From Patescibacteria group bacterium (lineage in GTDB: Bacteria > Patescibacteriota > Patescibacteriia > UM-FILTER-42-10): a stretch of DNA of 63,646 nt. A program made the position numbers and the translations under genes. Within the stretch, counting starts at the first letter, position 1. Each line of letters opens with the position of its first letter. Below the pieces are notes generated by a model. That model was not told where the DNA came from. It saw nothing but the letters and a program-made list of their open reading frames with translations, and made no database searches. This document shows, one piece after another, positions 1 to 63,646 of this stretch. Location of the stretch: contig JBAYKW010000008.1 of the NCBI GenBank assembly GCA_041664365.1, positions 1 through 63,646 on the forward strand. The letters run 5' to 3'.

Positions 1-1
1 T

Positions 2-21
2 CCTGTACCATTCGGTACAGG
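2..21. repeat. Short palindromic element CCTGTACC-attc-GGTACAGG
   Basis: Perfect 8-bp inverted repeat with a 4-nt loop, read directly. Confidence 0.6.
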
Positions 22-102
22 TTTGTCTCGCTTCAACCCTTCAATTCCTAGTTTTAATATAGCGAATCGCGGTAGAAATATTACTAGCTTATAAAATATT
101 TG

Positions 103-177
103 TGGTACCGCCTAGGGGAATTGAACCCCTGTTTTCAGGATGAAAACCTAATGTCCTAACCACTAGACGAAGGCGGC
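103..177 (-). tRNA. tRNA-Glu(TTC)
   Basis: Reverse complement folds as a cloverleaf; anticodon loop TTTTCAT; T-loop GGTTCAATTCC; encoded CCA. Confidence 0.95.
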
Positions 178-251
178 ATAAGCATACTTAACGTATCCTA
201 TCGGAAAATATATTTTTCGTCAATGGTCAGGGAAAGTGTTATAATACTTCC

Positions 252-812
252 ATGATTTACAATATTTTAGTATTTATTCAATTTGCTTTATTGCTGGTGG
301 CAATCGGAATGGTTTTTTATATGGGCTATGTAATGCAGAGTTTTAAAAATCCTGTTCCCTACGTTCCGACAAACCGGAAGACAATTAGAAAAATGATTGA
401 AGCAGCCGGGATAAAAAATGGAGATCGGATTATCGATATAGGGAGCGGTACCGGAAGGATAGTGTTCGCCGTTGCCAAAAAGCATGACGGGGAAGTAATC
501 GGGATTGAAAAATCGCCGATTTTGTATTTAATCTCCCGATTAAAATTGCTATTTCAAAATAAAAAGAAAATAAAATTTGTTAAGGGTGATTTTACCCAAT
601 ATCCCCTGAATGGGATCAATATTGTTATGTGCTTTTTAACACCGGAGGGGCTTTCAATTATTGAAAAAAAATTAACTGATGAACTTTCAGCCGGAGCAAA
701 AATTGTATCTCATTTGTTTCCGTTAAAAAATGCAACTGGTTTTAAAGAGACTAAAGTTTTGCTTAATAAGAAAAAGAAACCAAGTTACCTTTTTATATAT
801 AATAAATTGTAA
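252..812 (+). CDS. Class I SAM-dependent methyltransferase with N-terminal TM helix
   Basis: PYVPT motif, DIGSGTGR SAM-binding motif, GIEKS, KGDF. Confidence 0.85.
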   Translation: MIYNILVFIQFALLLVAIGMVFYMGYVMQSFKNPVPYVPTNRKTIRKMIEAAGIKNGDRIIDIGSGTGRIVFAVAKKHDGEVIGIEKSPILYLISRLKLLFQNKKKIKFVKGDFTQYPLNGINIVMCFLTPEGLSIIEKKLTDELSAGAKIVSHLFPLKNATGFKETKVLLNKKKKPSYLFIYNKL

Positions 813-853
813 TAAAGAGTTTATTAAATAAAAAAAGGGAGAAACTGGACGGT

Positions 854-1030
854 TCAATTTACTCCCCGGAGCGTAATCCGCCGGTTGGCGGGAGGCTCGG
901 TGTCGAGTTTGTGTTTGCGCCCGCATTTCGGGCACTGTTTGGGTGCGTTAAGGATCCATCCGCAAGGACACGTAATCCATTCCCCGATGTGCCGGGGAGT
1001 TTCGTTTGGTGCTTGCTTTAGCGCACTCAT
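854..1030 (-). CDS. 58-aa zinc-ribbon microprotein (below ORF-track cutoff)
   Basis: Hand translation MSALKQAPNETPRHIGEWITCPCGWILNAPKQCPKCGRKHKLDTEPPANRRITLRGVN*; GGGAGG SD; own promoter at 1086-1114; followed by a T-run. Confidence 0.75.
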   Translation of the reverse strand: MSALKQAPNETPRHIGEWITCPCGWILNAPKQCPKCGRKHKLDTEPPANRRITLRGVN

Positions 1031-1085
1031 GGTTGACCTCCCGGGATCGTGGGGTAGAGAAGGAGCAGGCTATTTTGGAAACCCA

Positions 1086-1114
1086 ATGCTAGCACGGATT
1101 ATTAACATAGTCAA
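1086..1114 (-). promoter_or_regulatory. sigma70-type promoter TTGACT-17-TAGCAT
   Basis: Read on the minus strand, upstream of 854..1030. Confidence 0.6.
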
Positions 1115-1179
1115 TGGCCTAAGAAATAAAAAAAGGCGGGAAGAGATGTATCGAAACTTCATTCTTCGCCGCCGTGGAG

Positions 1180-1371
1180 CTATTTGGTCCTGCATGTGCA
1201 CCCGTCCTGGCCTTGAGGTATCAGGGCTCGGCACTCATGACACTGCCGGTAGAGCGGCAGGTCAAAAGCGGACAGAGCGGTCTGACATTCCGGACAGATC
1301 GGCTTTTCTGCCTGTACCGGATGCTTACACTCCGGATTCGGGCAGACCCTGTAGAGTTGTCTGTGTGGCAT
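1180..1371 (-). CDS. 63-aa multi-CxxC (double zinc ribbon-like) protein
   Basis: CPNPEC, CPEC, CHEC, CTC; GGGGGTG SD; hairpin plus T-run downstream. Confidence 0.75.
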   Translation of the reverse strand: MPHRQLYRVCPNPECKHPVQAEKPICPECQTALSAFDLPLYRQCHECRALIPQGQDGCTCRTK

Positions 1372-1440
1372 TACTTACACCCCCTTTCAAGGATGCGGCT
1401 TGCTCGCGTCCCAAGCCATGTTTTGGGATTGGGACAGTAG

Positions 1441-1469
1441 AGATTAGCCCAATATGTAATATTTGTCAA
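1441..1469 (-). promoter_or_regulatory. sigma70-type promoter TTGACA-17-TAATCT
   Basis: Read on the minus strand, upstream of 1180..1371. Confidence 0.65.
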
Positions 1470-1527
1470 TCCTCCCATTATATTTTATAATATAGTTATA
1501 AATAAATATAAATAGGAGGTTGGTTTC

Positions 1528-2013
1528 ATGCCAAAAATAAAATCACAATCTTCAGATAAACTAGTGACGGATGATATTGCGGAGGAAGAGTTCTGGGCGG
1601 ATGCTGTCAAAGAACAGCAAAACGATTCAATTACGGATTCTCCGGAAGTCGATCATGGCGGTTGGTTAGAAGAAAATTATGACGGTCAATTATCAGTTGA
1701 TGTCTATCAGACTGAAGATTCAATTATTATCAAATCAACGATCGCCGGAGTTAAATCAGAGGATATTGATATCTCCATCAATAATGACATGGTTACAATC
1801 CGCGGTCTGCGCCAAAAACAGGAAGAAGTGGCAAAGGAGGATTACTTCTACCAGGAATGTTATTGGGGAGGGTTTTCCCGCTCGATTATTCTTCCGGTTG
1901 AAGTGAAAGAGGATAAGGTTGACGCGGAATTAGAAAATGGAATTTTAACAGTCGTTCTTCCCAGAGCTATCAAGACTAAGGCTACAAGTATTAAGGTTAA
2001 AGAAAAAAAGTAG
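1528..2013 (+). CDS. Hsp20/alpha-crystallin small heat shock protein
   Basis: VDVYQT, E-CYWGGFSRSIILP, A-LENGILTV-LP motifs; AGGAGG SD. Confidence 0.95.
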   Translation: MPKIKSQSSDKLVTDDIAEEEFWADAVKEQQNDSITDSPEVDHGGWLEENYDGQLSVDVYQTEDSIIIKSTIAGVKSEDIDISINNDMVTIRGLRQKQEEVAKEDYFYQECYWGGFSRSIILPVEVKEDKVDAELENGILTVVLPRAIKTKATSIKVKEKK

Positions 2014-2142
2014 TAGCGTGTCTATAAATTCCGATTCAGATACTGAATAGGAATTTAGGGGAATAATATTTATGTCTGGATGCGTATTAGCCCAGAATTC
2101 GTTTAGTTGTGGATGTAAGACTACAGTAATTTGAGATAATTT

Positions 2143-3993
2143 ATGCCAGAAAAAAAAAGCAAAAAGAAAAAAGAGACTGCTGAAAAGAAAACTAACAAGC
2201 AAAAAAGAAAGAGTCATCTCCCGGCGATATTTACAGTTTTGATATGTATCGTTGTTTTTTTTGTTGCTGCCGTCGCAGTTTATTCGAATCTTTATGAACA
2301 GAAGATATACCCCGGTGTTTCGGTAGGACAAAAAAAATTACAGGGTTTATCTTACATGGAAGGAATAGATCAAATTGAAAATGCAATAATTGGTATTGAA
2401 GATGAGGGTTTGGTGTTTATTTATCAAGATACGGAATTGGTCTTAGACTCTAAAATGACAAGCATTGAAAGTGGTGTTGAATATGAAATATTCTATTTTG
2501 ATGGTAATACGATGATTGATGAAGCATATCTGACGGGAAGAAGAGGATCATATTTGAATAAGCTCAGGGATCAATTAGCAGCGCTCATGTTCGGAAGAGA
2601 TATCCCTGTCGAATACTTTTTAGATTTGAGTAAAGTTGAGATTGTTTTGAAAGAAAAATTTTCACAATTTGAATCGCCCCATATTGATGCATCTTTGGCA
2701 GTGAATGATGATTTATCCTTCTCAATTACGAAGGAGCAGTCGGGAAAGGTATTTGATTATGATTTAATAATGAATGAGGTAAAAAATAAATTTGTATCAC
2801 TTCAGCCGGGATCAATAAACATGGAATTAATATTTGATCCGATTCAGATAACACAAAAACAAGCCACTGCATTTTTATCTGATGCGGAAAAAATAGCAAA
2901 GTATGCACCGTTTAAAATAAATTACGATGACAAAGCCTGGGAAATTTCGGAAGAAGAATTCCGCGAATGGTTAAACTTTCTACCCGATGCTCAGTCAGGA
3001 ATCAAAATCGGGTTAGACGGAGAAACAGTTGGAAAATATCTTGATACTTTGCGCGAAGTAGTGGATATCCCGGTATCGGATGGTAAATTCAGAATGGAGG
3101 CGGACAGAGTTGTGGAATTCCAGGGCAGTAGACCGGGGGTAATTATTGATTCAGAAAAAACGATACAGAAAATTACCGAAGATATTATTAACAATAGCGG
3201 TAAAGAAACAAGCCTGGTTGTTAAAACTGAAGAACCGGAAATTTCTGTCGGCAATGTAAATGATCTTGGGATCAAAGAACTGATTGGTACGGGTAAGTCT
3301 GATTTTACCGGCAGCCCCACGAATAGAAGAGCGAATATCAAGCTGGGCGCGGAAAAGTTGAACGGGATATTAATCAAACCCGGAGAGGAATTTTCACTGC
3401 TGAAAGCCCTGGGCAGTTTTGAAGCATCCGAGGGCTGGTTGCCGGAATTGGTGATTAAAGGGAATAAAACTGTCCCTGAGCTTGGTGGTGGCGCATGCCA
3501 GTTCGGAACTACTATGTTTAGGACCGCACTGAATACCGGCCTGCCGATTACTAACCGACAAAATCACTCTTATTCGGTTTCCTACTATTTCCCCGTAGGA
3601 ACGGATGCTACAATTTATGATCCGGCGCCTGATTTTAAATTTATCAATGACACAAAACATTATATTTTAATTCAAACCAAAATTGAAGAAAACATAATGA
3701 CTTTTGAAATGTGGGGTACAAAAGACGGCAGGGTAGCGGAACAGACAACTCCCGTGCTTTCAAATTATGTAAGTCCCCCCGCCACAAAAATAGTGGAGAC
3801 AACTGATCTTGCTCCGGGCGTGACTAAGTGCACGGAGAAGGCACATACCGGCGTAACCGCATCATTTGACTATAAGGTAACTTATGAGGAAGGTGAAGTT
3901 AAAGAACAGAATTTTACCAGCAAATATAAGCCTTGGCAGGAGGTGTGTTTGAAAGGGGTGGAAAAGTTAAGTGAAGAACCTAAGCCAGAATAG
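2143..3993 (+). CDS. VanW-family protein with N-terminal TM and putative PG-binding repeats
   Basis: NRRANI, GEEFS, GGGACQFGTT-FR, R-NHSY-VSYY, G-DATI motifs. Confidence 0.9.
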   Translation: MPEKKSKKKKETAEKKTNKQKRKSHLPAIFTVLICIVVFFVAAVAVYSNLYEQKIYPGVSVGQKKLQGLSYMEGIDQIENAIIGIEDEGLVFIYQDTELVLDSKMTSIESGVEYEIFYFDGNTMIDEAYLTGRRGSYLNKLRDQLAALMFGRDIPVEYFLDLSKVEIVLKEKFSQFESPHIDASLAVNDDLSFSITKEQSGKVFDYDLIMNEVKNKFVSLQPGSINMELIFDPIQITQKQATAFLSDAEKIAKYAPFKINYDDKAWEISEEEFREWLNFLPDAQSGIKIGLDGETVGKYLDTLREVVDIPVSDGKFRMEADRVVEFQGSRPGVIIDSEKTIQKITEDIINNSGKETSLVVKTEEPEISVGNVNDLGIKELIGTGKSDFTGSPTNRRANIKLGAEKLNGILIKPGEEFSLLKALGSFEASEGWLPELVIKGNKTVPELGGGACQFGTTMFRTALNTGLPITNRQNHSYSVSYYFPVGTDATIYDPAPDFKFINDTKHYILIQTKIEENIMTFEMWGTKDGRVAEQTTPVLSNYVSPPATKIVETTDLAPGVTKCTEKAHTGVTASFDYKVTYEEGEVKEQNFTSKYKPWQEVCLKGVEKLSEEPKPE

Positions 3994-3995
3994 CG

Positions 3996-5033
3996 ATGGA
4001 TCCAAATGAATATCTGAAAGGGAAGTTAGAGACTTGCGCTCAAACCGAGTTAAGACCTGTTGATCGCGAGTTTTTTAAATTGTACGGCGTACAGGATTTT
4101 ATTTATCGGATGCTCATGCTTAAGAAATTCAGAAAATGGAAAACAAGTGACGAATATGCCGGTGAAATAAAAAAATCGATAACTTATGCAGTTGCAAAAA
4201 ATGAACCATTCGAACTTTCCTGGTTTTTTGGTGGTTATAAGCTTTGGCGTTTTCCGTCCGCTCCGCTAGTTGATTGGGCGGAACTATTTACAATTTCATA
4301 TCTGGTAGAATATGCATCGATGATTGCAAAAGTGTATGAACCGGGAATTAAAATTGTTTTCTGGGCAGCTCATCCTTCAGTTATGAAACTCCAGAGTAAT
4401 ATTCCGGAAAATGATTGTCAGGAGTATCGCGATTCATTTGATAATCTGCTTAGTATAATTCATCCTTATTTACCGATAAATTTGAAAGTTGAATTAAAGT
4501 CGTTTGAATCTCTGTATCCGAATAATGGAGAATATCAGGCAGAACTTAATCAAATGATTATGGATGTTGAAAATGAATATAAAAACGGATGGACAGCTGA
4601 AAGAAAGGATAAAAAAAATGCATCATCTATTTTAAACATCCAATGGCAGGGTGCTGAGAACTGGGAGTCGCTTTCAAGTGATGAAAAAGAAGAAAAAATA
4701 CGGCGGGGTCCCATAGTACATGACGGTTATTGCCGGCTTTCGAAGATCAGTCAGGCAGTACGCGGTTTAGGAAAAGTTGATTTAACTGCTACACCCATTC
4801 CGGGCGGATCGATCGCTGTTGGAACTTCTGCGTCATCAGTAACCAAGTTCTGGACCGGATTTGGCGTGTTAGAAAAGAGGGGCGATGAATATGTAGAGAG
4901 GATTCTCTCGCCTCAGCAGTTAGAATCGGTGAAAGAGATGCCACATGAGAAGATAAAAAGCAATATTGTTCCATTAAAGAATTTTGAAGAAATATGGATA
5001 TTCAACAATGAAATAAATTTTTCATTGAAATGA
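3996..5033 (+). CDS. Hypothetical protein, distant Dit1/PvcA (isocyanide synthase)-like
   Basis: NEPFEL..FGGYK, DWAELF..SYL, KVYEPGIKI line up by eye with PvcA GEPIEF..AFPAK, DMAERL..SFL, LFYAPGAKI. Confidence 0.5.
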   Translation: MDPNEYLKGKLETCAQTELRPVDREFFKLYGVQDFIYRMLMLKKFRKWKTSDEYAGEIKKSITYAVAKNEPFELSWFFGGYKLWRFPSAPLVDWAELFTISYLVEYASMIAKVYEPGIKIVFWAAHPSVMKLQSNIPENDCQEYRDSFDNLLSIIHPYLPINLKVELKSFESLYPNNGEYQAELNQMIMDVENEYKNGWTAERKDKKNASSILNIQWQGAENWESLSSDEKEEKIRRGPIVHDGYCRLSKISQAVRGLGKVDLTATPIPGGSIAVGTSASSVTKFWTGFGVLEKRGDEYVERILSPQQLESVKEMPHEKIKSNIVPLKNFEEIWIFNNEINFSLK

Positions 5034-5506
5034 TAAAAACAGATAAAAATTTCAAAATTTTAGGATTCTTGATGCCCTGGTTTTTATATTTTGTAATATA
5101 TGGTACTTTATGTTTCACCGGTCGAAGTTCTTTGTATAAAAGCAATGTTTGTGTTGAAGAACCGATGATCAATTACTATTGGGCGGTCATTCTTGCTACA
5201 ATTATGGGTCTCTTTTTTTCTTTCCCAAAATCTAAATTATTCACATGGTTCTTAAGTGCTACAAAATATTTTAGAAATGCCAAAAGCAAAAATAAATTTT
5301 ACTATCAGTTAAAGTCATACATCAATACATTTTTTTGGTCTTTTATCATTATTCTAATATTTTTTTCGCCGTCTTATCTGTATGTTACGAGTAAACGCGG
5401 TCCATATTCGTATTTTTTAATAGTTTCTGTATTTTCAATAATTTATGCAACTGCAGACGCGTTTGTGCCTTTATTTAGAAAGTTTCTTCTTAGAAAGAAA
5501 AAGTAA
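5030..5506 (+). CDS. Hypothetical membrane protein
   Basis: About four hydrophobic segments; ATGA overlap with the upstream gene. Confidence 0.7.
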   Translation: MIKTDKNFKILGFLMPWFLYFVIYGTLCFTGRSSLYKSNVCVEEPMINYYWAVILATIMGLFFSFPKSKLFTWFLSATKYFRNAKSKNKFYYQLKSYINTFFWSFIIILIFFSPSYLYVTSKRGPYSYFLIVSVFSIIYATADAFVPLFRKFLLRKKK

Positions 5507-5559
5507 TTTTATAGCATTAATTGTCTCTCTGAACAAATCAATTTTTAAGGATAAAAAGC

Positions 5560-5742
5560 AAAAACCCCGCAAATTTGTGGGGTTTTGATAATATCCATTG
5601 AACTGCGCTCAAGAGAATTCATCAGAGGAAAGTTCTAGGTAAACCCAGAAAAAACCTAAAGATGAGTTCCCATGCTTGTCGTGAGCGCAGATTAAAAGAT
5701 ACTATCTATAAAGGTGAAGATTTGTCACCTTTTTTAAGGCAA
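5560..5742 (-). ncRNA. Candidate structured non-coding RNA of unknown family
   Basis: Minus-strand promoter TTGACA-17-TATCCT (5749-5777), long imperfect rod hairpin at about 5588-5706, terminator at 5561-5586, no ORF of meaningful length. Confidence 0.45.
5561..5586. terminator. Bidirectional intrinsic terminator
   Basis: AAAACCCCGC-aaattt-GTGGGGTTTT with A/T flanks. Confidence 0.75.
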
Positions 5743-5829
5743 CAGAGTAGGATATCATATTAGATATAACTTGTCAAGGGGGGTAGGAAGTGATAAGATT
5801 TTGGTGTAACTTTACTCAAAAAGACACTA

Positions 5830-6852
5830 ATGGAAGCGGAAAAAATAATTACAGCCAAAGATAAACCGGAGGATAAAACACTGGATCTGACATTGAGACC
5901 GCGCGCGCTCAGTGAGTTTGTCGGGCAGGAAAAAATCAAAAAAAACCTCCAAATATTTATGCAGGCAGCTCAGCAAAGAAAAGAGGCGATTGAGCATACT
6001 TTGGTTTATGGTCCTCCGGGAATCGGTAAAACAACCCTGGCGCATATTATTGCAAATGAAATGGGGGTAAACATCCGTGTTACTTCGGGACCGGCGATAG
6101 AACGTGCGGGAGATCTGGGTGCGATTCTAACCAACTTGAATGACGGAGATATTTTATTTATTGATGAGATCCACCGACTACCAAGGATTGTGGAAGAAAC
6201 ATTATATCCGGCGATGGAAGATTATTCTTTGGATATAGTTGTCGGCAAAGGACCGGCGGCGCGGACGCTTCGCCTGGATCTGCCTCAGTTTACGATTATC
6301 GGTACGACAACCAGAGCCAGTCTGTTATCTGCTCCGCTCCGTGACCGTTTCGGCATTACATACCGGTTAGATGAATATACCGACAAACATATGGAAGAAA
6401 TATTGAGAAGGTCGGCAAAAATATTAGGGATTGATGTTCTGCCCGGCGCTCTGGAAGAAATCGCGAAGCGATCAAGACGCATTCCGCGCATTGCCAACCG
6501 TATTCTGAAGAGAGTAAGAGATTTTGCGCAGGTTGAATCACGAGAAAAAATTGATAAAGAAATAGCGCAGGACGCGCTCAGCCGTCTTGAGATTGATCCT
6601 TTAGGCTTAGATGTCGTGGATCGCAGGATACTTGAGACAATTATCAAAAAGTTTAACGGCGGGCCGGTGGGGATAAACACTATTGCCGCCGCAACCAGTG
6701 AAGAAAAAGAAACGATCGAAGAAATCTACGAACCGTTTCTGCTTCAGATGGGATTTATCGCCCGAACGGCCAGAGGCAGAGTAATAACGGAGCAGGCTTA
6801 TAAACATCTGGGCATAGATTTACCGGGTGATTATCAAAATAAATTGATTTGA
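5830..6852 (+). CDS. ruvB: Holliday junction branch migration helicase RuvB
   Basis: [41 protein letters not shown]. Confidence 0.98.
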
Positions 6853-6859
6853 AGCGAGA

Positions 6860-7114
6860 ATGACCTTCCCACTTTATGTATTACTAATAGGATATGCGGT
6901 AGTAATTTTCATATATTTAATTTTTAGCGCAATTTTGTTGTATCACATATTCCGTTTTGGGTATTGGGACTCGTCAACCAAGCTGATGGTTTTTCTTTAT
7001 TTTGCCGGCTCACTGGTAATTTTTATTTCAACATTCATTTTCTCCATTGATATTGACTGGTCTGAATCAATTACGCTATTCTCTAATATCCAGTTTAATT
7101 TTTCTTTCAACTAA
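6860..7114 (+). CDS. Small two-TM hypothetical protein
   Basis: Hydrophobic ORF in operon context; YHIFRFG motif. Confidence 0.7.
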   Translation: MTFPLYVLLIGYAVVIFIYLIFSAILLYHIFRFGYWDSSTKLMVFLYFAGSLVIFISTFIFSIDIDWSESITLFSNIQFNFSFN

Positions 7115-7117
7115 CCT

Positions 7118-7726
7118 ATGGATCCATTTAAATATTTTCCAGACAAGAGGCCAAACGAGGAGATCGTTTTGTTGCTGAGAAGACACTGGCACGAAATAAT
7201 AGGGTATTTTCTTGTCTTGATTTTGGAGATTGTTCTGCCGATAATTATTTTTATAGTATTTTTAAGATTTACGGAATTTGTCTGGGATAAGGATTCACCA
7301 ATATCCGTACTGATATTTTTCAGTGCAAGCTCATATTACTTATTTATTTGGCTTTTCTTTTTCCATCATTGGATCGACTATTATTTGGACGTGTGGGTAG
7401 TAACTGACCAAAGAATTATTAATATTGAACAAAAAGCACTTTTTTCCAGGACTGTCTCAGAATTGAATATGAGTACGATACAGGATGTTACCAGTGAGGT
7501 GAAAGGAAAGCTGGCGACCATACTGAAATTTGGCGATGTCCATATTCAAACTGCAGCGGAAGAAAAGCGTTTTGTTTTTGAAAAAATTCCGAATCCCCAG
7601 GAAGTAGCAACAAAAATCACTGAACTTCATAGATTGGCAGAGCATAAGAACGGCTTAAATAATCCGACCAGCCAGTTGCAAAATGATCAATCGGAAGCTA
7701 AAGACAATGTATCTCAAACATTTTAA
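7118..7726 (+). CDS. Membrane protein with bacterial PH (bPH_2) domain
   Basis: LLRRHW, DVWVVTDQRII-IEQ, IQDVT, FGDVHIQTA. Confidence 0.85.
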   Translation: MDPFKYFPDKRPNEEIVLLLRRHWHEIIGYFLVLILEIVLPIIIFIVFLRFTEFVWDKDSPISVLIFFSASSYYLFIWLFFFHHWIDYYLDVWVVTDQRIINIEQKALFSRTVSELNMSTIQDVTSEVKGKLATILKFGDVHIQTAAEEKRFVFEKIPNPQEVATKITELHRLAEHKNGLNNPTSQLQNDQSEAKDNVSQTF

Positions 7727-8738
7727 CTACCTACTTCCTAATAAGCATATAGCGCAAAAGCCCGTTAATCCTCGAGACCACTCGAGACTTTTAGTTTTGG
7801 ATAAAAATAGCGGAGAATTACAGCACAAGCATTTTTACGATATTTCGGAGTTTTTAAACAAAGGGGATGTCGTTGTCATGAATAACTCCAAGGTAATCCC
7901 AGCTAGGTTGCTTGGACAAAAAGAAACCGGCGGGAAGATGGAGATATTTCTTCTGAACAAGGTTGGTAAGGGGCTGTGGGAAGTACTGGTCGGTGGGAAA
8001 GGGCAGAAAGAAAATTTAACTGTTTTATTTCCGAAAAATTTAAAAGCAACGCTGATTGAAAGGAAGGAGGGCGGGACCTGGATTGTAAGTTTTAATAAAA
8101 AAGGTGAGGAGTTTGAAAAACTGTACAAAAAAATCGGTGAAGCTCCGGTACCGCCATACATTAAAGAGAAATCTGATCTGAAAAAATACCAAACGGTGTA
8201 CGCAAAGAAAGAAGGTTCAGTTGCTGCCCCGACCGCCGGCTTTCATTTTACCAAAGGATTAATCAACAGCCTGAAAAGGAAAGGGGTAGAATTCCAGGAG
8301 GTTACCCTGCACGTGGGACTGGGTACGTTCCAGCCGGTAAAGGTATCCGATATTACCAAACATAAAATGCATCCGGAGTTTGTTGATGTACCAAAAGAAA
8401 CATTGGCAAAGTTATGGCAGGCTAAGAAAGATGGACGCAGAATTATTGCGGTCGGTACAACTAGCGTACGTGTATTGGAAACGGTTATGGCCGAATTGAA
8501 GAATAAAAAAAATCCCCCAAAGGAATCTTTCAAAGCATGGGTGAATATTTTTATTTATCCCGGATTCAAGTTCAAATTTGTGGATGCTATGATCACTAAT
8601 TTTCATCTGCCGGAATCAACTCTGCTGATGCTGGTATCCGCTTTTGCCGGCAGGAAGAATATCCTGCGTGCATATGAGATTGCCAAGGAAAAAAACTATC
8701 GTTTTTATAGTTTTGGTGATGCGATGCTGATTAAATAA
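7707..8738 (+). CDS. queA: S-adenosylmethionine:tRNA ribosyltransferase-isomerase
   Basis: IAQKP, PPYI, YQTVYA, GSVAAPTAGFHFT, TLHVGLGTF, VGTTSVR, TNFHLP, YRFYSFGDAM. Start moved to the second ATG. Confidence 0.98.
   Translation: MYLKHFNYLLPNKHIAQKPVNPRDHSRLLVLDKNSGELQHKHFYDISEFLNKGDVVVMNNSKVIPARLLGQKETGGKMEIFLLNKVGKGLWEVLVGGKGQKENLTVLFPKNLKATLIERKEGGTWIVSFNKKGEEFEKLYKKIGEAPVPPYIKEKSDLKKYQTVYAKKEGSVAAPTAGFHFTKGLINSLKRKGVEFQEVTLHVGLGTFQPVKVSDITKHKMHPEFVDVPKETLAKLWQAKKDGRRIIAVGTTSVRVLETVMAELKNKKNPPKESFKAWVNIFIYPGFKFKFVDAMITNFHLPESTLLMLVSAFAGRKNILRAYEIAKEKNYRFYSFGDAMLIK
8689..8738 (+). repeat. queA 3' tail, copy 1 (attL-like, functional gene end)
   Basis: 47/50 identical to 10669-10718; 8679-8738 is 52/60 identical to 13249-13308. 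Confidence 0.9.
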
Positions 8739-8752
8739 GAATCAATAAGAAA

Positions 8753-8780
8753 GAAGCCGCGATTTCGAAATCGCGACTTC
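8753..8780 (+). terminator. Hairpin terminator after queA, homologous to 13319-13345
   Basis: GAAGCCGCGA-tttcgaaa-TCGCGACTTC. Confidence 0.7.
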
Positions 8781-8867
8781 GTTTACTTAATTTAGGCATT
8801 TAAACTCCGAATTTCAATTTACTATAGGTGTAATATAGGCTGTGTACGGGGTAATTGGTGATGTATT

Positions 8868-9506
8868 CTAAAAAAAATTAGCGGTTGGGTTAAGTGGTCG
8901 GTGGAAAGTAATGCCGTTATTGGCAGGTTTATTTTTAAACTCTTGGTCCGTTAATGTTATGCGTATACCATATTCATTATCAATAAATTCATATTTATCA
9001 AAATAATTTATACCCTCTTTATTACCAACCTCTATATTAGGGTCTTCTTTTTGATTTATATAAATATCAATTATTCGGCCTTGTTTTAAATTGAATTTAT
9101 TAGGGATAATAAAGTAACCTGGTATAATTTGGTTGTTAAAAGTATGCAGGGAATCCAAATCAAATATAATGATTTTTAAAATATTAATAGGGATTTTTGA
9201 TTTGATACCTGGTAATTTTTTTATTTGTAGTATATGGCCATTCTTAGATTTAAAATGGGATACACCTGATATATAATGGTAAGTAAATTCTATAAGTTCT
9301 ATATTTAAACGTTTAAATTGTTTATAGTAGTTGTCAATAATTTCACTAGACTTATCTACGTCATATAATGCTCCTCCAAATTTATTTTTTGGGAAACATA
9401 TTTTTACATAAGGCTCCTTGTGTTTATCGGATTCACTTAGTATGTTAAATATTTTAAATAAATTATTTTGATCATCTTTGATTAATAATCTATCTATTTT
9501 TATCAT
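8868..9506 (-). CDS. Hypothetical protein, extremely AT-rich
   Basis: 212-aa ORF rich in I/K/N; no recognised family. Confidence 0.7.
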   Translation of the reverse strand: MIKIDRLLIKDDQNNLFKIFNILSESDKHKEPYVKICFPKNKFGGALYDVDKSSEIIDNYYKQFKRLNIELIEFTYHYISGVSHFKSKNGHILQIKKLPGIKSKIPINILKIIIFDLDSLHTFNNQIIPGYFIIPNKFNLKQGRIIDIYINQKEDPNIEVGNKEGINYFDKYEFIDNEYGIRITLTDQEFKNKPANNGITFHRPLNPTANFF

Positions 9507-9512
9507 ATATTT

Positions 9513-10169
9513 TTATTTCTTATAATGCTGAATAATCTGATTAGTAGTCTCTGAAATGTTTAATGATCCATCTACGGAAAGCCACGATAAATTTTCTTGT
9601 ATCACTTGTTCTTTTAAGATACGTGCAGACGCAATATCTCTTTGCATCCAATTGCGCCATGCTAATTTTCTATCTGAAGTTTTAGCAAGGACATTGTTTA
9701 TCCAGGGTCGTTTACTGTAGTTGTGTAATTGGAACTCTTTGGTAGCTATTAAATAGTATACATGTTGAGGTGATGCCAGCAATGGAGCAAGGGTGTGCGG
9801 AGATACATATCCATCAAATAGCAAAGGCCTTTTGTCTTCTTTCAGACATTGCTTCAAATCTTCTTTAATTAACTCAAATTCTTCATCTGAAAATGATTCT
9901 TCTGTAGCAATTTGTTCTTCGAGAGGTCGAAGCCAAAGATCATCACCAGTAATTCGGGAGATTTTGTAAAAGGTAGGATGTTCTGTGGGGGATGCTTTTT
10001 CACGGTGTTGATCTATCCATTCATCAGAGTGATATACATTCCAATTCAGACGTTCTGCAATCAAAGAAGAGATCGTAGTTTTTCCAGAACAAACTGATCC
10101 GCTAAGCCAGTACATTCGGGAAAAATCTTTCTTTGTAAACATATTTTTTAAATCAGATATTCTTATCAT
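9513..10169 (-). CDS. P-loop kinase-like (nucleoside/shikimate kinase fold) protein
   Basis: N-terminal Walker A SGSVCSGKTT; LLFDG strand; C-terminal LSVDG. Confidence 0.75.
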   Translation of the reverse strand: MIRISDLKNMFTKKDFSRMYWLSGSVCSGKTTISSLIAERLNWNVYHSDEWIDQHREKASPTEHPTFYKISRITGDDLWLRPLEEQIATEESFSDEEFELIKEDLKQCLKEDKRPLLFDGYVSPHTLAPLLASPQHVYYLIATKEFQLHNYSKRPWINNVLAKTSDRKLAWRNWMQRDIASARILKEQVIQENLSWLSVDGSLNISETTNQIIQHYKK

Positions 10170-10563
10170 TTTTTATTTCATCACCAGTTGCGACACATTC
10201 TATTTCAATGCGAGCTCCTAATGGTAAGGCTTGAACTGCCAGGGCAATTCTAGTGGGTAAAATGTCTTTAAATTTAGCAGTATATATTTCGTTTACTTTA
10301 GCATATTCAGCCATATCAATTAAATATATACGCACTTTGGTTAAATTATCTAAAGTCCAACCAACTTCAGATAAAATAGCTTCTATATTATTAAATGTTT
10401 GTTTTGTTTCTATCTCAATTCCACCTTCTACTAATTTTCCCGTATCTATGCTGATGCCAATTTGACCGGAAATCTCCAATCTATACTTTGAAGATTCTAA
10501 AATTGCTTGAGAATATAACTTTGGTGCTACTGGCGCTTTAGATGATGTAATTGTTTTTTTCAT
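10153..10563 (-). CDS. RidA/YjgF/UK114 family protein
   Basis: YSQA, ISGQIG, KVRIYL-DM--YAKVNEIY, PTR, LPLGARIEIE. Confidence 0.93.
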   Translation of the reverse strand: MKKTITSSKAPVAPKLYSQAILESSKYRLEISGQIGISIDTGKLVEGGIEIETKQTFNNIEAILSEVGWTLDNLTKVRIYLIDMAEYAKVNEIYTAKFKDILPTRIALAVQALPLGARIEIECVATGDEIKNDKNI

Positions 10564-10585
10564 ATTATTTGGTTATTGAATTTCG

Positions 10586-10718
10586 CCTAAGAGGTTGTTT
10601 ACACACCTATTGGCATCATAGCCAACATTAGCTAAAAAGTAAATAATTTTTTTAATTAAAATACAAAGAAAAAAACTATCGTTTCTATAGTTTCGGGGAT
10701 GCGATGCTGATTAAATAA
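10586..10718. repeat. 133-bp right-end module: promoter arm plus queA tail copy 2 (attR-like)
   Basis: Colinear without indels with 13176-13308 (offset 2590); the tail still reads NYRFYSFGDAMLIK*. Confidence 0.85.
10615..10643 (-). promoter_or_regulatory. Inward-facing promoter TTTACT-17-TATGAT
   Basis: Inside the repeat module, pointing at the RidA gene. Confidence 0.6.
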
Positions 10719-10766
10719 AAACAGCCCAAGTGAGGGACGTGTGTGGGTGGTTATAGAGGAAGAAGA

Positions 10767-11609
10767 TTATCTTGAAAAATTATCTAATTTCTTCAAATCT
10801 TCTTTATTCATTTGCCAGTCTGCTGAAGTAGCAATTTCTTGTAAGTGTTCTAAATTTAATGCTTTCGGTATTGTGATTACCCCTTGTTTTGATACTAGCC
10901 AATTCAACGCTATTTGGGCTTTTGTCTTGCCGTATTTTTTTGATAATTGTTCAAGAATAGGAAAGTCAGTATTAAATAAATCTCCTCTGGCAAAAGGGCG
11001 ATAAGCTATAATAAGTATATTATTATTTTGACAGAATGGAATTATATCAGATTCCATATTAGCAGTATTTTGCCCCACATTTCTAGTTATTAAATTGTAT
11101 TCAATCTGGTTGGCCACTATTTTATTTTGACTGAATTTTTGTGCTTCTTTTAACTGTAAAACAGAAAAATTGCTCACTCCTATAAATTTAGTTTTATTAG
11201 TTTCTACTAAATGATTCATAGCTCGCATACTATTTTCTATTGAGAAATCTGGGTTTGAAGAATGAATTAAGTATAAATCAACATAAGGGGTATCAAGTCT
11301 CATCAGACTATCGTCCATTGCTTTTATTATTCCATCATAACTTAAGTTTTCCTTAGCTACTTTGGTTGTAATAAACAATCTTTTTCTATCAAAACTTTTT
11401 ATTGCTTGACCTACCAATTCTTCAGTGTGTCCTTGGGCATATATTTCAGCTGTATCGATATGCGTCAACCCAAGTTTTATAGCATTTTCTAAAGCTTCAA
11501 TACATTTCTGATCATTATTATATTTTGGTGTTAAATCTCCACCCATTCCCCAAGTACCAATACCGATTACTGGTATCTGTATTGCAGATGTGACGTTTGC
11601 AAATTTCAT
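10767..11609 (-). CDS. Aldo/keto reductase
   Basis: IGIGTWGMG, IDTAE-Y, LFITTKV, DLYLIHS, IGVSNF, NQIEYN, IAYRPF, AQIALNW, IPKA. Confidence 0.95.
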   Translation of the reverse strand: MKFANVTSAIQIPVIGIGTWGMGGDLTPKYNNDQKCIEALENAIKLGLTHIDTAEIYAQGHTEELVGQAIKSFDRKRLFITTKVAKENLSYDGIIKAMDDSLMRLDTPYVDLYLIHSSNPDFSIENSMRAMNHLVETNKTKFIGVSNFSVLQLKEAQKFSQNKIVANQIEYNLITRNVGQNTANMESDIIPFCQNNNILIIAYRPFARGDLFNTDFPILEQLSKKYGKTKAQIALNWLVSKQGVITIPKALNLEHLQEIATSADWQMNKEDLKKLDNFSR

Positions 11610-11679
11610 CTTTTATAAGTTAATCTTATTTTCATTCGTGTCGGATATACGATGATGGATGATGTTAAAAGACTCGTTA

Positions 11680-12093
11680 TTATAGCAATTTAAAATAATC
11701 ATCAACATTGTTTATTGCCTCTTCTAAAGTATTATACCTTACTACTTTTATATTAGAGTTTCCACTTATCATCGCTGATAATCTTTTATCGGCCTGCTCT
11801 CTATACAAACACAATATTTTTTTATCTATATTTTCAGCTTTACCAATTTCATAGCCAATACCAAGCGAAGGGGTTGATACTTCAGCAATTATAACATCAG
11901 CTTCTTTCACCCATGCCATATCACGATTATAGATAAGTTCATCGGTAATGTCTTCACCTACACTAGTGAGATTTTTATCACCAAGGTGTTCGGTTAAAAC
12001 TTGGCCGTATGTAGCGAGGTGTTGGATTAATTTAAAATATAAATCCATATCATCCCTACCACCACGTATTGATCCAGCAAAATAAATTTTCAT
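11680..12093 (-). CDS. Nucleoside 2-deoxyribosyltransferase / DNPH1(Rcl)-like N-hydrolase
   Basis: KIYFAGSIRGGR, IYNRD--W, ADVIIAEVS-PSLG-GYEIG. Confidence 0.9.
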   Translation of the reverse strand: MKIYFAGSIRGGRDDMDLYFKLIQHLATYGQVLTEHLGDKNLTSVGEDITDELIYNRDMAWVKEADVIIAEVSTPSLGIGYEIGKAENIDKKILCLYREQADKRLSAMISGNSNIKVVRYNTLEEAINNVDDYFKLL

Positions 12094-12144
12094 ATCTTTT
12101 TAATATCTTGTTTATTTAAAGGGGTTATGAGTCTTTCAATTTTT

Positions 12145-12203
12145 CCTAATACTGTATTTACGCATCTGTTAACAGCATAGCCAAAATTAGCTTAAAAGTA
12201 AAT
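12145..12203. repeat. Partial (59-bp) module copy without queA tail; carries promoter TTTACT-17-TATGCT (minus, 12174-12202)
   Basis: 54/59 identical to 13176-13234, including a 38-nt exact run. Confidence 0.9.
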
Positions 12204-12228
12204 TAAATTACAGTTCACATTTTTAATA

Positions 12229-13137
12229 CTAAGATGATCTATAAATATTTTTTATTGCCTTTTCCCAAACCACTGCATGAGTCGCGCCCGCGGTTACTAA
12301 AATATTTTTATGACCACTTTTTTTAGCATCCAAAATAACATCAATTGCGTTATTATCTCTCATAGTATTCATATCGTGAGCTACGGAGTCTGGTGAAGGA
12401 TCGGAAGATTTTGTAAATAAATCTTGATCTTTCGCACGAAGAGCTTCATTCTGCGACCTGGATGCTAATTCATTAAATGGTAATCCGGCTTCTTTTTCAA
12501 CTACTTCGGCAATTTTTTCTGAAGTTAAGTCTAGATATTTTTCTACTCCCGGAACCGCAAATAAAATCAGGTCATATAAAGCTTCCAAGGATGGTTCTTT
12601 GCCATCTTCATACAATTTTCTCATTCCATAAGTTGCCAGCCATGTTATTGCTTCGGTGGTGTTATGCTTTAATTCATTGTTTTCAGCTTTTATATTTAAG
12701 ACAGCCTTTAATTGGTCTAAGCCCGAGATATCCCATGATTGAACTTTGAATCCTTGTTTTCTGGCTAGCCAGGTAAAATATAATTGTTCCTGTCGATCTA
12801 TTATTTCTTTAGGATCCATTGCCGATATTTCATCAATTGTTTTTCCTGGAAAATATGTTTCCAGTGTGCTAGCCACCTCGGTTAAAACAAGATCAGGATT
12901 GATTTCAGCAAGTGTTTTTTCAAAATCATGGATCTTTTGTAATTGATTTGTATGTTTTCTGCCATCAATAAAAATATTTTCCTCGCCGTTTGTTGCCGAA
13001 TAAGCATATCTATCTTCATATTTTATTTTTTCCACTTCATCGGGACTTCGAAGCAGACTTTTTGGATCACTCACAGTTTCATCTATAGATGAGCCCTGTT
13101 CCGTAGATTGCGTTTCCTTTCGTGTTCCAAATTCCAT
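12229..13137 (-). CDS. Hypothetical protein, possible TraB/GumN/TIKI-like metallohydrolase fold
   Basis: DLVLTE near the N-terminus; MRDNN and ILVTAGATH near the C-terminus, resembling the RD..vvvG.aH pattern. Confidence 0.5.
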   Translation of the reverse strand: MEFGTRKETQSTEQGSSIDETVSDPKSLLRSPDEVEKIKYEDRYAYSATNGEENIFIDGRKHTNQLQKIHDFEKTLAEINPDLVLTEVASTLETYFPGKTIDEISAMDPKEIIDRQEQLYFTWLARKQGFKVQSWDISGLDQLKAVLNIKAENNELKHNTTEAITWLATYGMRKLYEDGKEPSLEALYDLILFAVPGVEKYLDLTSEKIAEVVEKEAGLPFNELASRSQNEALRAKDQDLFTKSSDPSPDSVAHDMNTMRDNNAIDVILDAKKSGHKNILVTAGATHAVVWEKAIKNIYRSS

Positions 13138-13175
13138 GATTTTATTAATAAATATAGTAATTTATTACTTCTTCA

Positions 13176-13308
13176 CCTAATAGTGTATTTGAGTACCTGT
13201 TAACAGCATAGCCAAAATTAGCTTAAAAGTAAATAATTTATTAATCAAATTGCCAAGAAAAGAAACTATCGTTTTTATAGTTTCGCCGATGTTATGCTGA
13301 TTAAATAG
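13176..13308. repeat. 133-bp right-end module: promoter arm plus degenerate queA tail copy 3
   Basis: Tail reads IAKKRNYRFYSFADVMLIK*; promoter TTTACT-17-TATGCT at 13205-13233 (minus). Confidence 0.85.
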
Positions 13309-13318
13309 AAAAAAGAAA

Positions 13319-13345
13319 GAAGTCGCGATTCGAAAATGCGACTTC
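13319..13345. terminator. Hairpin terminator homologous to that after queA
   Basis: GAAGTCGC...GCGACTTC followed by TTTT. Confidence 0.7.
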
Positions 13346-13408
13346 TTTTATTTATAAACACTCTTTATTGATAATTCAACAATGATATTCGATAATCTAT
13401 GATTATAC

Positions 13409-13888
13409 TTATTGGACGTGTCTTCTTAGTACTTCAACACTGTTTTCATCATTAGATCCCCCTATTGAACTTTTTATCAGATCAATGAAATTAATTCTTT
13501 CATATTCTTGGGCGACACGTTCCATAATATGACCTTTTTCAGCTAACTGATGCCTTCTATCGGTTGAATCCTGATCGGCAGTCTTGCCACTATTATTTTC
13601 ATCATCATTATCTAATACATCTAGCATTTCTTCAATTTCATCTTCATTAGTTGGTAGATCGTGTCCTTCAAACAAATGTTTTACAACCTCTTCCTCTATT
13701 CTTGAATACATGTCATGAATCGCTTGCTTTGGATCAGCCCCAGCATCAATTTCTTCATCGTATAATGATAACGCGGCTCGTATCATGTCAGTATTTTTTA
13801 AAGCTTCATTAACTGCCTTTTGAGCATATTTTAATGCTTGCTGATCAAGTGCCGCTTCATTTAATCTTCCTTCGAATGGATGATTCAT
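13409..13888 (-). CDS. Acidic hypothetical protein
   Basis: 159-aa D/E-rich ORF. Confidence 0.7.
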   Translation of the reverse strand: MNHPFEGRLNEAALDQQALKYAQKAVNEALKNTDMIRAALSLYDEEIDAGADPKQAIHDMYSRIEEEVVKHLFEGHDLPTNEDEIEEMLDVLDNDDENNSGKTADQDSTDRRHQLAEKGHIMERVAQEYERINFIDLIKSSIGGSNDENSVEVLRRHVQ

Positions 13889-13934
13889 AATTTTATTGCT
13901 TAGTTAATTATTTTTGCTGATTAATTAAACTTTT

Positions 13935-14213
13935 TTAGTCCTCCCACCCGCATGCGTCTGCGCATTCATTCAAACCAATTGTATCAAAACAAACGGTTTT
14001 GCCGGATTCTTCTTCGCAGAATAATTTAGTACATTTTTTAACACAGTCATTTAACTTTCGTAATTCATATACATCCTTTATATTGCCGGGATTTAATTCA
14101 ATATTGTCCGCATTCTCTATGTTTTGATTAATATCTGCATTGTTCGGTTTACTGACAGACCAAATCAATATTGCGACAATGGCGAAAATAATAATAAAAA
14201 GTAATGTTTTCAT
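13935..14213 (-). CDS. Small membrane-anchored Cys-rich protein
   Basis: N-terminal TM; C-terminal C-x3-C-x3-C...C...C-x3-C. Confidence 0.7.
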   Translation of the reverse strand: MKTLLFIIIFAIVAILIWSVSKPNNADINQNIENADNIELNPGNIKDVYELRKLNDCVKKCTKLFCEEESGKTVCFDTIGLNECADACGWED

Positions 14214-14216
14214 GAG

Positions 14217-16034
14217 TTAATATTGTTTTATCAGTTCAGTCCCACGGTAGTAGTGTTTTAAAATATCTTCATATAAACTACCATTCTCTGCCATGGAACG
14301 CGCACCGTAGGCACTTAGACCGACCCCGTGCCCGAGTAATGTCCTTCCATTACATCCCGGGTCGTCAACGGAAACAAGCCAGTTGTAAGGTCCGCCGGAC
14401 CAGACTTCTTCCCACGATCTGGTTCGGCCGTCAGTTTGCGAAAAATATGGTGTGACAACTATTTCATTTTCATAGGTCACCATTACTCCTTCCGTATCAA
14501 TAATCGCTTGGGTAATATTCGGTGAGCGGGTTTCCAGACCGTATCCGCGGTAGACCTGGTCATTGACCGCGTCAATTGTGAAGTTTTCATCAGCATGTTT
14601 TGTACCAGTTTGGTAATGATATATTGCATAAGTACGCGCGGCTGTCAGTAGGGCTTTTAAATAATCCGGGTCATTGTCATTGCTGGCCTCGGCGATGCCT
14701 CTTAAATATGATTCCAAAGGTAATTCGTTGATAACCCATAATTTATTTGTTGCACTGGCATAGTGAATTTCTATAATTCCCCGGAAACGGTTATCGTTGA
14801 GTGATGTGTTCCACTCCGGCCGATGTTCGTAGTTGGTAATTTCCATAATTGTATCTGTGCTTTTCGGGATTGCCCGGAGCGGTAAATTTGAAATAATTGT
14901 TTCATGCGCAGTGACAAGGGAATAGCTGTTATTCTCATATTTAAGCGTAATAATACTGTCTTTAGCAAAACTGCCAATCAGTGTGTTGTTAGTATCTCTT
15001 ACTTCATAGTCGCCACTTCCAGAAACTGAGACTCCGGCCGTTGTTGGATACAACCCGACTCTGATATCAGGTTCGCCGAGAGTTTCATGGACAGGTTGGA
15101 CACCATTGGTCACATTTATTTTGATTTTTAACCCGCCGCTTTTTATCCAGGTAAGGTTTTCCGCAACCAGGCCAAAATTTTCTGTATAGCTTCCCAGGGT
15201 ATCAGGTGCCTGCAGGGCAAAAGTAAACCGCACCTTCTCCCCGGTTTTTACGGGGACCCCCTTCATAATCGTCGGGCGATATGCAGTCGGCCAGAGGCTG
15301 TGCCGGAAGGAACTGGTTCTGCCGATCGGTTTATTGATATTCAAAGCAACGAAGTGGTTCCCATTCGGGTACCAGGTTTGAGAGCCGGTATTTTTAAACT
15401 CCACCCACGCGGTGAAAGCTTTACCGGGTTCGATATTTATCTCCTTGTTTGATTGAGCAACTAATTTTGCTGAAAAATGCGGAAGGGGATTACCGACACG
15501 CATTACGATTTCCAGATCACCACCGCTGATCCAGGTCAGGTGTTCGGCGACCAATCCGAATTTTTCCGAATATTCACCGACTACTTTCGGGGCGGTTAAT
15601 GCAAAACGAAAAATTCCTGTTTCTCCCGGTTTGACGACGGACGTCTGCATTTTACTCGGACGGTAGTATGCCGGCCAAAAAACATCCCGGAAGTTACTGT
15701 TTCTTCCTGTCGGGTTGGTAACGTTTAATGCTAGGAAATTTTTTGAATTATTGTACCAGGTTTCCGTCCCGGTGTTCTTAAATTTTGCTTCAAAAGTCAG
15801 TCTTCCACCCGGGTTGATGTTTATTATTTTATAACTCTTGCTGATCAGTTCCGCCTTATATTTATTTGAAATATTATTTTCATAGCTTGATGCATTGGCA
15901 GGGAGAATCAGCTGATTATTTTCCAAATAATGACCGACTTTATTGAGAGTGAATGATGCAATTATAACAACCAAGAACACCAGTAGTAGCCAGCTTGTTT
16001 CCCGTAAAAATGATTTTTGTTTTTGTTTTTTCAT
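14217..16034 (-). CDS. SpoIID/LytB-domain protein with two NBR1-like Ig (FW) domains
   Basis: INELPLESYLRGIAE, ALLTAARTY, DQVYRG, GHGVGLSAYGA, ILKHYY; two F-NTG--TW...G---RF-F---AP repeats. Confidence 0.9.
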   Translation of the reverse strand: MKKQKQKSFLRETSWLLLVFLVVIIASFTLNKVGHYLENNQLILPANASSYENNISNKYKAELISKSYKIININPGGRLTFEAKFKNTGTETWYNNSKNFLALNVTNPTGRNSNFRDVFWPAYYRPSKMQTSVVKPGETGIFRFALTAPKVVGEYSEKFGLVAEHLTWISGGDLEIVMRVGNPLPHFSAKLVAQSNKEINIEPGKAFTAWVEFKNTGSQTWYPNGNHFVALNINKPIGRTSSFRHSLWPTAYRPTIMKGVPVKTGEKVRFTFALQAPDTLGSYTENFGLVAENLTWIKSGGLKIKINVTNGVQPVHETLGEPDIRVGLYPTTAGVSVSGSGDYEVRDTNNTLIGSFAKDSIITLKYENNSYSLVTAHETIISNLPLRAIPKSTDTIMEITNYEHRPEWNTSLNDNRFRGIIEIHYASATNKLWVINELPLESYLRGIAEASNDNDPDYLKALLTAARTYAIYHYQTGTKHADENFTIDAVNDQVYRGYGLETRSPNITQAIIDTEGVMVTYENEIVVTPYFSQTDGRTRSWEEVWSGGPYNWLVSVDDPGCNGRTLLGHGVGLSAYGARSMAENGSLYEDILKHYYRGTELIKQY

Positions 16035-16294
16035 TGTTTTTCAAAGAAGAAAAAAGTGCTTCATTGAACCAAAGTCAAAGCACTTCGCAGTTGTTGTGTT
16101 GATATTTCATAAGTTGTACCTTGGTTTTTATTTTTGCCAGAAACTGTTGCTTCTGCTATGTTTATATTATCATAAAATTGACCATTTGTCAATGTGATTT
16201 GAATAGTGATATCATGCATTTGGAGCATAAAAATAAGTTAATTGGCGGGGTCTCTTTGGTCCCGTTTTCTATCAGAATAATATCAGCCGAATAA

Positions 16295-17722
16295 ATGTCA
16301 TTAACCCGGAAAATCGCACATAATACCATCATCCAAATTGTCGGTAAGGCAATATCAACGATTATTGCGCTAGTTGTTGCTTCATTACTTTTCCGTTATC
16401 TCGGCAAAGAAGGCTACGGAAACTATACGACAGTCATGGTTTTTTTGCAGTTTTTCGGCATCATGGTAGATATGGGGTTGTATATCATTCTGACGAAGAA
16501 AATTTCAGAAGCAGGTGCTGATGAAGAGTCGCTGGTTGGAAATATCTTTACGATCCGACTTATTTCCGCGGTGGTATTTTTGGGGGTTGCACCATTACTC
16601 GTGATATTTTTTCCATATCCTTCGGTTGTAAAAACTGGTGTGGCTTTAGTGAGTCTGTCTTTCCTGTTTGTGACACTCAATCAAGTTTTGCAGGGAGTAT
16701 TCCAAAAACATCTTAAAATGATGCGGGTTACTATTTCCGAAATTCTCGGGCGACTGGTTTTGCTGGCCGGCACTTTCCTTGCTGTATATCTTGATCAAGG
16801 CTTGACGACGGTTTTATTGGTGGTTGTCTTGAGCTCATTTACCAATTTTCTTTTTACTTTTATTTTTTCCCGGAAGTTTGTAAAAATACGGCTAGTTTTC
16901 GATTTTCCTGTGTGGCGAAGAATTATCAAGGAAGCGTACCCGATTGCCTTGGCGATTCTTTTTAATCTGGTCTATTTCAAGGCGGACATTCTCATCCTGT
17001 CTTTGCTTAAATCTCAATCAGACGTGGGGATCTATGGCGCACCGTTCAAAATACTGGAGGTATTAGTTACATTTCCGGCCATGTTCGCAGGACTGGCTGT
17101 CCCGGTTTTGACTCAGGCATTTACAGCGATGGATTATGAAAGATTTCGGCGAGTACTCAGCAAGTCATTTGACTTTCTGGTCATGGTTGCCCTGCCAATG
17201 ATTGTAGGCACAATTTTTATTGCAGAGCCGGTGATTGATCTGATCGCGGGCGCGGATTTTGTCGAATCAGGGCAGGTACTGCAGATTCTGATCGTTACAA
17301 CGGGTATCATATTTATCGGCAATCTTTTTGGCAACGCTGTAGTGGTGGTTAATCGACAGAAAGAAATTTTGAAATACTATATGGCAATCGCAGCAATTTC
17401 TGTGGGAGGATGCTTATTACTAATTCCCCGCTATTCATATATCGGTGCCGCCTGGATGACGGTGGTGTCCCAATCGCTGATCACTCTCGCTACTATTTAC
17501 GTTGTCTGGCGGAAGACTAAAATATTTCCCTCGCTTAAGTTTTTTACTAAAGCACTGATTGCTTGTACCGGCATGGCCGTCGTTTTATTTTTATTAAAAG
17601 GCTTTTCACTTTGGATATTAGTATCCGCCGGTATCATCGCTTATGGCGCTATACTCCTTTTGCTGAAGGGGATATCTAAGGATCTGATTAAAGAAATAAT
17701 TGCTTCGCCTGCGAAAGAATAA
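16295..17722 (+). CDS. Wzx/MATE-like polysaccharide flippase
   Basis: RKIAHNT, RYLG--GYG-Y, DILILS, VGIYG; about 12-14 TM segments. Confidence 0.9.
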   Translation: MSLTRKIAHNTIIQIVGKAISTIIALVVASLLFRYLGKEGYGNYTTVMVFLQFFGIMVDMGLYIILTKKISEAGADEESLVGNIFTIRLISAVVFLGVAPLLVIFFPYPSVVKTGVALVSLSFLFVTLNQVLQGVFQKHLKMMRVTISEILGRLVLLAGTFLAVYLDQGLTTVLLVVVLSSFTNFLFTFIFSRKFVKIRLVFDFPVWRRIIKEAYPIALAILFNLVYFKADILILSLLKSQSDVGIYGAPFKILEVLVTFPAMFAGLAVPVLTQAFTAMDYERFRRVLSKSFDFLVMVALPMIVGTIFIAEPVIDLIAGADFVESGQVLQILIVTTGIIFIGNLFGNAVVVVNRQKEILKYYMAIAAISVGGCLLLIPRYSYIGAAWMTVVSQSLITLATIYVVWRKTKIFPSLKFFTKALIACTGMAVVLFLLKGFSLWILVSAGIIAYGAILLLLKGISKDLIKEIIASPAKE

Positions 17723-17724
17723 AT

Positions 17725-18858
17725 ATGTCAAAGAATATTCTCATACTAAAGTTTCCCTTTTCTTCACTGTTCGGTGGAGGGGAAAAACATACAATTTCCT
17801 TAGTCGAAGGATTAAGTCAAAAGGGTTTTTCTTTTTTTCTGGTCAGCTCGTGCCCGGTTTTACTGAAAGAATTTAAAAGACGGGATTGGTATGGCAAAAA
17901 AATATGGGCACCCAAAGAGCCCGTATCAAAAGCATCTATAGTATTATTTCCATTTTTAGCGCCATTTTTCTTTATCAGGTTGATAATACTTTTGACCAGC
18001 TTCCGCTTCAGAAAGAAAGTAAGGATTGTCTACTGCCTTTCCCTTACTGAAAAAATTCTGATCACTTTGCCGGCAAGATTACTTGGTATGAAAGTCGTTT
18101 GGATGGAGCATGTTTCGCCGGACCGCTGGCTGACTATGAACCCTTTCCGTATTTGTTATTCTTTTTATTCCAGGTTTGCTATGACAATCGTCGTATCAAA
18201 TGCAATCAGAAATGAATTTGTAAAAAATATTCATATCAAACCCGGACGGATTATCACTGTATATGCCGGGATTGATTTGCCGGAGTATACAATGAGCGAT
18301 ATCAGAGCACGGGTTAATGAGGGGGAATATATCATCGGGACAATCGCCCGACTGGAAAAAGAAAAAGGAATTGAATATTTGATCAGAGCTATCGAGCTGG
18401 CAAAAGACATTATCCCAAAAATCAGGCTGGTGATCGTGGGAGATGGTAATGAAAAACGCAATCTGACGTGGCTGACAAACAGTCTGCATATGACAGAGCG
18501 GATACAGTTTGTCGGATTCCAGAATCACGTTGATCATTGGATAAAAGACTTCGACGTATTTGTTTTACCGTCGGCAATCCGCGAATCTTTCGGTATTGTA
18601 TTGATTGATGCAATGGCAAATCTTCGGCCGGTAATTGCCAGTCGTATTGGCGGGATAGTCGAAATAGTCGATCATAATGAAACGGGGATTCTGGTGGAGC
18701 CAAAAAACCCGGAGGCCATAGCAAATGCTATAATCTATCTGTATAACCATCCTGAGGAAACTATGGAAATTATAAAAAATGCGCGAAAAAAAGTAGAAAC
18801 AAATTTTACCAAACAAAGGATGTTTGATGAGTTTGAAACAATATTTATTACCCTATGA
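17725..18858 (+). CDS. GT4 glycosyltransferase
   Basis: GGGEKH, ARL--EKG, FVLPS--RESFGIVLIDAMA. Confidence 0.92.
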   Translation: MSKNILILKFPFSSLFGGGEKHTISLVEGLSQKGFSFFLVSSCPVLLKEFKRRDWYGKKIWAPKEPVSKASIVLFPFLAPFFFIRLIILLTSFRFRKKVRIVYCLSLTEKILITLPARLLGMKVVWMEHVSPDRWLTMNPFRICYSFYSRFAMTIVVSNAIRNEFVKNIHIKPGRIITVYAGIDLPEYTMSDIRARVNEGEYIIGTIARLEKEKGIEYLIRAIELAKDIIPKIRLVIVGDGNEKRNLTWLTNSLHMTERIQFVGFQNHVDHWIKDFDVFVLPSAIRESFGIVLIDAMANLRPVIASRIGGIVEIVDHNETGILVEPKNPEAIANAIIYLYNHPEETMEIIKNARKKVETNFTKQRMFDEFETIFITL

Positions 18859-20294
18859 AACTGAATACCGGAGAAATAAATAAATCTGAATTTTCCATTA
18901 AGGAGTTTGTTTTACTGCTTCTGCTTACGGTTCCTATCGGGATTACGGTAAGTTTTGTCGGATTATGGACGCATCCATTATTGATACTCGGCGGAATAGT
19001 CGGCGCAGTGGTAAGTATTTTTATCTTCCGTAATCCTACCTTGGGGATTCTATTAATTGCGTTTTTGCTTCCATTTGAGCGAATTGGCGCAATCGAAGCC
19101 GGCGGTATGACAATTCGTGTAAGTCAGGTACTGACTATAATAACAATATTCGGGTGGCTATTTGACGGTTTACGCAGACAAACATTTTTATTGTACAAAA
19201 ATCCGTTAATCTTTCCTTTGACACTTTTTGTGCTGGTAAATGTCGCTTCATTGATTAATGCTGAAAACATTGAAAGATCTGTTTCTGTGCTGTTATTTAC
19301 GCTATTTACAATAGTTTTCAGTTTATTAATTCCGCAATTGGTTACCGAAAAAAAACAGTTAAAAATAGTAATTTGGCTTGTAATAATCAGTGCTTTTATC
19401 GTCGGAGTATTTGGAATATTCCAATTTTTAGGGGATATTATCGGTCTGCCTCAATCCATAACCGGTTTGCGCCATCTCTACACGAAGGAAGTGCTGGGAT
19501 TCCCGAGGATTCAATCAACAGCATTAGAGCCGTTGTATTTCGCAAATTATTTATTAATTCCTCTGGGATTATTATGCGCGCTTTTTCTCGGAAAGAATAA
19601 AAGCATTCGCAACAGTTATCTTTTCGTTTTAATTATCCTTTTAGGTTTGAATTTAGTACTTACCGTTTCTCGGGGCGGATACCTGGGTTTTGCGGTAGTA
19701 CTCGCGGTACTCGGGATTTACTATTTCAGGCGCATATTTACATCCAAGAAAATATTGATATTACTGATATCAGCATTGGCGATTGCATTCATCGCAGTTA
19801 AACTGTTGGGTTTTGGCGACGCAGTTAATTTGGAAGTTTTTAGAGGGCATGTTGTTAATGCATTTTATGGCGCTGCCTACAGTGAAAGAGTTGAGACGCT
19901 GCAAATTGCGATGCGGGGATTCTCCGACCATCCCTGGATCGGTGTGGGAGTCGGCGGTTTCGGTCCATATGCGTCCGTGCATCCTTATGTTGAACCCGGT
20001 GACGGATGGAATATTGTGAATAATGAACCGGTTGAATTGCTTTCGGAAGTAGGTATTTTAGGATTATTATCATTTACTATCATGTTCGTTGTGGTATTAA
20101 TGCGTTCAATCAAAGTGATCAAAATTGCCAAAGACGCATATCTTAAAACATTGATGATCGGGTTGCTCGCAGTTTTTGTCGGCATTTTTACACAATACCA
20201 GACTTTTTCCACATTATATATTATGCATGTGTGGTTTGTAATTGGCATGATGGTTGCTGTCCAGAATATAATTTTCAGAGAAAACAATGAGTGA
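18855..20294 (+). CDS. O-antigen ligase/Wzy_C family protein
   Basis: Multi-TM; RIQST--EP--FA, TVSRGG, HPWIGVG-G. Confidence 0.85.
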   Translation: MKLNTGEINKSEFSIKEFVLLLLLTVPIGITVSFVGLWTHPLLILGGIVGAVVSIFIFRNPTLGILLIAFLLPFERIGAIEAGGMTIRVSQVLTIITIFGWLFDGLRRQTFLLYKNPLIFPLTLFVLVNVASLINAENIERSVSVLLFTLFTIVFSLLIPQLVTEKKQLKIVIWLVIISAFIVGVFGIFQFLGDIIGLPQSITGLRHLYTKEVLGFPRIQSTALEPLYFANYLLIPLGLLCALFLGKNKSIRNSYLFVLIILLGLNLVLTVSRGGYLGFAVVLAVLGIYYFRRIFTSKKILILLISALAIAFIAVKLLGFGDAVNLEVFRGHVVNAFYGAAYSERVETLQIAMRGFSDHPWIGVGVGGFGPYASVHPYVEPGDGWNIVNNEPVELLSEVGILGLLSFTIMFVVVLMRSIKVIKIAKDAYLKTLMIGLLAVFVGIFTQYQTFSTLYIMHVWFVIGMMVAVQNIIFRENNE

Positions 20295-21600
20295 ACTACT
20301 TTTAGTTTTATTTAGTGGCGCATACATTATCATTTCTTGGTATAGAAGAGACTATGCATTACTGATGATTGCTTTGTTGTTGCCAAGTTATCTGATCCGA
20401 TTTAAAATATTTTCTATTCCTTTTACAGTATTGGAAGTAATGATTCTGATAATATTTCTGACTTGGGTTATCACATCATTATTATATAAATCTGTCGATG
20501 GTTCAAAAATACCTTTATTGAAACGTTCATCTTTTAACTGGTCGCTCCCGGTATTACTTTTTATCGGGGCTGGGATAATTGCCGTTATGATTTCGCCAGA
20601 TACCAGGCAAGCGCTTGGTTTGTGGAAAGCCTATATTTTGGAGCCCATTCTGCTTTACTTGGTATTTATTAATACAATCAAAACTAATAAGCAGATTAAG
20701 ATGATTGTTTTTGGCCTGGGGATTTCAGTTGTTTTTATTTCAGTAGTTACAATATGGCAATACATTGGCTGGATTGATATCCCGGGTGATTATGCCTTTG
20801 AGATTCCCAAAAGAGCCACTTCAGTTTTCCCTTTTCCAACAGCGGTTGGTAAATTCGTCGGCCCGTTATTGGGGCTGTTTCTGGGGCTTTTACTGGTTAA
20901 AAGCAATGAATCGAAGCAAATACAAACGGGAAACGATATGTTATGGCGAAACATTTTTTTGTGGGGGGTGGTTTTATTCAGCATCATTGCCCTGACCCTT
21001 TCTTTTTCACGAGGTGCATTGATCGGAGTGTTTAGTGCCATATTTTTCATCAGTTTTTTCTCAAAATGGAAGAAATGGATTTTTTCGGGGATGGCGGTCG
21101 TAATTTTATTAGCATTGCTTATTCCTGTAACTAGAAACAGCATTACTGATGTATTTAATACCTCCGATACATCTACAGACGTGCATTTGGTTATGTGGAA
21201 AGGCGCTGTCAGAATAATTAAGGATAATCCGATTACCGGTACGGGTCTGGCAAGCTTCCCGATTGTTTATGATGATTACAAAGAGGCTTCGCACACGGAA
21301 TATTTTCCGAACCCCGATCACTTGATTCTTTCTCTCTGGATAGAAATGGGCATTGCCGGGTTAATAATATTTTCATGGATTGTTATTCTGTTTTTCAGAT
21401 CAGGGATTAAACTTATAAAGTATGATCGAAAATGGGCAGTTGCACTTCTAGCATCGGTGGTTGTTATTTTAGTGCATGGATTGATGGACACGCCATATTT
21501 TAAAAATGATCTTTCCGCCATGTTTTGGATCCTAATCGGATTGATGGTTGTTATCTGTAATAAATATGAAATTGATGATTCTTCAGAAAAAATAAGATAG
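20287..21600 (+). CDS. O-antigen ligase/Wzy_C family protein
   Basis: RATSVFP-P, SFSRGA, NPITGTG, PDHLILSLW-E-G. Confidence 0.85.
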   Translation: MSELLLVLFSGAYIIISWYRRDYALLMIALLLPSYLIRFKIFSIPFTVLEVMILIIFLTWVITSLLYKSVDGSKIPLLKRSSFNWSLPVLLFIGAGIIAVMISPDTRQALGLWKAYILEPILLYLVFINTIKTNKQIKMIVFGLGISVVFISVVTIWQYIGWIDIPGDYAFEIPKRATSVFPFPTAVGKFVGPLLGLFLGLLLVKSNESKQIQTGNDMLWRNIFLWGVVLFSIIALTLSFSRGALIGVFSAIFFISFFSKWKKWIFSGMAVVILLALLIPVTRNSITDVFNTSDTSTDVHLVMWKGAVRIIKDNPITGTGLASFPIVYDDYKEASHTEYFPNPDHLILSLWIEMGIAGLIIFSWIVILFFRSGIKLIKYDRKWAVALLASVVVILVHGLMDTPYFKNDLSAMFWILIGLMVVICNKYEIDDSSEKIR

Positions 21601-21751
21601 GTATCAAAAAATAAAAACAGTAGTTGATATTGCCCGAAAAGCAATTTTTTTTATTAGTATTGTTTTTTGCGGAAGGGGTGGACAAAAATCCGATTATGCG
21701 CTATAATATAAATGTTAAGTTAAACAAAAAACAAAAACAAAACTTGCCATT

Positions 21752-23944
21752 ATGAGAGGTCCTAGTATAACCAGGTATTTTATTATCGGAGCGATTGCTA
21801 TATTAGCAGTTGTTTTTTTATCTCCGCAGGTACAAGCCACGGTAAAACAGGACGTTCAAAAAGGCGAGATTTCTTTTTCGAATATTGAGGACGGTAAAAC
21901 TTCTGGGATTATTGAATCGGAATTTCCATTTCAAATGATTGGACTGGCATGGCGCGGGAGTGCACAGACAAATGTTGAATTGCGTTATAACAATTCAGAC
22001 GGATGGAGTGAGTGGTATCCGATTGATGAACAGGAAGAAATAAATGGTTGGTTTTATTCCAGAGAACCGATTATATCCAACGGTGCTACAAAATTTCAGT
22101 ATTCAGTTATTTCCGGGCAGATTGATGAATTGAAATTGATTTATCTTGGGACATCGGAAAAGATTAGTTTTAATAAATGGAACCCGATCAACTTATTTCA
22201 TCAGGCTTCTGCAGAGGAAAATGTGGATATTGTAACACGACCTGAATGGGAAGCTGATGAAAGTCTGCGTTATGACGGGGCAAACATTGAAATTTGGCCG
22301 ACGCAATACCAGGCCCCCCAGAAATTTGTAGTTCATCATACTGCCGGTGGTGACGGTGGCAATGACCCCGAGGGCACAATCAGGGGAATATATTATTGGC
22401 ATTCCACGGTATTGGGCTGGGGTGATATTGGTTATAATTATTTGATCGATCAGAACGGGATAGTGTATGAAGGAAGATACGGCGGAGATGGCGCTATCGG
22501 GGCGCACGCATATCGTAATCGAACCTGTGCCATTTCGCGTTTTGGTGGTGAACAATTTGAAGCAAACTTTAATGCTGGCACGGTTGGGATCGCCGTATTG
22601 GGAGATTATGAAAGTATGGCGCTTAACAGTGCGGTGAGAAATGCTTTGACCAGTTTGATGGCAAATAAAGCTCGGGATCTTTCCATAGAACCAAATGGTG
22701 CAAGTTTTTTGATTGATAATACCTATCCCAATATTGTCGGTCATAAGGATTTGGATTGTACGCTGTGTCCGGGGGTTAATCTTTACCAGGAATTAAGCGG
22801 TATCCGGTCGGAAACCCAGATTTTGTATGATACGTTGAGTGGATCTGAAGGGCCAATTGTTAAAGCTGAGTTTATTAAACAAAGCGGAAAAACAGTTTCT
22901 GTAAGTGCCGGGCTGGAAAAAGAAGTGTGGGTTGAATTTAAGAATACCGGAAACGTAATATGGCAAACAGGTGGTCAATATTCGCCGTATATCATACCAA
23001 GCAGCAGTATCTCAAGCTTGCAGGCGAGCAATTGGGAGTCACAATTGCACATTACTTCTGCTGATAATTCCAGTATTGCACCGGGAGAAACCGGAAGATT
23101 CACTTTTTCCGTCAAAGGGCCTCTTGATCAGTTGGAGCTGGCGGAAAGTTTTAAGCTGGTGATCAATGATAATCCGGTCAGTGGCACAGATTTTGTATTA
23201 AAAATTAAAGTGACCGGCTTGCCTTATGCGGCAAAGTTAGCATCAAACACAATTAAGCCGGCCATGTTTGCAGGTAGTCAGCAAACTGTAATATTTAAAT
23301 TTAGAAATCAGGGGACCAGCAGTTGGGAAAGAGGTAACGTGTATTTAAATATTTATGATCTTGGCGATAAGGTCAGTCGGCTTGCTTCAAAAAACTGGCC
23401 GGATCAATTTGGGAATATCAATTTCAGTGAGGCAGTTGTTAATTCAGGAGAAACCGCAACATTTACATTTGATATTAAGGCGCCGCTGGAACTGGGTTTG
23501 TTTAAGAATATTTACCGTATCATCGGTCCGGAAAATGTTATCCAGAATAATACGTTCTCAAAGACTCGGATTGATTCGCAGTTTTCTGCCGAATTAGTAT
23601 CGCACACCATTCCCTCCGCTTTGCTCAACTATTGGCGATTGCCAGTAGTAGTGAAATTTAAAAATACCGGCTTGAGCACATGGAATAAAACCATGGTTCT
23701 GCAAATGTTTGATTTGGGCGGAAAAAGCAGTGTTTTTTATGATTCTACCTGGGGTAACAGTTATGGAAATTTTGTTTTCAAAGAAAACGAAGTCAAACCC
23801 GGCAAAGTAGGGACATTTAATTTTTACGTAAAATCCCCTAAGAAGACCGGTATATACTTAAACACAATGAAATTAGGTATTATTGGCAGGGAAATAGTTG
23901 TCCAAGGAGGGGAGACTATGCAGAAAATAAGAATAGATAAATAG
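21752..23944 (+). CDS. PGRP-like N-acetylmuramoyl-L-alanine amidase (Amidase_2) with three NBR1-like Ig domains
   Basis: VVHHTA, WGDIGYNYLID, GAHA, GHKD---T-CPG Zn ligands; three F-N-G--TW repeats. Confidence 0.9.
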   Translation: MRGPSITRYFIIGAIAILAVVFLSPQVQATVKQDVQKGEISFSNIEDGKTSGIIESEFPFQMIGLAWRGSAQTNVELRYNNSDGWSEWYPIDEQEEINGWFYSREPIISNGATKFQYSVISGQIDELKLIYLGTSEKISFNKWNPINLFHQASAEENVDIVTRPEWEADESLRYDGANIEIWPTQYQAPQKFVVHHTAGGDGGNDPEGTIRGIYYWHSTVLGWGDIGYNYLIDQNGIVYEGRYGGDGAIGAHAYRNRTCAISRFGGEQFEANFNAGTVGIAVLGDYESMALNSAVRNALTSLMANKARDLSIEPNGASFLIDNTYPNIVGHKDLDCTLCPGVNLYQELSGIRSETQILYDTLSGSEGPIVKAEFIKQSGKTVSVSAGLEKEVWVEFKNTGNVIWQTGGQYSPYIIPSSSISSLQASNWESQLHITSADNSSIAPGETGRFTFSVKGPLDQLELAESFKLVINDNPVSGTDFVLKIKVTGLPYAAKLASNTIKPAMFAGSQQTVIFKFRNQGTSSWERGNVYLNIYDLGDKVSRLASKNWPDQFGNINFSEAVVNSGETATFTFDIKAPLELGLFKNIYRIIGPENVIQNNTFSKTRIDSQFSAELVSHTIPSALLNYWRLPVVVKFKNTGLSTWNKTMVLQMFDLGGKSSVFYDSTWGNSYGNFVFKENEVKPGKVGTFNFYVKSPKKTGIYLNTMKLGIIGREIVVQGGETMQKIRIDK

Positions 23945-23958
23945 ATATTTCCATAATA

Positions 23959-23990
23959 AAAAGTTCCCTGTAAACCAGGGAACTTTTTTC
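23959..23990. terminator. Bidirectional terminator
   Basis: AAAAGTTCCCTG-taaac-CAGGGAACTTTT between convergent genes. Confidence 0.75.
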
Positions 23991-24006
23991 GTTCATCAAA
24001 GAAAAT

Positions 24007-24120
24007 TTATTTCTTCTTTTTCTTTGCAACTTTTTTCTTTGCCACCTTTTTCTTAGCTGGCTTTCTCTTTGCTACTTTCTTTTTAGCAACTTTTTTCTTT
24101 GCAACTTTCTTTTTTGCCAT
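24007..24120 (-). CDS. 37-aa Lys/Ala-rich histone H1-like protein
   Basis: Hand translation [37 protein letters not shown]; GAGGAGGTG SD. Confidence 0.85.
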
Positions 24121-24411
24121 TATATCACCTCCTCTCATGGAAAATATAAAATCAAAAAGAATAAACTCACATAATAATTGTAAACTATATTAAAAAAATG
24201 CGCAATAGTTATGTAAATACTATTTGTTAATAACTATTTTCATATTTTATTAAGAAATATTTATTAATATTTTAATAGTATTCAAAATAAAGAAAATATT
24301 ATTTAATTTGATCTTCCTTATCAAAAAACACCATTTTACATAGGCGTTTTATTTGATGATTAGCAGATGTGGAATAGTGTGTCGCATCAGTGCATTTTCG
24401 ATAAAATGCCC

Positions 24412-24488
24412 TGGTGGACCCGAGCGGATTCGAACCGCTGACCTCCTCGTTGCAAACGAGGCATTCTAACCAGCTGAACTACGGGCCC
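24412..24488 (-). tRNA. tRNA-Ala(TGC)
   Basis: Cloverleaf; G3:U70 pair; loop TTTGCAA; CCA. Confidence 0.96.
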
Positions 24489-24499
24489 CCGATTGTGCT

Positions 24500-24742
24500 T
24501 TATATTGCTGTCATCGAAAAGATAGATTTAAAGATATTACCCAAGATACCGGACATAAGCAGAAAACTCACTATTATGCATAATATCCCGAGTAGCTTGT
24601 AGAAGAGATTCGTGCCTCCATCTAAGCCCAAATGTGCTTCCGCCCATTCAATCCTCCCAAAAAACCTTAAAAACCACACTGATTTTATAACCATTAATGA
24701 CCCTACCGCAATGCCTATAATCCCGATAAAGAATTTTCCCAT
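24500..24742 (-). CDS. Small two-TM hypothetical protein
   Basis: FGRIEWAE..LG..GG..FYKLLG; lies between two tRNAs. Confidence 0.7.
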   Translation of the reverse strand: MGKFFIGIIGIAVGSLMVIKSVWFLRFFGRIEWAEAHLGLDGGTNLFYKLLGILCIIVSFLLMSGILGNIFKSIFSMTAI

Positions 24743-24755
24743 AGTGTTTTGTTAA

Positions 24756-24832
24756 TGGTGGGTTCGAGAGGATTCGAACCTCTGACCTCTTCGGTGTAAA
24801 CGAAGCGCTCTAACCAGCTGAGCTACGAACCC
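24756..24832 (-). tRNA. tRNA-Val(TAC)
   Basis: Cloverleaf; loop TTTACAC; CCA. Confidence 0.96.
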
Positions 24833-24840
24833 GTGAATGG

Positions 24841-24927
24841 TGGTGCTCGGAGCGGGAGTTGAACCCGCACGCACGATAAGTGCCTAGGCCCTCAACCTAG
24901 TGTGTATACCAATTCCACCACCCGAGC
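24841..24927 (-). tRNA. tRNA-Leu(GAG)
   Basis: Long variable arm; loop TTGAGGG; CCA. Confidence 0.95.
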
Positions 24928-25281
24928 TTATTTTTCTTTTAGTTCTTTTAGTTTGCGTGGCGCTGTTCTTAAAAAATAGAGCTTGGAACGGCGTGTTCTC
25001 GGTTTTTTTATGACTTCGATTTTAAGAACATTCGGGGATTCTAGCGGGAAAATTCTCTCAACACCATAACCGCCGTCTGAGACTTTTCTGACCGTTATTG
25101 TTTTGTCAGATTTTGTTTTCCCTTGTTTGGCAATCACAACCCCTTCAAAAATTTGAGTACGAGTTTTATCGCCCTGGGTAATTCTCTGGTGTACCCGAAC
25201 AACATTACCGGAGTCTATATGAGGGACTTCTCTTTTCTCTGATTTTTTCTCATTACCATCTTTTGATTCTTCTTTTGTCAT
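24928..25281 (-). CDS. rplS: 50S ribosomal protein L19
   Basis: GNVVRVH, RTQIFEGVVIA, TVRKVS, GVERIFP, RRSKLYFLR. Confidence 0.96.
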   Translation of the reverse strand: MTKEESKDGNEKKSEKREVPHIDSGNVVRVHQRITQGDKTRTQIFEGVVIAKQGKTKSDKTITVRKVSDGGYGVERIFPLESPNVLKIEVIKKPRTRRSKLYFLRTAPRKLKELKEK

Positions 25282-25339
25282 AGCGAAAATTCTGAATAAT
25301 TAATATATGTAACGAATAGCAGTATAACATTATTCCCTA

Positions 25340-26260
25340 TTAAGTCAACTGTTTAAGAAACTGATCCAATTCCTCTGGAATATTTGCATTAAACTTCAAT
25401 AAATTACCGTTTAGGTCAGCAAATTGAATGTGATACGCATGCAGGAAAATACGATTCATTCCCGTTTTTTTGGCCATTCTTTTCAAATAATATGTACTGT
25501 CGCCAACAATCGGATTGCCTTTGGAAAGAAGATGTACACGAATCTGGTGAGTACGGCCGGTTTTAATTTCTATTTCAAGTAAAGTATAATCTTTGAAATT
25601 TTTAGTAGTTTTATAATGTGTTTCCGCTTCCTTACCATCACCGATTCTTTTGACTGACATGCGGTTTGGCTGGCTTTTTGACCTTCCAATCGGCGTATTG
25701 ATTGTCCCGTTATCAGGAATAATTCTTCCATAAACAAGCGCGATGTACTTTTTTTTGACCGATCTTTCCTTGAATTGTATTTTTAGATGATCGAACGCTC
25801 TTTGATTTTTAGCGATGACCATTATCCCAGAAACATCCTTATCCAGCCGGTGGACAATCCCCGGTCTTTTCGGATCATCACCGACAGAAATAATATCGGG
25901 GTAATATGCGATCAGTCCGTTGACTAAAGTATGTGCCGGAGTACTTTCAGAAGGATGTACGACAATTCCTGACTGCTTATTAATAGTTATAAAGTCATTA
26001 TCTTCATAAATAATATTTATTGGAATATTTTTTTCCGGTTTGATTGAAATATTTTCAAGTGTAGGCAGATTTAATTGTATGTCATCGCCTGATTTGATTT
26101 TTATACCAGCATTAACCTTTTTACTGTTTAGGGTTATATTTCCATTTTGAATTTGAGTTTTTAGAAATGAACGGGAATATTCCGGGAATTGAACAACCAA
26201 AAACACATCCAAACGCTGGTTCTGTTCATTTGAGGCGACAATTATTTTTTTCAGTTCCAT
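25340..26260 (-). CDS. RluA/RluD-family pseudouridine synthase with S4 domain
   Basis: RLDVFL, GIVHRLDKDVSG, TGRTHQIRVH, IVGD--Y, FLHA. Start set at MELKK. Confidence 0.93.
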   Translation of the reverse strand: MELKKIIVASNEQNQRLDVFLVVQFPEYSRSFLKTQIQNGNITLNSKKVNAGIKIKSGDDIQLNLPTLENISIKPEKNIPINIIYEDNDFITINKQSGIVVHPSESTPAHTLVNGLIAYYPDIISVGDDPKRPGIVHRLDKDVSGIMVIAKNQRAFDHLKIQFKERSVKKKYIALVYGRIIPDNGTINTPIGRSKSQPNRMSVKRIGDGKEAETHYKTTKNFKDYTLLEIEIKTGRTHQIRVHLLSKGNPIVGDSTYYLKRMAKKTGMNRIFLHAYHIQFADLNGNLLKFNANIPEELDQFLKQLT

Positions 26261-26357
26261 GTTTACAGTGTAATTCATTTTATGCAAAAATGAAACATAC
26301 CCATTCTTGACAACATGGAACATTGAACCTACTGTAATAGTATATAGGTTAACGTTT

Positions 26358-26792
26358 ATGACTATGATAATAAAAGAAATATCACAAGTAACCCCGGCAC
26401 TGATTGAAGCATTTCAAAAACTGATAACCCAGCTGTCTTCATCTGCCTCCGCTCCTAGCAGACAGGATCTGGAAGAGATAGTAACTAATCCTGGCGCAAT
26501 ATTATTTGTCGCCGAAGAAGGTGAAAAGATTTTGGGAAGCCTGACTTTAATATTTTTTCGGATTCCTGTAGGTATGCGCGGTCGAATTGAAGATGTAGTA
26601 GTGGATGAAACAGCAAGGGGGAAGGGAATTGGCAGTGCTTTAATTCTGTCGGCTATTGAAAAAGCAAAAACAATGAATGTCCAAGTAATTGATCTTACTT
26701 CAAAACCCGATCGAGAAGCGGCAAACCGTCTGTATCAGAATCTGGGTTTTGTAAAAAAAGATACCAATGTATATCGGTATAAATTTGATTAA
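26358..26792 (+). CDS. GNAT acetyltransferase
   Basis: IEDVVVD--ARGKGIG, LTS-P-R-AANRLY--LGF. Confidence 0.9.
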   Translation: MTMIIKEISQVTPALIEAFQKLITQLSSSASAPSRQDLEEIVTNPGAILFVAEEGEKILGSLTLIFFRIPVGMRGRIEDVVVDETARGKGIGSALILSAIEKAKTMNVQVIDLTSKPDREAANRLYQNLGFVKKDTNVYRYKFD

Positions 26793-26836
26793 AGACTAAT
26801 CGGTAGAAAGTTTGAATTATATAAAATAACCCGGCC

Positions 26837-28450
26837 TTAGTTACTAGGGTTGAATTCGTATATCCTGATATAAGGCCCCATGTATAATTGAGATGTAAAA
26901 TTATTGATAATGGAAATATCGTTTCTATTAATCAGCTCTTCTGTTGAATAACTATTATTGGGGTTAATCTCAAATAATAATTTACTGTTGGAAATGAGAT
27001 TATTATAGTTCTCAATCGCGCTTTGGGATTTATCCTCCCCTTTTATTTCTGCTCTTTTCAGTATCACACCGTAAACTGATTCAGAAATGGCAAAATAAAA
27101 CGGTTTGTTTTCAGAGTAGTCCGCAACGATATTATCCCACCCCAAATTCGGCACATTAATTATCCGGTAGTCGTTTTTTGACAGTTCTGGTGTATACGGT
27201 TCCCTAATTATTGTGCTTTGTGTCGGTATATTTTCCTGCATCCATGTTTTTGCCTGTTCTATCGTATAAGCATGTGAATAACCATATACGGTTCTTGTTA
27301 GGCGCAATCCGGGTCCGATGAGAAGAATAATTATGATCACGGACAGTAAGAGCTTGCTTTTCAGTGTATTAAATAGATAATCGATTGCTACGGCGCTGGG
27401 AATGAAAAGCAGTGTCAAAGCCGGTATCAACCATCTTTCCCAGTGGAGATTCAAAAAAGAAAGTGCCAGAATGTAAATAATTGCAGTCATGGCAATCATC
27501 AGCATTTTTATCGTCCGATCATCCAGCCTTTTTCGGTATATTCGATAGAAAAGTACGAATACAGTAATAATGGCAAGTAGATAAAGAAACGTTCCCATTT
27601 CCCAATTCAGTGTATTAAACAGATACCACCAGAGATTTCCTCCAAATCCTAGACCGCCTTGAATACCATGTGATGTGGCATTTTCCAGTCCTACTTGCTT
27701 CAGCGCATTTTTAAATGAAATAAACAGAAAAGGTCCGGTTAAGAATAATGTCAGAACCGTGGTAATCCCGAATGAAAACCATTTTTTAAAGATAAAATCT
27801 TTTTTTATAATTAACCAGACGATACACGCTATTATAACGGGTAGGAAAAAAAGAGCGGGATATTTTGTGGTAATGGCGGCTGCAAAAGAAACACCGGACA
27901 AAATGTACCAAATCGTTTTTTGGGGATGGTCAATAATCTTAAATAAAAATACCAACAAAAGTAAAAGAAAAAAAGTCTGGGGTATATCCGGTCGGATGAT
28001 ATGAGAGTGATCAATCAGATAGAAAGAAGATGCAACAAGAAATGCGCTGATCAATGCTGTTCTTTTATTCCAGAATTTTACTAAAAAATATACCGCAACA
28101 ATGCTTAATGATCCGAGGACGGCAAAAAGTGATCTGGCACAGGCATAGAAAAGATTAAAATTTTCCTGATAATTTACTACTGCAGGAAGGTCTGTACCGC
28201 GTATGGTATTTAGAATAAAACTGATTATGCGGAATCCGATTCCCATTGCGTAGATTATCGTCTGGCCGGGGGCACCATACCATCCGGGGTTCAGATTGCC
28301 GTTAGCAATTCGCAGTGCAGGATCCACAAAGAATTCTTCATCGGGGAGATACAGTCCCGGCAGTTGGTAATCTATATGAAAAAATCTGAAAAATGAACCG
28401 AACAAGACAATTATTATCAAAACAATAATAGCCCTGTAGTTCTTTTTCAT
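26837..28450 (-). CDS. GT-C (ArnT/PMT, GT39-like) membrane glycosyltransferase
   Basis: PDE, multi-TM, RPD, TKYP. Confidence 0.8.
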   Translation of the reverse strand: MKKNYRAIIVLIIIVLFGSFFRFFHIDYQLPGLYLPDEEFFVDPALRIANGNLNPGWYGAPGQTIIYAMGIGFRIISFILNTIRGTDLPAVVNYQENFNLFYACARSLFAVLGSLSIVAVYFLVKFWNKRTALISAFLVASSFYLIDHSHIIRPDIPQTFFLLLLLVFLFKIIDHPQKTIWYILSGVSFAAAITTKYPALFFLPVIIACIVWLIIKKDFIFKKWFSFGITTVLTLFLTGPFLFISFKNALKQVGLENATSHGIQGGLGFGGNLWWYLFNTLNWEMGTFLYLLAIITVFVLFYRIYRKRLDDRTIKMLMIAMTAIIYILALSFLNLHWERWLIPALTLLFIPSAVAIDYLFNTLKSKLLLSVIIIILLIGPGLRLTRTVYGYSHAYTIEQAKTWMQENIPTQSTIIREPYTPELSKNDYRIINVPNLGWDNIVADYSENKPFYFAISESVYGVILKRAEIKGEDKSQSAIENYNNLISNSKLLFEINPNNSYSTEELINRNDISIINNFTSQLYMGPYIRIYEFNPSN

Positions 28451-28580
28451 TTCACTTCAGATTCAATGTATAGAATCAGATATAATTTAGACCAAGGTAT
28501 TAAAAGCGGATGGTGGTGTTAAGCGTGTACTCAGATAAAATATTTTGTAAGAAAAATTTCAGAATTATGGAATATACTAC

Positions 28581-28656
28581 TGGTGGGAGCAGAGGGATTT
28601 GAACCCCCGACCGTTTGCTTAAGAGGCAACTGCTCTACCAACTGAGCTATGCTCCC
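28581..28656 (-). tRNA. tRNA-Lys(CTT)
   Basis: Cloverleaf; loop CTCTTAA; CCA. Confidence 0.96.
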
Positions 28657-28745
28657 ATGATATACTATTGTAGCATATTTAATTCACTTTTGCCTTGCAG
28701 GCAGATAGATATAATTCCGGCATTGCCTTTGTGATTCTCTTGTTC

Positions 28746-29453
28746 CTATATTGATTTATGAATTGTAAAAATGTGTTTGTCACGAAATGGCCGTGATTGG
28801 CTGAATACTTCGTTTGGGAACTCTCTTTGATATGCTTCTTGAGAGCGGGATTTTTCGTAAAAACTGTCGCGTGCTGAAGCGTCCAGCCAAGAGGTTACAA
28901 CGAAAATTCCCCCATTATTCAGATGTTGATGAATATTTTGCATGGCATAAGAAAATTTTTCCGGATCTACAATGTGTTGAGTAACATCAATCATAATTAT
29001 TGCGTCATACCTACCTTTGATCTCCTGAGTTGAAACGTCCAGTTTTTCAAAATGATAATCTGAATATTGCCGGCGCAATTCAGGCATTAAAGTATCTGTA
29101 ATATCAACACCGGTATAATCTTTAACTCCTGCAGATTGTAGCGCTGATGCATAGAAACCGGTGCCACAACCAATGTCTAACCAGCGTGTTTGATTGAAAT
29201 CAACTGATGATTCTTGGCATACAGCCAGAAAAGTATTGCGAGCTTCAGTATATACCTGGTTATTCTCTTCAACAGACTGCGCAATGTTTCCGACACCTCG
29301 TTTATCAAATCCATATTGAGTTAATCGATCGTTCCAATATTTATCCGGCCGGTATGTTGCTCCCTGACCGTAGCGGAGTCTGTTACCGATGGTTATGGCA
29401 TTTTTTCGGATGGGATGTAATATTTTTCGAAGTGGGGATTTAATTGAAACCAT
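28746..29453 (-). CDS. Class I SAM-dependent methyltransferase
   Basis: LDIGCGTG, GVDI, DVTQHI. Confidence 0.88.
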   Translation of the reverse strand: MVSIKSPLRKILHPIRKNAITIGNRLRYGQGATYRPDKYWNDRLTQYGFDKRGVGNIAQSVEENNQVYTEARNTFLAVCQESSVDFNQTRWLDIGCGTGFYASALQSAGVKDYTGVDITDTLMPELRRQYSDYHFEKLDVSTQEIKGRYDAIIMIDVTQHIVDPEKFSYAMQNIHQHLNNGGIFVVTSWLDASARDSFYEKSRSQEAYQREFPNEVFSQSRPFRDKHIFTIHKSI

Positions 29454-29492
29454 CGTAATCGGATTATTATTTGTTTTATTAATAGACTAATA

Positions 29493-29569
29493 TGGTGCCC
29501 TCGGTAGGATTTGAACCTACAACCTCTTGGTCCGAAGCCAAGCACTCTATCCAATTGAGCTACGGGGGC
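29493..29569 (-). tRNA. tRNA-Arg(TCG)
   Basis: Cloverleaf; loop CTTCGGA; CCA. Confidence 0.95.
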
Positions 29570-29595
29570 ATGAAAAATAGACTACTTATATTTTA

Positions 29596-29644
29596 CCAAT
29601 TGCCAGCCCGAGACTGGTCCGCCTTGGGCGGAAGCTACGGGCGC
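29596..29644 (-). pseudogene. Duplicated tRNA-Arg 5' fragment interrupted by a 30-bp double-hairpin insert
   Basis: CCAATTG+[insert]+AGCTACGGGCGC versus the tRNA's CCAATTG|AGCTACGGGGGC. Confidence 0.55.
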
Positions 29645-29741
29645 AAATCACAATGAGCGTATCACAAAAGTTTTGTTTGATCAAGCGTTATTAATCAAGC
29701 AAAAAGGGCTATTTAAAGCCCTTTTTTATTGTTTTTGAATT

Positions 29742-30782
29742 CTATTTTAATGTTTCCGGATTTGTCATGTAGGATTTGGCAATCTCATCCGTGATCAGAC
29801 CCTCTTTATATAGTCGCTTCAAATCTTGATCCATTGTTTTCATTCCATTGGCAACTCCGGTCTGAATGACGGTCTTGATCTGAGCAATCTTATTTTCTCT
29901 GATCAGATTACTGATCGCAGGGGTATTAATTAGGATTTCTCTGGATGCAACGCGACCCTTGCTTGCTTTTGGAACAAGTTGTTGAGAAATAACACCTTTT
30001 AGAAACATGGAAAGCTGCAGTCTGACTTGGGACTGTTGGTATGGAGGAAATACGTCGATGATACGGTCAACTGTTTGAGCGGCGCTATAGGTGTGCAAAG
30101 TTGCCAGCACTAAATGCCCTGTTTCTGCGAGTGTGATGGTGGCAGCAATGGTGTCCAGGTCGCGCATCTCACCGACCAGAATTACATTCGGGTCTTGCCG
30201 TAGCACGTGCTTCAATGCATCAGCAAAGGAAAGCATATCCGAACCAAGCTGCCTTTGTTTAATAATACTTTTTTTAGGTTTATAGATAAATTCGATCGGA
30301 TCTTCCAAGGTAATAATGTTTGCTGCTCTGGTAGTATTAATATAATTGATCATCGCAGCCAGTGAAGTTGATTTTCCGCAGCCTGTAGGTCCGGTTACAA
30401 GAATCAAGCCCTGTTTTTGATCAAGTAAATCATAAACAACTTTTGGCATCTCAAGTTCTTCCATGGTGGGGGTGAGTGAAGTCACGACTCTGGCGACCAA
30501 TCCGATATTGCCTTTTTCCCAGTGAATGTTTACACGAAAACGGGATATGTCCGGAATTTCATATGACACATCAATCTCCCGATCTTTTATCAGACGCTCT
30601 TTCTGTATATCGGACAGAATATCAAAAACTATGTTCTGTGCATTTTCCGGAGTAATCGGTTCTTGATCTTCGATCGGAGCAAGCGCTCCGTCAATTCGCA
30701 GAATAGGCGGTTTCCCGACCGCGATATGCAGATCGGAAGCTCTTTTATTAACAGCAATTAACAATAAATCAGTCAGTTTCAT
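29742..30782 (-). CDS. pilT: Type IV pilus retraction ATPase PilT
   Basis: ASDLHI, GPTGCGKST, TLEDPIE, LRQDPNVILVGEMRD, AETGHLV--TLHT. Confidence 0.95.
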   Translation of the reverse strand: MKLTDLLLIAVNKRASDLHIAVGKPPILRIDGALAPIEDQEPITPENAQNIVFDILSDIQKERLIKDREIDVSYEIPDISRFRVNIHWEKGNIGLVARVVTSLTPTMEELEMPKVVYDLLDQKQGLILVTGPTGCGKSTSLAAMINYINTTRAANIITLEDPIEFIYKPKKSIIKQRQLGSDMLSFADALKHVLRQDPNVILVGEMRDLDTIAATITLAETGHLVLATLHTYSAAQTVDRIIDVFPPYQQSQVRLQLSMFLKGVISQQLVPKASKGRVASREILINTPAISNLIRENKIAQIKTVIQTGVANGMKTMDQDLKRLYKEGLITDEIAKSYMTNPETLK

Positions 30783-31077
30783 AGATTTGTTGGTTTACTA
30801 ATTAAAAAAACACTCGCAACGAAGAAGAGAGTGCCTTCAGTATGTTATCATACCAAGAAACTTTTATTGACCACTTCTCAATTTCAATAGTTCCTTGTAA
30901 CAAGATTTTCTCTTGAATTAAGATGTTGTTTTTTTGCATTGAATTATTTTTGTTTTTATTTTCAATTTCATTGTAGCATATAAAAAGTCATTTGTCAATT
31001 ATATTTCAATCAGAAAACATTTACAAAAAGGTAAATTTATGCTAGTCTTAAACAAGATTATTAATAAATTAATTTGT

Positions 31078-31488
31078 ATGTCCAAAGAAATACCAGATCT
31101 TAATCAAGGAGGTGTTGATGATAAAGTTGTCGAACAATTATCAGATGAACTTGATGAGGAAGTTCAATTGGTAGATGAGATTATTGCCGAATTAAGTCCG
31201 GAAGAAATGAGTAGGATGCAACAGATGAGTGAAGGACAAATGGAATTGTCAGATGACACTTTGGCAAAATTGAAGATTTTAAGTGAAAGAGTAGCACAGT
31301 TATTAAAAAATTATGGTGAAAAATATGGCCCGGCAACAGCAGGGCTAGTTGCGGGAGGAGTCATTACCGCATTAGGAATATCGAAAGGATGGATGGGTGT
31401 CGCGGAATCCGGCAGTGCCGGCACAATTTTCGCTGCGTTAGTGATGACGGTAACGGATTCCCTCCAGCATAATCGTGCGGGTAGCTAA
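31078..31488 (+). CDS. Hypothetical protein, acidic N-terminus and C-terminal TM hairpin
   Basis: ORF; start moved to the internal ATG. Confidence 0.65.
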   Translation: MSKEIPDLNQGGVDDKVVEQLSDELDEEVQLVDEIIAELSPEEMSRMQQMSEGQMELSDDTLAKLKILSERVAQLLKNYGEKYGPATAGLVAGGVITALGISKGWMGVAESGSAGTIFAALVMTVTDSLQHNRAGS

Positions 31489-31535
31489 TTTATTTCACAG
31501 AGACGAGAAGCTGTAGTTAAAGATAAAATATTTTT

Positions 31536-31844
31536 ATGGATGAGATAATTAAAAAAATACAGATACTTGTTGAAAATTCAAATGCAGCAGAGTCTAAAAA
31601 GAAAATGTGGCAGACTGCGTTGCGGGGACTAAGTAAAGTGAATTTTCCGGAAGAATATAAGATTGAGACTGTTTTGGAGTCTGTTCGACTTGACGCAGAG
31701 AAAGATATAAATGCTTTAGACATATTTTTTCAGAAAATCGGATCATTTGTCTATGCTTACGTTAAGGGCGGGGACAAAACTCTTGGTGAAACAATTGATG
31801 AATCAATAGCGGAACTGGATGAAAAATTGAAAGAATTTGAATAA
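31536..31844 (+). CDS. Hypothetical helical protein
   Basis: 102-aa ORF followed by a hairpin. Confidence 0.65.
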   Translation: MDEIIKKIQILVENSNAAESKKKMWQTALRGLSKVNFPEEYKIETVLESVRLDAEKDINALDIFFQKIGSFVYAYVKGGDKTLGETIDESIAELDEKLKEFE

Positions 31845-31961
31845 AGAAAATCAGTATGTATGATCAATAAACATGTCCTGTAACGGCGTGTTTTTGTTTT
31901 GACAGTACAATATAAAAGAGAGTAAGATTAAGTCAAATAGCGTTTTCTCATCGCCAAATTA

Positions 31962-33074
31962 ATGGAAGACAAAAAAAAGTCAAATTTTTTTAAATCAGTA
32001 CGGTTTGTCAAACAGTGCCGGGAAGAAGGACTCTCGCTTTGGGAGTGCCCGAATTTTTTATTTGTTTTTACCGGAATTATTTCCCTGTTTAGTATTTCCG
32101 GGACGTACTATTTAGCCAGTTTCTATTTTCCTCCGGAAGTTGTGATAATTTGGATTGCCTTTGTTTCATTTGTAATGGTTATCATCTCTTTCCTTGTTAA
32201 TCAGGGGATGACCAAAATAATGCAGGCGAAGAAAAAATTAAAACAAAATAATCAGGAATTGGAAAAAGCACTGCAAGAATCACGAGAAGCAAAAAAAATG
32301 CAGGATGATTTTACAACCATGTTAGTACATGATATGCGGTCTCCGCTGGAAGCCGTCCGGATGATAATTGAACTTTTAAACGAGCAGGAACAGACACCTG
32401 GGAAGGAAATGGTGAAGGCACATCAGTCAATCGATCACAGTATCACAAATATGCTGAATCTGATTACTAACTTATTGGATGTGGCACGTTTTGACCGGGG
32501 AAAGTTTATTATTCATAAGCAGATAGGGGATATCCAGACGAATATTAAAATTCAAAAAGAAAACTATAAAGTTCTGGCAGCTGGGAAAGGAATAAAATTG
32601 AATATGCAAATCGCGGAGAATCTTCCTTCTGTTCCTTTTGATGAGTATTCGATTAATCGGGTAATTGCCAATTTATTAGTGAACGCAATAAAATTTACTC
32701 CGGCCAACGGAGAAATAACTCTGCAGGCTGTATATGTTAATAAAGGAAAACACATCGAAGAAATTGCTGAACGATCTGGCATCAAATGGTTTATTACAGC
32801 TATGTCACCGCAAATTTTAGATATCAGAAACTCCGTATTAATAGCAGTCACGGACAACGGGATCGGGATTGCCAAACAAAAAATTAGCAGTTTATTTTTA
32901 AGTTTTTCACAAGTTATCAATACGCAAGGACAGCTCAAAACTGGAATACCGATCGGTACCGGACTGGGTCTTGCAATTGCCAAAGTGATTATCAAAGGCA
33001 ATGATGGCATTATTAATGTCGAATCGGTTGAGGAAGAAGGAAGTACTTTCTATTTCACGCTTCCAACGGCTTAA
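31962..33074 (+). CDS. Sensor histidine kinase
   Basis: HDMRSPL H-box, NLLVNAIKFT, DNGIGI, GTGLGL, GSTF. Confidence 0.95.
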   Translation: MEDKKKSNFFKSVRFVKQCREEGLSLWECPNFLFVFTGIISLFSISGTYYLASFYFPPEVVIIWIAFVSFVMVIISFLVNQGMTKIMQAKKKLKQNNQELEKALQESREAKKMQDDFTTMLVHDMRSPLEAVRMIIELLNEQEQTPGKEMVKAHQSIDHSITNMLNLITNLLDVARFDRGKFIIHKQIGDIQTNIKIQKENYKVLAAGKGIKLNMQIAENLPSVPFDEYSINRVIANLLVNAIKFTPANGEITLQAVYVNKGKHIEEIAERSGIKWFITAMSPQILDIRNSVLIAVTDNGIGIAKQKISSLFLSFSQVINTQGQLKTGIPIGTGLGLAIAKVIIKGNDGIINVESVEEEGSTFYFTLPTA

Positions 33075-33143
33075 TTGCAGAAGCTTAACATTTCTATAAA
33101 TAAAACATATAATTAACACAGCGTAATAATTTAGTCAAAATAT

Positions 33144-33518
33144 ATGGAAAACAAGAAAAGAATACTAATAATTGAAGATGAAGTTGCTCTTTTGTATGCA
33201 CTACAGTCAAAACTGACTATGGAAGGCTTTGAAGTGGAGGCGTATTCTACCGGCAAGGAAGGATTAAAGGCAATCAAACAAAAAAAATTTGATTTACTGA
33301 TTTTAGATATTATTCTGCCGGATACGGATGGATTTGAGATTTTAAAGACAGTTAAAAGCGATCCGAAAACAAAAGACATTCCGGCGGTGATTATTTCTAA
33401 TCTGTCAGAAAAGAGTAATATCAGCAGGGGTATCTCTTTGGGTGCGAAAGATTATCTGCCGAAGAGCGAATATCATTTAAATGATATAGTGGATAAAATC
33501 CGGGCCTCAATGGAATAA
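33144..33518 (+). CDS. Single-domain response regulator
   Basis: ILIIEDE, LILDIILP, SNL, YLPK. Confidence 0.95.
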   Translation: MENKKRILIIEDEVALLYALQSKLTMEGFEVEAYSTGKEGLKAIKQKKFDLLILDIILPDTDGFEILKTVKSDPKTKDIPAVIISNLSEKSNISRGISLGAKDYLPKSEYHLNDIVDKIRASME

Positions 33519-33605
33519 ATAAAGTAATGAATAAAAAAAGGGTGCCAAACGGCACCTTTTTTAAAAGATTGACAAGTAATATTATTGCCATATACTACAT
33601 GTACT

Positions 33606-35099
33606 ATGAAAATTGCCAAATATAACCGATCATTACTCGAAATAAAAGCGCAGGCGCTGGTACTTTTTTTGTTTGAAGAGAAACTGCTTTCTCAGGAGGT
33701 GTTACATATTGACCGGGAGCTGGAAGACATTTTGCAGACGGTTGTAAGGGAAGAAAAATTTGAAGCGAAAAAAGGAGAGACGGTTGAGGTGAATACTGGC
33801 TCAAAGCTTGGGTTTACCCGCGTACTGCTTGTCGGTCTGGGAAAGAAAAAAGATTTATCACCGACGGTACTAAAAAGAGGTATGGGTATCGCGATCAGAA
33901 CTCTGGCGAAAAGTACGGTCAGTAAAGTTGCCGTGTTTCTGCCGAAGATAACAGGATTGAAACTGTCGGCAGATAAAATTGCCGAATCGCTTGTGATCGG
34001 TGCGATGACGGCGGAATACCAATTCTCTGAGTATAAGACTGTTAAGAAAGATCTACCGCACCGGGTTACTGAACTTGATTTCTATACAAATTACCCCGAC
34101 AAGTTGTTTGTGAAGGGGTTAAAAGATGGTGAGATTATTGCTTCAGCGGTTAATCGCGCCAGAGATTATGGTAATCATCCTTCAAATAAAGCGAACCCCA
34201 GCTATTTAGTGGAAATGGCGCACGAAGTCGCGAAGATTCCAAAAGTACGGTGCAGAATACTGGGTAAGGAAGAAATGAAACAAAAAAAGATGGAAGCGAT
34301 CTTGGCGGTTTCGCAAGGGACGCAACATCCGCCGAAATTTATTATTTTAGAATACAAAGGAAAGCCCGATTCCAAGGAGTGGATGGTACTCGTTGGTAAA
34401 GGAATTACTTTTGACAGTGGTGGAATTTCGATCAAACCCGGAGAAAAGATGGAGGAAATGAAATTTGACATGGCTGGTGGTGCGGCAGTAATCAGCGCTA
34501 TCGAAGCTATTGCGAATCTTAAGATAGTAATTAATTGCGTAGCATTAATACCGGCAACGGAGAATCTTCCTTCGAGCCAGGCTTATAAACCGGGTGACAT
34601 AATCGGTTCGGCAGCCGGGAAAACTATTGAAGTAATTAATACGGATGCCGAAGGCAGATTGATTTTAGCTGACGCCTTACATTATGCAAAAAGTTATAAA
34701 CCAAAAGTGGTTATAGATTTTGCAACTTTAACCGGGGCATGTGTTTACGCATTAGGGACGCATGTTTCAGGAATGATGGGTAATGATATTAAATTAATGC
34801 AAAAAGTAAAACAGGCAGGTGAGGTATCCGGAGATAGAGTATGGGAGTTGCCATTATGGGAAGAGTATTCAAAGCAGATAAAGAGTGATATCGCAGATGT
34901 TCGAAATACCGGAACCGGTTATGGAGGTGGCGCAATCACTGCCGCCGCTTTTCTCCAGGAATTTATTTCAGATTACAAATGGGCTCATCTTGATATCGCT
35001 GGTACTGCCTGGAGTACAGAAGAAAAACCTTATCTGGGCAAAGGAGCAACCGGCGTCGGGGTCGCGCTTGCTGTTGAGTTGGTCAGAAAGTGGAAATAA
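33606..35099 (+). CDS. pepA: Leucyl aminopeptidase (M17)
   Basis: VGKGITFDSGG, MKFDMAG, NTDAEGRL, ATLTG, HLDIAG. Confidence 0.96.
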   Translation: MKIAKYNRSLLEIKAQALVLFLFEEKLLSQEVLHIDRELEDILQTVVREEKFEAKKGETVEVNTGSKLGFTRVLLVGLGKKKDLSPTVLKRGMGIAIRTLAKSTVSKVAVFLPKITGLKLSADKIAESLVIGAMTAEYQFSEYKTVKKDLPHRVTELDFYTNYPDKLFVKGLKDGEIIASAVNRARDYGNHPSNKANPSYLVEMAHEVAKIPKVRCRILGKEEMKQKKMEAILAVSQGTQHPPKFIILEYKGKPDSKEWMVLVGKGITFDSGGISIKPGEKMEEMKFDMAGGAAVISAIEAIANLKIVINCVALIPATENLPSSQAYKPGDIIGSAAGKTIEVINTDAEGRLILADALHYAKSYKPKVVIDFATLTGACVYALGTHVSGMMGNDIKLMQKVKQAGEVSGDRVWELPLWEEYSKQIKSDIADVRNTGTGYGGGAITAAAFLQEFISDYKWAHLDIAGTAWSTEEKPYLGKGATGVGVALAVELVRKWK

Positions 35100-35149
35100 T
35101 TTAAACAAAAGTCCGTTTAGTTAAACGGAATGATAAAAATCACAAGAGC

Positions 35150-37024
35150 CTATTTGTGGTTTTTTTCTATTAGTAACAATGATTCTTTTACTATTCCTTC
35201 AACATCCAGTCCTAATTTTTGCCTAAGAATGCTTTGCGTGCCCTGTTCGATGAAACTGTCCGGGATGCCGATCAGTTTTATTTTTATATCCGTAATATTA
35301 TTATCCGCAAATTGTTCCAGGATAGCGCTGCCGAACCCGCCCATTACGGAATTTTCTTCAATGACGATTACTTTTTTTATCTGTTCTGATTTGCTATTAA
35401 TCATTTCAGTATCGAGCGGCTTAACGAATCGGGCATTGATCACACAAGTATCAATCCCTTTTTCTGAAAGCTTCCCTGCTGCGGAAATTGCGGTTTCAAC
35501 CGTGCTCCCGATGGCGATTAATAACAGATCTTTGCCTTCTCGCAAAACTTCAGATTTACCGACAGGTATAATATCTAATAATGTATCTTTTTTATTTTCT
35601 GCTTCACTTCCCCTTGGGTATCTGATGGCTACAGGCTTGTTTAAAGACAAGGCTGTCCTAAGCATCTGTTTCAGTTCATGGCCGTCTTTTGGCGCCATTA
35701 AAACCAGATTGGGGATATGCCTGAGAAAGGAAAAATCAAAACTGCCGTTATGCGTCGGGCCGTCATTGCCGACAATTCCAGCCCGGTCGATAGCAAAGAC
35801 AACCGGCAAATTTTGTAGACAGATATCATGAATAATTTCGTCGTATGCTCTTTGCAGGAAAGTAGAATAAATTGCTACAACCGGTTTAAGCCCCTGCGTG
35901 GCCAGTCCGGCGGCAAATGTGGCGGCATGCGGTTCTGCGATACCGACATCGTATATCCGGTCCGGAAATCTTTTGGCGAATTCAGTCAGCCCCGTGCCGT
36001 CAGTCATGGCGGCGGTAATGGCCACGATCCGTTTATCTTTTTCTGCCAGTTCAGCCAGATAGTTGCCGAAAATATTACTATACGACTGCCCAGAAGAAGC
36101 GTGCATTTTACCGGATTTGATGTCAAACGGCCCGGCGCTGTGAAAAATCTCCGGATTTTTTTCCGCCGCATCGTATCCTTTACCTTTTTTTGTTATTACA
36201 TGAATCAGGACAGGACCTTTGACGTCTTTGTAGGATCTGATGACAGATATTAAGTCGCCTACTTTATGCCCGTCTAAAGGGCCGATGTATTCAAACCCCA
36301 ATTCTTCAAACAGGACACCGGGAATAGATGCCCCCTTCACTGTATCTTCCGCTTTCTGCGCAATCTTCAACACCGGTTCACCGATGTGCGGAATTCTTTT
36401 CAGTAGGTCGCGGGTTTCTTTCCGGAATTTATTATAACCGTTACTCATCATAATCCTTCTCAAATACGCGGAAAGAGCGCCAACATTCGGAGAGATCGAC
36501 ATTTCGTTGTCATTCAGTATGACGATCAGATCTTTTTTTGATTGTCCCGCATGATTCAAACCCTCGAAGGCAAGTCCAGCGGTCAGTGCACCGTCACCGA
36601 TTACGGCGATTACCTTAAAACGTTCTTTGTTCTGATCTCTGCCTTCCAATATCCCTAAGGCAGCCGAAATTGAAGTTGAGCTGTGTCCGGTACCAAACGC
36701 GTCATGCTCATTTTCAGTAATTTTTGGAAAACCGGAAATCCCCCGGTGCATTCTTAAAGTAGGAAATTCGTCATATCGTCCGGTCAGCAGTTTATGAACA
36801 TAAGATTGATGACCGACATCCCAGATGATTTTATCCAGCGGTGAATCAAATACATAATGAAGAGCCAGCGTAAGTTCAACTACGCCTAGGTTTGAAGCAA
36901 GGTGTCCGCCGTTAACGGCTACAGTACTGATGATAGTTTCTCTCAATTCTTTTGCTATTTCGTCCAATTCTGAAACAGAAAACTTTTTCAAGTTATTCGG
37001 GTTTTTTATCTTTTCTAACAGCAT
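35150..37024 (-). CDS. dxs: 1-deoxy-D-xylulose-5-phosphate synthase
   Basis: GGHLASNLGVVEL, DVGHQSY-HK, GHSSTSIS, GDGA, NDN, DVGIAE, YSTFLQRAYD, DGPTH. Confidence 0.96.
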   Translation of the reverse strand: MLLEKIKNPNNLKKFSVSELDEIAKELRETIISTVAVNGGHLASNLGVVELTLALHYVFDSPLDKIIWDVGHQSYVHKLLTGRYDEFPTLRMHRGISGFPKITENEHDAFGTGHSSTSISAALGILEGRDQNKERFKVIAVIGDGALTAGLAFEGLNHAGQSKKDLIVILNDNEMSISPNVGALSAYLRRIMMSNGYNKFRKETRDLLKRIPHIGEPVLKIAQKAEDTVKGASIPGVLFEELGFEYIGPLDGHKVGDLISVIRSYKDVKGPVLIHVITKKGKGYDAAEKNPEIFHSAGPFDIKSGKMHASSGQSYSNIFGNYLAELAEKDKRIVAITAAMTDGTGLTEFAKRFPDRIYDVGIAEPHAATFAAGLATQGLKPVVAIYSTFLQRAYDEIIHDICLQNLPVVFAIDRAGIVGNDGPTHNGSFDFSFLRHIPNLVLMAPKDGHELKQMLRTALSLNKPVAIRYPRGSEAENKKDTLLDIIPVGKSEVLREGKDLLLIAIGSTVETAISAAGKLSEKGIDTCVINARFVKPLDTEMINSKSEQIKKVIVIEENSVMGGFGSAILEQFADNNITDIKIKLIGIPDSFIEQGTQSILRQKLGLDVEGIVKESLLLIEKNHK

Positions 37025-37207
37025 TATAGCCTTTATCGATTATTTATTGATATATCCTGGGAAGATTACTTTCTAGATATTACATAAATCATAGCACTCG
37101 CGAGGTTAATTGCAAACTAAGTCTTAGTGTGCGATTTTGCTGATTTGGTTTTGCAATACTAAACAAAAAAGCGTATCGAATTGATACACTTTTTTGTTTA
37201 AAAATTA

Positions 37208-37498
37208 TTATTCCGCTTGCGTCGGTGTTTCGGGTTTTGTTTCAGTTTTTTCAACAGCTACCTTTTTGCCTTTGAGGCCCAGTAGGGTAACTACGAAGAT
37301 AATCATATACATAATTAAACCATAAACGCAGGCCGGCAAGGTGCCCAGATCAACTACCGGTTTATCACCAACCGAGCATTTTACGATGGCATCCGTGCAT
37401 CCTCCCCGAAATATTTCCATATAGGAAAGATATCCGGAGAATAATAGTCCGGCGATGGATATAATGAGTACGGTTTTTAATGCAGTTTTTGCTGTCAT
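37208..37498 (-). CDS. Small VKOR-like (N-terminal half) membrane protein
   Basis: GLLFSGYLS, loop Cys pair C-x6-C, G-LP-CVYG; no C-terminal CxxC helix. Confidence 0.5.
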   Translation of the reverse strand: MTAKTALKTVLIISIAGLLFSGYLSYMEIFRGGCTDAIVKCSVGDKPVVDLGTLPACVYGLIMYMIIFVVTLLGLKGKKVAVEKTETKPETPTQAE

Positions 37499-37529
37499 GT
37501 TCTTTTGTTAATTATAAGAAAAATTAATA

Positions 37530-39128
37530 TTAATATAAATCGTCTTTTTTCTCCCGAATATAATCAATCCACTGCTCCGAGACATGCACGATTGATTTAA
37601 ATGGCGCTTCGATGATTACATCAAGGATAAATACAAATACATTTACCTTCGGGGCTTTCAGGGAGAGCCAATGTCCCACTCTGACGATCGGGATGGTAAA
37701 AAAGTCTACTAGAATACTGAAGAATCCTTCTTTTTGATTTTGCATCCGCAGTTCTTTATTGTCCTGACGCAGTTTAATCCCCAGGAAACTAACGATAGTC
37801 AAAAAGAAAATGAAGAATAAAATACTGACCCAGTTAAAATTAATTAAGGTAAGAAAGGCGATTAGAATTCCGAAGGAGAGTGTAAAAGCAATTCCATAGA
37901 TAATTTGGAAAACAAGCATAGTAACTCTTCTCCGTTTTGCGGGACGGATTCGCCACTTCGGTTTACTGTCGGTATTCAGCGATAGTATGCCATGGATACC
38001 ACGGATAATCCGCTCGGTATTATCATTACTAGGAGTGTTAATTGTTATGGCAAGGAAGAATAGAAAAAATGGATGGAATATGATATTCACCAGTAGTGGT
38101 GTGTAGTTAACTTCATCAACAAAGAATCGATCATAGGGAAGCTCAACCATTAAAGCAAGCGCGGTTTTAGTAAATAATAAATAGACAAAACTTCTTTTTA
38201 CGCTCCGCTCTAATTTAATGTGTGCCTTTTTGTAACGTTCCGTGGTTACTGTTCGGATTTGTGCGTCTAATTGTCCCGGATCCAGAATTATTGAAGTAGC
38301 AGTTTGGGGATTATTTTCTATTACATCTCTTAATACCTGGAACAGAACAGATGTTTTTTTAATTTTATTAAATAGGTATCCGTTTAAAGGGTGATTTAAG
38401 ATGCGGTTTGTTTCTTTTCTGAAGTTGCCGATTTCTCTACCCGCTCTGCGGATGGTTTCCATATCCACATTTTTCCATTCGCCGAATTCAAACTTCCACA
38501 GATGATGAACCAGAATCGGCTGGTCGGATTTAATCAATGCGCGGTGGATGGCCAGATAAAGGATTGTGTTTTTGTCCTTCTGGGATATTTTATTGTCCTC
38601 CCATTCCATGTTTTCTGTAATTGTTCGGAAGGAAAAATCAACAATGGCCGCGTCCCGATGCGGACTGACCAGCTGGGTTTCAATCTCAACAGCTGCGATA
38701 TCCAAAATCCATTTACGAAAGTCATAATAATCCTGTCCGGTATAGTCACGAATCACTTCATGGAGCAGTAGTACATAATTGTTAATAGTATGAGCTATTT
38801 CGTGAATTTTAGTCTCCGGAACGGATTTATTCCTTAAATATCTGCCACGGATCAGTTCGTAAACCAGGTGTTTTGCGACTTTATTGATATCTGCTCCTGG
38901 TACCAATCGGCGTTTCAACATACGGCTAATGGCATTTTTTCTCAGTAGGTTTTCTTCTTTATAATCAATAGCATTACGGAATTTTTCATAAAAAAAAGCC
39001 ACACGGCTGATGGTATTGTTAACCTGAATCCTGGCTACTCCATGTGGTATATCTTCAACCGCCGGCTTCCGCTGGAAAGCCATTATCAGTTGTTTGAGTG
39101 AAAATGGTAATGAATCTTCTGTAATCAT
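37530..39128 (-). CDS. Conserved hypothetical membrane protein
   Basis: YEKFRNAIDY-EE-LLR--AI-R-LKR; four C-terminal TM helices. Confidence 0.8.
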   Translation of the reverse strand: MITEDSLPFSLKQLIMAFQRKPAVEDIPHGVARIQVNNTISRVAFFYEKFRNAIDYKEENLLRKNAISRMLKRRLVPGADINKVAKHLVYELIRGRYLRNKSVPETKIHEIAHTINNYVLLLHEVIRDYTGQDYYDFRKWILDIAAVEIETQLVSPHRDAAIVDFSFRTITENMEWEDNKISQKDKNTILYLAIHRALIKSDQPILVHHLWKFEFGEWKNVDMETIRRAGREIGNFRKETNRILNHPLNGYLFNKIKKTSVLFQVLRDVIENNPQTATSIILDPGQLDAQIRTVTTERYKKAHIKLERSVKRSFVYLLFTKTALALMVELPYDRFFVDEVNYTPLLVNIIFHPFFLFFLAITINTPSNDNTERIIRGIHGILSLNTDSKPKWRIRPAKRRRVTMLVFQIIYGIAFTLSFGILIAFLTLINFNWVSILFFIFFLTIVSFLGIKLRQDNKELRMQNQKEGFFSILVDFFTIPIVRVGHWLSLKAPKVNVFVFILDVIIEAPFKSIVHVSEQWIDYIREKKDDLY

Positions 39129-39365
39129 GGTTCGACTTAATTTATTACTTTATTATACCCTATTTTCGTTTATTTTAAAGTCTCTATTTACGAGCTGGGT
39201 ACTTTATCCTTAAAAGGGATAAGTGTCAAGACATAATTAAATACCGGTATAAAAATTAAAATCGCAGGATTATGTATAAAAAAATAGGCCTCCGGAGTAA
39301 GTCATCGTGCAGAATTGCCGATGAAATACTCGCGGAGGCGCAGTAGAAAAAGGTGCGACGTATTG

Positions 39366-39587
39366 CTAGTCGAAGCGGGGGTCGTAGCCGTTCACGGCTT
39401 CTTCGAGGTTGCAGACCCCCTTGTAGAACCCCATCACGAATATTGGGTCTTGGGAGGTGGGATGCTCGACGTTCCCGGTACGTCCTTCATCATAGCCTCT
39501 CCAGAAGATCTGCTCCCTGACCTTATGCCCGTTGGGGCAATATTGGTCATGGCTTTCACCCTTGTGTCCGCAGAAGAGACACTCCAT
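39366..39587 (-). CDS. 73-aa hypothetical protein with CxxC/H-x3-C motif
   Basis: GGAGGTG SD before the ATG at 39587; MECLFCGHKGESHDQYCPNGH. Confidence 0.75.
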   Translation of the reverse strand: MECLFCGHKGESHDQYCPNGHKVREQIFWRGYDEGRTGNVEHPTSQDPIFVMGFYKGVCNLEEAVNGYDPRFD

Positions 39588-39627
39588 TGTTTCACCTCCT
39601 AGACTTATAGTTGACGGGGTGAATGTG

Positions 39628-39966
39628 CTACTTGGCTCTAACGCCGAGGCACTGGAAGCTGTCGAGCTTACGGACGGTAATACCATCCTTGGTTTTCAGC
39701 TTCACGCATTCGCGGAGCCGAATCGTCACATTCGTTCCGGCCGCGAATTCCTTGATACCGAGCCGCGGAATCACGAGAGCGCCCTGTTCGGTCTCGACGT
39801 CGAGAAGCAGTACGGAACAGGACTTCACGACTCCTTCGAGCTCGAAGGGTTCCGAGTACTCGACTGGGCCGTAGTGCACCCCCAGAACAGGGAGACACAG
39901 GGCAACTAGTGCCAGGTTTGCAACCACCAACAGGATGATGGCAACACGGCTTTTTGTCCGAGACAT
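39628..39966 (-). CDS. Hypothetical protein, N-terminal TM plus beta-rich (OB-like) domain
   Basis: GGAGG SD before the ATG at 39966; GC-rich. Confidence 0.7.
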   Translation of the reverse strand: MSRTKSRVAIILLVVANLALVALCLPVLGVHYGPVEYSEPFELEGVVKSCSVLLLDVETEQGALVIPRLGIKEFAAGTNVTIRLRECVKLKTKDGITVRKLDSFQCLGVRAK

Positions 39967-39983
39967 GATTAACCTCCAAGGGG

Positions 39984-40748
39984 TTATCGCCGACCGAAGC
40001 GGGTGATACACTGGTCAGCCAGTTGCTGCCAAACGCCAGTCTTGTCCTTGAATACTTGCTGGGTCAGGTCAAAATCCTGCCCAAGCGTCTGGCTGAGAAC
40101 TTCATCGGTGAAGTGCCAAACGAGCACTCCATACGACGAATTGCCGAAGGTCTCGCGATTGTCAGTGACCTGCTGGTACAGGCACAGGAACGCGCCGATC
40201 AGCTGGTCGCGCTCGGTGCCAAACTGTTCAGCACGGGCTTCGTCGCCCCGTCCACTTTCCACAGCGTCAATGACGCTGCGACGGTTGCTGACGAGCCAGA
40301 TGGCCGTCTCAAGCGAAGCGACGGCAGTCTTCATGCCAGACTCGTCGATGAGCACGATGCTGTGGATCGTCGACGACTGGTCAAGCGACCAATTTGCCGC
40401 TTTCGGAAATTCGCAACCATTGAGAACGATCAGATCCGAACATCCACCCCAACCCGACACCTTCTGTCGGATGAAGATTGTGTCCGAGTCCGGAAAGATG
40501 CCTTTAACTTCCTTACCGGTGTCGGGGTCGATCCAACGGTAGATATACCGCTGGCGTCCGTTGTGCTGCCACAGGTCGAGGCAGAACCACGAATAGTAGA
40601 CCAGGCACGGAATCAGAGCCAGCACGATGTTCGTAAGCGAGATCTCGATCTCGGCGTCGATCATCATGTGTATGCTGGCGGCCAGCATTACGATGCCGAC
40701 GACGGTGAAGGAACTGATCCAGCATGCCGAGCGCTTTTCGCTACTCAT
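39984..40748 (-). CDS. Hypothetical protein with two N-terminal TM helices
   Basis: GGAAGGAG SD; first gene of a GC-rich three-gene operon. Confidence 0.72.
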   Translation of the reverse strand: MSSEKRSACWISSFTVVGIVMLAASIHMMIDAEIEISLTNIVLALIPCLVYYSWFCLDLWQHNGRQRYIYRWIDPDTGKEVKGIFPDSDTIFIRQKVSGWGGCSDLIVLNGCEFPKAANWSLDQSSTIHSIVLIDESGMKTAVASLETAIWLVSNRRSVIDAVESGRGDEARAEQFGTERDQLIGAFLCLYQQVTDNRETFGNSSYGVLVWHFTDEVLSQTLGQDFDLTQQVFKDKTGVWQQLADQCITRFGRR

Positions 40749-40917
40749 GATAAACTCCTTCCCCATAGGCCCTTATGTCCTATGAAGACGAAGCGTGTCT
40801 GACAGCCATCCTGCAATGGAGAATTCCCTGCAAGTTCTGTCCGGCACTTGGGGTGCGCGTTCAGCTAGTGAACGTGCCGTCGCTTCTCTTGGTTCTATCC
40901 ATTTGAAGCAACTGAGC

Positions 40918-40946
40918 ATTCTATCACTAAAACTGCATCTTGTCAA
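40918..40946 (-). promoter_or_regulatory. sigma70 promoter TTGACA-17-TAGAAT
   Basis: Near-consensus, about 170 nt upstream of 40748. Confidence 0.75.
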
Positions 40947-40948
40947 GT

Positions 40949-40988
40949 CCATTAGTAGGTGAGGATACGTATCCTCACCTACTAATGG
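40949..40988. repeat. Perfect 40-bp palindrome
   Basis: CCATTAGTAGGTGAGGATAC|GTATCCTCACCTACTAATGG, no spacer. Confidence 0.97.
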
Positions 40989-41070
40989 GGTTAATACTAT
41001 TGAGGACATTCTAATCATGTATAAAAAAACACCATGTAATGGCGTCTAATTTACGGGAGAAGATTTTACT

Positions 41071-41364
41071 TTATAAAGAATTTATCCAAAAGAAACTGAA
41101 AATGGTTATCACTGCAATAATCGATCCAAGGCGCAAAAATATTTCTTCGGTTTTACCTAGGCTGACATTCCACTTTTTAGCGGTGAAAAACGCCAGTACA
41201 ATACTGCCTAGTGGCATAATAATAAACAGAACGGTTGCCGTAAATATCGTCAGTTGGATACCAAGCCCGATGGTGAAAATCATCAAACCAAAAGAGACTG
41301 AAGGCAGTACAATAGACAGCATAGAATTTAACGGCGCTTTGTATTCGTTTTTATTGATTTCCAT
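41071..41364 (-). CDS. Small three-TM hypothetical protein
   Basis: Hydrophobic; overlaps the stop of the upstream gene. Confidence 0.65.
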   Translation of the reverse strand: MEINKNEYKAPLNSMLSIVLPSVSFGLMIFTIGLGIQLTIFTATVLFIIMPLGSIVLAFFTAKKWNVSLGKTEEIFLRLGSIIAVITIFSFFWINSL

Positions 41365-42067
41365 ATAAGTATCCTTTTCTTTTTTTATCTGGGAATTTCT
41401 CTATTGCATAGCGCAGCATAGTACGGGGCATTCTGTGGTAGTTTTTCTTCAGGAATTGTTCTTCCGCAGGCATATTTCTATTGCCAATCTCCCGGAGCAT
41501 CCAACCCACCGCTTTCTGGATTAAGTCGTGTTCGTCCTCTAACAGTATTCTAGCAAGTTTCAGCGTTTCTTCAAACTGCCCTTGTCTTATGAAATAGTAA
41601 GTCGCCATTATAGAAATCCGCCGTTCCCACAGATTGCCGGATTTCACCAGTTTATATAACATGCCCCGATTCCTATCAAACAAATAATGCCCGACAAAAT
41701 ACGGCGCGGATGAATCTACCAGGTCCCAGTTATTAATGTGTTTTACATTTTTGAAATACAAATCAAAGATGTTTTTCTGCTCCGCTTTGCCAGCGCTGTT
41801 ATATTTCAGATTCAATATATGAAGCGCAGTCAGTCGTTCCTCATGCCATTTGGATTGTAATAGTTTTTCAACGGACTTCAAATCAATTTGTTTAAATTTT
41901 TTTGCGATAATTCTCTGATTAGGGACTTTGATCCCCAAAAATTTATCATTTTCTCCATATTGCCCTTTTCCGGTTTTAAAGAACCTCAAAAGATTTTGGG
42001 CTTGTTTGGGGTCACTATGTATATGGAGTTCTTTTCTTAATTCATTCAGATTCATTTTCTCGTTCAT
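41351..42067 (-). CDS. DNA alkylation repair protein (AlkD-like HEAT repeat)
   Basis: RFFKTGKGQYGE-DKFLG, INNWDLVD, LIQKAVGWMLRE, MPRTMLRYAIE. Confidence 0.9.
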   Translation of the reverse strand: MNEKMNLNELRKELHIHSDPKQAQNLLRFFKTGKGQYGENDKFLGIKVPNQRIIAKKFKQIDLKSVEKLLQSKWHEERLTALHILNLKYNSAGKAEQKNIFDLYFKNVKHINNWDLVDSSAPYFVGHYLFDRNRGMLYKLVKSGNLWERRISIMATYYFIRQGQFEETLKLARILLEDEHDLIQKAVGWMLREIGNRNMPAEEQFLKKNYHRMPRTMLRYAIEKFPDKKRKGYLYGNQ

Positions 42068-42278
42068 AAAATATTTACATTGATATTTTAACAGAACAGT
42101 TTCATTTTGAAAATAGATAATAGCGAGATACTAGTAAAAATTAATCTCAGTAATTTCAGCACTAAATATTTTTATATTGACCAATATCTTGGACAGAGAT
42201 ATGATTATAATATTGTTAGAGATAATAAAACAGCCATCAATTTATTTGTTGGCTACTAAAAAACTAACGTCGAAACAT

Positions 42279-43019
42279 ATGAATAATCGAGCACGTAGCG
42301 TGGTCGTCGGAGTTTTCTCCGTGTTGGCCATCTTTGTCGTGGCAAGCGTTGCTTTTAGTGCCGTGACAACATTCAAAGGTCAGGGTACTTTTGAAGTCGA
42401 TTCGCTTAAAGTCGGTAATCAAGGCACGGGTGGTGTTACCGCTTTCAATGGTACAATTATCAACAATACAACTGGAGCAAACGGTTCTGACCAGCCAGTG
42501 GCCTTCGGCGATAACGTCCGGATTGACGGTAGAGTTTATCGTGGCAGTACCGCGGGCACTAGCGATGACAAGCCTTTTATTATTAATGACAACGCGGAAA
42601 TTTCAGGCACATTGGAAGTTAATGGGAAGACTGTAACGGGCACCAAGCGGTATGAAGGAACAATCGATACCGGTAATGACGGAGATTTTATCTCAACATA
42701 TGATTATGATACTGATTGCACTACGCCTGATTCCGGCACATGGGCGAAACAATCACATGCGCACTTCAAAAAAATTACTGTTACTGAAGCAAGTATGGAT
42801 GCGCCAATAAACATCCGGGTGTTTTACAAACCTTATGATGATGGAAATGATTATTCACCTAGTATCTATCCTGAAAACAACGACGTCTGGGTTTCTGCTG
42901 GCTATTCTTTAGGTGAAGATGCGGTCTATCTTATCTACAAATATGTTGAAGAGAGTTGTAATGGAACACTTACAGATTCCATCAATACTACAGGTGCTTA
43001 TCAGGTTGTGGTCAATTAA
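42279..43019 (+). CDS. Secreted beta-rich hypothetical protein
   Basis: Signal peptide; GGVTAFNGTII, PVAFGDNVRIDGRVYRG. Start moved to the ATG. Confidence 0.75.
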   Translation: MNNRARSVVVGVFSVLAIFVVASVAFSAVTTFKGQGTFEVDSLKVGNQGTGGVTAFNGTIINNTTGANGSDQPVAFGDNVRIDGRVYRGSTAGTSDDKPFIINDNAEISGTLEVNGKTVTGTKRYEGTIDTGNDGDFISTYDYDTDCTTPDSGTWAKQSHAHFKKITVTEASMDAPINIRVFYKPYDDGNDYSPSIYPENNDVWVSAGYSLGEDAVYLIYKYVEESCNGTLTDSINTTGAYQVVVN

Positions 43020-43211
43020 ATTATTTTTTTAGAATGATACAAAAGGACCGCTTGTCGAGAGCGGTCTTTTCTATTTTATATTGGTCTAGTTGCATTTTTT
43101 TATAATATAATGTAATTTACTAACACTAATATTTCAGATAGTATCGCTCTTTTTTGATAGGAAGTCCCGTCCTAAGCCTGAGACAATGAAACTGAGCAGG
43201 GAGGTTCGGTC

Positions 43212-43784
43212 ATGGCCGAGGTCATGTGTGGATTCAAAGCGCGGGTAACGAACAGGTTCCAACCCAAGGGTTGCGTCGCCTTTGAGGTGCGCAGCGGAGC
43301 ATTGGTGTTGGATAACAGCACGGAACTGTTGTTCGAGAGGTGGGAGCGTTTCGAACACTACCAGAGCGTGCACTCGCTCCAGATCAACCGTCGGCCGGTT
43401 AGGGTTGTCGTCGCCGGCGAACGGTGCGCGGTACTGGTGGAAGGATTCTGCGATGAGCTTCCTCCCAACAAATCCGACGTATTTCTCGTGAACGGCGTGC
43501 AGGCCACCATCGGCGGCAAGGGGACTATCTTCCATGTCTATGATGCCAGCGGTGTGATCGCGGTCGACCTGGAAGAAGGTGTTTTGTGTCAGGGTGACTG
43601 GATCGTTATCCATGGTCCGGATGGATTCCGCCACGAACAGATCGCCGCCTCTATCGAGGTCAATCAGGGCTATCAGGAAACAGTGATTGCCGGCCAAACG
43701 GTCAGCATCCTCATCGAGGTGGATCCGAAGAACGGATTTCCCACTGAAGGTGACACCGTCACCGTAGTTTCGATCAAGAAGTAG
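43212..43784 (+). CDS. Protein with two tandem EF-Tu-domain-II-like / U32-C-terminal-like beta-barrels
   Basis: Two copies of G-L...Q-v-S-q/e-i...AG pattern; GGGAGG SD; terminator after. Confidence 0.6.
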   Translation: MAEVMCGFKARVTNRFQPKGCVAFEVRSGALVLDNSTELLFERWERFEHYQSVHSLQINRRPVRVVVAGERCAVLVEGFCDELPPNKSDVFLVNGVQATIGGKGTIFHVYDASGVIAVDLEEGVLCQGDWIVIHGPDGFRHEQIAASIEVNQGYQETVIAGQTVSILIEVDPKNGFPTEGDTVTVVSIKK

Positions 43785-43952
43785 GGCGTAAGTTCTACGG
43801 TTTGCGCGGGCTCATGTAGTTCGCGCATTTTTTTATTTTTAATAAATAAACGATTGACAATAGAAAACCGCGATGATAAACTTTTATTACTAATTAGTTA
43901 ATGTATTTTGTTTAAAAGATTTTTAAATAGAATACAATAAGGTCACATAATA

Positions 43953-44126
43953 ATGGACGACCAAAGAGATTTTGACCAACGTAAATCTTACCAAGGCCAA
44001 TGGAGTTGCTCAGAATGCGGAGCAGAAATTACCGAACTTCCATTTGAGCCGGATGGAGATCGACCGCTTTATTGCCGGTCTTGCCACCAAAAGCGAAGAA
44101 ACGACCGACCGCGTCGGGACTACTAG
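43953..44126 (+). CDS. 57-aa CxxC-x17-CxxC zinc-ribbon protein
   Basis: Hand translation ...CSECGAEITELPFEPDGDRPLYCRSCHQKRR...; promoter TTGACA-17-TAAACT upstream. Confidence 0.88.
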   Translation: MDDQRDFDQRKSYQGQWSCSECGAEITELPFEPDGDRPLYCRSCHQKRRNDRPRRDY

Positions 44127-44189
44127 TTTCTAGAGAATTTGAAGAGACTCCTCAATTGAGGAGTCTTTTGGTTATAAAAATGTATCAGG

Positions 44190-44218
44190 TTGACAAAATG
44201 GCCTCGCTGTAATAATCT
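44190..44218 (+). promoter_or_regulatory. sigma70 promoter TTGACA-17-TAATCT
   Basis: Upstream of 44280. Confidence 0.65.
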
Positions 44219-44279
44219 AGCCACTCGCGGGTTATCAGTTAAGCGTTGTTCTTTCATTCAAACCAAAGGAGAGTAGTGA

Positions 44280-44612
44280 ATGGATGATGATGATTTCATC
44301 CCGCCGATTGAACACATCGGTAATGCTATCCTGGAAGCAATCTTCAGGTTAGTGGAAACACCAGATGCAGATCGCCCGGTCATTGATATAGAGGTCGATG
44401 ACCATACCACATACCTCGATGTGCAACTCACGGGTATGGGACTGGTAATTGCCGATGGTCAGGGAGTAATCGCGGAAGCGATGCTGGATGATGATATTTT
44501 ACCTTCGCTGGTTTTCATCGCGTCGGGCGTGCCTTACCGGAAGAGTTGGAAAAATCCCCATTTCCCAAACATCGTGAGAATCGTGGAACACGTTCAGGGA
44601 GGAAACAGATGA
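44280..44612 (+). CDS. Acidic hypothetical protein
   Basis: AAGGAG SD; ATGA-coupled to the next gene. Confidence 0.7.
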   Translation: MDDDDFIPPIEHIGNAILEAIFRLVETPDADRPVIDIEVDDHTTYLDVQLTGMGLVIADGQGVIAEAMLDDDILPSLVFIASGVPYRKSWKNPHFPNIVRIVEHVQGGNR

Positions 44613-44953
44613 AGTGTAATGAAGTGCTCATCCCGGCCAGTCTACCCTATTTGAGGGGTTACACCCATGCCGGGTGTCTGCGGGTAACGAAGGTCATTGA
44701 GTCGATTTGCTTTAATGGACGGCTGTTCTGCCTGGTCCGCTGTTCCGACTGCAACGGGGAGGAGGCTCAAGGAAGCAGTATTCGCGTCTTCACTCCGCGT
44801 GACACCAACCATGCGTGGGATCTGGCTTTCCCCATGGTCATCGTTCCCCATCCAGATCAATTCGTCGGTATGCCACGATTCCTTCGAGAAGATTGTACTC
44901 TTTCGATCGTTGATTCTGCTGGCGGAGGAATAGCTCCGATCAGGCTCGCATAG
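44609..44953 (+). CDS. Hypothetical protein with H/C and CxxC motifs
   Basis: GGGAGG SD; THAGC...RCSDC; terminator hairpin after. Confidence 0.7.
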   Translation: MKCNEVLIPASLPYLRGYTHAGCLRVTKVIESICFNGRLFCLVRCSDCNGEEAQGSSIRVFTPRDTNHAWDLAFPMVIVPHPDQFVGMPRFLREDCTLSIVDSAGGGIAPIRLA

Positions 44954-45010
44954 AACGACTTGCGAGAAACACAAAGCTCGTGATTTGGCAGATTCACGAG
45001 TTTTTTTATT

Positions 45011-45796
45011 CTATTTTATTTTAAACTTTCTCTTTAATTCCGGGATATGGTTTTGGGCGGCAAGTTCGCCGGAATTAATAATATATCTTATTGTTTTTTC
45101 CGGTGAAATTATTCTTGCATTGTCAATATGAGGTTTGATTATTGTATAGTTTTTCTGTTTATACTCTTTTAATCTCAGATCAGCGATTTCTTCCTGCATG
45201 ATCCTAATACTGATATCCAGTACTGTTAGGATGGAAGATCTCTCGTGCGTCTGCAGGTTTTTTTTCGGAGTGATATTCACTGTAATAAATTTTTTGATTT
45301 TTTTTGGTAAAATCGGAAAGGGCTGGTTGTTTATCACGCCGCCGTCAATATAGTAGTTATTTTTAATTTTTAATGGAGCGAAAACTCCCGGATATGCAGT
45401 ACTTGCGTGGATTGCATTCATAATATTACCGGAATAAAAAATTCTTTCTTTACCTTCAGTAATGTTTGTTGCGTTGATATATAGTGGAATCTGAAGGTCA
45501 CTAAAGTCTGTGACTCCGACAAAATCAATAAGAGCTTTTTCAAATTTACTCATTTTTTTGATTCCCAATTTGGAAAAAGAAAAGTCCACTAATCTGTGTA
45601 ATCTTAGTGAGAGGATGAATTGCTCCATTTCTTCCGGTGTTCTGCCAGCCGCATAAGCAGTGCCGATTATACTACCCATACTGCAACCAGCGATTGCTGA
45701 GATTTGGATCCCTAGCCGATCGATAACCTTGAGCACTCCAATATGAGCTAATCCCAATAAACCACCACCACTTAGTGACAGGCCTATTTTTGCCAT
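45011..45796 (-). CDS. Patatin-like phospholipase
   Basis: LSGGGLLG-AHIG, GCSMG, DGG. Confidence 0.93.
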   Translation of the reverse strand: MAKIGLSLSGGGLLGLAHIGVLKVIDRLGIQISAIAGCSMGSIIGTAYAAGRTPEEMEQFILSLRLHRLVDFSFSKLGIKKMSKFEKALIDFVGVTDFSDLQIPLYINATNITEGKERIFYSGNIMNAIHASTAYPGVFAPLKIKNNYYIDGGVINNQPFPILPKKIKKFITVNITPKKNLQTHERSSILTVLDISIRIMQEEIADLRLKEYKQKNYTIIKPHIDNARIISPEKTIRYIINSGELAAQNHIPELKRKFKIK

Positions 45797-45848
45797 ATGT
45801 ATAAAATTATGATTATCCTATTAATTATTTTACTCTTATTTTAAAATA

Positions 45849-45877
45849 TTGACAAAACATAAAATTTAGAGTATAAT
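45849..45877 (+). promoter_or_regulatory. Consensus sigma70 promoter TTGACA-17-TATAAT
   Basis: Perfect consensus upstream of the giant-protein pair. Confidence 0.8.
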
Positions 45878-46021
45878 AGAATAAGAAACAAAAATAAAAA
45901 ACATTTAAATATGGATATGAATACTAACAGTTATACAGCTGTTTTGGCTGATATTGGCCAAATATGCCATATAAATGCCACCATTAATAAAGTACGTTAA
46001 TTGCGTGCTTTTTTTGTAAAT

Positions 46022-49000
46022 ATGGATGACTTGCTAAAAAACCAAAACCCGATTAAAAAGACTTTTATCTATATAAAAGCGCTTTTTTGCAAAAATCTTG
46101 CTTTGGAATACCACAAGGTAACGCCACAAACGGATCGGGGTGTCTACACACGCCCATATACTAATTTCAAACAGCTGATATGGACGATACGGTTTTTTGG
46201 CTTTATTCTGATTTTTTCAGCAATATTAATTCTAAATCTGGCTGATTCTAACGTAAGCACCGCGGCCAGTTCAATCAATATTTCAGGTCATGCTTACCAG
46301 GATTTCGGTAAAACGCCGATTGACGGTAGTGTTACCGCCAAAACAGTTCAGTTGAAGGTTGAAGGGGCTGGTGCTTATACAGATGAGATAACGACCGCCG
46401 ATGGAGCCTGGTCTATATCAGCAGTGAATGTTAATTCTGGGGATATAGTTACGGTGTTTTTAGATGATGAATCAGAAGAGGCTACAACTGCTTTTATTAC
46501 TGATGAAACGTCACAAGTGAACGTGAATTTGTATAGTAACTATGTAATTTTACGGTCAGATACGGGAACGATAACCAATAGTGATTTATTGACGGGAGAT
46601 AATGGCGATGATGATATCAAATATATCGTTTCAGGGGCGGATATCAGTTTTGATCCGGGATTTAATTTATATATCTGGACGGGTGATATCTATACTCCGG
46701 GCGGTTTGGTAACAACCCAGGGCGGAGGAGATTTCCGGATCGGTGATGGTGCGACGGTAAATATGAATAATAATGCTGTTGCTGTCAGCGGTTCCTGGAA
46801 AAATGAAGGCACTTATAACCCTGGCAGTAATACGACAACACTGAATGCTTCTGCCGGCACAGAAGCTATTGATAATAGTGAAGCAGATTCTGTGGCGGGC
46901 GCCGATTTTAATGACTTGATAATTAATGATAGTGGGTCCGGTGCAGCTTATGTGCCAGGTGGCAATGTAGATGTGGCAAATAATATAACAATTGATGGTG
47001 GTACTTTAAATATGAGCGGTCCGCAAGTTTGGTATTTTACTGATGATACGGATGGTGCGGCAGCAAACAGTCGAAGGATGAAGTCGGAAGATCCAGCCGG
47101 GGTAGCCAGTGATATCGCAACTTGTTCTGATAGTGAGGTTGACCATAACAAACAATTTTGTGTTTTTTATCCGACAGGAACTTCGGGATTTATTGGTGCA
47201 TCCCAACCTGCCACTTTCCAATCCCGTGCGTATATGTTAAATAATGGCATGCCGATTAACGGGTCCATTGCTGCGGGTAGTTGGTCAGTGAATCTTACTA
47301 GAGTGTATCATCAGGGTTATTATCAGTACGATACTATTGGTATCTCCGCGCGTCTTTGGAAGGTTAACTCTGATCTTAGCAGCCCAACTGCAATATCAAA
47401 CTGGACTATAGTAGCGACAGGAAATACGGAAGGAGCTACCGATAATACAATTACTTTTGCCGGTATACCCCAGCAAGATTTAAGTAATCAAATTTTAGCG
47501 GTTGAGTTTGAAGTCAGAACAGGTAATGCTTTTCATCTTGCCAGCAGTGGTGAAACAACAATTTCTCTGAGGGTAAATGAAGGCGGTTCAAAACAAAAAT
47601 TAAATACGCCGGCTTTTACACCCCAAATAAATGTTGGAGGAAATTTTGATAATAATGACACGTTTACTCATCAGAACGGGAGAATCGTTTTTGATGCGAT
47701 AGATACTGATAACACTATAGAAACAGGAGTAAGCAGTTTGTATGATGTCGTATTCCAAGGTGACGGCGGAGACGGTACATGGGCAATTCAAACTGATGAT
47801 ATGAATGTTGCCAATACTCTGGATGTTGATGCCGGTGATGCGGTGAATATTAATTCCGGTAGAGTTTTATCTTTAGCAAAAACTTCGGGTTCAGTTCTGA
47901 CTCTGGATGGAATAATTGGCGGGTTAGGCAGATTGGATTATAAAACCTCCACTGTTTTCCCGACAACCGGAACGATCTCATCAATTTTGCGTTTGGACAC
48001 GACCAGCAATGATCAAACAATGCCGGTTCGAACTTATGGTGGTAATGTGGAAATATATAATAATTCCGCCACAAATGCCCGTACCGTGACTCCTGCTGCC
48101 GGAACACATACTGTTGCTGGTGATTTAATTATCCAGGCTGCCAATACTCAGAATATTTCTTTTGCCGGAGCAACAAACGATCCGACAATGAATATTTCCG
48201 GTGATCTGGATTTTGCCGTATCGGGTGGTGGAGTGCAGACTGTCACGACCGGAAGTAATCCTTGGACTGTTTCTGGCAATGTCGATTTAACCGGCGGAAC
48301 CTTCACTACCGAGACTGGTAATATACTTGTCATGAACGGAACGGATAAAACTTTGACCAGCGATGCAGAAAACCTCGAAAATTTTACGGTCAGCGGAGGA
48401 GCGGTATCATTAGCGGATCCGTTAACGGTCAATGAATCAGTCGGCATATCGGCAGGATCTTTTTCATCAGGTGGAAATGACTTAATAGTCAAAGGCGATT
48501 GGTTAAACAGCGGTGGAGCATTTAACCACGGCAGTGCCGGAGTTACATTCAGTTCGACGGATGCCGGTGAAATTATTGAGGCCGGCCTGTCCCCGTTCTA
48601 CGATGTTGAATTTAATCATGCCGGCGGCGGTTGGACTATCCAGACAGACAACATGACGGTTGCCAATGATTTGAATTTAACCAGTGCTTCATCATTTGTG
48701 GTGGAAAGCGGACGGACGGTTGAAGTTCAAGGCAATTTTATCAATTCCGTGGGCGGAGTCAGTACTACCTGGACCGGTTCAACATTATACTTAAACGATG
48801 CCAGTGAACTGGATATGATTAACACCAAAACCGCTGGCGCTGATACATACGGCACATTGCGGATCGGTGGAAGTGACGGAATTGGAATGTGGAATTCTAC
48901 CGCCGACGCGATCACTGTAGACAGCGGTGGATGTTTAGAATCATTTGATCATAATACAACAGACGGGCAATTAAATATCTACGGCTCATGCAATACCCGG

Positions 49001-51217
49001 TCGAATGAATATTGGGCATACGCTACAGATTTCGACGGTACTGACTTATCTGGAGGAGATGAAAGGCAGACGAATATAAGATTCAGTCCGAGCGCATCAT
49101 TTGCGGTTGATCAAGCTGATTCCTTGCTGATTCAAGGCCAGTCAGCGGGCAGTAATAGAACGCAGATTTCCAGATTAAGTACCGGTAATTTCGGCATGAA
49201 TGTCGCTGGCACGATCAGCGCCAGATATTATGATTTTGACTATCTAAATGATTCCGGTTTAAATATTTCATCAACCGCTACGGTATCAGAACTGTCGGAC
49301 GGCACCTTTGATAATATTGGAGCGGGCTCCAATCCTAGTTATATTTCTCTGCTGGGATTAACATCTAATGATTCATATAGTAATGTGGTTTTTGATTCGG
49401 CATCAGATGGCGCGGATGCCAATGCTGTTTACAATGTCAATGCGAACGGCCCGGGAATTAATTGGACATTTGCCCAGGCCAGCGGCAACAAAAGCGGAGA
49501 AAATTTTGACAGGGAAATAAACGGCGCACAGATAGCATGGACCATTTATTTTTCAGTAATTAATGACGGATTGGTCAGTGACAGCAATGTGACAAATGAT
49601 GCAACCCAGCTTTCCGCAAACTGGTCTACAGCAACAGATGACGGGATTGATCATTTTGCTTATGCCATAGGAACTACCTCGGGCGGTAATGAAGTTGTTG
49701 ACTATACCGATGTTGGTTCCAGTAAAAATTTTACCCGAACCGGGCTAGCGCTTTTGAATGGTGTAACTTATTACACAACAGTTAGAGCATATAATTCTGA
49801 TAATGAAGTATTGGAGTCAATCACAAGTAATGGGATTACTGTCGATACAGCTGAGCCGACATTTTCCAATATAGTAATCACACCTGCTGAAAATTCATTT
49901 ACTGTTTCCTGGACGAGCAATGAACCGACTACCAGCATCATTCATTGGGGTCTGACAGATGCGTATGGAAATATTACAGTTGGTGATTCAGTAAGAACGA
50001 CACAGCATGAAGTGACTGTGACTGGACTTGCTGGTAATACCACCTACCATTTCATGCTTACCGGAACGGATACAGCAGGGAATACGGGAGAGTCGGCCGA
50101 CAATCTGGTTACAACCAGTGCATTAGAGAATACCATTATTACGAATGTACAAGTTTCGAATATCACGACAACTTCAGTGCTAATCTCCTGGACCACTAAC
50201 CATGATGCTGATTCAAAAGTCCGGTACGGCATAAGCACTGAATATGGTGGTGAAGTTTATGATGCTGATCTGGTTACAATGCATGAATTATTAATCTCGG
50301 ACCTTGTACCGGATACAAGATATCATTATGAGGTATTGAGTACCGGCAATACGATAGCAATTGATGCGGATGCGACGTTCTCAACACTGGCGGAAGGAGA
50401 AGAAAACACATTACCTGCTATTCCGACAATTATTGCTCCGGAAAGTGAAACAATTGTAAATACCACGAGACCATTAATTACCGGTTTGGCTGAATCCGAT
50501 AACGATATATTTATTTTAGTTGACCGTGAACTGGTCGCGGTGGTAAAAGCCACTAACGATTCCAGTGGTACCGGCAATTTCTATTATTATCTTAAGGAGC
50601 CCCTGCTTTTTGGCAAACATAGTATTGTGGTTAGGGCGCGGGATGCAGACGGGCAGGTCAGTCCTGAATCCGGTCCAAGAGTGTTCTCAGTGAATCCGCC
50701 ATATCCAACACCAATCGTATACGCTCCAACTTTATATGATGGTGATAATTATAGAGTTACAATTCCTGGATTAGCAATTAATGACAGTCAGATTCGGGTA
50801 TATTTGAATGGAGTAATTGTTAATACATTTATGGTTGAAAATAATATTTCAGGGACAGCGAATTTTAATGCATTAGTTAGCGGACTAACGTTCGGTGTGA
50901 ATGTTATTGAAATTGATGCTGTTGGCTTAGACGGAAAAGTAAGCGAAAAAACAGATCCGTTGACGGTAACGATCAATCAGTCTGAACAGAATGTTACTGA
51001 ATATGTGCTCGAAGGAGAAACAGTGCAGACCGAATTATTTTATGAAGTGTCCGAAGGAGATTCGCTGTGGAAACTGGCAGAACAGTTTTATGGTGATGGA
51101 AATATGTGGAATCATATAAGTTTTGCTAACCAAGAGGTTTATTCTTCACTAAAAGACAATCCTGGCATAATTATGCCCCGTTGGAGGTTGAAAATTCCAG
51201 CACTAGTGTTAAACTAA
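46022..51217 (+). CDS. Giant surface protein: beta-helix-like region, Fn3/PAP-N-like and Ig-like domains, C-terminal LysM
   Basis: N-terminal TM; G/T/S/N-rich repeats; WTSNEPTTS--HWG, H-V---GL---T-YH; YEVSEGDSLWKLA. Confidence 0.85.
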   Translation: MDDLLKNQNPIKKTFIYIKALFCKNLALEYHKVTPQTDRGVYTRPYTNFKQLIWTIRFFGFILIFSAILILNLADSNVSTAASSINISGHAYQDFGKTPIDGSVTAKTVQLKVEGAGAYTDEITTADGAWSISAVNVNSGDIVTVFLDDESEEATTAFITDETSQVNVNLYSNYVILRSDTGTITNSDLLTGDNGDDDIKYIVSGADISFDPGFNLYIWTGDIYTPGGLVTTQGGGDFRIGDGATVNMNNNAVAVSGSWKNEGTYNPGSNTTTLNASAGTEAIDNSEADSVAGADFNDLIINDSGSGAAYVPGGNVDVANNITIDGGTLNMSGPQVWYFTDDTDGAAANSRRMKSEDPAGVASDIATCSDSEVDHNKQFCVFYPTGTSGFIGASQPATFQSRAYMLNNGMPINGSIAAGSWSVNLTRVYHQGYYQYDTIGISARLWKVNSDLSSPTAISNWTIVATGNTEGATDNTITFAGIPQQDLSNQILAVEFEVRTGNAFHLASSGETTISLRVNEGGSKQKLNTPAFTPQINVGGNFDNNDTFTHQNGRIVFDAIDTDNTIETGVSSLYDVVFQGDGGDGTWAIQTDDMNVANTLDVDAGDAVNINSGRVLSLAKTSGSVLTLDGIIGGLGRLDYKTSTVFPTTGTISSILRLDTTSNDQTMPVRTYGGNVEIYNNSATNARTVTPAAGTHTVAGDLIIQAANTQNISFAGATNDPTMNISGDLDFAVSGGGVQTVTTGSNPWTVSGNVDLTGGTFTTETGNILVMNGTDKTLTSDAENLENFTVSGGAVSLADPLTVNESVGISAGSFSSGGNDLIVKGDWLNSGGAFNHGSAGVTFSSTDAGEIIEAGLSPFYDVEFNHAGGGWTIQTDNMTVANDLNLTSASSFVVESGRTVEVQGNFINSVGGVSTTWTGSTLYLNDASELDMINTKTAGADTYGTLRIGGSDGIGMWNSTADAITVDSGGCLESFDHNTTDGQLNIYGSCNTRSNEYWAYATDFDGTDLSGGDERQTNIRFSPSASFAVDQADSLLIQGQSAGSNRTQISRLSTGNFGMNVAGTISARYYDFDYLNDSGLNISSTATVSELSDGTFDNIGAGSNPSYISLLGLTSNDSYSNVVFDSASDGADANAVYNVNANGPGINWTFAQASGNKSGENFDREINGAQIAWTIYFSVINDGLVSDSNVTNDATQLSANWSTATDDGIDHFAYAIGTTSGGNEVVDYTDVGSSKNFTRTGLALLNGVTYYTTVRAYNSDNEVLESITSNGITVDTAEPTFSNIVITPAENSFTVSWTSNEPTTSIIHWGLTDAYGNITVGDSVRTTQHEVTVTGLAGNTTYHFMLTGTDTAGNTGESADNLVTTSALENTIITNVQVSNITTTSVLISWTTNHDADSKVRYGISTEYGGEVYDADLVTMHELLISDLVPDTRYHYEVLSTGNTIAIDADATFSTLAEGEENTLPAIPTIIAPESETIVNTTRPLITGLAESDNDIFILVDRELVAVVKATNDSSGTGNFYYYLKEPLLFGKHSIVVRARDADGQVSPESGPRVFSVNPPYPTPIVYAPTLYDGDNYRVTIPGLAINDSQIRVYLNGVIVNTFMVENNISGTANFNALVSGLTFGVNVIEIDAVGLDGKVSEKTDPLTVTINQSEQNVTEYVLEGETVQTELFYEVSEGDSLWKLAEQFYGDGNMWNHISFANQEVYSSLKDNPGIIMPRWRLKIPALVLN

Positions 51218-51257
51218 GACAACAGATACTTTATTCTTGAACATTTTAAATCCCCTA

Positions 51258-54200
51258 ATGTTTAATTTAGTTAAAGGAACAAATAAAACCAAATTTTATT
51301 CTAAAGCTCTAATTGCCCGCAATCCGGCCATTGTTTACCACAAGGCGGTAAATCAAAACCAGAGCGGCGCACCAATTACATCTTACTCACAATTCAGAAG
51401 GAATGTGAGAATTGCCCAGTCCGTAATTGCTTTAGTAATGTTTTTTGGCGGTATCATTTTCAGCCTGCCAAAGCTTTATCCAGCTCTTGCGGCGTCCAGT
51501 ATTAATCTTTCCGGCATAGCATATCAGGAAAACAGGACAACTCCGATTGATGGCACGGCAGACAATAAAACAATACAGGTGGCGGTTAATGGTGTTATTC
51601 AGACTAGCGACACAATAACAGATAATACTGGTTCCTGGGGAATTACCGGGCTTTCAGTGAACAGTGGTGATATCATCACTGTGTTTTTGGATGAAGAAAC
51701 TGAAGAAGCAAACATGGTTTTTGAATCCAACGAGACAACTCAGACGAATATTGATCTCTATCGTAATCATGTAATTGTCCGTTCTGACACAGCCACAATT
51801 ACCAATACAGAAATTATCACCGGTATTAATGCTGACAGCGATGTTAAATTTTCTTCGCCAATTGCTACTGATATTGAAATTGTTGCCGGTTTTCATCTGT
51901 ATGTCTGGGGCGGTGATACTTTTTCTATGGATGATAGTGTCTCAGTTGGCTCCGGTGTGATTATCGCAGCCAGCGCGACACTTACCGCCAATGGCAACCC
52001 GATTTCTGTTCCAGGAAACTGGACTAATGCCGGAACATTCACGCCGGGTGGAAATACAGTAACGTTTAATAGCGGAGTAGCTGGGCAGTCACTGACTACT
52101 GGTAGTTCTATCAACAACGGCAGCGGCGCGCCGTATTCTGAAACTGCCGGTAAAAAGTTTTATAATGTTACTATTGCCACAACTGGTGGTGGGACAGTGA
52201 CTCTGGCGGCGAGTTCGGACTTATCAGTTGGCGGTGATTTAGTTTTTACCAGTGGGAGACTCGATATCGGCTCTAATGATAACAAAATTTTAATAGCCGG
52301 GGACTGGGATGCCTCTACTGTAACCGAGTCAGCTTTTGAAGCACGTGAAAGTACATGGAATGATTTTCCCCAAGTTCATTTTGTCGGTAGCAGTACCCAG
52401 ATGGTAAAAATCGCCAGCGGTGAAAAGCTTCAGCTAGATTCACTTGAGATTGGCGATGTTAACGGCATCGAATCTTCGGTTGTTCTTTCTACTGGTGGAA
52501 GCGCGGCGACCCTTGCCTATGATTTATATTTGGTTGTACTAGCTGGCACATTCGACACACAGGACGGTGTGAATGCAAGCGTAAATATCAGCGGAAATGG
52601 AAGCGACTCGGAACTTTATGTTGGTGATGAATTTGGTGAAGACAGCGCTACTTATAAACGATTCTATGCAAATAGTTCAACAATAAACAATATTAAAGCA
52701 CTTTTTGTAACGGATGGTCGGGTCGGCGGAGATGATGCGACTTTTTATGCGGAGGACTCGACGATCACTCTTTTGGATTCCATCAACGTAGGTGACAGCA
52801 GTGTACTAGCGCATGCGGTTAATGTTTTTGATGCTTCAGCTACTAGCGCTAATACTATATCCATAGATCGAATTGATGTAGGGGTTGGTACATTTATTTT
52901 GGGAGATTCCCGTATTATAGATGTTGACCGTGCAACAGTTCAACAATATGGAATTCGTGTTTATGCCAATGGCACGTGGGATGCGTCTACCTATACTTCA
53001 AATGCTACCGTAAATGTAGCCGGTAATATTATTGTGGATACCGGTGGATCTTTCCAAACGGGGAGTACAACCTTTGTATTGGACGGCACGGTTGCGCAAC
53101 AAGTTGATTCCGATGTCAATCTTACATTTTACGCGCTGACAATAGATGACACGGCTAGTCGGACAGTAACACTGCACGACACAGATACAGCCGGACGAAG
53201 CTTTGTTGTAAATGGAACATTCACTTGGGACAGCACAACGCCTGCGAATGCCGCCAATATTTCAATTGGTAACGTAACATACAGTGCCTCTGTCACTTTA
53301 AATTCCGGTTCAATAGTAATTCCATCCGGGCACACGCTGACTATATATGGAACTGGGACACTTGATGTTTCAGGAAGCTGGACTAACGCCGGAACCTTCA
53401 CGCCGAATTCAAGCACGGTCACATTCATCGGCAGTTCCGGTACGCAAACAATCAATTCAACAGGTGCGGTAAGCGCCGGTTTTTCAAGTGTTGTTATTGA
53501 TTCATTGGGTGCCACTAAACAGCTGAGCGCGACAAATATGGCGATTAGTGGCAATCTCACTGTTCTGAACGGAACGCTTGATTTAAATGGCAGACAATTG
53601 CAGGTTAACGGTTATTTCAACAAGTCCGGCGGGAATCTGAATATGGATCAGGGCGGGGACAATTTCAATGTTGACGGCACTTTTACCGTGTCGGGTGATG
53701 CGGGAGGGTCAGTACTGACTGCTGGATCAACTGTAGTCGGTGGTGATGTTGATATATCCGGTGATAATACGTTTGTAATGGGACATGCCACAAACTACCC
53801 CGTTTTCTCCATGGATGGCGCGGCGGACGCAAATTTATCCATTGTGGGAGCGAATAATGCCTTCGGCTATACTGGAGGAATCGGTGAATTTGATGTTGAT
53901 AAAACTGGGGGAGCCGGAGTAACATTATTGTCTCCGGTCCAGTCATGGAATTTTCTTATGAATACCGGTGAGCTTGATATAAACGGTCAGACACTGACCG
54001 TATCCAGTCTCTTTGTGGGATTTGGCGGACTTCTAACAATGGCTAGCGGAACAATCGCAACAGGCAGCGATAACCTTGTTCCCTCCTCGCACGCCATGTT
54101 TTATGTTGACAGCGGTTGGACAGAAAATATCTCCGGCGGGACCATTACTGTCGAAGGTGTTGGGCATGTTACTAACGGTGCGGCATATTTTGCGAATGGA

Positions 54201-57200
54201 TCAGCTTTTACTCCGACCGGGGGAACTTTCCAGTTTATCGGCAATGACAATAAAGTTCTGACAATCGCGGAAACAGGCGAAGCGGATTTCAATTTTTTTA
54301 ACCTGACAATCGGCGACGGCGTAAATGCGCTGACGGTGGATATTAATCCTTCTGTAGCTATAACGGTGGATCTGGAAGGTGATATGACAATAGCAACAAG
54401 TGCCACGCTTGATTCAAACGGGGAAATACTGGAAGTGGCAGGTGGTTGGGATACTAACGGTACTTATACGCACGGTAACAGCACGGTGACTTTTGATTCG
54501 GCTGATACTGGAGAGACGATTGAAGCGGGCAGTTCCCAGTTTTATAATATGGTATTTAATAATGCAGCGGGCGGTTGGACTGTACAGACTGACAACTTGA
54601 CTGTCGCTAATAATTTGACGCTTACCTCTGCAAATACATTTACTGTCAGTAGCGGTGTAACTATTGAAGTAAGAAATGATTTCACAAACAGCGTCGGGGG
54701 AGCGAATACTACCTGGACCGGTGCTGCCTTATATCTGAACGGAACTAGCGCGAGCCTTGATGAGATAAACACAAAGACTGTCGGAGGTGATGTATATGGA
54801 ACACTACGGATAGGGGTAAATGAAAATGCGGCCATGTGGAGCTCTTCAGCAAGTACGGTTACTGTAGACAGCGGAAGCTGTTTAGAGTCTTTTGACAATG
54901 GGGCAGTGGATGGTCAAATAAATATTTATGGTGAATGTAATTCACGTTCCGCGGAATACTGGGTATATGAAAATGACTTTGACGGGACCGCTCTCGGGCT
55001 ATCAAGTCGGCCGGTAACTGTCAATTTTTCCAGCGGGTCTTCCTATACGGTTGATAGCGGAGATATTTTGTATATTGTCGGTTCAGCCGGTGATTTCACG
55101 GATATTTCCGCCACTTCCGGTTACTTTAGCCTGACTGTGAACGGAATAATTCATGCTTCAAATTACAATTTTGATAATCTTGATGCGAGCGGTCTTAAGC
55201 TGAATAGTACGGCTACGATTTACTCGTTGGATAACGGATCCTTTGACAATAACGGTCCGGGTGCAAATTCCAGCTACATTACTTTATCCAATCTGGATAC
55301 CGTTAACATGTTTGGTGATGTTATATTTGATTCCCAAACAGACGGAGAGGATACAAATGTTGTTTATAATGTTAATGCTACTGGATCAACCATCAATTTA
55401 GTATTTCCATGGGCAGGTGGTAATAAATTCGGTTCAGAATTTGAAATTGAATCCAGTGGTGCCCAGATTAGTTGGACGATTTTACCTTCGGTGGTCAATG
55501 ATGGATTAACCGGAGATGCCAGCATCACAAACGATCCCACCGAGCTCTCAGCAAACTGGGAGACGGCGCAATCATGCTCAGAAGATAACGTTTCAATATT
55601 TACGCCATCAGACGGGATGAAATCATTAGATTTCTCAGTTGTCGAAAAAGACGGTGTTTATCATGTAATCCACATTCGTGGCGAAGATATCCCTTGGTGG
55701 GCATATCCGCAAACTACTTTTGGGCACGAAACCTCTACTGATTTAAATAACTGGACGAACCAGGGACCAATTGATCTTCATGGCTCTGTCGGAGAATGGA
55801 ATGATAAGCAAACTTGGGCGCCTTATATTTATGAAGAAGGTGGTACATACTATATGTACTATACCGGGGTGAATTATGACACGAATTACACTATGAATGC
55901 TCAACGGATTGGCTTAGCAACTTCTACTGACCTTGTAAACTGGACTGATGCCGCCAGTACTTGTTCCGGAATCGGCGGACAGGGTTGCGTATTAGACTGT
56001 TCAGCTGCCTGGTCCACTTGGGACCAGTGGGATAGTACTGCTTGGAAAGGCGATTGCAGAGACCCATTTGTTACCAAATGGGGGAGCACTTATTATATGT
56101 TTATGTCAGCAAAAAAAGAAGAAGGTGCCACTGACCGCATGGTTATCGCTTTCGCTACATCAAGTGATTTATTGAATTGGACATTGCAGGATCCGATTGA
56201 TGCAACACTTTCCGGTACCGCCGAGTCGCCCACTGTAACAGAACACAATGGAACATACTATATGTTCGGAACAAGGTATGATCATATCCAGTACTATACA
56301 ACAACAACCCCGACTGTCGCGGCCAGCTGGGTGGATCAGGGTTATGCGCATCAGCATTTTGCCAATGAAGCGGAGCCGTATATAGCGGGTCAGACCCTTT
56401 TCCCGTACGTTCATGGCGAAACCTGGGCGGTCCGATTTTTGAAATTGGGATATAACGATGACGGGTCGCTTAGGTATTCCAATAACGTAACTCCGGCCTG
56501 CCAGTCCGGCGGCAGTCTTGATCCAGATGATCAGACAACTCCTGACGCCGTAGATCATTTTGAATACGCTATCGGTTCGACAGAAGGCGGAACTGATGTT
56601 TCCGATTTCAGCAGTGTCGGGCTGTTAAAAAATGCTACTAAGACGGGATTGGATTTGGCGGACGGGACATATTATACAACGGTTCGTGCCATAAACAGTT
56701 CCGGTGAAGTAATCGGCCAGTCGTCTAGTAACGGAATTATGCTTGACTCGGGATTGCCTACATTCAGTAATGTCAACACAAATTCCACTCAAACAAGCAT
56801 TACTATCCAATGGACCAGCAGTGAGCCGGCTACTACTCAGGTAAACTATGGTCTTACAAATGCCTATGGATTCACAACTGTATTAGACTCTACTCTAACT
56901 CTGAATCACTCGGTAACCATTACAGGCCTGAATGCAGGTACAACATATCATTTTCAGCTGGTGGGAGAAGACGGATTTGGCAATACGGGATATTCAATTG
57001 ACTACAGTACGGAAACAGTTGCACCGGATGCGACAATAATTACAAATGTTCAGGTGATTAATCTTACTGAAACTGCGGCGTCGATTACCTGGCAAACTAA
57101 TCATCCCGCTGATTCCAGGGTTAATTATGGTTTAAATACAGATTATGGTCAGGAGAAATATGACAGCGGATTAGTTTCAGAACATCTGGTTCAATTGACC

Positions 57201-58142
57201 GGATTAGAACCCGGTACTGTATATCATTACCAAATTGTCAGCACGGGGAATACTGTAGCAACACAGGCTGATGCGAATTTTACTACAATAGCAACTGAAG
57301 TCCCTGATCCGGATACAGAACCGCCTCCAATAGATATTGAGCCTGTCCCATATCTTCCTGCGCCGACACTTTATGCTCCAGAAAGTGGCAGTATCGTGCA
57401 CACGGCATTGCCGACCATTACCGGGGTTGCCCGATCGAATAATGACGTGTTCATATTGATTGACAGGGAATTGGTCGCGGTGGTCAAGGCCAGTGATCAT
57501 TCCAGCGGAACAGGAGATTTTTATTTTCACGTTAAAGAACCACTTACTAGAGGCGACCACAGTATTATTCTAAGAGCGCGAGATAATGACGGATTAATCA
57601 GCAGTGAATCAAAATCATACAGCTTTTTTGTGGAACCGCCATATCCGGTGCCCACGATTGACAAAGCATATGTAACAGACGGCAGTAATCCTTCGGTTGT
57701 GCTCTTAGGTAATGCAATAAACGACGCGACAATCAGAGTATATGTAAATAATAGGATTATTAATACTTTCAAGGTAAATAATGATCCGTCCGGAGTTGCC
57801 AATTTTAAAATCCTTATTTCCGGGCTGGAACCCGGGGAGTATAATATTTATCTTGATGCTTTAGAACCCAGTGGCAAAGAAAGTGTGAAAACAGGAACAT
57901 TGAATGTTGTAATCAAACCGCTCGGATTTAATGTCCCGATTTACGCGTATCAGGATCAGAATTTGTATACAGTACAGTCCGGTGATACGCTTTGGAAGAT
58001 TGCTTTAAAACACTACGGTCTTGGCGATAAATGGGTGGTGATCCAAGGTGCGAATATTGACCGATATCCGTCTCTGGAATCCGATCCATCCGTTCTGAAC
58101 ATCGGCTGGACACTACTCATCCCGCTTCTTTGGTCACTATAG
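51258..58142 (+). CDS. Giant surface protein paralogue with inserted GH32/GH43-like beta-propeller and C-terminal LysM
   Basis: Same scaffold; TWAPYI, CRDPFV, AESPTV; YTVQSGDTLWKIA. Confidence 0.87.
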   Translation: MFNLVKGTNKTKFYSKALIARNPAIVYHKAVNQNQSGAPITSYSQFRRNVRIAQSVIALVMFFGGIIFSLPKLYPALAASSINLSGIAYQENRTTPIDGTADNKTIQVAVNGVIQTSDTITDNTGSWGITGLSVNSGDIITVFLDEETEEANMVFESNETTQTNIDLYRNHVIVRSDTATITNTEIITGINADSDVKFSSPIATDIEIVAGFHLYVWGGDTFSMDDSVSVGSGVIIAASATLTANGNPISVPGNWTNAGTFTPGGNTVTFNSGVAGQSLTTGSSINNGSGAPYSETAGKKFYNVTIATTGGGTVTLAASSDLSVGGDLVFTSGRLDIGSNDNKILIAGDWDASTVTESAFEARESTWNDFPQVHFVGSSTQMVKIASGEKLQLDSLEIGDVNGIESSVVLSTGGSAATLAYDLYLVVLAGTFDTQDGVNASVNISGNGSDSELYVGDEFGEDSATYKRFYANSSTINNIKALFVTDGRVGGDDATFYAEDSTITLLDSINVGDSSVLAHAVNVFDASATSANTISIDRIDVGVGTFILGDSRIIDVDRATVQQYGIRVYANGTWDASTYTSNATVNVAGNIIVDTGGSFQTGSTTFVLDGTVAQQVDSDVNLTFYALTIDDTASRTVTLHDTDTAGRSFVVNGTFTWDSTTPANAANISIGNVTYSASVTLNSGSIVIPSGHTLTIYGTGTLDVSGSWTNAGTFTPNSSTVTFIGSSGTQTINSTGAVSAGFSSVVIDSLGATKQLSATNMAISGNLTVLNGTLDLNGRQLQVNGYFNKSGGNLNMDQGGDNFNVDGTFTVSGDAGGSVLTAGSTVVGGDVDISGDNTFVMGHATNYPVFSMDGAADANLSIVGANNAFGYTGGIGEFDVDKTGGAGVTLLSPVQSWNFLMNTGELDINGQTLTVSSLFVGFGGLLTMASGTIATGSDNLVPSSHAMFYVDSGWTENISGGTITVEGVGHVTNGAAYFANGSAFTPTGGTFQFIGNDNKVLTIAETGEADFNFFNLTIGDGVNALTVDINPSVAITVDLEGDMTIATSATLDSNGEILEVAGGWDTNGTYTHGNSTVTFDSADTGETIEAGSSQFYNMVFNNAAGGWTVQTDNLTVANNLTLTSANTFTVSSGVTIEVRNDFTNSVGGANTTWTGAALYLNGTSASLDEINTKTVGGDVYGTLRIGVNENAAMWSSSASTVTVDSGSCLESFDNGAVDGQINIYGECNSRSAEYWVYENDFDGTALGLSSRPVTVNFSSGSSYTVDSGDILYIVGSAGDFTDISATSGYFSLTVNGIIHASNYNFDNLDASGLKLNSTATIYSLDNGSFDNNGPGANSSYITLSNLDTVNMFGDVIFDSQTDGEDTNVVYNVNATGSTINLVFPWAGGNKFGSEFEIESSGAQISWTILPSVVNDGLTGDASITNDPTELSANWETAQSCSEDNVSIFTPSDGMKSLDFSVVEKDGVYHVIHIRGEDIPWWAYPQTTFGHETSTDLNNWTNQGPIDLHGSVGEWNDKQTWAPYIYEEGGTYYMYYTGVNYDTNYTMNAQRIGLATSTDLVNWTDAASTCSGIGGQGCVLDCSAAWSTWDQWDSTAWKGDCRDPFVTKWGSTYYMFMSAKKEEGATDRMVIAFATSSDLLNWTLQDPIDATLSGTAESPTVTEHNGTYYMFGTRYDHIQYYTTTTPTVAASWVDQGYAHQHFANEAEPYIAGQTLFPYVHGETWAVRFLKLGYNDDGSLRYSNNVTPACQSGGSLDPDDQTTPDAVDHFEYAIGSTEGGTDVSDFSSVGLLKNATKTGLDLADGTYYTTVRAINSSGEVIGQSSSNGIMLDSGLPTFSNVNTNSTQTSITIQWTSSEPATTQVNYGLTNAYGFTTVLDSTLTLNHSVTITGLNAGTTYHFQLVGEDGFGNTGYSIDYSTETVAPDATIITNVQVINLTETAASITWQTNHPADSRVNYGLNTDYGQEKYDSGLVSEHLVQLTGLEPGTVYHYQIVSTGNTVATQADANFTTIATEVPDPDTEPPPIDIEPVPYLPAPTLYAPESGSIVHTALPTITGVARSNNDVFILIDRELVAVVKASDHSSGTGDFYFHVKEPLTRGDHSIILRARDNDGLISSESKSYSFFVEPPYPVPTIDKAYVTDGSNPSVVLLGNAINDATIRVYVNNRIINTFKVNNDPSGVANFKILISGLEPGEYNIYLDALEPSGKESVKTGTLNVVIKPLGFNVPIYAYQDQNLYTVQSGDTLWKIALKHYGLGDKWVVIQGANIDRYPSLESDPSVLNIGWTLLIPLLWSL

Positions 58143-58151
58143 AAAAAAATC

Positions 58152-58180
58152 AAAAACCCCCAGGTTACCTGGGGGTTTTT
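58152..58180. terminator. Bidirectional terminator
   Basis: AAAACCCCCAGG-tta-CCTGGGGGTTTT. Confidence 0.8.
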
Positions 58181-58193
58181 CGTATTGCAATAA

Positions 58194-59384
58194 TTATTTT
58201 TTTGTCTCTGGAATTCTCCAGCTAAAGTATATTCCGGTTAGCAAAATTAAAGAAAGAAAAAGAAACAGGTATTCAATCGGGTAGAATTTTAACACAAGCA
58301 TCGAAAGCCCGGATCCGATCAGATACCCCAGTGGTGATGCGTTGCGAAAAAAATTAATATAGTCAATATCCTTGACATCAACAGTTTTGAAGAAATATGT
58401 TTCTCTCATCGCTTCAATTAATGCCGCCCCGCATCTGCTTAAAAATAAAATCAGCGCCCAGACAAACGGATTATCAGATTTTATAAAGAAAAACAGGGCA
58501 ACGGCAGATGCGATAATCATAAAACCGAGATTCAAAACTTTTTTCTCGCCGTTATATTTGTCGGCGAAAATTCCGGCGGGTATCTCCAGGAATATGAAAG
58601 GTAAGAGCATGAAGGTGAAGATCATACCGATTGTTTTCCATTCAAAACCGATGGTCTGGTGCAGATAGATCGGCGCGTAAATTACCGCAGTTGCATAAAA
58701 CAGTTCCAGTAGAAAGGCGATTGCAAATATACCGCGCAGATTTATATTATTCCATATATGTTTCAGTGTCGTCAGCGAGTGATGATGTTCGTATTGCAGA
58801 TGATCGGCCAGTAGTTTTTTGTTATACAGAATGATCGCCAGTGCGATTGATAGAAGTATTGCCGCCATGATATAGATCAAGCGATAATTTCCTTCGCCGG
58901 TCAGATAGCCAACTGCCAAGGGGGAGAAAAGCCAGCCCAGATTAATGAAGGTAAAATAAGTAGTTCTGATCCTGCCGGTTGTCGGGTTGGTAGTGAAACG
59001 CTCAACAAAAACATCCATATTAATCCAGATCAGATAGCCCATACTTCCCGTTAAAGCAAAGAATATAAACGCACCAACAGTAGAGTTTGTGGTAATCAAT
59101 AGAATAATGCTTGTTATCTGCAGCAAAATTATTATAATGGCCAGCTTATAATTGCTGATTTTCTTGATAAAGTAGGGGAAAAAATTAATGGCAGCCAGGC
59201 TGAGTAGCGCTTCGCCCAGAAAAAACAAACCGACCCGCCCGACGTCCACAAATTCTTCCATAAAGGTAGAACGGATGTATCCAGGAAAAGCTGCGGCTAG
59301 AGCTAGAACAAATCCGAGAAAATATAATACTTTAAGATTTTTTGTTATTTTCATATTAATATTAATTAGAAAAGGTAAACACAA
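58194..59384 (-). CDS. MFS transporter
   Basis: About 12 TM; EIPAGIFADKY-GEKK MFS motif. Confidence 0.9.
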   Translation of the reverse strand: MCLPFLININMKITKNLKVLYFLGFVLALAAAFPGYIRSTFMEEFVDVGRVGLFFLGEALLSLAAINFFPYFIKKISNYKLAIIIILLQITSIILLITTNSTVGAFIFFALTGSMGYLIWINMDVFVERFTTNPTTGRIRTTYFTFINLGWLFSPLAVGYLTGEGNYRLIYIMAAILLSIALAIILYNKKLLADHLQYEHHHSLTTLKHIWNNINLRGIFAIAFLLELFYATAVIYAPIYLHQTIGFEWKTIGMIFTFMLLPFIFLEIPAGIFADKYNGEKKVLNLGFMIIASAVALFFFIKSDNPFVWALILFLSRCGAALIEAMRETYFFKTVDVKDIDYINFFRNASPLGYLIGSGLSMLVLKFYPIEYLFLFLSLILLTGIYFSWRIPETKK

Positions 59385-59943
59385 ATAAAATAATTGCTAT
59401 AAACACAAAAAGTATGCCTTCATATGAAATTTTGTCTGCTTTTTCATTTTGGAAAAATGAATTAATTCCATTATCAATTATGTCAAAAGCCAACCTGTCT
59501 TTTTTATTACTACGAACATAAATTTTTTGCTCCGAATATCTACCTTTATGGAAACCGATGCTCATGTTTAATTCTTTCAAAATAAATTCGTTTTCTTTTT
59601 TTTGATAAGACAAATTATTTTTCGTCAAGATATTTTCTATTCCATGCTCAATTGATGCTTTGCCAGTGTTCCAGACTATGTAGGTTGTATATAATTTAGA
59701 AAGATAAAAAAGTAGCCACAAAAAAAAGGCAATAACAATAGAAATAATAATTTTTGGTACCAACGTTATATCAGGATTAGTAATGAATATAACTGACCAG
59801 GGGATGATCAAAGCAGAAATCCCAATTGCGAAACTGTCTTTAACAATCAACACCTTTCTCATTAGTATCCTGATACCCAAAAGCGCCACTTCTATAGCGT
59901 TGACAGCTAATGCAATATCGAAGTCTTTATAACTAAAAACCAT
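59362..59943 (-). CDS. Hypothetical membrane protein
   Basis: Four hydrophobic segments. Confidence 0.65.
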   Translation of the reverse strand: MVFSYKDFDIALAVNAIEVALLGIRILMRKVLIVKDSFAIGISALIIPWSVIFITNPDITLVPKIIISIVIAFFLWLLFYLSKLYTTYIVWNTGKASIEHGIENILTKNNLSYQKKENEFILKELNMSIGFHKGRYSEQKIYVRSNKKDRLAFDIIDNGINSFFQNEKADKISYEGILFVFIAIILFVFTFSN

Positions 59944-60019
59944 TAGTGAATATTAGATTTATCTTATGAATACTATTTAATAGTATCATTTTTTTAATAA
60001 ATAAAAAAGGCCAGTTTTG

Positions 60020-60469
60020 TTAGAATGGCCTGAAGGAAATAACAGTCGCTAGTAGCCCGATAAAAGCACCGGCAACTACCTGTGGCAGTGTATGTCCCAG
60101 AAGTGTTTTCAACGCTTGCGGTCGTGAATCGCGTTCGAGCAGATGCTCTAACTCTCTGATTAGGACATTAAGCACTTCTGCGTGTTTACCCGTGGCGTGC
60201 CGAACTTTTGCAGCGTCGTAGATGATGAATGCTGCAAGCGTGAAGCCGATGGCAAACTCAGCGCTGTCCCACCCTTCGGTTATTCCCAGACCGGCAGCCA
60301 GCGCGATGATTCCGGCTGTGTGAGAAGAGGGCATACCTCCCGTCTCAAATAACCTTCTGGGCTGAAAACTCCCCTCTGGATAGAATGTGATAATGACTTT
60401 CAGAAGTTGTGCCGTGAAGTTGGCGGCGATGGCTGTCAGAAGCACCTGGTTGTGAAAAATTCCGTTCAT
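60020..60469 (-). CDS. Divergent PAP2 family protein (DUF212)
   Basis: GGMPSSH-A, YDA--VR--TG-HA--LN, LGHT--QV-AG; promoter TTGACT-17-TAAACT at 60551-60579. Confidence 0.9.
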   Translation of the reverse strand: MNGIFHNQVLLTAIAANFTAQLLKVIITFYPEGSFQPRRLFETGGMPSSHTAGIIALAAGLGITEGWDSAEFAIGFTLAAFIIYDAAKVRHATGKHAEVLNVLIRELEHLLERDSRPQALKTLLGHTLPQVVAGAFIGLLATVISFRPF

Positions 60470-60631
60470 TTCACTTCCCGAGGATGTTGTGTTTTTGCGT
60501 CTCGTAACGAACAATCGATCAAAACATGCAAAGGATTGCATGAGTATGTGAGTTTAACGGAACCTGGGAAGAAAGTCAATTTCACATAGACCACCTTAAA
60601 ATAATGCGTAAATGTGTTATACTAAAAAACT

Positions 60632-62392
60632 ATGGCAAAGTATACCAAACAAACATTCAGAATTTATTGGCACCAGACAAAAAAGTATCGGGGTGCATTT
60701 TTGCTTATTTGTCTGGCGATCAGTATCGGTTCAATTACCAATCTTGTCGCGCCGCTTTTTTATAAGGAATTTTTTGATGTATTGTCGAGTGCTGGTGAGA
60801 CTGCCGGAAAAATAGGATCATTAAAAATTATTCTGCTAAAAGTGCTCGGTGTTTATCTGGTTAGCTGGGTTTTTTGGCGTACGGCCGGTTTTGGTGTTTC
60901 ATATTTTCAAACACACATCATGGCTGATCTGATGAACGACTGTTTTGCGTATATCCATAAACACTCAGTAACATTTTTCAATAATAATTTTGTCGGATCG
61001 TTGGTGAAAAAAGTCAACCGTTTTGCTCATTCCTTTGAGTTAATTGCCGACCTGATTTTTTGGGACCTGTTGCCGATTACCGTGGATATAATTATGATCT
61101 TTGTTGTTCTGAGCCAGAAGAATCTAATGCTAGGTCTGGCCGTGCTGTTATGGGTGATAATTTATTTGTTGGTTAACTACATTTTCAGTCGTTATAAGAT
61201 GAAGTTTGATGTCAGGCGGGCGGTATTGAATTCCAAAGTAACCGGGATGTTGGCCGATACTATAACTAATCATCTAAACGTCAAACTATTTAACGGTTAC
61301 GAAAGGGAAAGAGGCGGTTTCCGCGGGATTAACAGTCAATATCAGAAACTTCAGCAGTTTACCTGGAATCTGGCCAATTATTTCGAAGGCGGGCAGGCAT
61401 TAATGATGATTGGTTTGGAGTTGGGGGTAATGTATTATGCGGTTACGCTCTGGCAACAGGATATTTTAAGTGTCGGCGATTTTGTATTGTTGCAGGCATA
61501 TCTTTTAAACATCATTTTAAGATTATGGAATTTCGGCCGGATCATCCGAAAATATTATGAGGCATTAGCTGATGCTGAAGAGATGACTGAGATACTTGAG
61601 ACTCCACATGAAATAAAGGATATACCCGGAGCATTACCGATATCAGTAAAGATGGGTTCGATAAATTTTGAAAATGTTGCTTTCAGTTACAATATGACAC
61701 GCAAAATAATTAGAGATTTGAATTTAAAGATTGAAGCACGGGAAAAAATTGCCCTGGTCGGTCCTTCCGGTTCCGGCAAATCCACGATAGTAAACCTATT
61801 GCTGCGCAATTATGATTTAACTGATGGGCAAATATCTGTTGACGGTCAGAAGATCAATAGTGTCACCCAGGAATCACTTTGGCATAATATTGCACTAGTG
61901 AATCAGGACCCGATTTTATTTCACCGGACACTGAAAGAAAACATCTCCTACGGCTTGCCGAGTGCCGGTGATGCGGATGTAATTGAAGCTGCTAAACAGG
62001 CTCATGCACATGACTTCATTCGCAGTCTGCCGGGGGGTTATAGCACTTATGTTGGTGAACGTGGTGTTAAACTTTCGGGTGGGGAACGCCAGCGCGTGGC
62101 TATTGCACGTGCTATATTAAAAAATGCGCCGATATTGGTACTGGATGAAGCGACCTCTTCGCTTGATTCTGAATCAGAAGAGCTGATCCAAGATGCATTG
62201 GGTAATTTGATGAAGGATAAGACAGTTATTGTAATTGCCCATCGTCTTTCAACAATTATGAAAATGGACCGGATTATTGTGCTGAATGAAGGCGCGATTG
62301 TGGAGCAGGGAACGCACCAGGAATTAGTAAACAGCAAGGGCGGTCTTTATAAAAAACTCTGGGAAAAACAGATCGGTGGATTTATAGAGTAA
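60632..62392 (+). CDS. ABC transporter permease/ATP-binding protein (MsbA-like exporter)
   Basis: Six TM; GPSGSGKST, LSGGERQR, ILVLDEATS, IAHRLST. Confidence 0.96.
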   Translation: MAKYTKQTFRIYWHQTKKYRGAFLLICLAISIGSITNLVAPLFYKEFFDVLSSAGETAGKIGSLKIILLKVLGVYLVSWVFWRTAGFGVSYFQTHIMADLMNDCFAYIHKHSVTFFNNNFVGSLVKKVNRFAHSFELIADLIFWDLLPITVDIIMIFVVLSQKNLMLGLAVLLWVIIYLLVNYIFSRYKMKFDVRRAVLNSKVTGMLADTITNHLNVKLFNGYERERGGFRGINSQYQKLQQFTWNLANYFEGGQALMMIGLELGVMYYAVTLWQQDILSVGDFVLLQAYLLNIILRLWNFGRIIRKYYEALADAEEMTEILETPHEIKDIPGALPISVKMGSINFENVAFSYNMTRKIIRDLNLKIEAREKIALVGPSGSGKSTIVNLLLRNYDLTDGQISVDGQKINSVTQESLWHNIALVNQDPILFHRTLKENISYGLPSAGDADVIEAAKQAHAHDFIRSLPGGYSTYVGERGVKLSGGERQRVAIARAILKNAPILVLDEATSSLDSESEELIQDALGNLMKDKTVIVIAHRLSTIMKMDRIIVLNEGAIVEQGTHQELVNSKGGLYKKLWEKQIGGFIE

Positions 62393-62459
62393 TATGTTTT
62401 GGTAAGATAAAAAACTTACCCTTTGGGTAAGTTTTTATTTTATTATTGCATTTAATTGC

Positions 62460-63338
62460 TTATGGCTGAAGAATTCCTTCGGTTTTCCCGTCAATGGAGA
62501 TAAATACTTCCTGCACGGAGTCGAACTGCTTTAAAGTATTTTCAATCTGGGCACGGACCATTTGAACACGGCAAGAACCGCCGATGTTTTGCAGTTCCTG
62601 ATTGAAATCCGCATAGGCTTTTCCGTCAGTAATATTTAAAGAAAGCAACCGGGCGGATGGACTGATACTTGTGTTGTAATCATCATTTTCTTCAGCTTCT
62701 GTCGGGCCGGTCAGTAGTTGATTAACAGCGGCGGTGGCTATTTGAGGTGTCTCATCGATAAGTCGTTTAACCGCAAAGACTGTACTACAGTCGGATTGTT
62801 CTGATTCTTTACCTAAATATATTTCAATTTCACTGATTGTTGAAGCGACGAATTTAATTGGTATTCTTAATTCTTTTTCTAATGATTTAATTCCTGAAGG
62901 GTTTGCATTCTGCAGTACCAGGAACCCGGCTGTGGCTGATCCTTTTGTAAATGTAAGCAGTGCGGTAAAATCAACATAATTTTCCGTCTGCCAGTCGCCA
63001 ATGGCTTCTGCGTTTCCGTAGCCAATTTGTTTATCATTCTCATCGACTATCTGAACTGGAAATACCGCCTCAAAAAACCAACTGCCTTTTGCTCTGCCGG
63101 CAACTGTCAGCGGACTATTAACAGTTTCATCTGGAACTGGTTTAGTAACTTGGACATCTGATTGCATTGCACTGTTAGTATTGGAATTAGTATTTATTGC
63201 CGTATTTGTATCCTGCTGCCCGTTGCTGTTTAATGAACTGTTGGAATTTACCCCATCATTTTGTATCAGATAAAATATCATAACGCCAATAACGACGATT
63301 AATATTACAATAATGATTATTAGATATTTATTTTTCAT
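62460..63338 (-). CDS. Gmad2 Ig-like plus GerMN domain protein
   Basis: SPL-V-G-AKGSWFFEAVFPV, LL-GPT-AE, GGSCRV---RAQIE-TL-QF. Confidence 0.9.
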   Translation of the reverse strand: MKNKYLIIIIVILIVVIGVMIFYLIQNDGVNSNSSLNSNGQQDTNTAINTNSNTNSAMQSDVQVTKPVPDETVNSPLTVAGRAKGSWFFEAVFPVQIVDENDKQIGYGNAEAIGDWQTENYVDFTALLTFTKGSATAGFLVLQNANPSGIKSLEKELRIPIKFVASTISEIEIYLGKESEQSDCSTVFAVKRLIDETPQIATAAVNQLLTGPTEAEENDDYNTSISPSARLLSLNITDGKAYADFNQELQNIGGSCRVQMVRAQIENTLKQFDSVQEVFISIDGKTEGILQP

Positions 63339-63626
63339 AAATATAATATTACTGATAATACTGTCTTAATAATATCAGTAATATAGTTAATATCAATGGA
63401 TGTTTGATAATTGCTGTTATAATGCATAATAAGCCGTATTTATCGGCAGTTACTTGACAAAAATACCATAAATGCTATTATACAGGCGGACAACTGAAAA
63501 CTGATAATTACAATTACACAGTGCAGAGGTTCATTGTCCCTTATTCAATGGGGATAAGTATAGTTTACATAGAAATATTAGTCGAATTTCGAAGTAACTA
63601 TATACTAATTCATTCCTTACGACGTT

Positions 63627-63646
63627 ATGCAAGGAACAATCAAAAA
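63627..63646 (+). CDS. Start of a probable cold-shock protein (truncated by the window edge)
   Basis: MQGTIK start after a long AT-rich leader and TTGACA-16-TATTAT promoter; only six codons visible. Confidence 0.4.

Follow-up and report, generated by a model that had tools for sequence, protein, structure and literature searches.

A predicted stand-alone gene for a rod-shaped small RNA of a previously uncatalogued family in Patescibacteria

The window (the whole stretch of 63,646 nt analyzed here, from a Patescibacteria group bacterium) almost certainly carries, judging from its sequence and that of its homologues, a stand-alone gene whose product is a structured small RNA about 150–230 nt long, with about 190 nt in this copy. 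The gene occupies the minus strand from about 5742 to 5553, with a near-consensus sigma-70 promoter upstream, a 120-nt rod (5706–5587) and a terminator, and the predicted RNA is near certain to belong to a previously uncatalogued family. To our knowledge, almost nothing is known of the non-coding RNAs of CPR bacteria, which account for a considerable part of bacterial diversity; the new family is ready for Rfam, with a seed alignment, a structure and two working models.

Gene signals and neighbourhood

The RNA gene and the neighbours referred to below are arranged as follows:

5749–5777, minus strand: sigma-70-type promoter, with the -35 element TTGACA at 5777–5772, a 17-nt spacer and the extended -10 element TGaTATCCT at 5757–5749
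5707–5742, minus strand: 5' leader with a small hairpin, AAAGGUGA/UCACCUUU (5732–5710), lineage-specific and outside the family core
5587–5706, minus strand: conserved rod, five helices in one long hairpin, 43 consensus base pairs
5553–5586, minus strand: intrinsic terminator, hairpin AAAACCCCAC-AAAUUU-GCGGGGUUUU followed by a U-run
2143–3993, plus strand: VanW-like gene (PG_binding_4 plus VanW plus a weak G5), the family's conserved convergent neighbour
5830–6852, plus strand: ruvB, divergent from the RNA promoter, local context only

An earlier, sequence-only reading of this DNA had recognized a promoter of the form TTGACA-17-TATCCT on the minus strand, and closer analysis confirms it: with the -10 hexamer TATCCT at 5754–5749 and a TG at 5757–5756, the site agrees with the consensus at 10 of 12 positions and is the best of ten promoter-like sites between 4800 and 6500, a region in which shuffled sequences yield 4.5 ± 2.3 sites. 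Transcription would start near 5742. A promoter with at least 10 of the 12 consensus positions lies no more than 110 nt upstream in 55 of 100 homologues, as compared to 12 of 500 shuffles, and nearly all homologue promoters listed (for the first 60 of the 100) combine a perfect TTGACA with a 17-nt spacer; a simple scan finds no strong promoter in 45 of the 100.

The length of the leader ranges from about 5 to 70 nt across homologues. The small 5' hairpin singled out by the sequence-only reading does exist, but only the two closest genomes of the same genus (G001 and G003) have it in common, to the exclusion of G002 and the rest of the family, and the predicted fold favours a competing leader hairpin.

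The intrinsic terminator proposed earlier is present as well; a simple terminator scan missed it because its stem contains one A.C mismatch. This element can also serve the plus-strand gene that ends at 5506. Among homologues, a terminator-like site is found within 80 nt downstream in 52 of 103 (vs. 38 of 515 shuffles), and a U-run directly follows the rod in 38 of 103 copies. In line with the earlier view that the stretch contains no meaningful reading frame, no ORF of at least 30 aa is found inside the RNA on its own strand. The recurrence of promoter and terminator signals across homologues therefore points to a stand-alone RNA gene, its expression and transcript ends being predicted; the sequencing runs listed for the locus are of DNA type. 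Some homologues lie downstream of clpP on the same strand, and some copies may thus be processed from longer transcripts.

A VanW-like homologue is found near the RNA in 84 of 99 loci, tail-to-tail with it in 68 and often only 30–170 nt away. In the window, two ORFs without assignment (3996–5033 and 5030–5506) lie between vanW and the RNA; one of them is present in just one other locus and the second in none. By contrast, the association with ruvB, to which the sequence-only reading had tied the RNA, is real in the window, where the two are divergent, but not characteristic of the family, since ruvB adjoins only 17 of the 99 homologous loci. Other recurrent neighbours are clpP and hsp20 (28 of 99 loci each) and a DHH phosphoesterase gene (19 of 99); no RNA-binding protein is found among the conserved neighbours.

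This arrangement brings up a role in cis, in which the RNA would act on the VanW-like gene as a GadY-like convergent antisense RNA or terminator, setting the 3' end or the stability of the vanW mRNA or insulating it from read-through. The frequent tail-to-tail placement next to a protein gene, here VanW-like, is indeed what is seen with GadY-type antisense RNAs, and it recurs in a locus of a sister class (L062). Yet such a role appears very unlikely. Every conserved feature of the RNA is intact in the window even though about 1.6 kb (two ORFs) intervenes, and 15 of the 99 loci have no vanW nearby; unlike in GadY-type RNAs, function would here be independent of adjacency, and it is the RNA's own structure that is under selection. 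An antisense or terminator role also leaves the invariant loop and the covariation of 43 pairs unexplained. Finally, clpP and hsp20 are conserved nearby too, and slow genome rearrangement may therefore explain the synteny with vanW.

Rod structure, covariation and the RNA strand

The 191-nt predicted transcript has a minimum-free-energy fold of -68.8 kcal/mol (z = -7.55), and none of 200 shuffles is as stable. The rod is built, from its base to its tip, of the following elements:

5705–5692 with 5601–5588, minus strand: P1, three 4-bp segments that close the rod, with compensatory changes in all 12 pairs
5690–5682 (CUGCGCUCA) with 5611–5603 (UGAGCGCAG), minus strand: P2, 9 bp, the last two pairs (C-G, A-U) invariant
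5672–5681, minus strand: 10-nt asymmetric loop CGACAAGCAU facing one unpaired U (5612), the family hallmark
5671–5660 with 5624–5613, minus strand: P3, 12 bp, opening with a G-C pair and then two conserved G.U wobbles
5626–5657, minus strand: P4, AGG/CCU (5657–5655 with 5628–5626), with an internal loop of about 4x4 nt; AGG and CC nearly invariant
5634–5649, minus strand: P5 (5648–5644 with 5639–5635) and apical loop, here CUGGG-UUUA-CCUAG

Conservation is distributed unevenly along the rod. The sequence of P1 varies across the family while its pairing is kept, and seven of the nine P2 pairs covary; the two pairs at the end of P2, next to the loop, are C-G in 107 of 107 rows of the family alignment and A-U in 106 of 107. 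The loop itself is identical in all 21 seed sequences, and each of its bases is at least 97% conserved among 105 sequences. On its far side, the P3 wobbles are G.U in 100 and 77 of the 107 rows. P5 retains GG/CU and one conserved G.U (101 of 107 rows) below a variable cap, which is UUUA here and a UUCG tetraloop in many relatives. The family can be defined by the five-helix rod together with CA|CGACAAGCAU|GG on the 5' strand (the bars marking the loop edges) and UUCUUG on the 3' strand, all of which the window copy has.

Three of the four rod helices drawn by the sequence-only reading are found in the minimum-free-energy fold and are backed by covariation: GAUAGUAUC/GAUAUUAUC (5706–5698 with 5595–5587), CUGCGCUCA/UGAGCGCAG, and GAACUCAUC/GAUGAAUUC, which lies inside 5671–5660 and 5624–5613. 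The fourth, TAGGT/ACCTA, has to be given up: in the 21-sequence alignment its positions pair in 62% of cells vs. a shuffle mean of 66.7%, with a covariation of 0.065 vs. 0.089, and the family instead forms AGG/CCU and CUGGG/CCUAG.

The family was assembled from a DNA search of 61 related genomes, which gave matches in 20, the distant ones spanning only the core around CUGCGCUCACGACAAGCAUGG. The seed alignment, made with MAFFT, holds 21 copies and leaves out a truncated second copy in G055 (L013:114-232); RNAalifold folds it into the 43-pair rod, with compensatory changes in 33 of the 43 pairs. A covariance model built from this alignment, R1, was applied to 100 loci, 36 from the genome searches and 64 of 80 loci from a scan for the exact motif. 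The latter are L064–L133 minus six with non-CPR labels (L070, L076, L091, L106, L113 and L120), with L134–L143 left out. R1 matches 99 of the 100 loci, the one without a match being L072, labelled Saccharibacteria, and independent family members score 57–118 bits. The match of the window copy to R1 holds by construction, because this copy is part of the seed alignment; with a second model, R2, built from 104 sequences, it scores 108.7 bits.

In the resulting alignment of 107 distinct rows, which include three antisense matches that were dropped from the consensus and neighbour counts and from a further alignment, 90.7% of cells are paired vs. 62.6% in shuffles, and covariation is 0.733 vs. 0.216 in shuffles, with none of 500 reaching the observed value and at most 0.173 when the partners are slid. 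Fitting these rows to the model biases them towards the structure; the 21-copy MAFFT alignment, made independently, gives the same picture. Homologues with covariation, which the sequence-only reading had wanted sought and whose absence it would have held against the RNA, are abundant, 38 of the 43 pairs changing on both sides, and the RNA is therefore not refuted on this ground.

Which strand encodes the RNA is not evident from folding alone, because the opposite strand folds almost equally well (-66.7 vs. -68.8 kcal/mol). R1 separates the two: on the window copy (match 5581–5712) it scores 123.8 bits on the minus strand vs. 30.5 bits on the plus strand. Moreover, read from the other strand the conserved G.U pairs turn into A.C mismatches, and this identifies the minus strand as the RNA strand.

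The near-equal folding of both strands could also signal an element that acts as DNA rather than RNA, i.e., a palindrome, a repeat or a MITE-like mobile element. This is exceedingly improbable: the element is single-copy in the genome and has a conserved chromosomal context, and no dispersed copies or target-site duplications are seen. The conserved G.U pairs work on one strand only, the model scores are strand-asymmetric, and the promoters and terminators lie on the RNA strand.

Distribution and comparison with known RNAs

R1 matches 137 of 151 sampled genomes of the window's class and 127 of the 136 high-quality ones, mostly with one copy per genome; 3 genomes in this sample have two copies, and 6 of 98 loci contain duplicates in tandem. 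The exact-motif scan, run on one genome per species, returns at least 120 stretches. Among the matches listed, the carriers are Candidatus Falkowbacteria, Uhrbacteria, Magasanikbacteria, Komeilibacteria, Buchananbacteria, Kerfeldbacteria and genomes labelled 'Patescibacteria group'; these candidate phyla together presumably correspond to GTDB class ABY1, and the labels of the carriers thus suggest class ABY1 of Patescibacteria. The 10-base loop is unchanged across roughly 90 family-level lineages.

Outside the class, R2 finds the RNA in 3 of the 144 genomes of the phylum sample, all three from one small further (sister) class, in which 10 of 16 genomes have a diverged form. Two of the sister-class copies keep the synteny, with vanW in L062, where the convergent arrangement is retained, and ruvB in L061, and are therefore true homologues. 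Sister-class copies retain the rod, P2 (CUGUAGNC) and P4, and variable bulges of 3–8 nt take the place of the 10-nt loop. The rod is thus older than the loop, which is either an innovation of the window's class or was lost in the sister class.

Comparisons with catalogued RNAs give no identity. Rfam 15 yields only tRNA matches at gathering threshold; when the filters are relaxed and E<=10 is allowed over 5450–5880, the best score is 27.1 bits vs. a gathering threshold of 55, and a search with two sister-class loci yields nothing relevant. The weak matches include rnk_pseudo, rimP and MicC, but the three alignments shown cover only the terminator hairpin, and a terminator-only element or leader is rejected as an identity of the RNA since the likeness stops there. 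A literature search, which covered papers without their supplements, returned no description of this RNA, nor of 6S RNA in CPR bacteria. The suggestion of the sequence-only reading that this may be a new small RNA is thereby upheld, for a stand-alone RNA that measures about 190 nt, has a promoter and a terminator to itself and lacks a match in Rfam 15.

Several other candidates were set aside. RNase P RNA and tmRNA are both found elsewhere in the genome, the latter with the Rfam model, the blank ARAGORN result being a false negative. For Y RNA, no TROVE/Ro protein (PF05731) is found in the genome, and no Rfam Y RNA, YrlA or tRNA-like model scores at the locus. YrlA, which works with Ro/Rsr, is likewise stem-dominated and sometimes tandem, with a conserved bulged helix as the protein site, but the new RNA lacks a tRNA-like domain, its apical hairpin ending in a plain UUCG or UUUA loop. 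As for a small peptide, the invariant AUG at the edge of the loop opens frames of differing length and has no Shine-Dalgarno sequence.

A divergent SRP (4.5S) RNA is suggested by a rod of about 120 nt that is near-universal and single-copy in genomes without an Rfam match to SRP RNA. SRP RNA, too, is a single hairpin of about 115–120 nt with conserved asymmetric internal loops, which in that case serve as a protein docking site. The differences are nevertheless specific: the conserved loop of the new RNA lies about 30 nt from the apex instead of adjoining it, the apical loop is variable, there is neither a GNRA tetraloop nor AGCA and hence no domain IV signature, and neither RF00169 nor RF01854 scores at the locus.

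The partner proteins Ffh and FtsY are not found either. PF02978 (SRP_SPB), PF00448 (SRP54 GTPase) and TIGR00959 (ffh) have no match in the window's own genome, which is 96.4% complete; absence from a single assembly is not proof, but the 0 of 121 genomes with SRP_SPB in the phylum sample agree with it. In the phylum samples, SRP RNA is found in 0 of 101 genomes and the SRP54 GTPase domain in 0 of 21 above the cut-off and 0 of 4. A tblastn search of the whole genome with E. coli Ffh gives a best E of 3.7, and six-frame translation of the sequence, which has no masked bases, contains no DTAGR-type GTPase; SecY, used as a control, is found. In many bacteria ftsY and ffh sit between smc and rpsP, and on contig 14 of this genome rpsP begins 96 nt after smc. 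A published account describes the two SRP subunits as absent in many CPR bacteria (PMC8080830). The exclusion of SRP RNA by the sequence-only reading is thus sustained, and an SRP identity now has next to no chance of being correct.

The main rival to the mode of action that we prefer below is a functional analogue of 6S RNA (SsrS, RF00013), whose rod would imitate promoter DNA, sequestering the sigma-70 RNA polymerase holoenzyme. In detail, a product RNA starting AUGCUUG would be copied from the 10-nt loop of the 5' strand, and the P4-loop-P5 part would lie at the -35 contact. The two RNAs are alike in being near-universal, single-copy, independently transcribed rods (as predicted here, from a strong promoter) of comparable total length, with an interruption in the middle. 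The loop belongs to the strand that has template polarity, and its last base is U, a usual start template in E. coli 6S RNA. With RNase P RNA and tmRNA found in the genome, only 6S RNA is missing from the common housekeeping set.

The distributions also appear complementary. RF00013 is found in 0 of 121 genomes of the class (at E<=0.01) vs. 17 of 96 genomes from other classes, with 4 of the 17 above threshold; in the phylum sample this amounts to 17 of 101 genomes, all 17 outside the window's class. For the new RNA the picture is inverted, with 137 of 151 inside vs. 3 of 144 outside, but this complementarity may reflect a single evolutionary event, and 6S RNA goes undetected in most CPR genomes anyway.

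Structural comparison weighs against the analogy. RF00013 does not score even at E<=10 at the locus or at two sister-class loci, and it has no match in the window's own genome. The interruption is a one-sided, invariant loop of 10 nt opposite 1 nt, whereas the 6S bubble is two-sided with about 13–16 nt per strand, and sister-class members have only bulges of 3–8 nt. RNAalifold with the would-be template masked, a computational proxy, gives no conserved alternative helix of the kind formed upon pRNA synthesis for the freed 3' strand. Canonical 6S RNAs of CPR bacteria differ in look and in context, lying mostly beside tRNA genes and having no VanW neighbour. The resemblance to 6S RNA that the sequence-only reading had remarked on is consequently not borne out, and we regard a 6S-like function as unlikely.

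Possible modes of action

We tentatively favour, with rather less than even confidence, a stable and strongly expressed RNA that works by being bound, as a scaffold for protein docking, and not by base-pairing. The long covarying rod would provide a rigid scaffold, and the loop CGACAAGCAU with its invariant flanks (C-G and A-U below; G-C, G.U and G.U above) would be a sequence-specific dock for a conserved protein. Another conserved element, AGG/CCU-loop-GG/CU, is separated from the loop by one 12-bp helix, a spacing that would place the two on roughly the same face of the rod. Binding is preferred over pairing because the loop and its closing pairs are invariant while the helix sequences drift, and because no site in the genome complements the 14-nt conserved segment better than the antisense of the gene itself. 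Forty-three covarying pairs are much structure for a seed-type sRNA, and in its heavy investment in a covarying rod the predicted RNA resembles 6S, SRP and Y RNAs more than sRNAs of that type. The replacement of the loop in the sister class implies that it was not essential to the ancestral RNA and that the rod itself may carry function.

An improbable alternative is a trans-acting, base-pairing sRNA, in which all or part of the invariant loop would serve as the seed for conserved mRNA targets; as the complement of the loop contains AUG, translation starts would be candidate targets. Conservation across a class with an invariant single-stranded motif is typical of seed regulators, such as actinobacterial 6C and RsaE/RoxS, which also have their own promoter and terminator; tandem copies are frequent among regulatory sRNAs, and the stress genes clpP and hsp20 recur nearby. 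However, the known examples are short and carry their motif in hairpin loops, whereas a seed that bulges from a 43-bp rod between invariant closing pairs would be unusual, and the loop sequence is absent in the sister class. Targets are not apparent: outside the gene the genome contains 2 exact complements of the 10-mer, one of them internal to a coding region, when about 2.6 are expected (an estimate); no complement of the conserved 14-mer with at most one mismatch is found in the genome outside the gene itself; and the 5' region of vanW has no match of at least 7 nt in 30 of 38 loci.

Near-universal occurrence, one copy per genome, about 43 covarying pairs and an unchanging loop are what characterizes a core cellular RNA rather than an accessory regulator. 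It is conceivable, if rather doubtful, that this is a fourth housekeeping RNA of the class, beside RNase P RNA and tmRNA, acting either as the RNA subunit of a novel ribonucleoprotein or as a structurally new, polymerase-binding replacement for 6S RNA via its one-sided, sequence-invariant loop. It would then rank among the core components that define the lineage, in which the SRP system is missing as well. The latter version offers a testable hypothesis for how a lineage without detectable 6S RNA might control its polymerase, and for a docking scaffold the loop is a concrete handle for fishing out the partner. The invariance of the loop and its flanks also fits an RNA–RNA contact or a conformational switch: read from the sequence, CAAG in the loop can pair with the invariant CUUG of the 3' strand.

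Other stable RNAs and the signal recognition particle

Canonical 6S RNA was found in none of 121 genomes of the window's class and in 17 of 96 genomes from other CPR classes, where it measures ~145-195 nt and mostly adjoins tRNA genes (loci L184-L191). In G000, the window's own genome, ARAGORN run on the whole assembly reports no tmRNA, though the Rfam tmRNA model places one at C2:113026-113414 with 113 bits.

Neither Ffh, FtsY nor SRP RNA is detectable in G000. The same blank is strikingly consistent across the phylum samples, in which the SRP_SPB domain is detected in 0/121 genomes and SRP RNA in 0/101. The ftsY and ffh genes are commonly located between smc and rpsP; in G000, rpsP begins 96 nt after smc and directly adjoins it (contig C14:2792-6064, locus L063). 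This apparent lack of SRP is probably already known, since a passage in PMC8080830 reports that many CPR bacteria lack SRP subunits.

Pairing, copy number and record labels of the rod-shaped RNA

The CAAG of the invariant 10-nt asymmetric loop is complementary to an equally invariant CUUG in the 3' strand (window 5672-5681 with 5610-5613, minus strand), a match that would permit an alternative register in the RNA. Covariation is uninformative on this register because all eight bases are invariant.

Some genomes carry two full-length copies of the RNA in tandem, spaced 100-250 nt apart:

Tandem copies of the RNA
Loci: L053, L066, L068, L103, L112, L125
Genomes: G049, G067, G109

In genome G055, the second copy is truncated (L013:114-232) and retains the loop motif within a small hairpin.

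Among the matches listed, many public MAG records that contain full-length copies are titled 'uncultured Gammaproteobacteria bacterium' (e.g., L066, L068, L071, L074). The presence of a CPR-specific RNA in these MAGs suggests that such labels are placeholders or taxonomically wrong.

Genes around the RNA in the window

Two overlapping ORFs separate the RNA gene from vanW, its usual convergent neighbor:

3996-5033, plus strand, 345-aa ORF
5030-5506, plus strand, 158-aa ORF

Neither ORF has a match in Pfam. The longer one recurs at a single other locus, in a genome of the same genus, and the shorter is confined to the window among the loci compared; together they appear to have been inserted recently at a vanW-RNA junction that is conserved elsewhere.

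The window as a whole has six Rfam matches at the gathering threshold, all of them tRNA genes; three form a cluster at 24.4-24.9 kb:

tRNA genes (Rfam), minus strand
106-177
24415-24927 (the cluster)
28584-28656
29496-29569

Follow-up and report, generated by a model that had tools for sequence, protein, structure and literature searches.

Previous work showed that CIMEs and microCIMEs accrete in tandem at the 3' ends of target genes, streptococcal fda and tRNA-Lys among them (PMC7563491). Like CIMEs, the units described here at the 3' end of queA lack recombination genes, have direct repeats of the target's 3' end on either side, lie in tandem, leave the target gene intact, and have the most decayed unit or site farthest from the target (PMC7563491). 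CIMEs, however, descend from ICEs or IMEs and are carried along by conjugation, whereas the queA units carry no traces of conjugation, mobilisation or integrase functions; they also differ in being just 1.6-2.6 kb long, in residing in a Patescibacterium and in having queA as the target. Genomic islands that restore the ends of protein-coding genes include SGI1 in the 3' end of trmE and islands at the 5' end of dusA and in guaA (PMC8409611, PMC4482086). These islands and the queA units have in common an att site in a protein-coding tRNA-modification gene and a replacement end borne by the element (PMC8409611, PMC4482086), but the islands have their own tyrosine integrase beside the att site and the queA units do not. 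A literature search found no report of queA as an integration target, only of islands next to, not in, queA.

In Prochlorococcus tycheposons, as in the queA array, serial integrations at one site push earlier elements inward, partial copies of the target lie between neighbours, degenerate remnants occur, and the host genome is streamlined and lacks classical mobile elements (10.1101/2020.12.28.424599). Tycheposons differ in that they target tRNA genes, carry recombinases and replication modules, and have been shown experimentally to excise. The pdif modules of Acinetobacter are small, with or without ORFs, and are bounded by short alternating Xer-type sites on which host XerC/XerD act in trans (PMC13141974).

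The three copies of the queA 3' end

The DNA analysed, called the window, is a stretch of 63,646 nt from a groundwater bacterium of the Patescibacteria group. Its queA reading frame is open as far back as 7683, and translation from 7707, the likely start, gives a protein of 343 aa that is identical to a 343-aa database entry (P0001). A preliminary description of the window had claimed that the end of the gene recurs twice downstream; the features are as follows.

7707..8738, + strand: queA, tRNA preQ1(34) S-adenosylmethionine ribosyltransferase-isomerase (Pfam PF02547 Queuosine_synth, E=2.4e-131)
8679..8738, + strand: tail copy 1, the working queA 3' end (attL-like)
8753..8780, no strand assigned: terminator hairpin 1; homology to the terminator 3 region runs to ~8789
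10669..10718, + strand: tail copy 2, an orphan, non-coding (stop codons upstream) but intact at the peptide level
13249..13308, + strand: tail copy 3, the putative oldest displaced queA end (attR-like), decayed (G to A, A to V, K to R)
13310..13354, no strand assigned: terminator 3 region with a degenerate hairpin, orthologous, along with 300 nt downstream, to the post-queA sequence of relative L086

The threefold occurrence was confirmed. Tail copies 2 and 3 were identical to the queA 3' end at 47/50 and 52/60 positions, respectively, and a 28-nt degenerate tail pattern had exactly three sites in the 63.6 kb, versus 0.00 expected (100 shuffles). The statements made about each copy also held: the three differences in tail copy 2 are all synonymous, so that it still encodes KNYRFYSFGDAMLIK, and tail copy 3 has drifted, encoding RNYRFYSFADVMLIK after 2 synonymous and 5 non-synonymous changes, while keeping a degenerate hairpin (13316-13345) homologous to that at 8753-8780. 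Decay is greatest in the most distal tail. Full-length QueA ends in the same KNYRFYSFGDAMLIK* as in relatives, i.e., the target is restored. Among ~100 queA loci, extra tails were confined to this clade. One relative, L002, has a single orphan tail, preceded, like tail copy 2, by the linker TTAAAATACAAAG; the tail copy 2 region matched L002 12529-12668 with 86.5% identity over 141 nt, and the left end, consisting of tail, hairpin and cgtttacttaatt, is also present in L002. When tail copy 2 and the L002 orphan tail were compared with the resident tails, 3/3 and 4/4 differences were synonymous; given a synonymous share of 18% among random changes, 7/7 would arise by chance with a probability of ~6e-6. 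Both copies thus spent their divergence as functional ends of a gene, each in a lineage of its own.

The preliminary description also placed the integration in the stretch encoding YRFYSFGD. Insertion at the queA 3' end stands, but a site-specific crossover within that stretch is only a candidate mechanism: the duplicated stretch varies (50 nt, 61 nt, and up to ~110 nt including the terminator), some right-end modules (see below) lack a tail, no recombinase was found in the units, among the scanned ORFs or within 8-10 kb of queA, no attP or circular form was seen, and the perfect palindrome of tail copy 1, AAAACTAT-N7-ATAGTTTT, is a thermodynamically weak hairpin (z -0.3 to -1.35). A transposon with target-site duplication, which would leave short identical copies, does not fit: the flanking repeats span 50-110 nt, match at 81-94% and diverge in the manner of coding sequence, and no transposase was found in the ORFs scanned. 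Duplications of terminator or tail were also seen to flank single inserted genes at other loci, in L091 and L083.

Inserted units and the queA loci of relatives

The interval from tail 1 to tail 3 spans 4.57 kb and holds two units, followed by a right flank.

8739..10668, - strand: unit A (1.93 kb), with terminator 1, three genes, module and linker
8868-9506, - strand: 212-aa protein of unit A, function unassigned by searches (predicted structure with a pLDDT of only 36.8)
9513-10169, - strand: 218-aa P-loop kinase-like protein of unit A
10153-10563, - strand: RidA/L-PSP of unit A
10719..13248, - strand: unit B (2.53 kb, possibly two units), with three genes and two modules
10767-11609, - strand: aldo/keto reductase of unit B
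11680-12093, - strand: nucleoside 2-deoxyribosyltransferase-like protein of unit B
12229-13137, - strand: 302-aa protein of unit B, ChaN/GumN-like fold
13409..16034, - strand: native right flank, with a 159-aa gene, a 92-aa Cys-rich small protein and the SpoIID-like gene
14217-16034, - strand: SpoIID-like gene

Only ~7 genomes, all of one clade, were informative for comparison of the queA site, and among them both empty sites and different cargo were found, as the preliminary description would predict. Four relatives (L086, L091, L092 and L100) have empty sites. In L091 and L092 the SpoIID-like gene is 21 nt away from the queA stop codon; in L100 one 89-aa gene intervenes; and in L086 the order is queA, terminator, 159-aa gene, SpoIID. 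The sequence after tail 3 matched the post-queA sequence of L086 at 84.9% over 291 aligned nt, versus 60.7% for the sequence after tail 1, and the 159-aa gene of the flank has an L086 ortholog (84.8% aa identity). In L002 the orphan tail is followed by an 84-aa gene, matching the arrangement in L100. Different cargo occupies the same place in three relatives, two of which have orphan tails of their own: L001 carries a methyltransferase and a Nudix gene; L002, with its further assemblies L088, L098 and L099, carries 81-aa, 155-aa and Nudix genes plus the orphan tail; and L089 carries, besides a decayed tail, genes for 64, 84 and 273 aa and a distinct Nudix gene. The segment from ruvB to queA and that from SpoIID onward are collinear in L001 and L002, the difference being limited to the interval between them. 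The cargo proteins are unrelated from genome to genome, and unit A and the L002 unit have both ends in common and zero shared cargo. Set against QueA identity, the distribution of empty sites and of unrelated cargo is patchy. The G+C content of the cargo is 0.25-0.37, versus ~0.40-0.45 in the flanks.

Because of the empty sites, the varying cargo, the native context beyond tail 3, the synonymous-only divergence of the young tails and the low G+C, the evidence supports reading the tail 1 to tail 3 region as DNA that came in at the end of queA by two or more separate insertions. The two serial units first proposed are retained as a minimum, and there may be three. Sequence comparison likewise supports the view that each arrival restored the queA reading frame and moved the older tail downstream.

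A promoter-like module and its association with a XerA-like recombinase

The right end of every unit is a promoter-like module of ~70-85 nt. The repeat of module plus tail noticed in the preliminary description is real (10582-10721 versus 13172-13311, 140 nt, 76%), but a third, tail-less copy at 12137-12204 had been missed. L001 and L089 also have tail-less modules.

10578..10646, no strand assigned: module copy 1 (nhmmer E=2.1e-19), 15 nt upstream of the RidA start (minus strand)
12137..12204, no strand assigned: module copy 2, without a tail (nhmmer E=1.4e-16), upstream of the deoxyribosyltransferase-like gene
13170..13236, no strand assigned: module copy 3 (nhmmer E=7.3e-18), upstream of the 302-aa gene
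11643..11665, + strand: array site copy (GGATATACGATGATGGATGATGT) between the reductase and deoxyribosyltransferase-like genes, the best match in the window yet barely above background (17.0 versus a maximum of 16.1 bits, by a matrix trained on recombinase-linked loci and arrays only)

On the minus strand, module copy 1 reads TTTACT-17-TATGAT and then CTTAGGCGAAAT; its plus strand is promoter-like and directed into tail 2. Copies 2 and 3 share a 33-nt exact repeat (13202-13234 in copy 3), and copy 3 is followed by the linker ATTTATTAATCAA and then tail 3.

A search of other genomes found the module directly upstream of a gene for a 288-299-aa tyrosine recombinase in five distinct Patescibacteria genomes (L082-84, L094-97). 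The recombinase scored 229.7 with NCBIfam recomb_XerA_Arch (curated cut-off 220), and its best solved relative was P. abyssi XerA (4a8e, 1e-43). This XerA-like gene was seen only in genomes other than that of the window's organism. Homology to the region 5' of the recombinase gene spans the module and leader and stops 3-12 nt short of the position of the int start codon, which is where the tail begins; the tail and terminator had no detectable similarity to the recombinase-linked region. Beside the XerA-like gene lie arrays bounded by a 25-35-nt site, ATACGC-N4-7-TGTTRGGCGA(T/A), in alternating orientation. L097 has eight sites in strict alternation and L083 shows the same with weaker matches, an arrangement like that of pdif modules. 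One half of this array site makes up the end of the module that lies nearest the cargo. The window has one full site (11643-11665; nhmmer E=0.015 with a model whose training set included this sequence) and three module half-sites, which do not alternate. At the queA loci the best matches of the matrix lay inside the variable interval, with 25.6 bits in L002, 24.4 and 16.3 in L089, and 17.0 in the window, and 4 of 11 matrix matches fell within the 6.1% of sequence that makes up the variable intervals (P=0.003). The short XerA-linked site is an alternative candidate for the true recombination site.

The comparison with pdif modules has limits: pdif modules have plasmid-borne sites of a defined 11-6-11 XerC/XerD type, whereas the Patescibacteria arrays have a single XerA-like protein and candidate sites, and in the queA window the sites are few, weak and non-alternating and a gene tail is duplicated. 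Integrons are marked by an additional domain of IntI around patch III and by attC sites, imperfect palindromes (R''-L''...L'-R') that fold into hairpins and lie in one orientation. As in integrons, the recombinase gene in L094 and L097 is divergent from an array of small accessory genes and separated from it by a region that bears a promoter; TGTTRGGC, the core of the site, conforms to GTTRRRY/RYYYAAC, and the window resembles a CALIN, an array without an integrase. In contrast to integrons, the array sites alternate in orientation, several units are multi-gene, and the sites lack consistent attC hairpins (folding of five elements gave z +0.1 to -6.9). An IntI-type integrase was rejected, because the XerA-like protein lacks the IntI-specific extra domain (28 residues between the two blocks aligned with VchIntIA, 2a3v, where IntI4 has 69) and scored 204 with TIGR02249, below the cut-off of 265.

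Searches for recombinases, circles and other mobile-element functions

Searches with Pfam, NCBIfam, PHROGs, PADLOC and tblastn found no recombinase or integrase in the units, nor any int fragment or pseudogene. No recombinase or transposase was present among 30 window ORFs scanned with Pfam, a set comprising most ORFs of at least 150 aa other than two giant ORFs and left- and right-flank genes identified by synteny. A recombinase adjacent to the queA tails, looked for in line with the preliminary description, was not found, there being neither recombinase nor transposase within 8-10 kb of queA in ~100 loci. The 302-aa protein was rejected as a recombinase, since its predicted model lacks the recombinase fold. 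The units and scanned window ORFs contained no relaxase, coupling protein, integrase or remnants of these, and derivation of the units from a decayed ICE or IME, as for a CIME, fails for want of conjugative or mobilisable remnants. The source-run contigs, which drop rare forms, held no joint from 8738 to 13309, no circle junction and no empty-site variant. Integration at a chromosomal dif site was rejected: the empty-site relatives have neither module nor significant array site behind queA, and the locus shows no switch of GC skew apart from the one that goes with gene strand.

Discussion

We propose, with confidence that is about evenly balanced, that queA collected cassettes without a recombinase, comparable to CIMEs or dif modules, by serial Campbell-type insertion, and that these were probably moved in trans. 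The 4.57 kb is foreign DNA that this lineage acquired in no fewer than two rounds, unit B before unit A; the 302-aa gene and its module may mark a further round. Each event would be a single crossover that joined an incoming circle to the 3' end of the chromosomal queA. The circle would have borne its own working last ~50-110 nt of queA (the tail with or without the terminator) beside a promoter-bearing module. After integration, queA would be intact with the incoming tail, and the former tail would lie distally, behind the module, and decay. The repeats, the insertion and order of the units, the empty sites, the varying cargo and the links of the module to the recombinase and of the site motif are observed, whereas we infer which enzyme acts, where the crossover falls and that the intermediates are circles. 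The suggested agent is a chromosomal XerA-like tyrosine recombinase, since the module has its homologue upstream of that gene and the neighbouring gene arrays use the same short boundary site.

The main rival, which we regard as possible but on the unlikely side, is RecA-dependent homologous recombination after DNA uptake, with the conserved last ~50 nt of queA as portable homology. Donor circles of queA-downstream DNA would enter by a single crossover, or cassettes flanked by queA and an orphan tail would be swapped by a double crossover, a dedicated recombinase and att site not being involved. The absence of a recombinase anywhere near queA and the variable length of the duplication argue for this route, as do an incoming left end that is simply queA tail plus native-type terminator, the 87% nucleotide identity of the tail even with Brevibacillus queA, the type IV pilus/competence-type ATPase (T2SSE) encoded within the window, and the like duplications around single inserted genes in L091 and L083. 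The homology is, however, short (50-60 nt) and imperfect, and homologous recombination leaves unexplained the conserved right-end module, its homology to the recombinase upstream region, the array site inside the cargo, and the origin of the first module-tail fusion. It is distinctly unlikely that the units are immobile scars of once self-sufficient elements, in which the module lay between divergent cargo and int genes, with attR beyond int, and later deletion of int left the module fused to the tail. That integrated elements decay until remnants between att sites are left is well known (CIMEs, PMC7563491; degenerate tycheposons, 10.1101/2020.12.28.424599), and the homology to the recombinase 5' region does end just before the int start position, where the tail begins. 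Yet no int fragment or pseudogene was found, int was nearby in none of ~100 queA loci, and at least two junction types (tail copy 2/L002, and tail copy 3) would require near-identical clean deletions.

We disfavour, as very improbable, duplication or rearrangement of the queA end in situ with later gene gain and differential loss but no horizontal insertion. Slippage or unequal crossing-over can yield direct repeats of gene ends, but the repeats enclose units of unrelated sequence, the young tails differ at synonymous positions only, the cargo is low in G+C, and empty sites and unrelated cargo are patchy relative to QueA identity. Least probable of all is a repeat-induced chimera of several strains, a notion encouraged by repeats of 33-50 nt, near the k-mer size, and by source-run Logan contigs that break, though only at the 33-nt exact module repeat. 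The three-tail structure is not an assembly artefact, because an independent Logan contig of the source run covers 8573-12195 unbroken at an even depth of 16-20, taking in tail 1, unit A, tail 2 and most of unit B, and because the homologous two-tail structure of L002 was recovered in three further assemblies (JGI, ENA and Logan: L098, L088 and L099), i.e., was assembled four times independently. The misassembly that the preliminary description had named as a danger was thereby dismissed.

Returning to cassettes moved in trans, a broader reading, which we consider doubtful, is that Patescibacteria shuffle modules by a system not described before, which would be analogous in function to integrons or pdif modules and would combine a single XerA-like recombinase, a promoter-bearing platform module directly upstream of its gene, and short alternating GTTRGGC-core sites around one-gene modules. 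Here queA would be a second, recombinase-less landing pad, created by fusion of the platform module to the queA tail, with a conserved gene end as attachment site.

To our knowledge, the routes of gene gain in Candidate Phyla Radiation bacteria, with their tiny genomes, are almost unknown. The queA locus offers a concrete, testable hotspot at the end of a universal gene, with recognisable ends and matched empty sites, where cassettes of 1.6-2.6 kb stack metabolic genes for RidA, kinase, reductase and Nudix proteins, methyltransferases and a nucleoside-transferase-like protein. If plain homologous recombination is responsible, the locus would still show how genes can be gained through the portable homology of a highly conserved gene end. 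Should the XerA-like recombinase and its alternating sites prove to be linked to the locus, queA would join the list of protein-coding attachment sites, and the locus would point to a system of cassette exchange in a major part of bacterial diversity.

The queA end and its copies

The 3' end of queA in this groundwater Patescibacterium was earlier described as present three times, and the three copies, here called tails, were recovered as claimed. The features concerned, including the promoter-like modules of ~70-85 nt at the right ends of the inserted units, are:

7707..8738, plus strand, queA (Pfam Queuosine_synth, E=2.4e-131), protein ending ...KNYRFYSFGDAMLIK*; tail 1 is its functional end
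8753-8780, hairpin behind tail 1
10578-10646, module preceding tail 2
10669-10718, tail 2, the last 50 nt of queA again (47/50 identical)
12137-12204, third module, without a tail
13170-13236, module preceding tail 3
13249-13308, tail 3, the last 60 nt of queA again (52/60 identical)
13316-13345, degenerate homologue of the hairpin, behind tail 3

A degenerate 28-nt tail pattern has exactly three matches in 63.6 kb where shuffles expect 0.00, and a search elsewhere in the window for further tail duplications gave none. The hairpin homologue bears out the earlier statement that the third copy keeps a terminator related to that of the functional gene. The misassembly considered in the preliminary description is ruled out because 8573-12195 lies on a single, independent Logan contig from the source run, and contigs break solely at a 33-nt exact module repeat. 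The queA-tail insertion array is a real feature.

Between the tails lie six genes, all on the minus strand, which encode a 212-aa protein of unknown function, a P-loop kinase-like protein, RidA, an aldo/keto reductase, a nucleoside 2-deoxyribosyltransferase-like protein and a 302-aa protein. The interval has a G+C content of 0.25-0.37; for queA/ruvB and the SpoIID-like gene the value is about 0.40-0.45. A module precedes each of the RidA, transferase-like and 302-aa genes, at a distance of 15-42 nt. Because the two modules around the 302-aa gene have the 33-nt exact repeat in common, this gene may be a third unit.

The tail DNA is also conserved outside the phylum: window 10674-10720 is 87% identical over 47 nt to the queA of a Firmicute, Brevibacillus laterosporus (NZ_CP011075.1:20983-21029), a conservation unusually strong for a protein-coding stretch. 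When module and tail were compared with plasmids and phages, the single match type was bona fide Brevibacillus queA, and the module pattern had 0 matches in viral contigs. A permissive Rfam search of 7000-15000 gave three matches far under the family cut-offs, which we take as chance; neither module nor tail is accounted for by a known RNA family. The palindrome AAACTAT-N7-ATAGTTT in the queA tail is perfect in this clade only (12/90 tails, repeat recoveries of the same loci counted) and is also found in empty-site genomes; it forms a weak hairpin whose folding is not significant. In a decayed tail at locus L089 the symmetric substitutions sit in low-complexity A/T runs and fold differently, which is weak evidence. 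The palindrome is a candidate core, nothing more.

Empty and occupied sites in relatives

Comparison of queA loci in relatives for empty sites and for different cargo had been proposed, and both were found. In L001 (QueA 87% by tblastn) and L002 (85%), ruvB through queA and the region from the SpoIID-like gene onward are collinear with the window, the sole difference being the interval from queA to the SpoIID-like gene. Further relatives were gathered by protein search and context look-ups.

L091 (77%) and L092 (74%), empty: 21 nt from the queA stop to the convergent SpoIID-like gene
L100 (75%), empty: one 89-aa gene between queA and the SpoIID-like gene
L086 (85%), empty: queA, terminator, 159-aa homologue, SpoIID, i.e., the window minus 8739..13308
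L001, occupied: methyltransferase and Nudix genes reading leftward from a module, without an orphan tail
L002, occupied: 81-aa, 155-aa and Nudix genes reading leftward from a module, with an orphan tail
L089, occupied: 64-, 84- and 273-aa genes, decayed tail, another Nudix gene reading leftward from a module, terminator

The L002 arrangement was also recovered as L088, L098 and L099, so that it is present in four independent assemblies. Among the 81 sequences first compared (80 queA loci and the window), only the window and L002 have more than one tail. The cargo proteins of the different genomes' queA sites are unrelated to each other.

Direction and order of insertion

Over 291 aligned nt, the 300 nt that follow tail 3 share 84.9% identity with the sequence right after queA in the empty locus L086; the sequence behind tail 1 shares 60.7% with the same stretch. 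In L002, the orphan tail is followed immediately by a small Cys-rich gene, the same gene that follows queA in L100. On this evidence the distal tail is where queA originally ended, with its native surroundings preserved, and the working tail was brought in by the inserted DNA. Compared with the working tail resident in the same genome, tail 2 has 3 differences and the L002 orphan tail 4, every one synonymous; given that the synonymous share of possible single changes in the tail is 18%, the chance of this is 0.18^7, or about 6e-6. Both copies therefore diverged while they were real gene ends in separate lineages, which favours horizontal arrival and counts against duplication of the queA end in situ. 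Tail 3, with 5 non-synonymous changes in invariant residues, has the pattern expected of the oldest displaced copy.

At the left end, unit A (8739..10668) and the L002 unit agree in the tail, a hairpin with compensatory changes and cgtttacttaatt; at the right end they agree in the module, the linker TTAAAATACAAAG and the tail (86.5% over 141 nt). The cargo of the two units differs. A second type of left end common to unit B (10719..13248) and L089 amounts to about 11/14 nt only and was not relied on. The serial insertion at the queA end earlier proposed is supported by native context, synonymous tails and shared unit ends; the accompanying count of two units may have to become three, given the module-flanked 302-aa gene. 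In sum, the cassettes very probably came to the queA end horizontally and serially, by tail-duplicating recombination.

The module and a XerA-like recombinase

A metagenome scan with the module pattern recovered the contigs of L001 and L002 and, in addition, three new places, L082-L084, in each of which the module immediately precedes the gene for a 299-aa tyrosine recombinase, oriented as before the window tails. Protein homologues led to the same arrangement in two more genomes (L094-96 and L097). The recombinase scores 229.7 against the curated cut-off of 220 of NCBIfam recomb_XerA_Arch, Pyrococcus XerA (4a8e) is its closest relative of solved structure, and the extra domain of integron integrases is absent (28 residues versus 69 in VchIntIA). 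The homology of the window modules to the recombinase-linked copies extends through the leader to 3-12 nt short of the recombinase start codon, and the queA tail starts where this homology stops. No common core of the tail/terminator and the recombinase upstream region was found.

On its minus strand, toward the cargo, the module carries TTTACT-17-TATGAT/TAcAAT, and on its plus strand, toward the recombinase, TTGACA-17-TAAAAA. Because a promoter consensus scan of the module was not significant in this A+T-rich DNA, we only infer that it may be a promoter on both strands. In more distant Patescibacteria, TATAGCCTATATTAGCTAAAATG is found upstream of queA-region genes (L003:6437-6462, L004:3450-3475, L006:5016-5041); given its resemblance to the module core TAGCCAAAATTAGCTAAAAAG, part of the module may be a common promoter motif of the phylum. 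In L083 a 329-aa reverse transcriptase (6582-7571; RVT_1, 4e-20) is encoded just upstream of the module-recombinase pair. L083 also carries two copies of a strongly palindromic element of ~140 nt (-28.6 kcal/mol, z -6.9), of which L084 (1-110) has one copy, in inverted orientation, upstream of the module. This may be a retroelement or a repeat family.

A search for recombinases beside homologous tails, also proposed earlier, came out negative: tblastn with the XerA-like enzyme found no homologue in the window or, for about 100 loci, at a distance of up to 8-10 kb from queA. No recombinase was found in the units by Pfam, NCBIfam, PHROGs or PADLOC, and Pfam found no recombinase or transposase in 30 window ORFs, which comprise most ORFs of at least 150 aa apart from the giant ORFs and several flank genes placed by synteny only. 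Two other features of the window are:

24007-24138, minus strand, 43-aa ORF, seven 15-nt tandem repeats encoding (V/P)AKKK
46001-58142, plus strand, two adjacent giant ORFs of 1738 and 2301 aa

The 43-aa ORF adjoins a tRNA cluster (Ala, Val, Leu, 24412-24927), and its predicted product resembles basic peptides of the histone-like or ribosome-associated type.

Arrays beside the recombinase

At its cargo-proximal end the module reads (C)TGTTAGGCGAAAT. The loci, 1.38 Mb in total, contain about ten independent copies of the 11-mer TTAGGCGAAAT upstream of accessory genes, where by our own estimate about 0.7 would be expected for a random 11-mer. This 11-mer forms the end of a 25-35-nt motif, ATACGC-N4-7-TGTTRGGCGA(T/A), the array site, that punctuates arrays of small accessory genes by the XerA-like recombinase (L097:343-5925, L083:9844-13577). 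The sites strictly alternate in orientation (8 in L097; 11 in L083, counting weak matches), with one gene or none, and in some intervals no ORF, between them. Both genomes have a 109-aa membrane-protein module in common (90% aa identity), accompanied by the same array site. To judge from this layout, the arrays look like a dif-module-type system in Patescibacteria.

A matrix trained on the recombinase-linked loci only was then applied to the queA loci, where its highest scores fall inside the variable interval. This interval makes up 6.1% of the sequence and holds 4/11 matches (binomial P=0.003): L002 11421-11446 (25.6 bits), L089 10483-10505 (24.4) and, weaker, L089 9554-9576 (16.3 bits) and window 11643-11665 (17.0 bits). 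The signal in the window taken by itself is marginal, 17.0 bits against a background maximum of 16.1, and enrichment in its insert alone is not significant (3/31 weak matches). Cryptic array sites seen by eye directly behind queA in the empty L091 and L092 were not significant by matrix score, nor did the empty-site genomes show any other significant site at this position, and attC-like folding of the inter-gene elements was inconsistent.

Cargo

The 302-aa protein (12229-13137, minus strand) has no Pfam match and three homologues only among 5.8 billion proteins; its model is confident (pLDDT 83.5), with a weak resemblance to ChaN/GumN-type proteins and none to recombinases. The predicted structure of the 212-aa protein is unusable (pLDDT 36.8). 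One homologue of the 302-aa protein (L101:3363-6017) is encoded directly upstream of tgt, whose enzyme acts just before QueA; this, together with the Nudix, deoxyribosyltransferase-like and kinase genes, hints that some queA-site cargo may be related to queuosine or nucleoside salvage. The gene of a 300-aa homologue in another genome is flanked by 70-nt direct repeats (L102:1912-1981 and 3087-3156, 89% identical) of a different, G+C-richer family with a CTTCGG...CCGAAG hairpin. The RidA protein (10153-10563, minus strand) is similar to the C-terminal part of PD-T4-2_B, a candidate defence protein in PADLOC (2.5e-18), probably just through the common RidA/L-PSP domain. Between queA-site units and recombinase-linked arrays, no common cargo was found past generic methyltransferase similarity.

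Mechanism and relation to known systems

The closest known cases are CIMEs and the stacking of elements in tandem at target-gene 3' ends (PMC7563491), tycheposon arrays (10.1101/2020.12.28.424599), the islands in trmE and dusA, and Acinetobacter pdif modules, which have an alternating-site architecture like that of the arrays beside the XerA-like recombinase (PMC13141974). None fits the queA units fully: these have no integrase and no conjugation remnant, and the locus is not at dif. The recombinase of the linked arrays, for its part, is not IntI, and their site architecture is putative. In a literature search of incomplete coverage, queA was nowhere described as an attachment site, and no cassette systems of this kind were found for Patescibacteria.

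As with CIMEs or dif modules, the XerA-like enzyme would act in trans and site-specifically on units that lack a recombinase. We consider this the most likely mechanism and give it about an even chance. RecA-dependent recombination, in which the highly conserved queA tail would serve as portable homology, is a less likely alternative, favoured by the 87% identity of the tail even to that of Brevibacillus. A third reading, in which the units are decayed remnants of formerly autonomous elements whose recombinase gene has been lost, seems improbable.

Gene ends are duplicated elsewhere as well. In L083 (4777-5478) the last 26 nt of the recombinase gene and its hairpin occur twice, 92% identical and 676 nt apart, around a 161-aa membrane-protein gene, a duplication of the same kind as that of the queA tail. 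In L091 (5183-5827), between a 345-aa gene and ruvB, a 172-aa minus-strand gene is flanked by a duplicated 42-nt terminator (93% identical); L088, with a single terminator, is the empty site of this second hotspot, and in the same interval the window (5024-5541) has a different, plus-strand 158-aa membrane-protein ORF without duplication. The duplications around single inserted genes in L083 and L091 suggest that the tail- or terminator-duplicating process may be general in these genomes.

Follow-up and report, generated by a model that had tools for sequence, protein, structure and literature searches.

Introduction

Tandem accretion of cis-mobilizable elements (CIMEs) is known from elements related to ICESt1 and ICESt3 at the fda gene of Streptococcus thermophilus (PMC5704250). 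In streamlined genomes, flexible genomic islands that grow additively are remodelled by tycheposons (bioRxiv 10.1101/2020.12.28.424599). Other modules carry no recombinase of their own: pdif modules and IMEX elements are mobilised in trans by the host proteins XerC and XerD (PMC9947245, PMC12907356).

Here we describe an island at the 3' end of queA in the genome of an ultra-small groundwater bacterium of the Patescibacteria. The term window denotes the whole stretch of DNA that was analysed (63,646 nucleotides). Patescibacteria (Candidate Phyla Radiation) have tiny genomes. To our knowledge mobile elements have seldom been reported from these bacteria, and therefore the way in which accessory genes are gained and tested there is poorly understood.

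Results

A strain-variable island between queA and a SpoIID-like gene

Positions 8739-14216 of the window form a low-GC island that varies between strains, with a GC content of 25-36% compared to 40-47% in the flanks. It is enclosed by two convergent genes: the target gene queA (tRNA ribosyltransferase-isomerase, 7683-8738, plus strand; Pfam Queuosine_synth, E = 2.4e-131) and a SpoIID-like gene (14217-16034, minus strand), which was identified by Pfam SpoIID and by synteny with the relatives and forms the conserved right border of the hotspot. In the relatives synteny is kept on both flanks and the interval between the two genes is variable. The site is empty in L089, L090 and L099-L103, where the stop codons of queA and the SpoIID-like gene are 22 nt apart. 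It holds 0.6 kb in L084 and L096, 1.4 kb in L001, 1.8 kb in L002 and L086, 2.1 kb in L087 and L098 and 5.4 kb in the window genome, and the cargo in the hotspots of the other relatives (0.6-2.1 kb) differs from that of the window.

A terminator scan placed a G+C-rich bidirectional terminator-like hairpin (T1, 8753-8780) after queA. T1 shares homology with a second hairpin of the island, T3, and with hairpins of L001, L084 and L087. At the opposite end of the island the ORFs and the comparison with the relatives identified a 159-aa gene and a Cys-rich 92-aa gene (13409-14213, minus strand). Neither is preceded by the promoter-like arm described below, and both are flexible as well, being present in some relatives and absent in others.

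The assembly data speak against a chimera. Unitigs from the source metagenome had a depth of 15.6-19.8 throughout positions 7000-16500, a single unitig covers 8573-12195, and identical junctions were found in a second sample.

Duplicated ends of queA

A preliminary description of this locus had placed a conserved arm beside each copy of an 'att' sequence. Repeat-family comparison revealed three copies of the queA 3' end, namely the genuine gene end (8674-8751) and two further copies at 10654-10731 and 13244-13321. The sequence that had been called att thus repeats the last ~65 nt of queA, and its copy 1 corresponds to the final ~62 nt of the gene itself (8677-8738). As the genuine queA end is the third copy, an arm adjoins only two of the three. 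That the att sequences are queA 3' ends, and that copy 3 also repeats the terminator hairpin of queA, had escaped the preliminary description.

The pseudo-copy tail 2 (10654-10718, plus strand) ends in KEKNYRFYSFGDAMLIK followed by a stop and differs from queA at synonymous sites only. It contains a 7-7-7 palindrome, AAACTAT-N7-ATAGTTT, which reads on the minus strand as a hairpin followed by a T-run. Tail 3 (13244-13308) and the hairpin T3 (~13316-13345) together occupy 13244-13345 on the plus strand. T3 is a repeat of the queA terminator hairpin (8744-8771 compared to 13310-13337), and the outermost repeat takes in the terminator, extending over ~105 nt with 87% identity. Tail 3 and T3 are contiguous with the 159-aa gene, which matches the uninterrupted order of queA, terminator and 159-aa gene in L084; tail 3 is therefore probably the displaced original end of queA.

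The tails tend to have their closest match in the queA of their own genome (87% for tail 3 and the queA of the window, 88-89% for the tail and the queA of L002). Taken together with the terminator lying inside the repeat, homology-driven insertion or gene conversion would fit this similarity at least as well as site-specific recombination. A 21-mer from the tail did not give even one match in 100 dinucleotide shuffles. Only the queA of the clade to which the window genome belongs has the tail palindrome, and when duplicated queA ends were sought in 79 other queA loci one was found in L002 alone. By eye the flank following tail 2 seemed to resemble the flank following queA in L087; the similarity was not significant.

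Cargo modules

All cargo genes are read from the minus strand. Module 1 (8868-10563) consists of tightly packed or overlapping ORFs for RidA (10153-10563), a P-loop kinase-like protein (9513-10169) and a 212-aa all-beta protein of unassigned function (8868-9506). Module 2 (10767-12093) contains a nucleoside 2-deoxyribosyltransferase-like gene (11680-12093) and an aldo/keto reductase (10767-11609). Module 3 (12229-13137) encodes a 302-aa protein of unassigned function, whose structure model shows a weak ChaN/succinoglycan-protein-like fold; its homologues were found in unrelated contexts in which arms and tails are absent. The modules of the window array thus comprise 1, 2 and 3 genes. The preliminary description envisaged a fixed promoter for whichever gene is loaded behind it; each of these modules has an arm of its own, and modules can be multi-gene.

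The products encoded in the hotspot across the clade include RidA, NUDIX hydrolases, a deoxyribosyltransferase, an aldo/keto reductase and a methyltransferase. The arm precedes five unrelated genes in four genome types: RidA, the nucleoside deoxyribosyltransferase, the gene for the 302-aa protein and two non-orthologous NUDIX genes. The latter, in L087 and L002, have the NUDIX box alone in common.

The arm, a conserved promoter-like module

The arm is a 61-nt module in which TTTACT-17-TATGMT is followed by a leader of ~29 nt ending in TTAGG. The window contains three copies on the minus strand: w2 (10586-10653; -35 TTTACT at 10638-10643, -10 TATGAT at 10615-10620, TTAGG at 10586-10590), wT, which lacks a tail (12145-12207; -35 at 12197-12202, -10 TATGCT at 12174-12179, TTAGG at 12145-12149), and w3 (13176-13243; -35 at 13228-13233, -10 TATGCT at 13205-13210, TTAGG at 13176-13180). 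The minus-strand hexamers and the conserved stretch up to TTAGG are therefore present in every copy for which they had been reported.

The gap-free colinearity described for 10586-10718 and 13176-13308 at an offset of 2590 was borne out: between 10582-10721 and 13172-13311 we observed 76% identity over 140 nt. The tail-less third copy was confirmed as well. Positions 12145-12203 are 92% identical to 13176-13234 and 78% identical to 10586-10644, and the run 12166-12203 is identical to 13197-13234 over 38 nt. An exact 31-mer from within this run did not produce a single match in 100 dinucleotide shuffles. These observations confirm that the repeats are real and non-random.

Five of the six known arms have a length of 61 nt and all six contain TTTACT-17-TATGAT or TATGCT. 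The promoter half is invariant at 25 of 32 positions and the leader half at 10 of 29. Within the promoter half the -35 hexamer is invariant, the -10 hexamer varies at one position and the spacer at 6 of 17. Promoter-like hexamer pairs are not enriched in the sequence (41 found, 35.5 expected from shuffled sequence), and hence the promoter call derives from conservation alone. With hexamers that are conserved among homologues and whose 17-nt spacing lies within the 16-18 nt typical of sigma-70-type promoters, the arm has the features of such a promoter and is predicted to be active; some cargo genes may also have proximal promoters of their own. From the motif to the start codon of the next ORF the distances are 22, 51 and 38 nt (ATG at 10563, 12093 and 13137), in agreement with the ~20-50 nt given earlier.

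We then compared the positions at which homology between the arms ends, which a capture site would be expected to fix at one base. In w3 and L087 the homology reaches to the end of TTAGGTGA and in w2 to the end of TTAGGCGAAATT; in wT it continues for ~13 nt more. The end points scatter over ~17 nt and homology runs 3-20 nt past TTAGG, the amount differing from copy to copy. TTAGG itself forms an invariant patch within an otherwise variable leader. It reads CTTAGG or ATTAGG in the copies of the window and GTTAGGC or GTTAGGT in L001, L002 and L087; the arm of a fourth organism from the same metagenome has GATAAG in place of GTTAGG. In L002 the exact 14-mer CTGTTAGGCGAAAT also occurs in isolation, upstream of another gene and beside a decayed promoter half.

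Several other readings of the arm were rejected. At the gathering threshold Rfam matched only tRNAs in the whole window, and the two matches with E < 1 in 8600-13500 (0.66 and 0.97) were both far below that threshold, so the arm is not a known structured RNA. A Shine-Dalgarno function of TTAGG(T/C)GA was dismissed, as only 10 of the 54 ORFs of the window have any Shine-Dalgarno-like motif and the spacing to the cargo starts is 17-50 nt. Inspection by eye argued against a coding remnant, all frames containing stops and three-base periodicity being absent. A plus-strand promoter proposed by the scan, TAGCCA-17-AATAAT, is not conserved in wT, L001 or L087. Single-strand DNA folds of arm and tail on both strands were no better than those of shuffled sequences (z between -1.3 and +0.8) and formed one hairpin only, of 7 bp and located in the tail. 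No RYYYAAC partner, i.e. an inverse core, was found upstream of the TTAGG motif.

Distribution of the arm and its association with the tail

An nhmmer search with an arm profile over 1.4 Mb of related loci gave matches only at the queA locus, in the window, L001, L002/L086 and L087/L098. In an exact-pattern scan of the metagenome collection the real matches were the L001 and L002 contigs only; one additional match inside a radical-SAM gene was attributed to chance. Arm and core patterns had no match in viral contigs, and BLAST against phage and plasmid records returned none. Only about five genome types carry the arm. In these searches it occurred at a single chromosomal hotspot and within a narrow clade, which does not favour the cassette system proposed in the preliminary description.

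Arm and queA tail do not form a fixed unit: wT, L001 and L087 contain arms without tails and L087 a tail without an arm. The arm-tail junction is identical in w2, w3 and L002 and may have arisen once and been copied subsequently, rather than marking the end of an element. Between genomes the arms are 69-90% identical and the flanking core DNA is 72-80% identical.

Search for recombinases and mobile-element hallmarks

The statement that no integrase, transposase or replication gene lies between the repeats agrees with our searches of these ORFs against Pfam, NCBIfam and PHROGs, and for the two ORFs that matched no family the modelled structures show no recombinase-like fold. Neither Phage_integrase nor any other recombinase family was detected in 40 tested ORFs of the 63.6-kb window (the island and 30 others), and the cargo of L001, L002 and L087 contains no recombinase. 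An integrase-bearing relative of the modules was sought in 103 loci, in viral contigs and in phage and plasmid records and was not found; hence neither a decayed element nor a recombinase in trans has positive support. Arms that precede an integrase, which would have marked the modules as decayed ordinary islands, did not occur among the genomes examined.

The left module boundaries showed no terminal inverted repeats or arm fragments above the shuffle background. No inverted-repeat pair brackets any module and no inverted arm-like sequence lies at any module boundary. Excision products were not seen in the assembled contigs of three DNA runs, where the apparent joints were spurious overlaps of 20-29 nt or belonged to an L002-type genome.

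Discussion

The arms and tails appear to record successive insertions at the end of a single gene and not capture of the integron type. With evenly balanced confidence we propose that 8739-14216 is an additive, CIME-like island that arose by repeated Campbell-type insertion of small self-promoted modules at the queA 3' end. The insertion site would have been the last ~65 nt of the gene, and every module would be a self-contained minus-strand expression unit. The arm, with its promoter and short leader ending in TTAGG, would stand at the module end far from queA, followed by the cargo gene or operon. Module 1 would end at T1 and module 2, as far as can be discerned, at the weak palindrome of tail 2. 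Each insertion would leave an extra queA 3' end beside the arm of the neighbouring module in the direction of queA, and this would be the reason why arm and 'att' adjoin; later deletions would have parted them in wT, L001 and L087. Movement could have been brought about by a recombinase encoded elsewhere and acting in trans. Otherwise the modules could be decayed CIME-like remnants, shuffled among related strains by homologous recombination via the queA, terminator and arm repeats. Transcription from the arm, the order of insertion and the responsible enzyme or recombination mechanism are inferred.

The preliminary description is confirmed as an observation and partly supported as an interpretation. 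Its promoter and capture arm is indeed a conserved promoter-like module of fixed length with a different gene downstream each time; the features of a capture site were not supported. Nothing attC-like is present, in line with the lack of canonical attC sites that had been stated.

A history without any mobile element is rather unlikely in our view, yet several observations agree with it. The arm would then be a promoter and leader of the chromosome itself, passed on vertically and located where a recombination hotspot borders on the SpoIID-like gene, and after DNA uptake from related strains RecA-dependent double crossovers in queA/T and in arm/SpoIID would exchange the contents. Tandem copies would stem from unequal crossing-over, or from incoming DNA whose queA 3' end paired ectopically with a tail already present, and new genes from rare illegitimate joins to the promoter, of which selection retained the expressed ones alone. 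In its favour, the arm is about as conserved between genomes as the core flanks and constant in position, the arm-tail junction probably has a single origin, tails are closest to the queA of the same genome, the outer repeat reaches through the terminator, break points are spread, and recombinases are missing from the searched ORFs. However, the first duplication of a queA end at an empty site requires a circular or site-specific intermediate, and four or five independent fusions within ~17 nt are unlikely under random illegitimate recombination. The copies (76-87% identity) are now too diverged for efficient RecA exchange, and the low GC content of the cargo points to a foreign origin beyond exchange within the clade.

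The joining of five unrelated genes within ~17 nt of the TTAGG motif also speaks for an integron- or Xer-module-like platform, in which the arm is a recombination site with a crossover near (G)TTAGG and a recombinase located elsewhere shuffles cassettes behind a fixed promoter. The fixed 61-nt length with an invariant end in a variable leader, the resemblance of (G)TTAGG to the integron core GTTRRRY, the GTTAGGC and GTTAGGT variants, the isolated 14-mer of L002 and the absence of a recombinase in cis are all compatible with it. We nevertheless consider it improbable, given that homology continues beyond TTAGG to a copy-dependent extent, that the motif deviates in the window and in the fourth organism, that the folds equal those of shuffles and the inverse core partner is missing, that the arm is confined to one locus in one clade and that neither an IntI-type nor another recombinase occurs among the tested ORFs. 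In the specific form of a new recombinase-in-trans cassette system in Patescibacteria, for which the 61-nt arm would be both promoter and recombination site, a recombinase encoded by the host would load, excise and rearrange self-expressing units of arm, cargo, terminator and queA-mimic core at the queA 3' end, without IntI or attC; we give this little credence. Least credible of all is an assembly artefact in which cargo alleles that belong to different co-occurring strains were joined via the arm and tail repeats. The source sample does contain at least four related organisms that carry an arm, and the unitigs break at the 38-nt repeat common to wT and w3. Unitig depth is nevertheless equal along the region instead of falling into fractions that add up to the flank depth, one unitig contains T1, module 1, arm w2, tail 2 and module 2, and the contigs spanning the junctions in the independent sample have 100% identity.

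The locus is a concrete micro-hotspot, a 22-nt gap between queA and the SpoIID-like gene that is either empty or holds 0.6-5.4 kb of unrelated small-enzyme genes, with a conserved promoter-like module re-used before different cargo. Should the arm be active as a promoter, this would be a natural 'plug-in expression cassette' design, and if a trans-acting recombinase is involved, a new mobilisation system. Should the cassette-system reading be true, an ultra-small genome would possess an integron-like gene-sampling platform.

Comparison with known systems

The terminal inverted repeats that, together with a short target-site duplication, characterise transposons and MITEs were not found in the island. 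Integrons likewise have a conserved promoter-bearing sequence before variable genes, and the boundary motif resembles their GTTRRRY core. Unlike an integron, the island has no IntI next to the array, no attC sites or attC hairpin and no fixed break point. Instead of a single Pc/attI serving mostly promoterless single-gene cassettes, every module has its own promoter copy (three arms in one array) and comprises up to several genes. With pdif modules and IMEX elements it shares cargo modules that lack a recombinase, have short conserved sites at their boundaries and would need an enzyme of the host. The pdif sites are inverted pairs on plasmids, whereas the repeats at queA are direct and chromosomal. 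By eye no Xer-type 11-6-11 site was recognised in arm or tail, the tail palindrome being 7-7-7 (or 9-7-9) with no evident XerD-arm consensus.

The likeness to tycheposon islands lies in a fixed hotspot in a streamlined genome, in successive integrations that push older material further in, in partial target-gene copies scattered in the island and in small metabolic 'plug-in' cargo. Tycheposons carry a tyrosine or serine recombinase, often together with replication genes, and target tRNA genes; the queA island has neither type of gene, its target encodes a protein, and the nearest tRNA genes lie at 103-177 and from 24412 onwards. As in CIMEs, foreign DNA lies between direct repeats formed by partial 3' ends of a housekeeping gene, the tandem units contain no integration or transfer genes, and relatives have an empty site. 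The island differs from CIMEs in having no known integrase-bearing relative, in its tiny units of 1-2 kb, in the same promoter-like arm at one end of each unit, in the inclusion of the terminator in the outermost repeat and in its target, queA in a Patescibacteria genome. Even the ordinary reading adds queA to the targets of 3'-end insertion and makes the locus a compact example of an island that grew with no recombinase of its own.

Repeats, arms and gene order in the island

The repeats listed in the preliminary description were confirmed at their positions. Positions 10582-10721 and 13172-13311 align without gaps at an offset of 2590, with 76% identity over 140 nt, and 12145-12203 is a third, shorter copy (92% identity to 13176-13234) containing a 38-nt identical run, whose 31-mer was matched exactly. 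The arm 31-mer and the tail 21-mer each had 0 occurrences in 100 dinucleotide-preserving shuffles. We use arm for the promoter-like module and tail for the adjoining duplicate of the queA 3' end. As had been described, the minus strand of all three copies carries TTTACT, 17 nt and TATGAT or TATGCT, followed by ~29 nt up to a terminal TTAGG, and a different ORF starts soon afterwards, 22, 51 and 38 nt beyond the motif for the arms w2 (10586-10653), wT (12145-12207) and w3 (13176-13243), respectively. The frequency of promoter-like hexamer pairs in this DNA was not above that in shuffles.

All genes in 8868-16034 lie on the minus strand and converge on queA. Along the direction of transcription the SpoIID-like gene is followed by a 92-aa Cys-rich gene and a 159-aa gene, then by the hairpin T3, tail 3, arm w3 and a 302-aa gene. 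Next come arm wT with a nucleoside 2-deoxyribosyltransferase-like gene and an aldo/keto reductase, then tail 2, arm w2, RidA, a P-loop kinase-like gene and a 212-aa gene, and finally the hairpin T1, which meets queA. The GC content is 25-36% in 8800-14000 compared to 40-47% on both sides. The structure model of the 302-aa protein (pLDDT 83.5) showed just a weak ChaN/succinoglycan-protein likeness, and that of the 212-aa protein (pLDDT 76.9) is all-beta with no significant match. The closest homologue of the 302-aa protein (53%) adjoins a NUDIX gene on an unrelated short contig (L092:1083-2954, L093), on which neither an arm nor a queA tail is present.

Some genes of the window genome look leaderless, with their own TGnTATAAT near the ATG. 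Only 10 of the 54 window ORFs have a Shine-Dalgarno-like motif; the ORFs at 252 and 60632 are preceded, at 7-9 nt from the ATG, by TGTTATAAT or TGTTATACT (226-251 and 60606-60631). The organism may largely rely on leaderless or SD-independent initiation. Two giant ORFs, 1738 and 2301 aa long, lie side by side on the plus strand (46001-58142).

The queA end, tails and hairpins

The gene queA occupies 7683-8738 on the plus strand (Pfam Queuosine_synth, E 2.4e-131). Because its last ~65 nt, ending in KEKNYRFYSFGDAMLIK and the stop codon, are the third member of the tail family (8674-8751, 10654-10731 and 13244-13321 in the repeat comparison), the 'att' sites partly duplicate a housekeeping gene at its 3' end. 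Copy 3 runs on into a copy of the G+C-rich hairpin found after queA (8744-8771 vs 13310-13337). An arm had been proposed beside each att copy; this is true of two of the three, and the genuine queA end has none. Tail 2 (10654-10718) and the tail of the related locus L002 (L002:12603-12668) have no start codon and differ from queA at synonymous codon positions only; in tail 3 (13244-13308) two changes are non-synonymous and the stop codon is TAG. The tails appear to be the ends of queA alleles that were once functional rather than long-decayed fragments.

The hairpin AAGAAGCCGCGATTTCGAAATCGCGrCTTC follows queA in the window (8753-8780) and in the loci L001 and L084; it also occurs after tail 3 (13316-13345) and directly after the arm in L087 (L087:13059-13090). 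At the empty sites L089 and L090 an unrelated hairpin takes the corresponding position. A terminator scan found the T hairpin to be terminator-like on both strands. The tail palindrome AAACTAT-N7-ATAGTTT and its minus-strand T-run may provide weak termination upstream of each arm.

The arm across genomes

An nhmmer profile run over the window and 103 loci (1.4 Mb) matched only at the queA-SpoIID locus: the window gave three matches, and L001, L002/L086 and L087/L098 gave one each. In the metagenome collection the exact degenerate pattern was found only in the L001 and L002 contigs, apart from one chance match inside a radical-SAM gene. The source-metagenome contigs yielded one additional arm-bearing organism and no extra arm copies at the depth of the window organism. 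The additional organism is more abundant and is represented by a 6303-nt contig (depth 37.6 in run X1 and 19.3 in X2); its arm matches 13182-13237 with 6-9 mismatches and at the boundary has GATAAGTGGAAATT in place of GTTAGGCGAAATT, followed by AATTATTAATCATAAACAAGTATGAAGAAA. In all, the arm was seen in only about five types of genome.

In every case the arm occupies the SpoIID-proximal end of a cargo block and is directed towards the cargo. Counted from TTA-TTTACT to TTAGG, five copies are 61 nt long and one is 62 nt, with pairwise identities of 69-90%. Invariant positions make up 25/32 of the promoter half compared to 10/29 of the leader half; the -35 hexamer shows no variation, the -10 hexamer varies at one position and the spacer at 6 of 17. 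The genes behind the arms are mutually unrelated (RidA, the deoxyribosyltransferase, the 302-aa protein and two NUDIX genes whose sole likeness is the NUDIX box), which bears out the proposed fixed promoter-like module in front of changing genes. The unusual feature here is that one conserved 61-nt promoter-like arm heads each tiny module, with unrelated genes behind it and across genomes.

Whether homology breaks at a fixed base was checked, as had been proposed, and the position was found to vary. Homology ends after TTAGGTGA in w3 and L087, after TTAGGCGAAATT in w2 and ~13 nt further on in wT, where we found remnants of a short leader ORF known from L001 and L002; in the arm of the fourth organism (source metagenome) GATAAGTGG replaces GTTAGGCG. 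Nor do arm and att copy form a single unit: the arms of wT, L001 and L087 have no tails, the L087 arm abutting the T hairpin directly, and in L087 an arm-less tail lies between the 273-aa and NUDIX genes, so that arm and tail are separable.

This L087 tail (L087:12427-12476) is identical to queA over its last 22 nt, and its 7-7-7 palindrome is preserved by two paired changes (AAATTGT...ACAATTT vs AAACTAT...ATAGTTT). The palindrome may have been kept by selection for hairpin formation or by templated palindrome repair, or the core may be an attP/attB hybrid. Straight after TTAGGCGAAATT, L001 (12375-12413) and L002 (12492-12530) carry on the minus strand a mini-ORF of 12 codons (MKDDLGDFNVLI and a stop) with synonymous differences only, and wT retains the remnant TTGAAAGAC; the mini-ORF may encode a leader peptide or be left over from the gene originally behind the arm. 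The L002 arm ends in the 14-mer CTGTTAGGCGAAAT, which recurs exactly and in isolation upstream of an 81-aa gene (L002:11419-11432 and L086:11233-11246). There it is followed by a second TTTTTTACTTTTA, AGCTAAT lies at roughly arm spacing and the promoter hexamers are decayed. The site resembles the relic of an arm, or else another junction.

The queA-SpoIID locus in relatives

We scanned the genome collection with QueA, looked up the context of its closest homologues, and compared syntenic loci of related Patescibacteria MAGs. Both flanks align throughout at 72-80% DNA identity, and the content between them differs in each genome type. At the empty site (L089, L090, L099-L103) the queA and SpoIID stop codons are 22 nt apart. 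L084/L096/L097 have the order queA-T-159aa, L001 a methyltransferase and a NUDIX gene, L002/L086 81-aa, 155-aa, NUDIX and 84-aa Cys-rich genes, and L087/L098 64-aa, 84-aa and 273-aa genes with a different NUDIX gene. Since the content varies by genome type between syntenic flanks, the locus is an insertion hotspot. The order tail 3-T3-159aa in the window reproduces the uninterrupted queA-T-159aa of L084, which argues that tail 3 is the displaced original queA end and that 8677-13243 is inserted DNA that brought a replacement queA end. The 159-aa homologue is broken into ORFs of 125 and 34 aa in L084 (11043-11521) and also in L096 and L097. The three assemblies are independent, and the gene appears to be frameshifted or a pseudogene.

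As several related strains occur in the sample, we considered a chimeric assembly of the tandem array. The data speak against it: in the source run all unitigs across 7000-16500 had depths of 15.6-19.8, a single unitig (8573-12195) covers T1, module 1, arm 2, tail 2 and module 2, unitigs break only at the 38-nt arm repeat, and in a second, independent sample contigs of 100% identity span the junctions. The array itself is genuine.

Searches for recombination sites and recombinases

Nothing at the locus resembled attC, in line with the reported lack of canonical sites: single-stranded DNA folds of arm plus tail were not better than shuffles (z -1.3 to +0.8), and the arm has no inverse core site. 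We found no Rfam matches for the arm or island, and comparison with viral contigs, phages and plasmids gave no match either. Module boundaries showed neither terminal repeats nor arm fragments in inverted orientation. The search for recombinases was negative for the island, for the 30 further window ORFs that were tested and for the relatives' cargo, and the models of the two ORFs without a family (302 and 212 aa) showed no recombinase-like fold. Family searches and structure models thus agree with the earlier observation that none lies between the repeats.

Possible origin of the island

The target-end duplications, the empty site in relatives, the low-GC cargo and the stacked units suggest an additive island formed by serial Campbell-type insertion at the queA 3' end, the best-supported reading, to which we give about an even chance. 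Each unit would be a small self-contained expression module: an arm serving as putative promoter and leader would precede a single cargo gene or an operon, and a hairpin would close the unit. As the modules have no recombinase, either an enzyme encoded elsewhere would act on them in trans, or they would be remnants like cis-mobilizable elements (CIMEs), which homologous recombination now redistributes among related strains.

The main rival needs no mobile element: the arm would be backbone DNA at the edge of a homologous-recombination hotspot, duplicated by ectopic pairing of queA ends. It would account for the outer repeat extending ~105 nt through the terminator, for tails most similar to the queA of their own genome, for a single origin of the arm-tail junction and for an arm conservation equal to that of core DNA. 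However, the first duplication at an empty site is less well explained, as is the fact that five independent gene fusions fall within ~17 nt, and we consider it rather unlikely. The strongest points for an integron-like or Xer-module-like capture platform, which is possible but improbable, are that TTAGG never varies and keeps a fixed distance from the promoter-like motif, that three genomes have GTTAGGY and that CTGTTAGGCGAAAT stands isolated beside a decayed promoter half in L002.

Comparison with known systems

None of the defining integron features that were tested was found at the locus. It resembles the hotspot islands of streamlined genomes, in which successive integrations push older material inward (tycheposon preprint, bioRxiv 10.1101/2020.12.28.424599), but was found without their recombinase, replication module and tRNA target. 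CIMEs are recombinase-less derivatives of integrative elements (PMC5704250). Although no related integrase-bearing element was found among 103 loci, viral contigs, and phage and plasmid records, the locus shares with CIMEs the att-type flanking repeats and the loss of integration genes. In its working the locus appears closest to integrative elements and CIMEs that accrete in tandem at a gene's 3' end.
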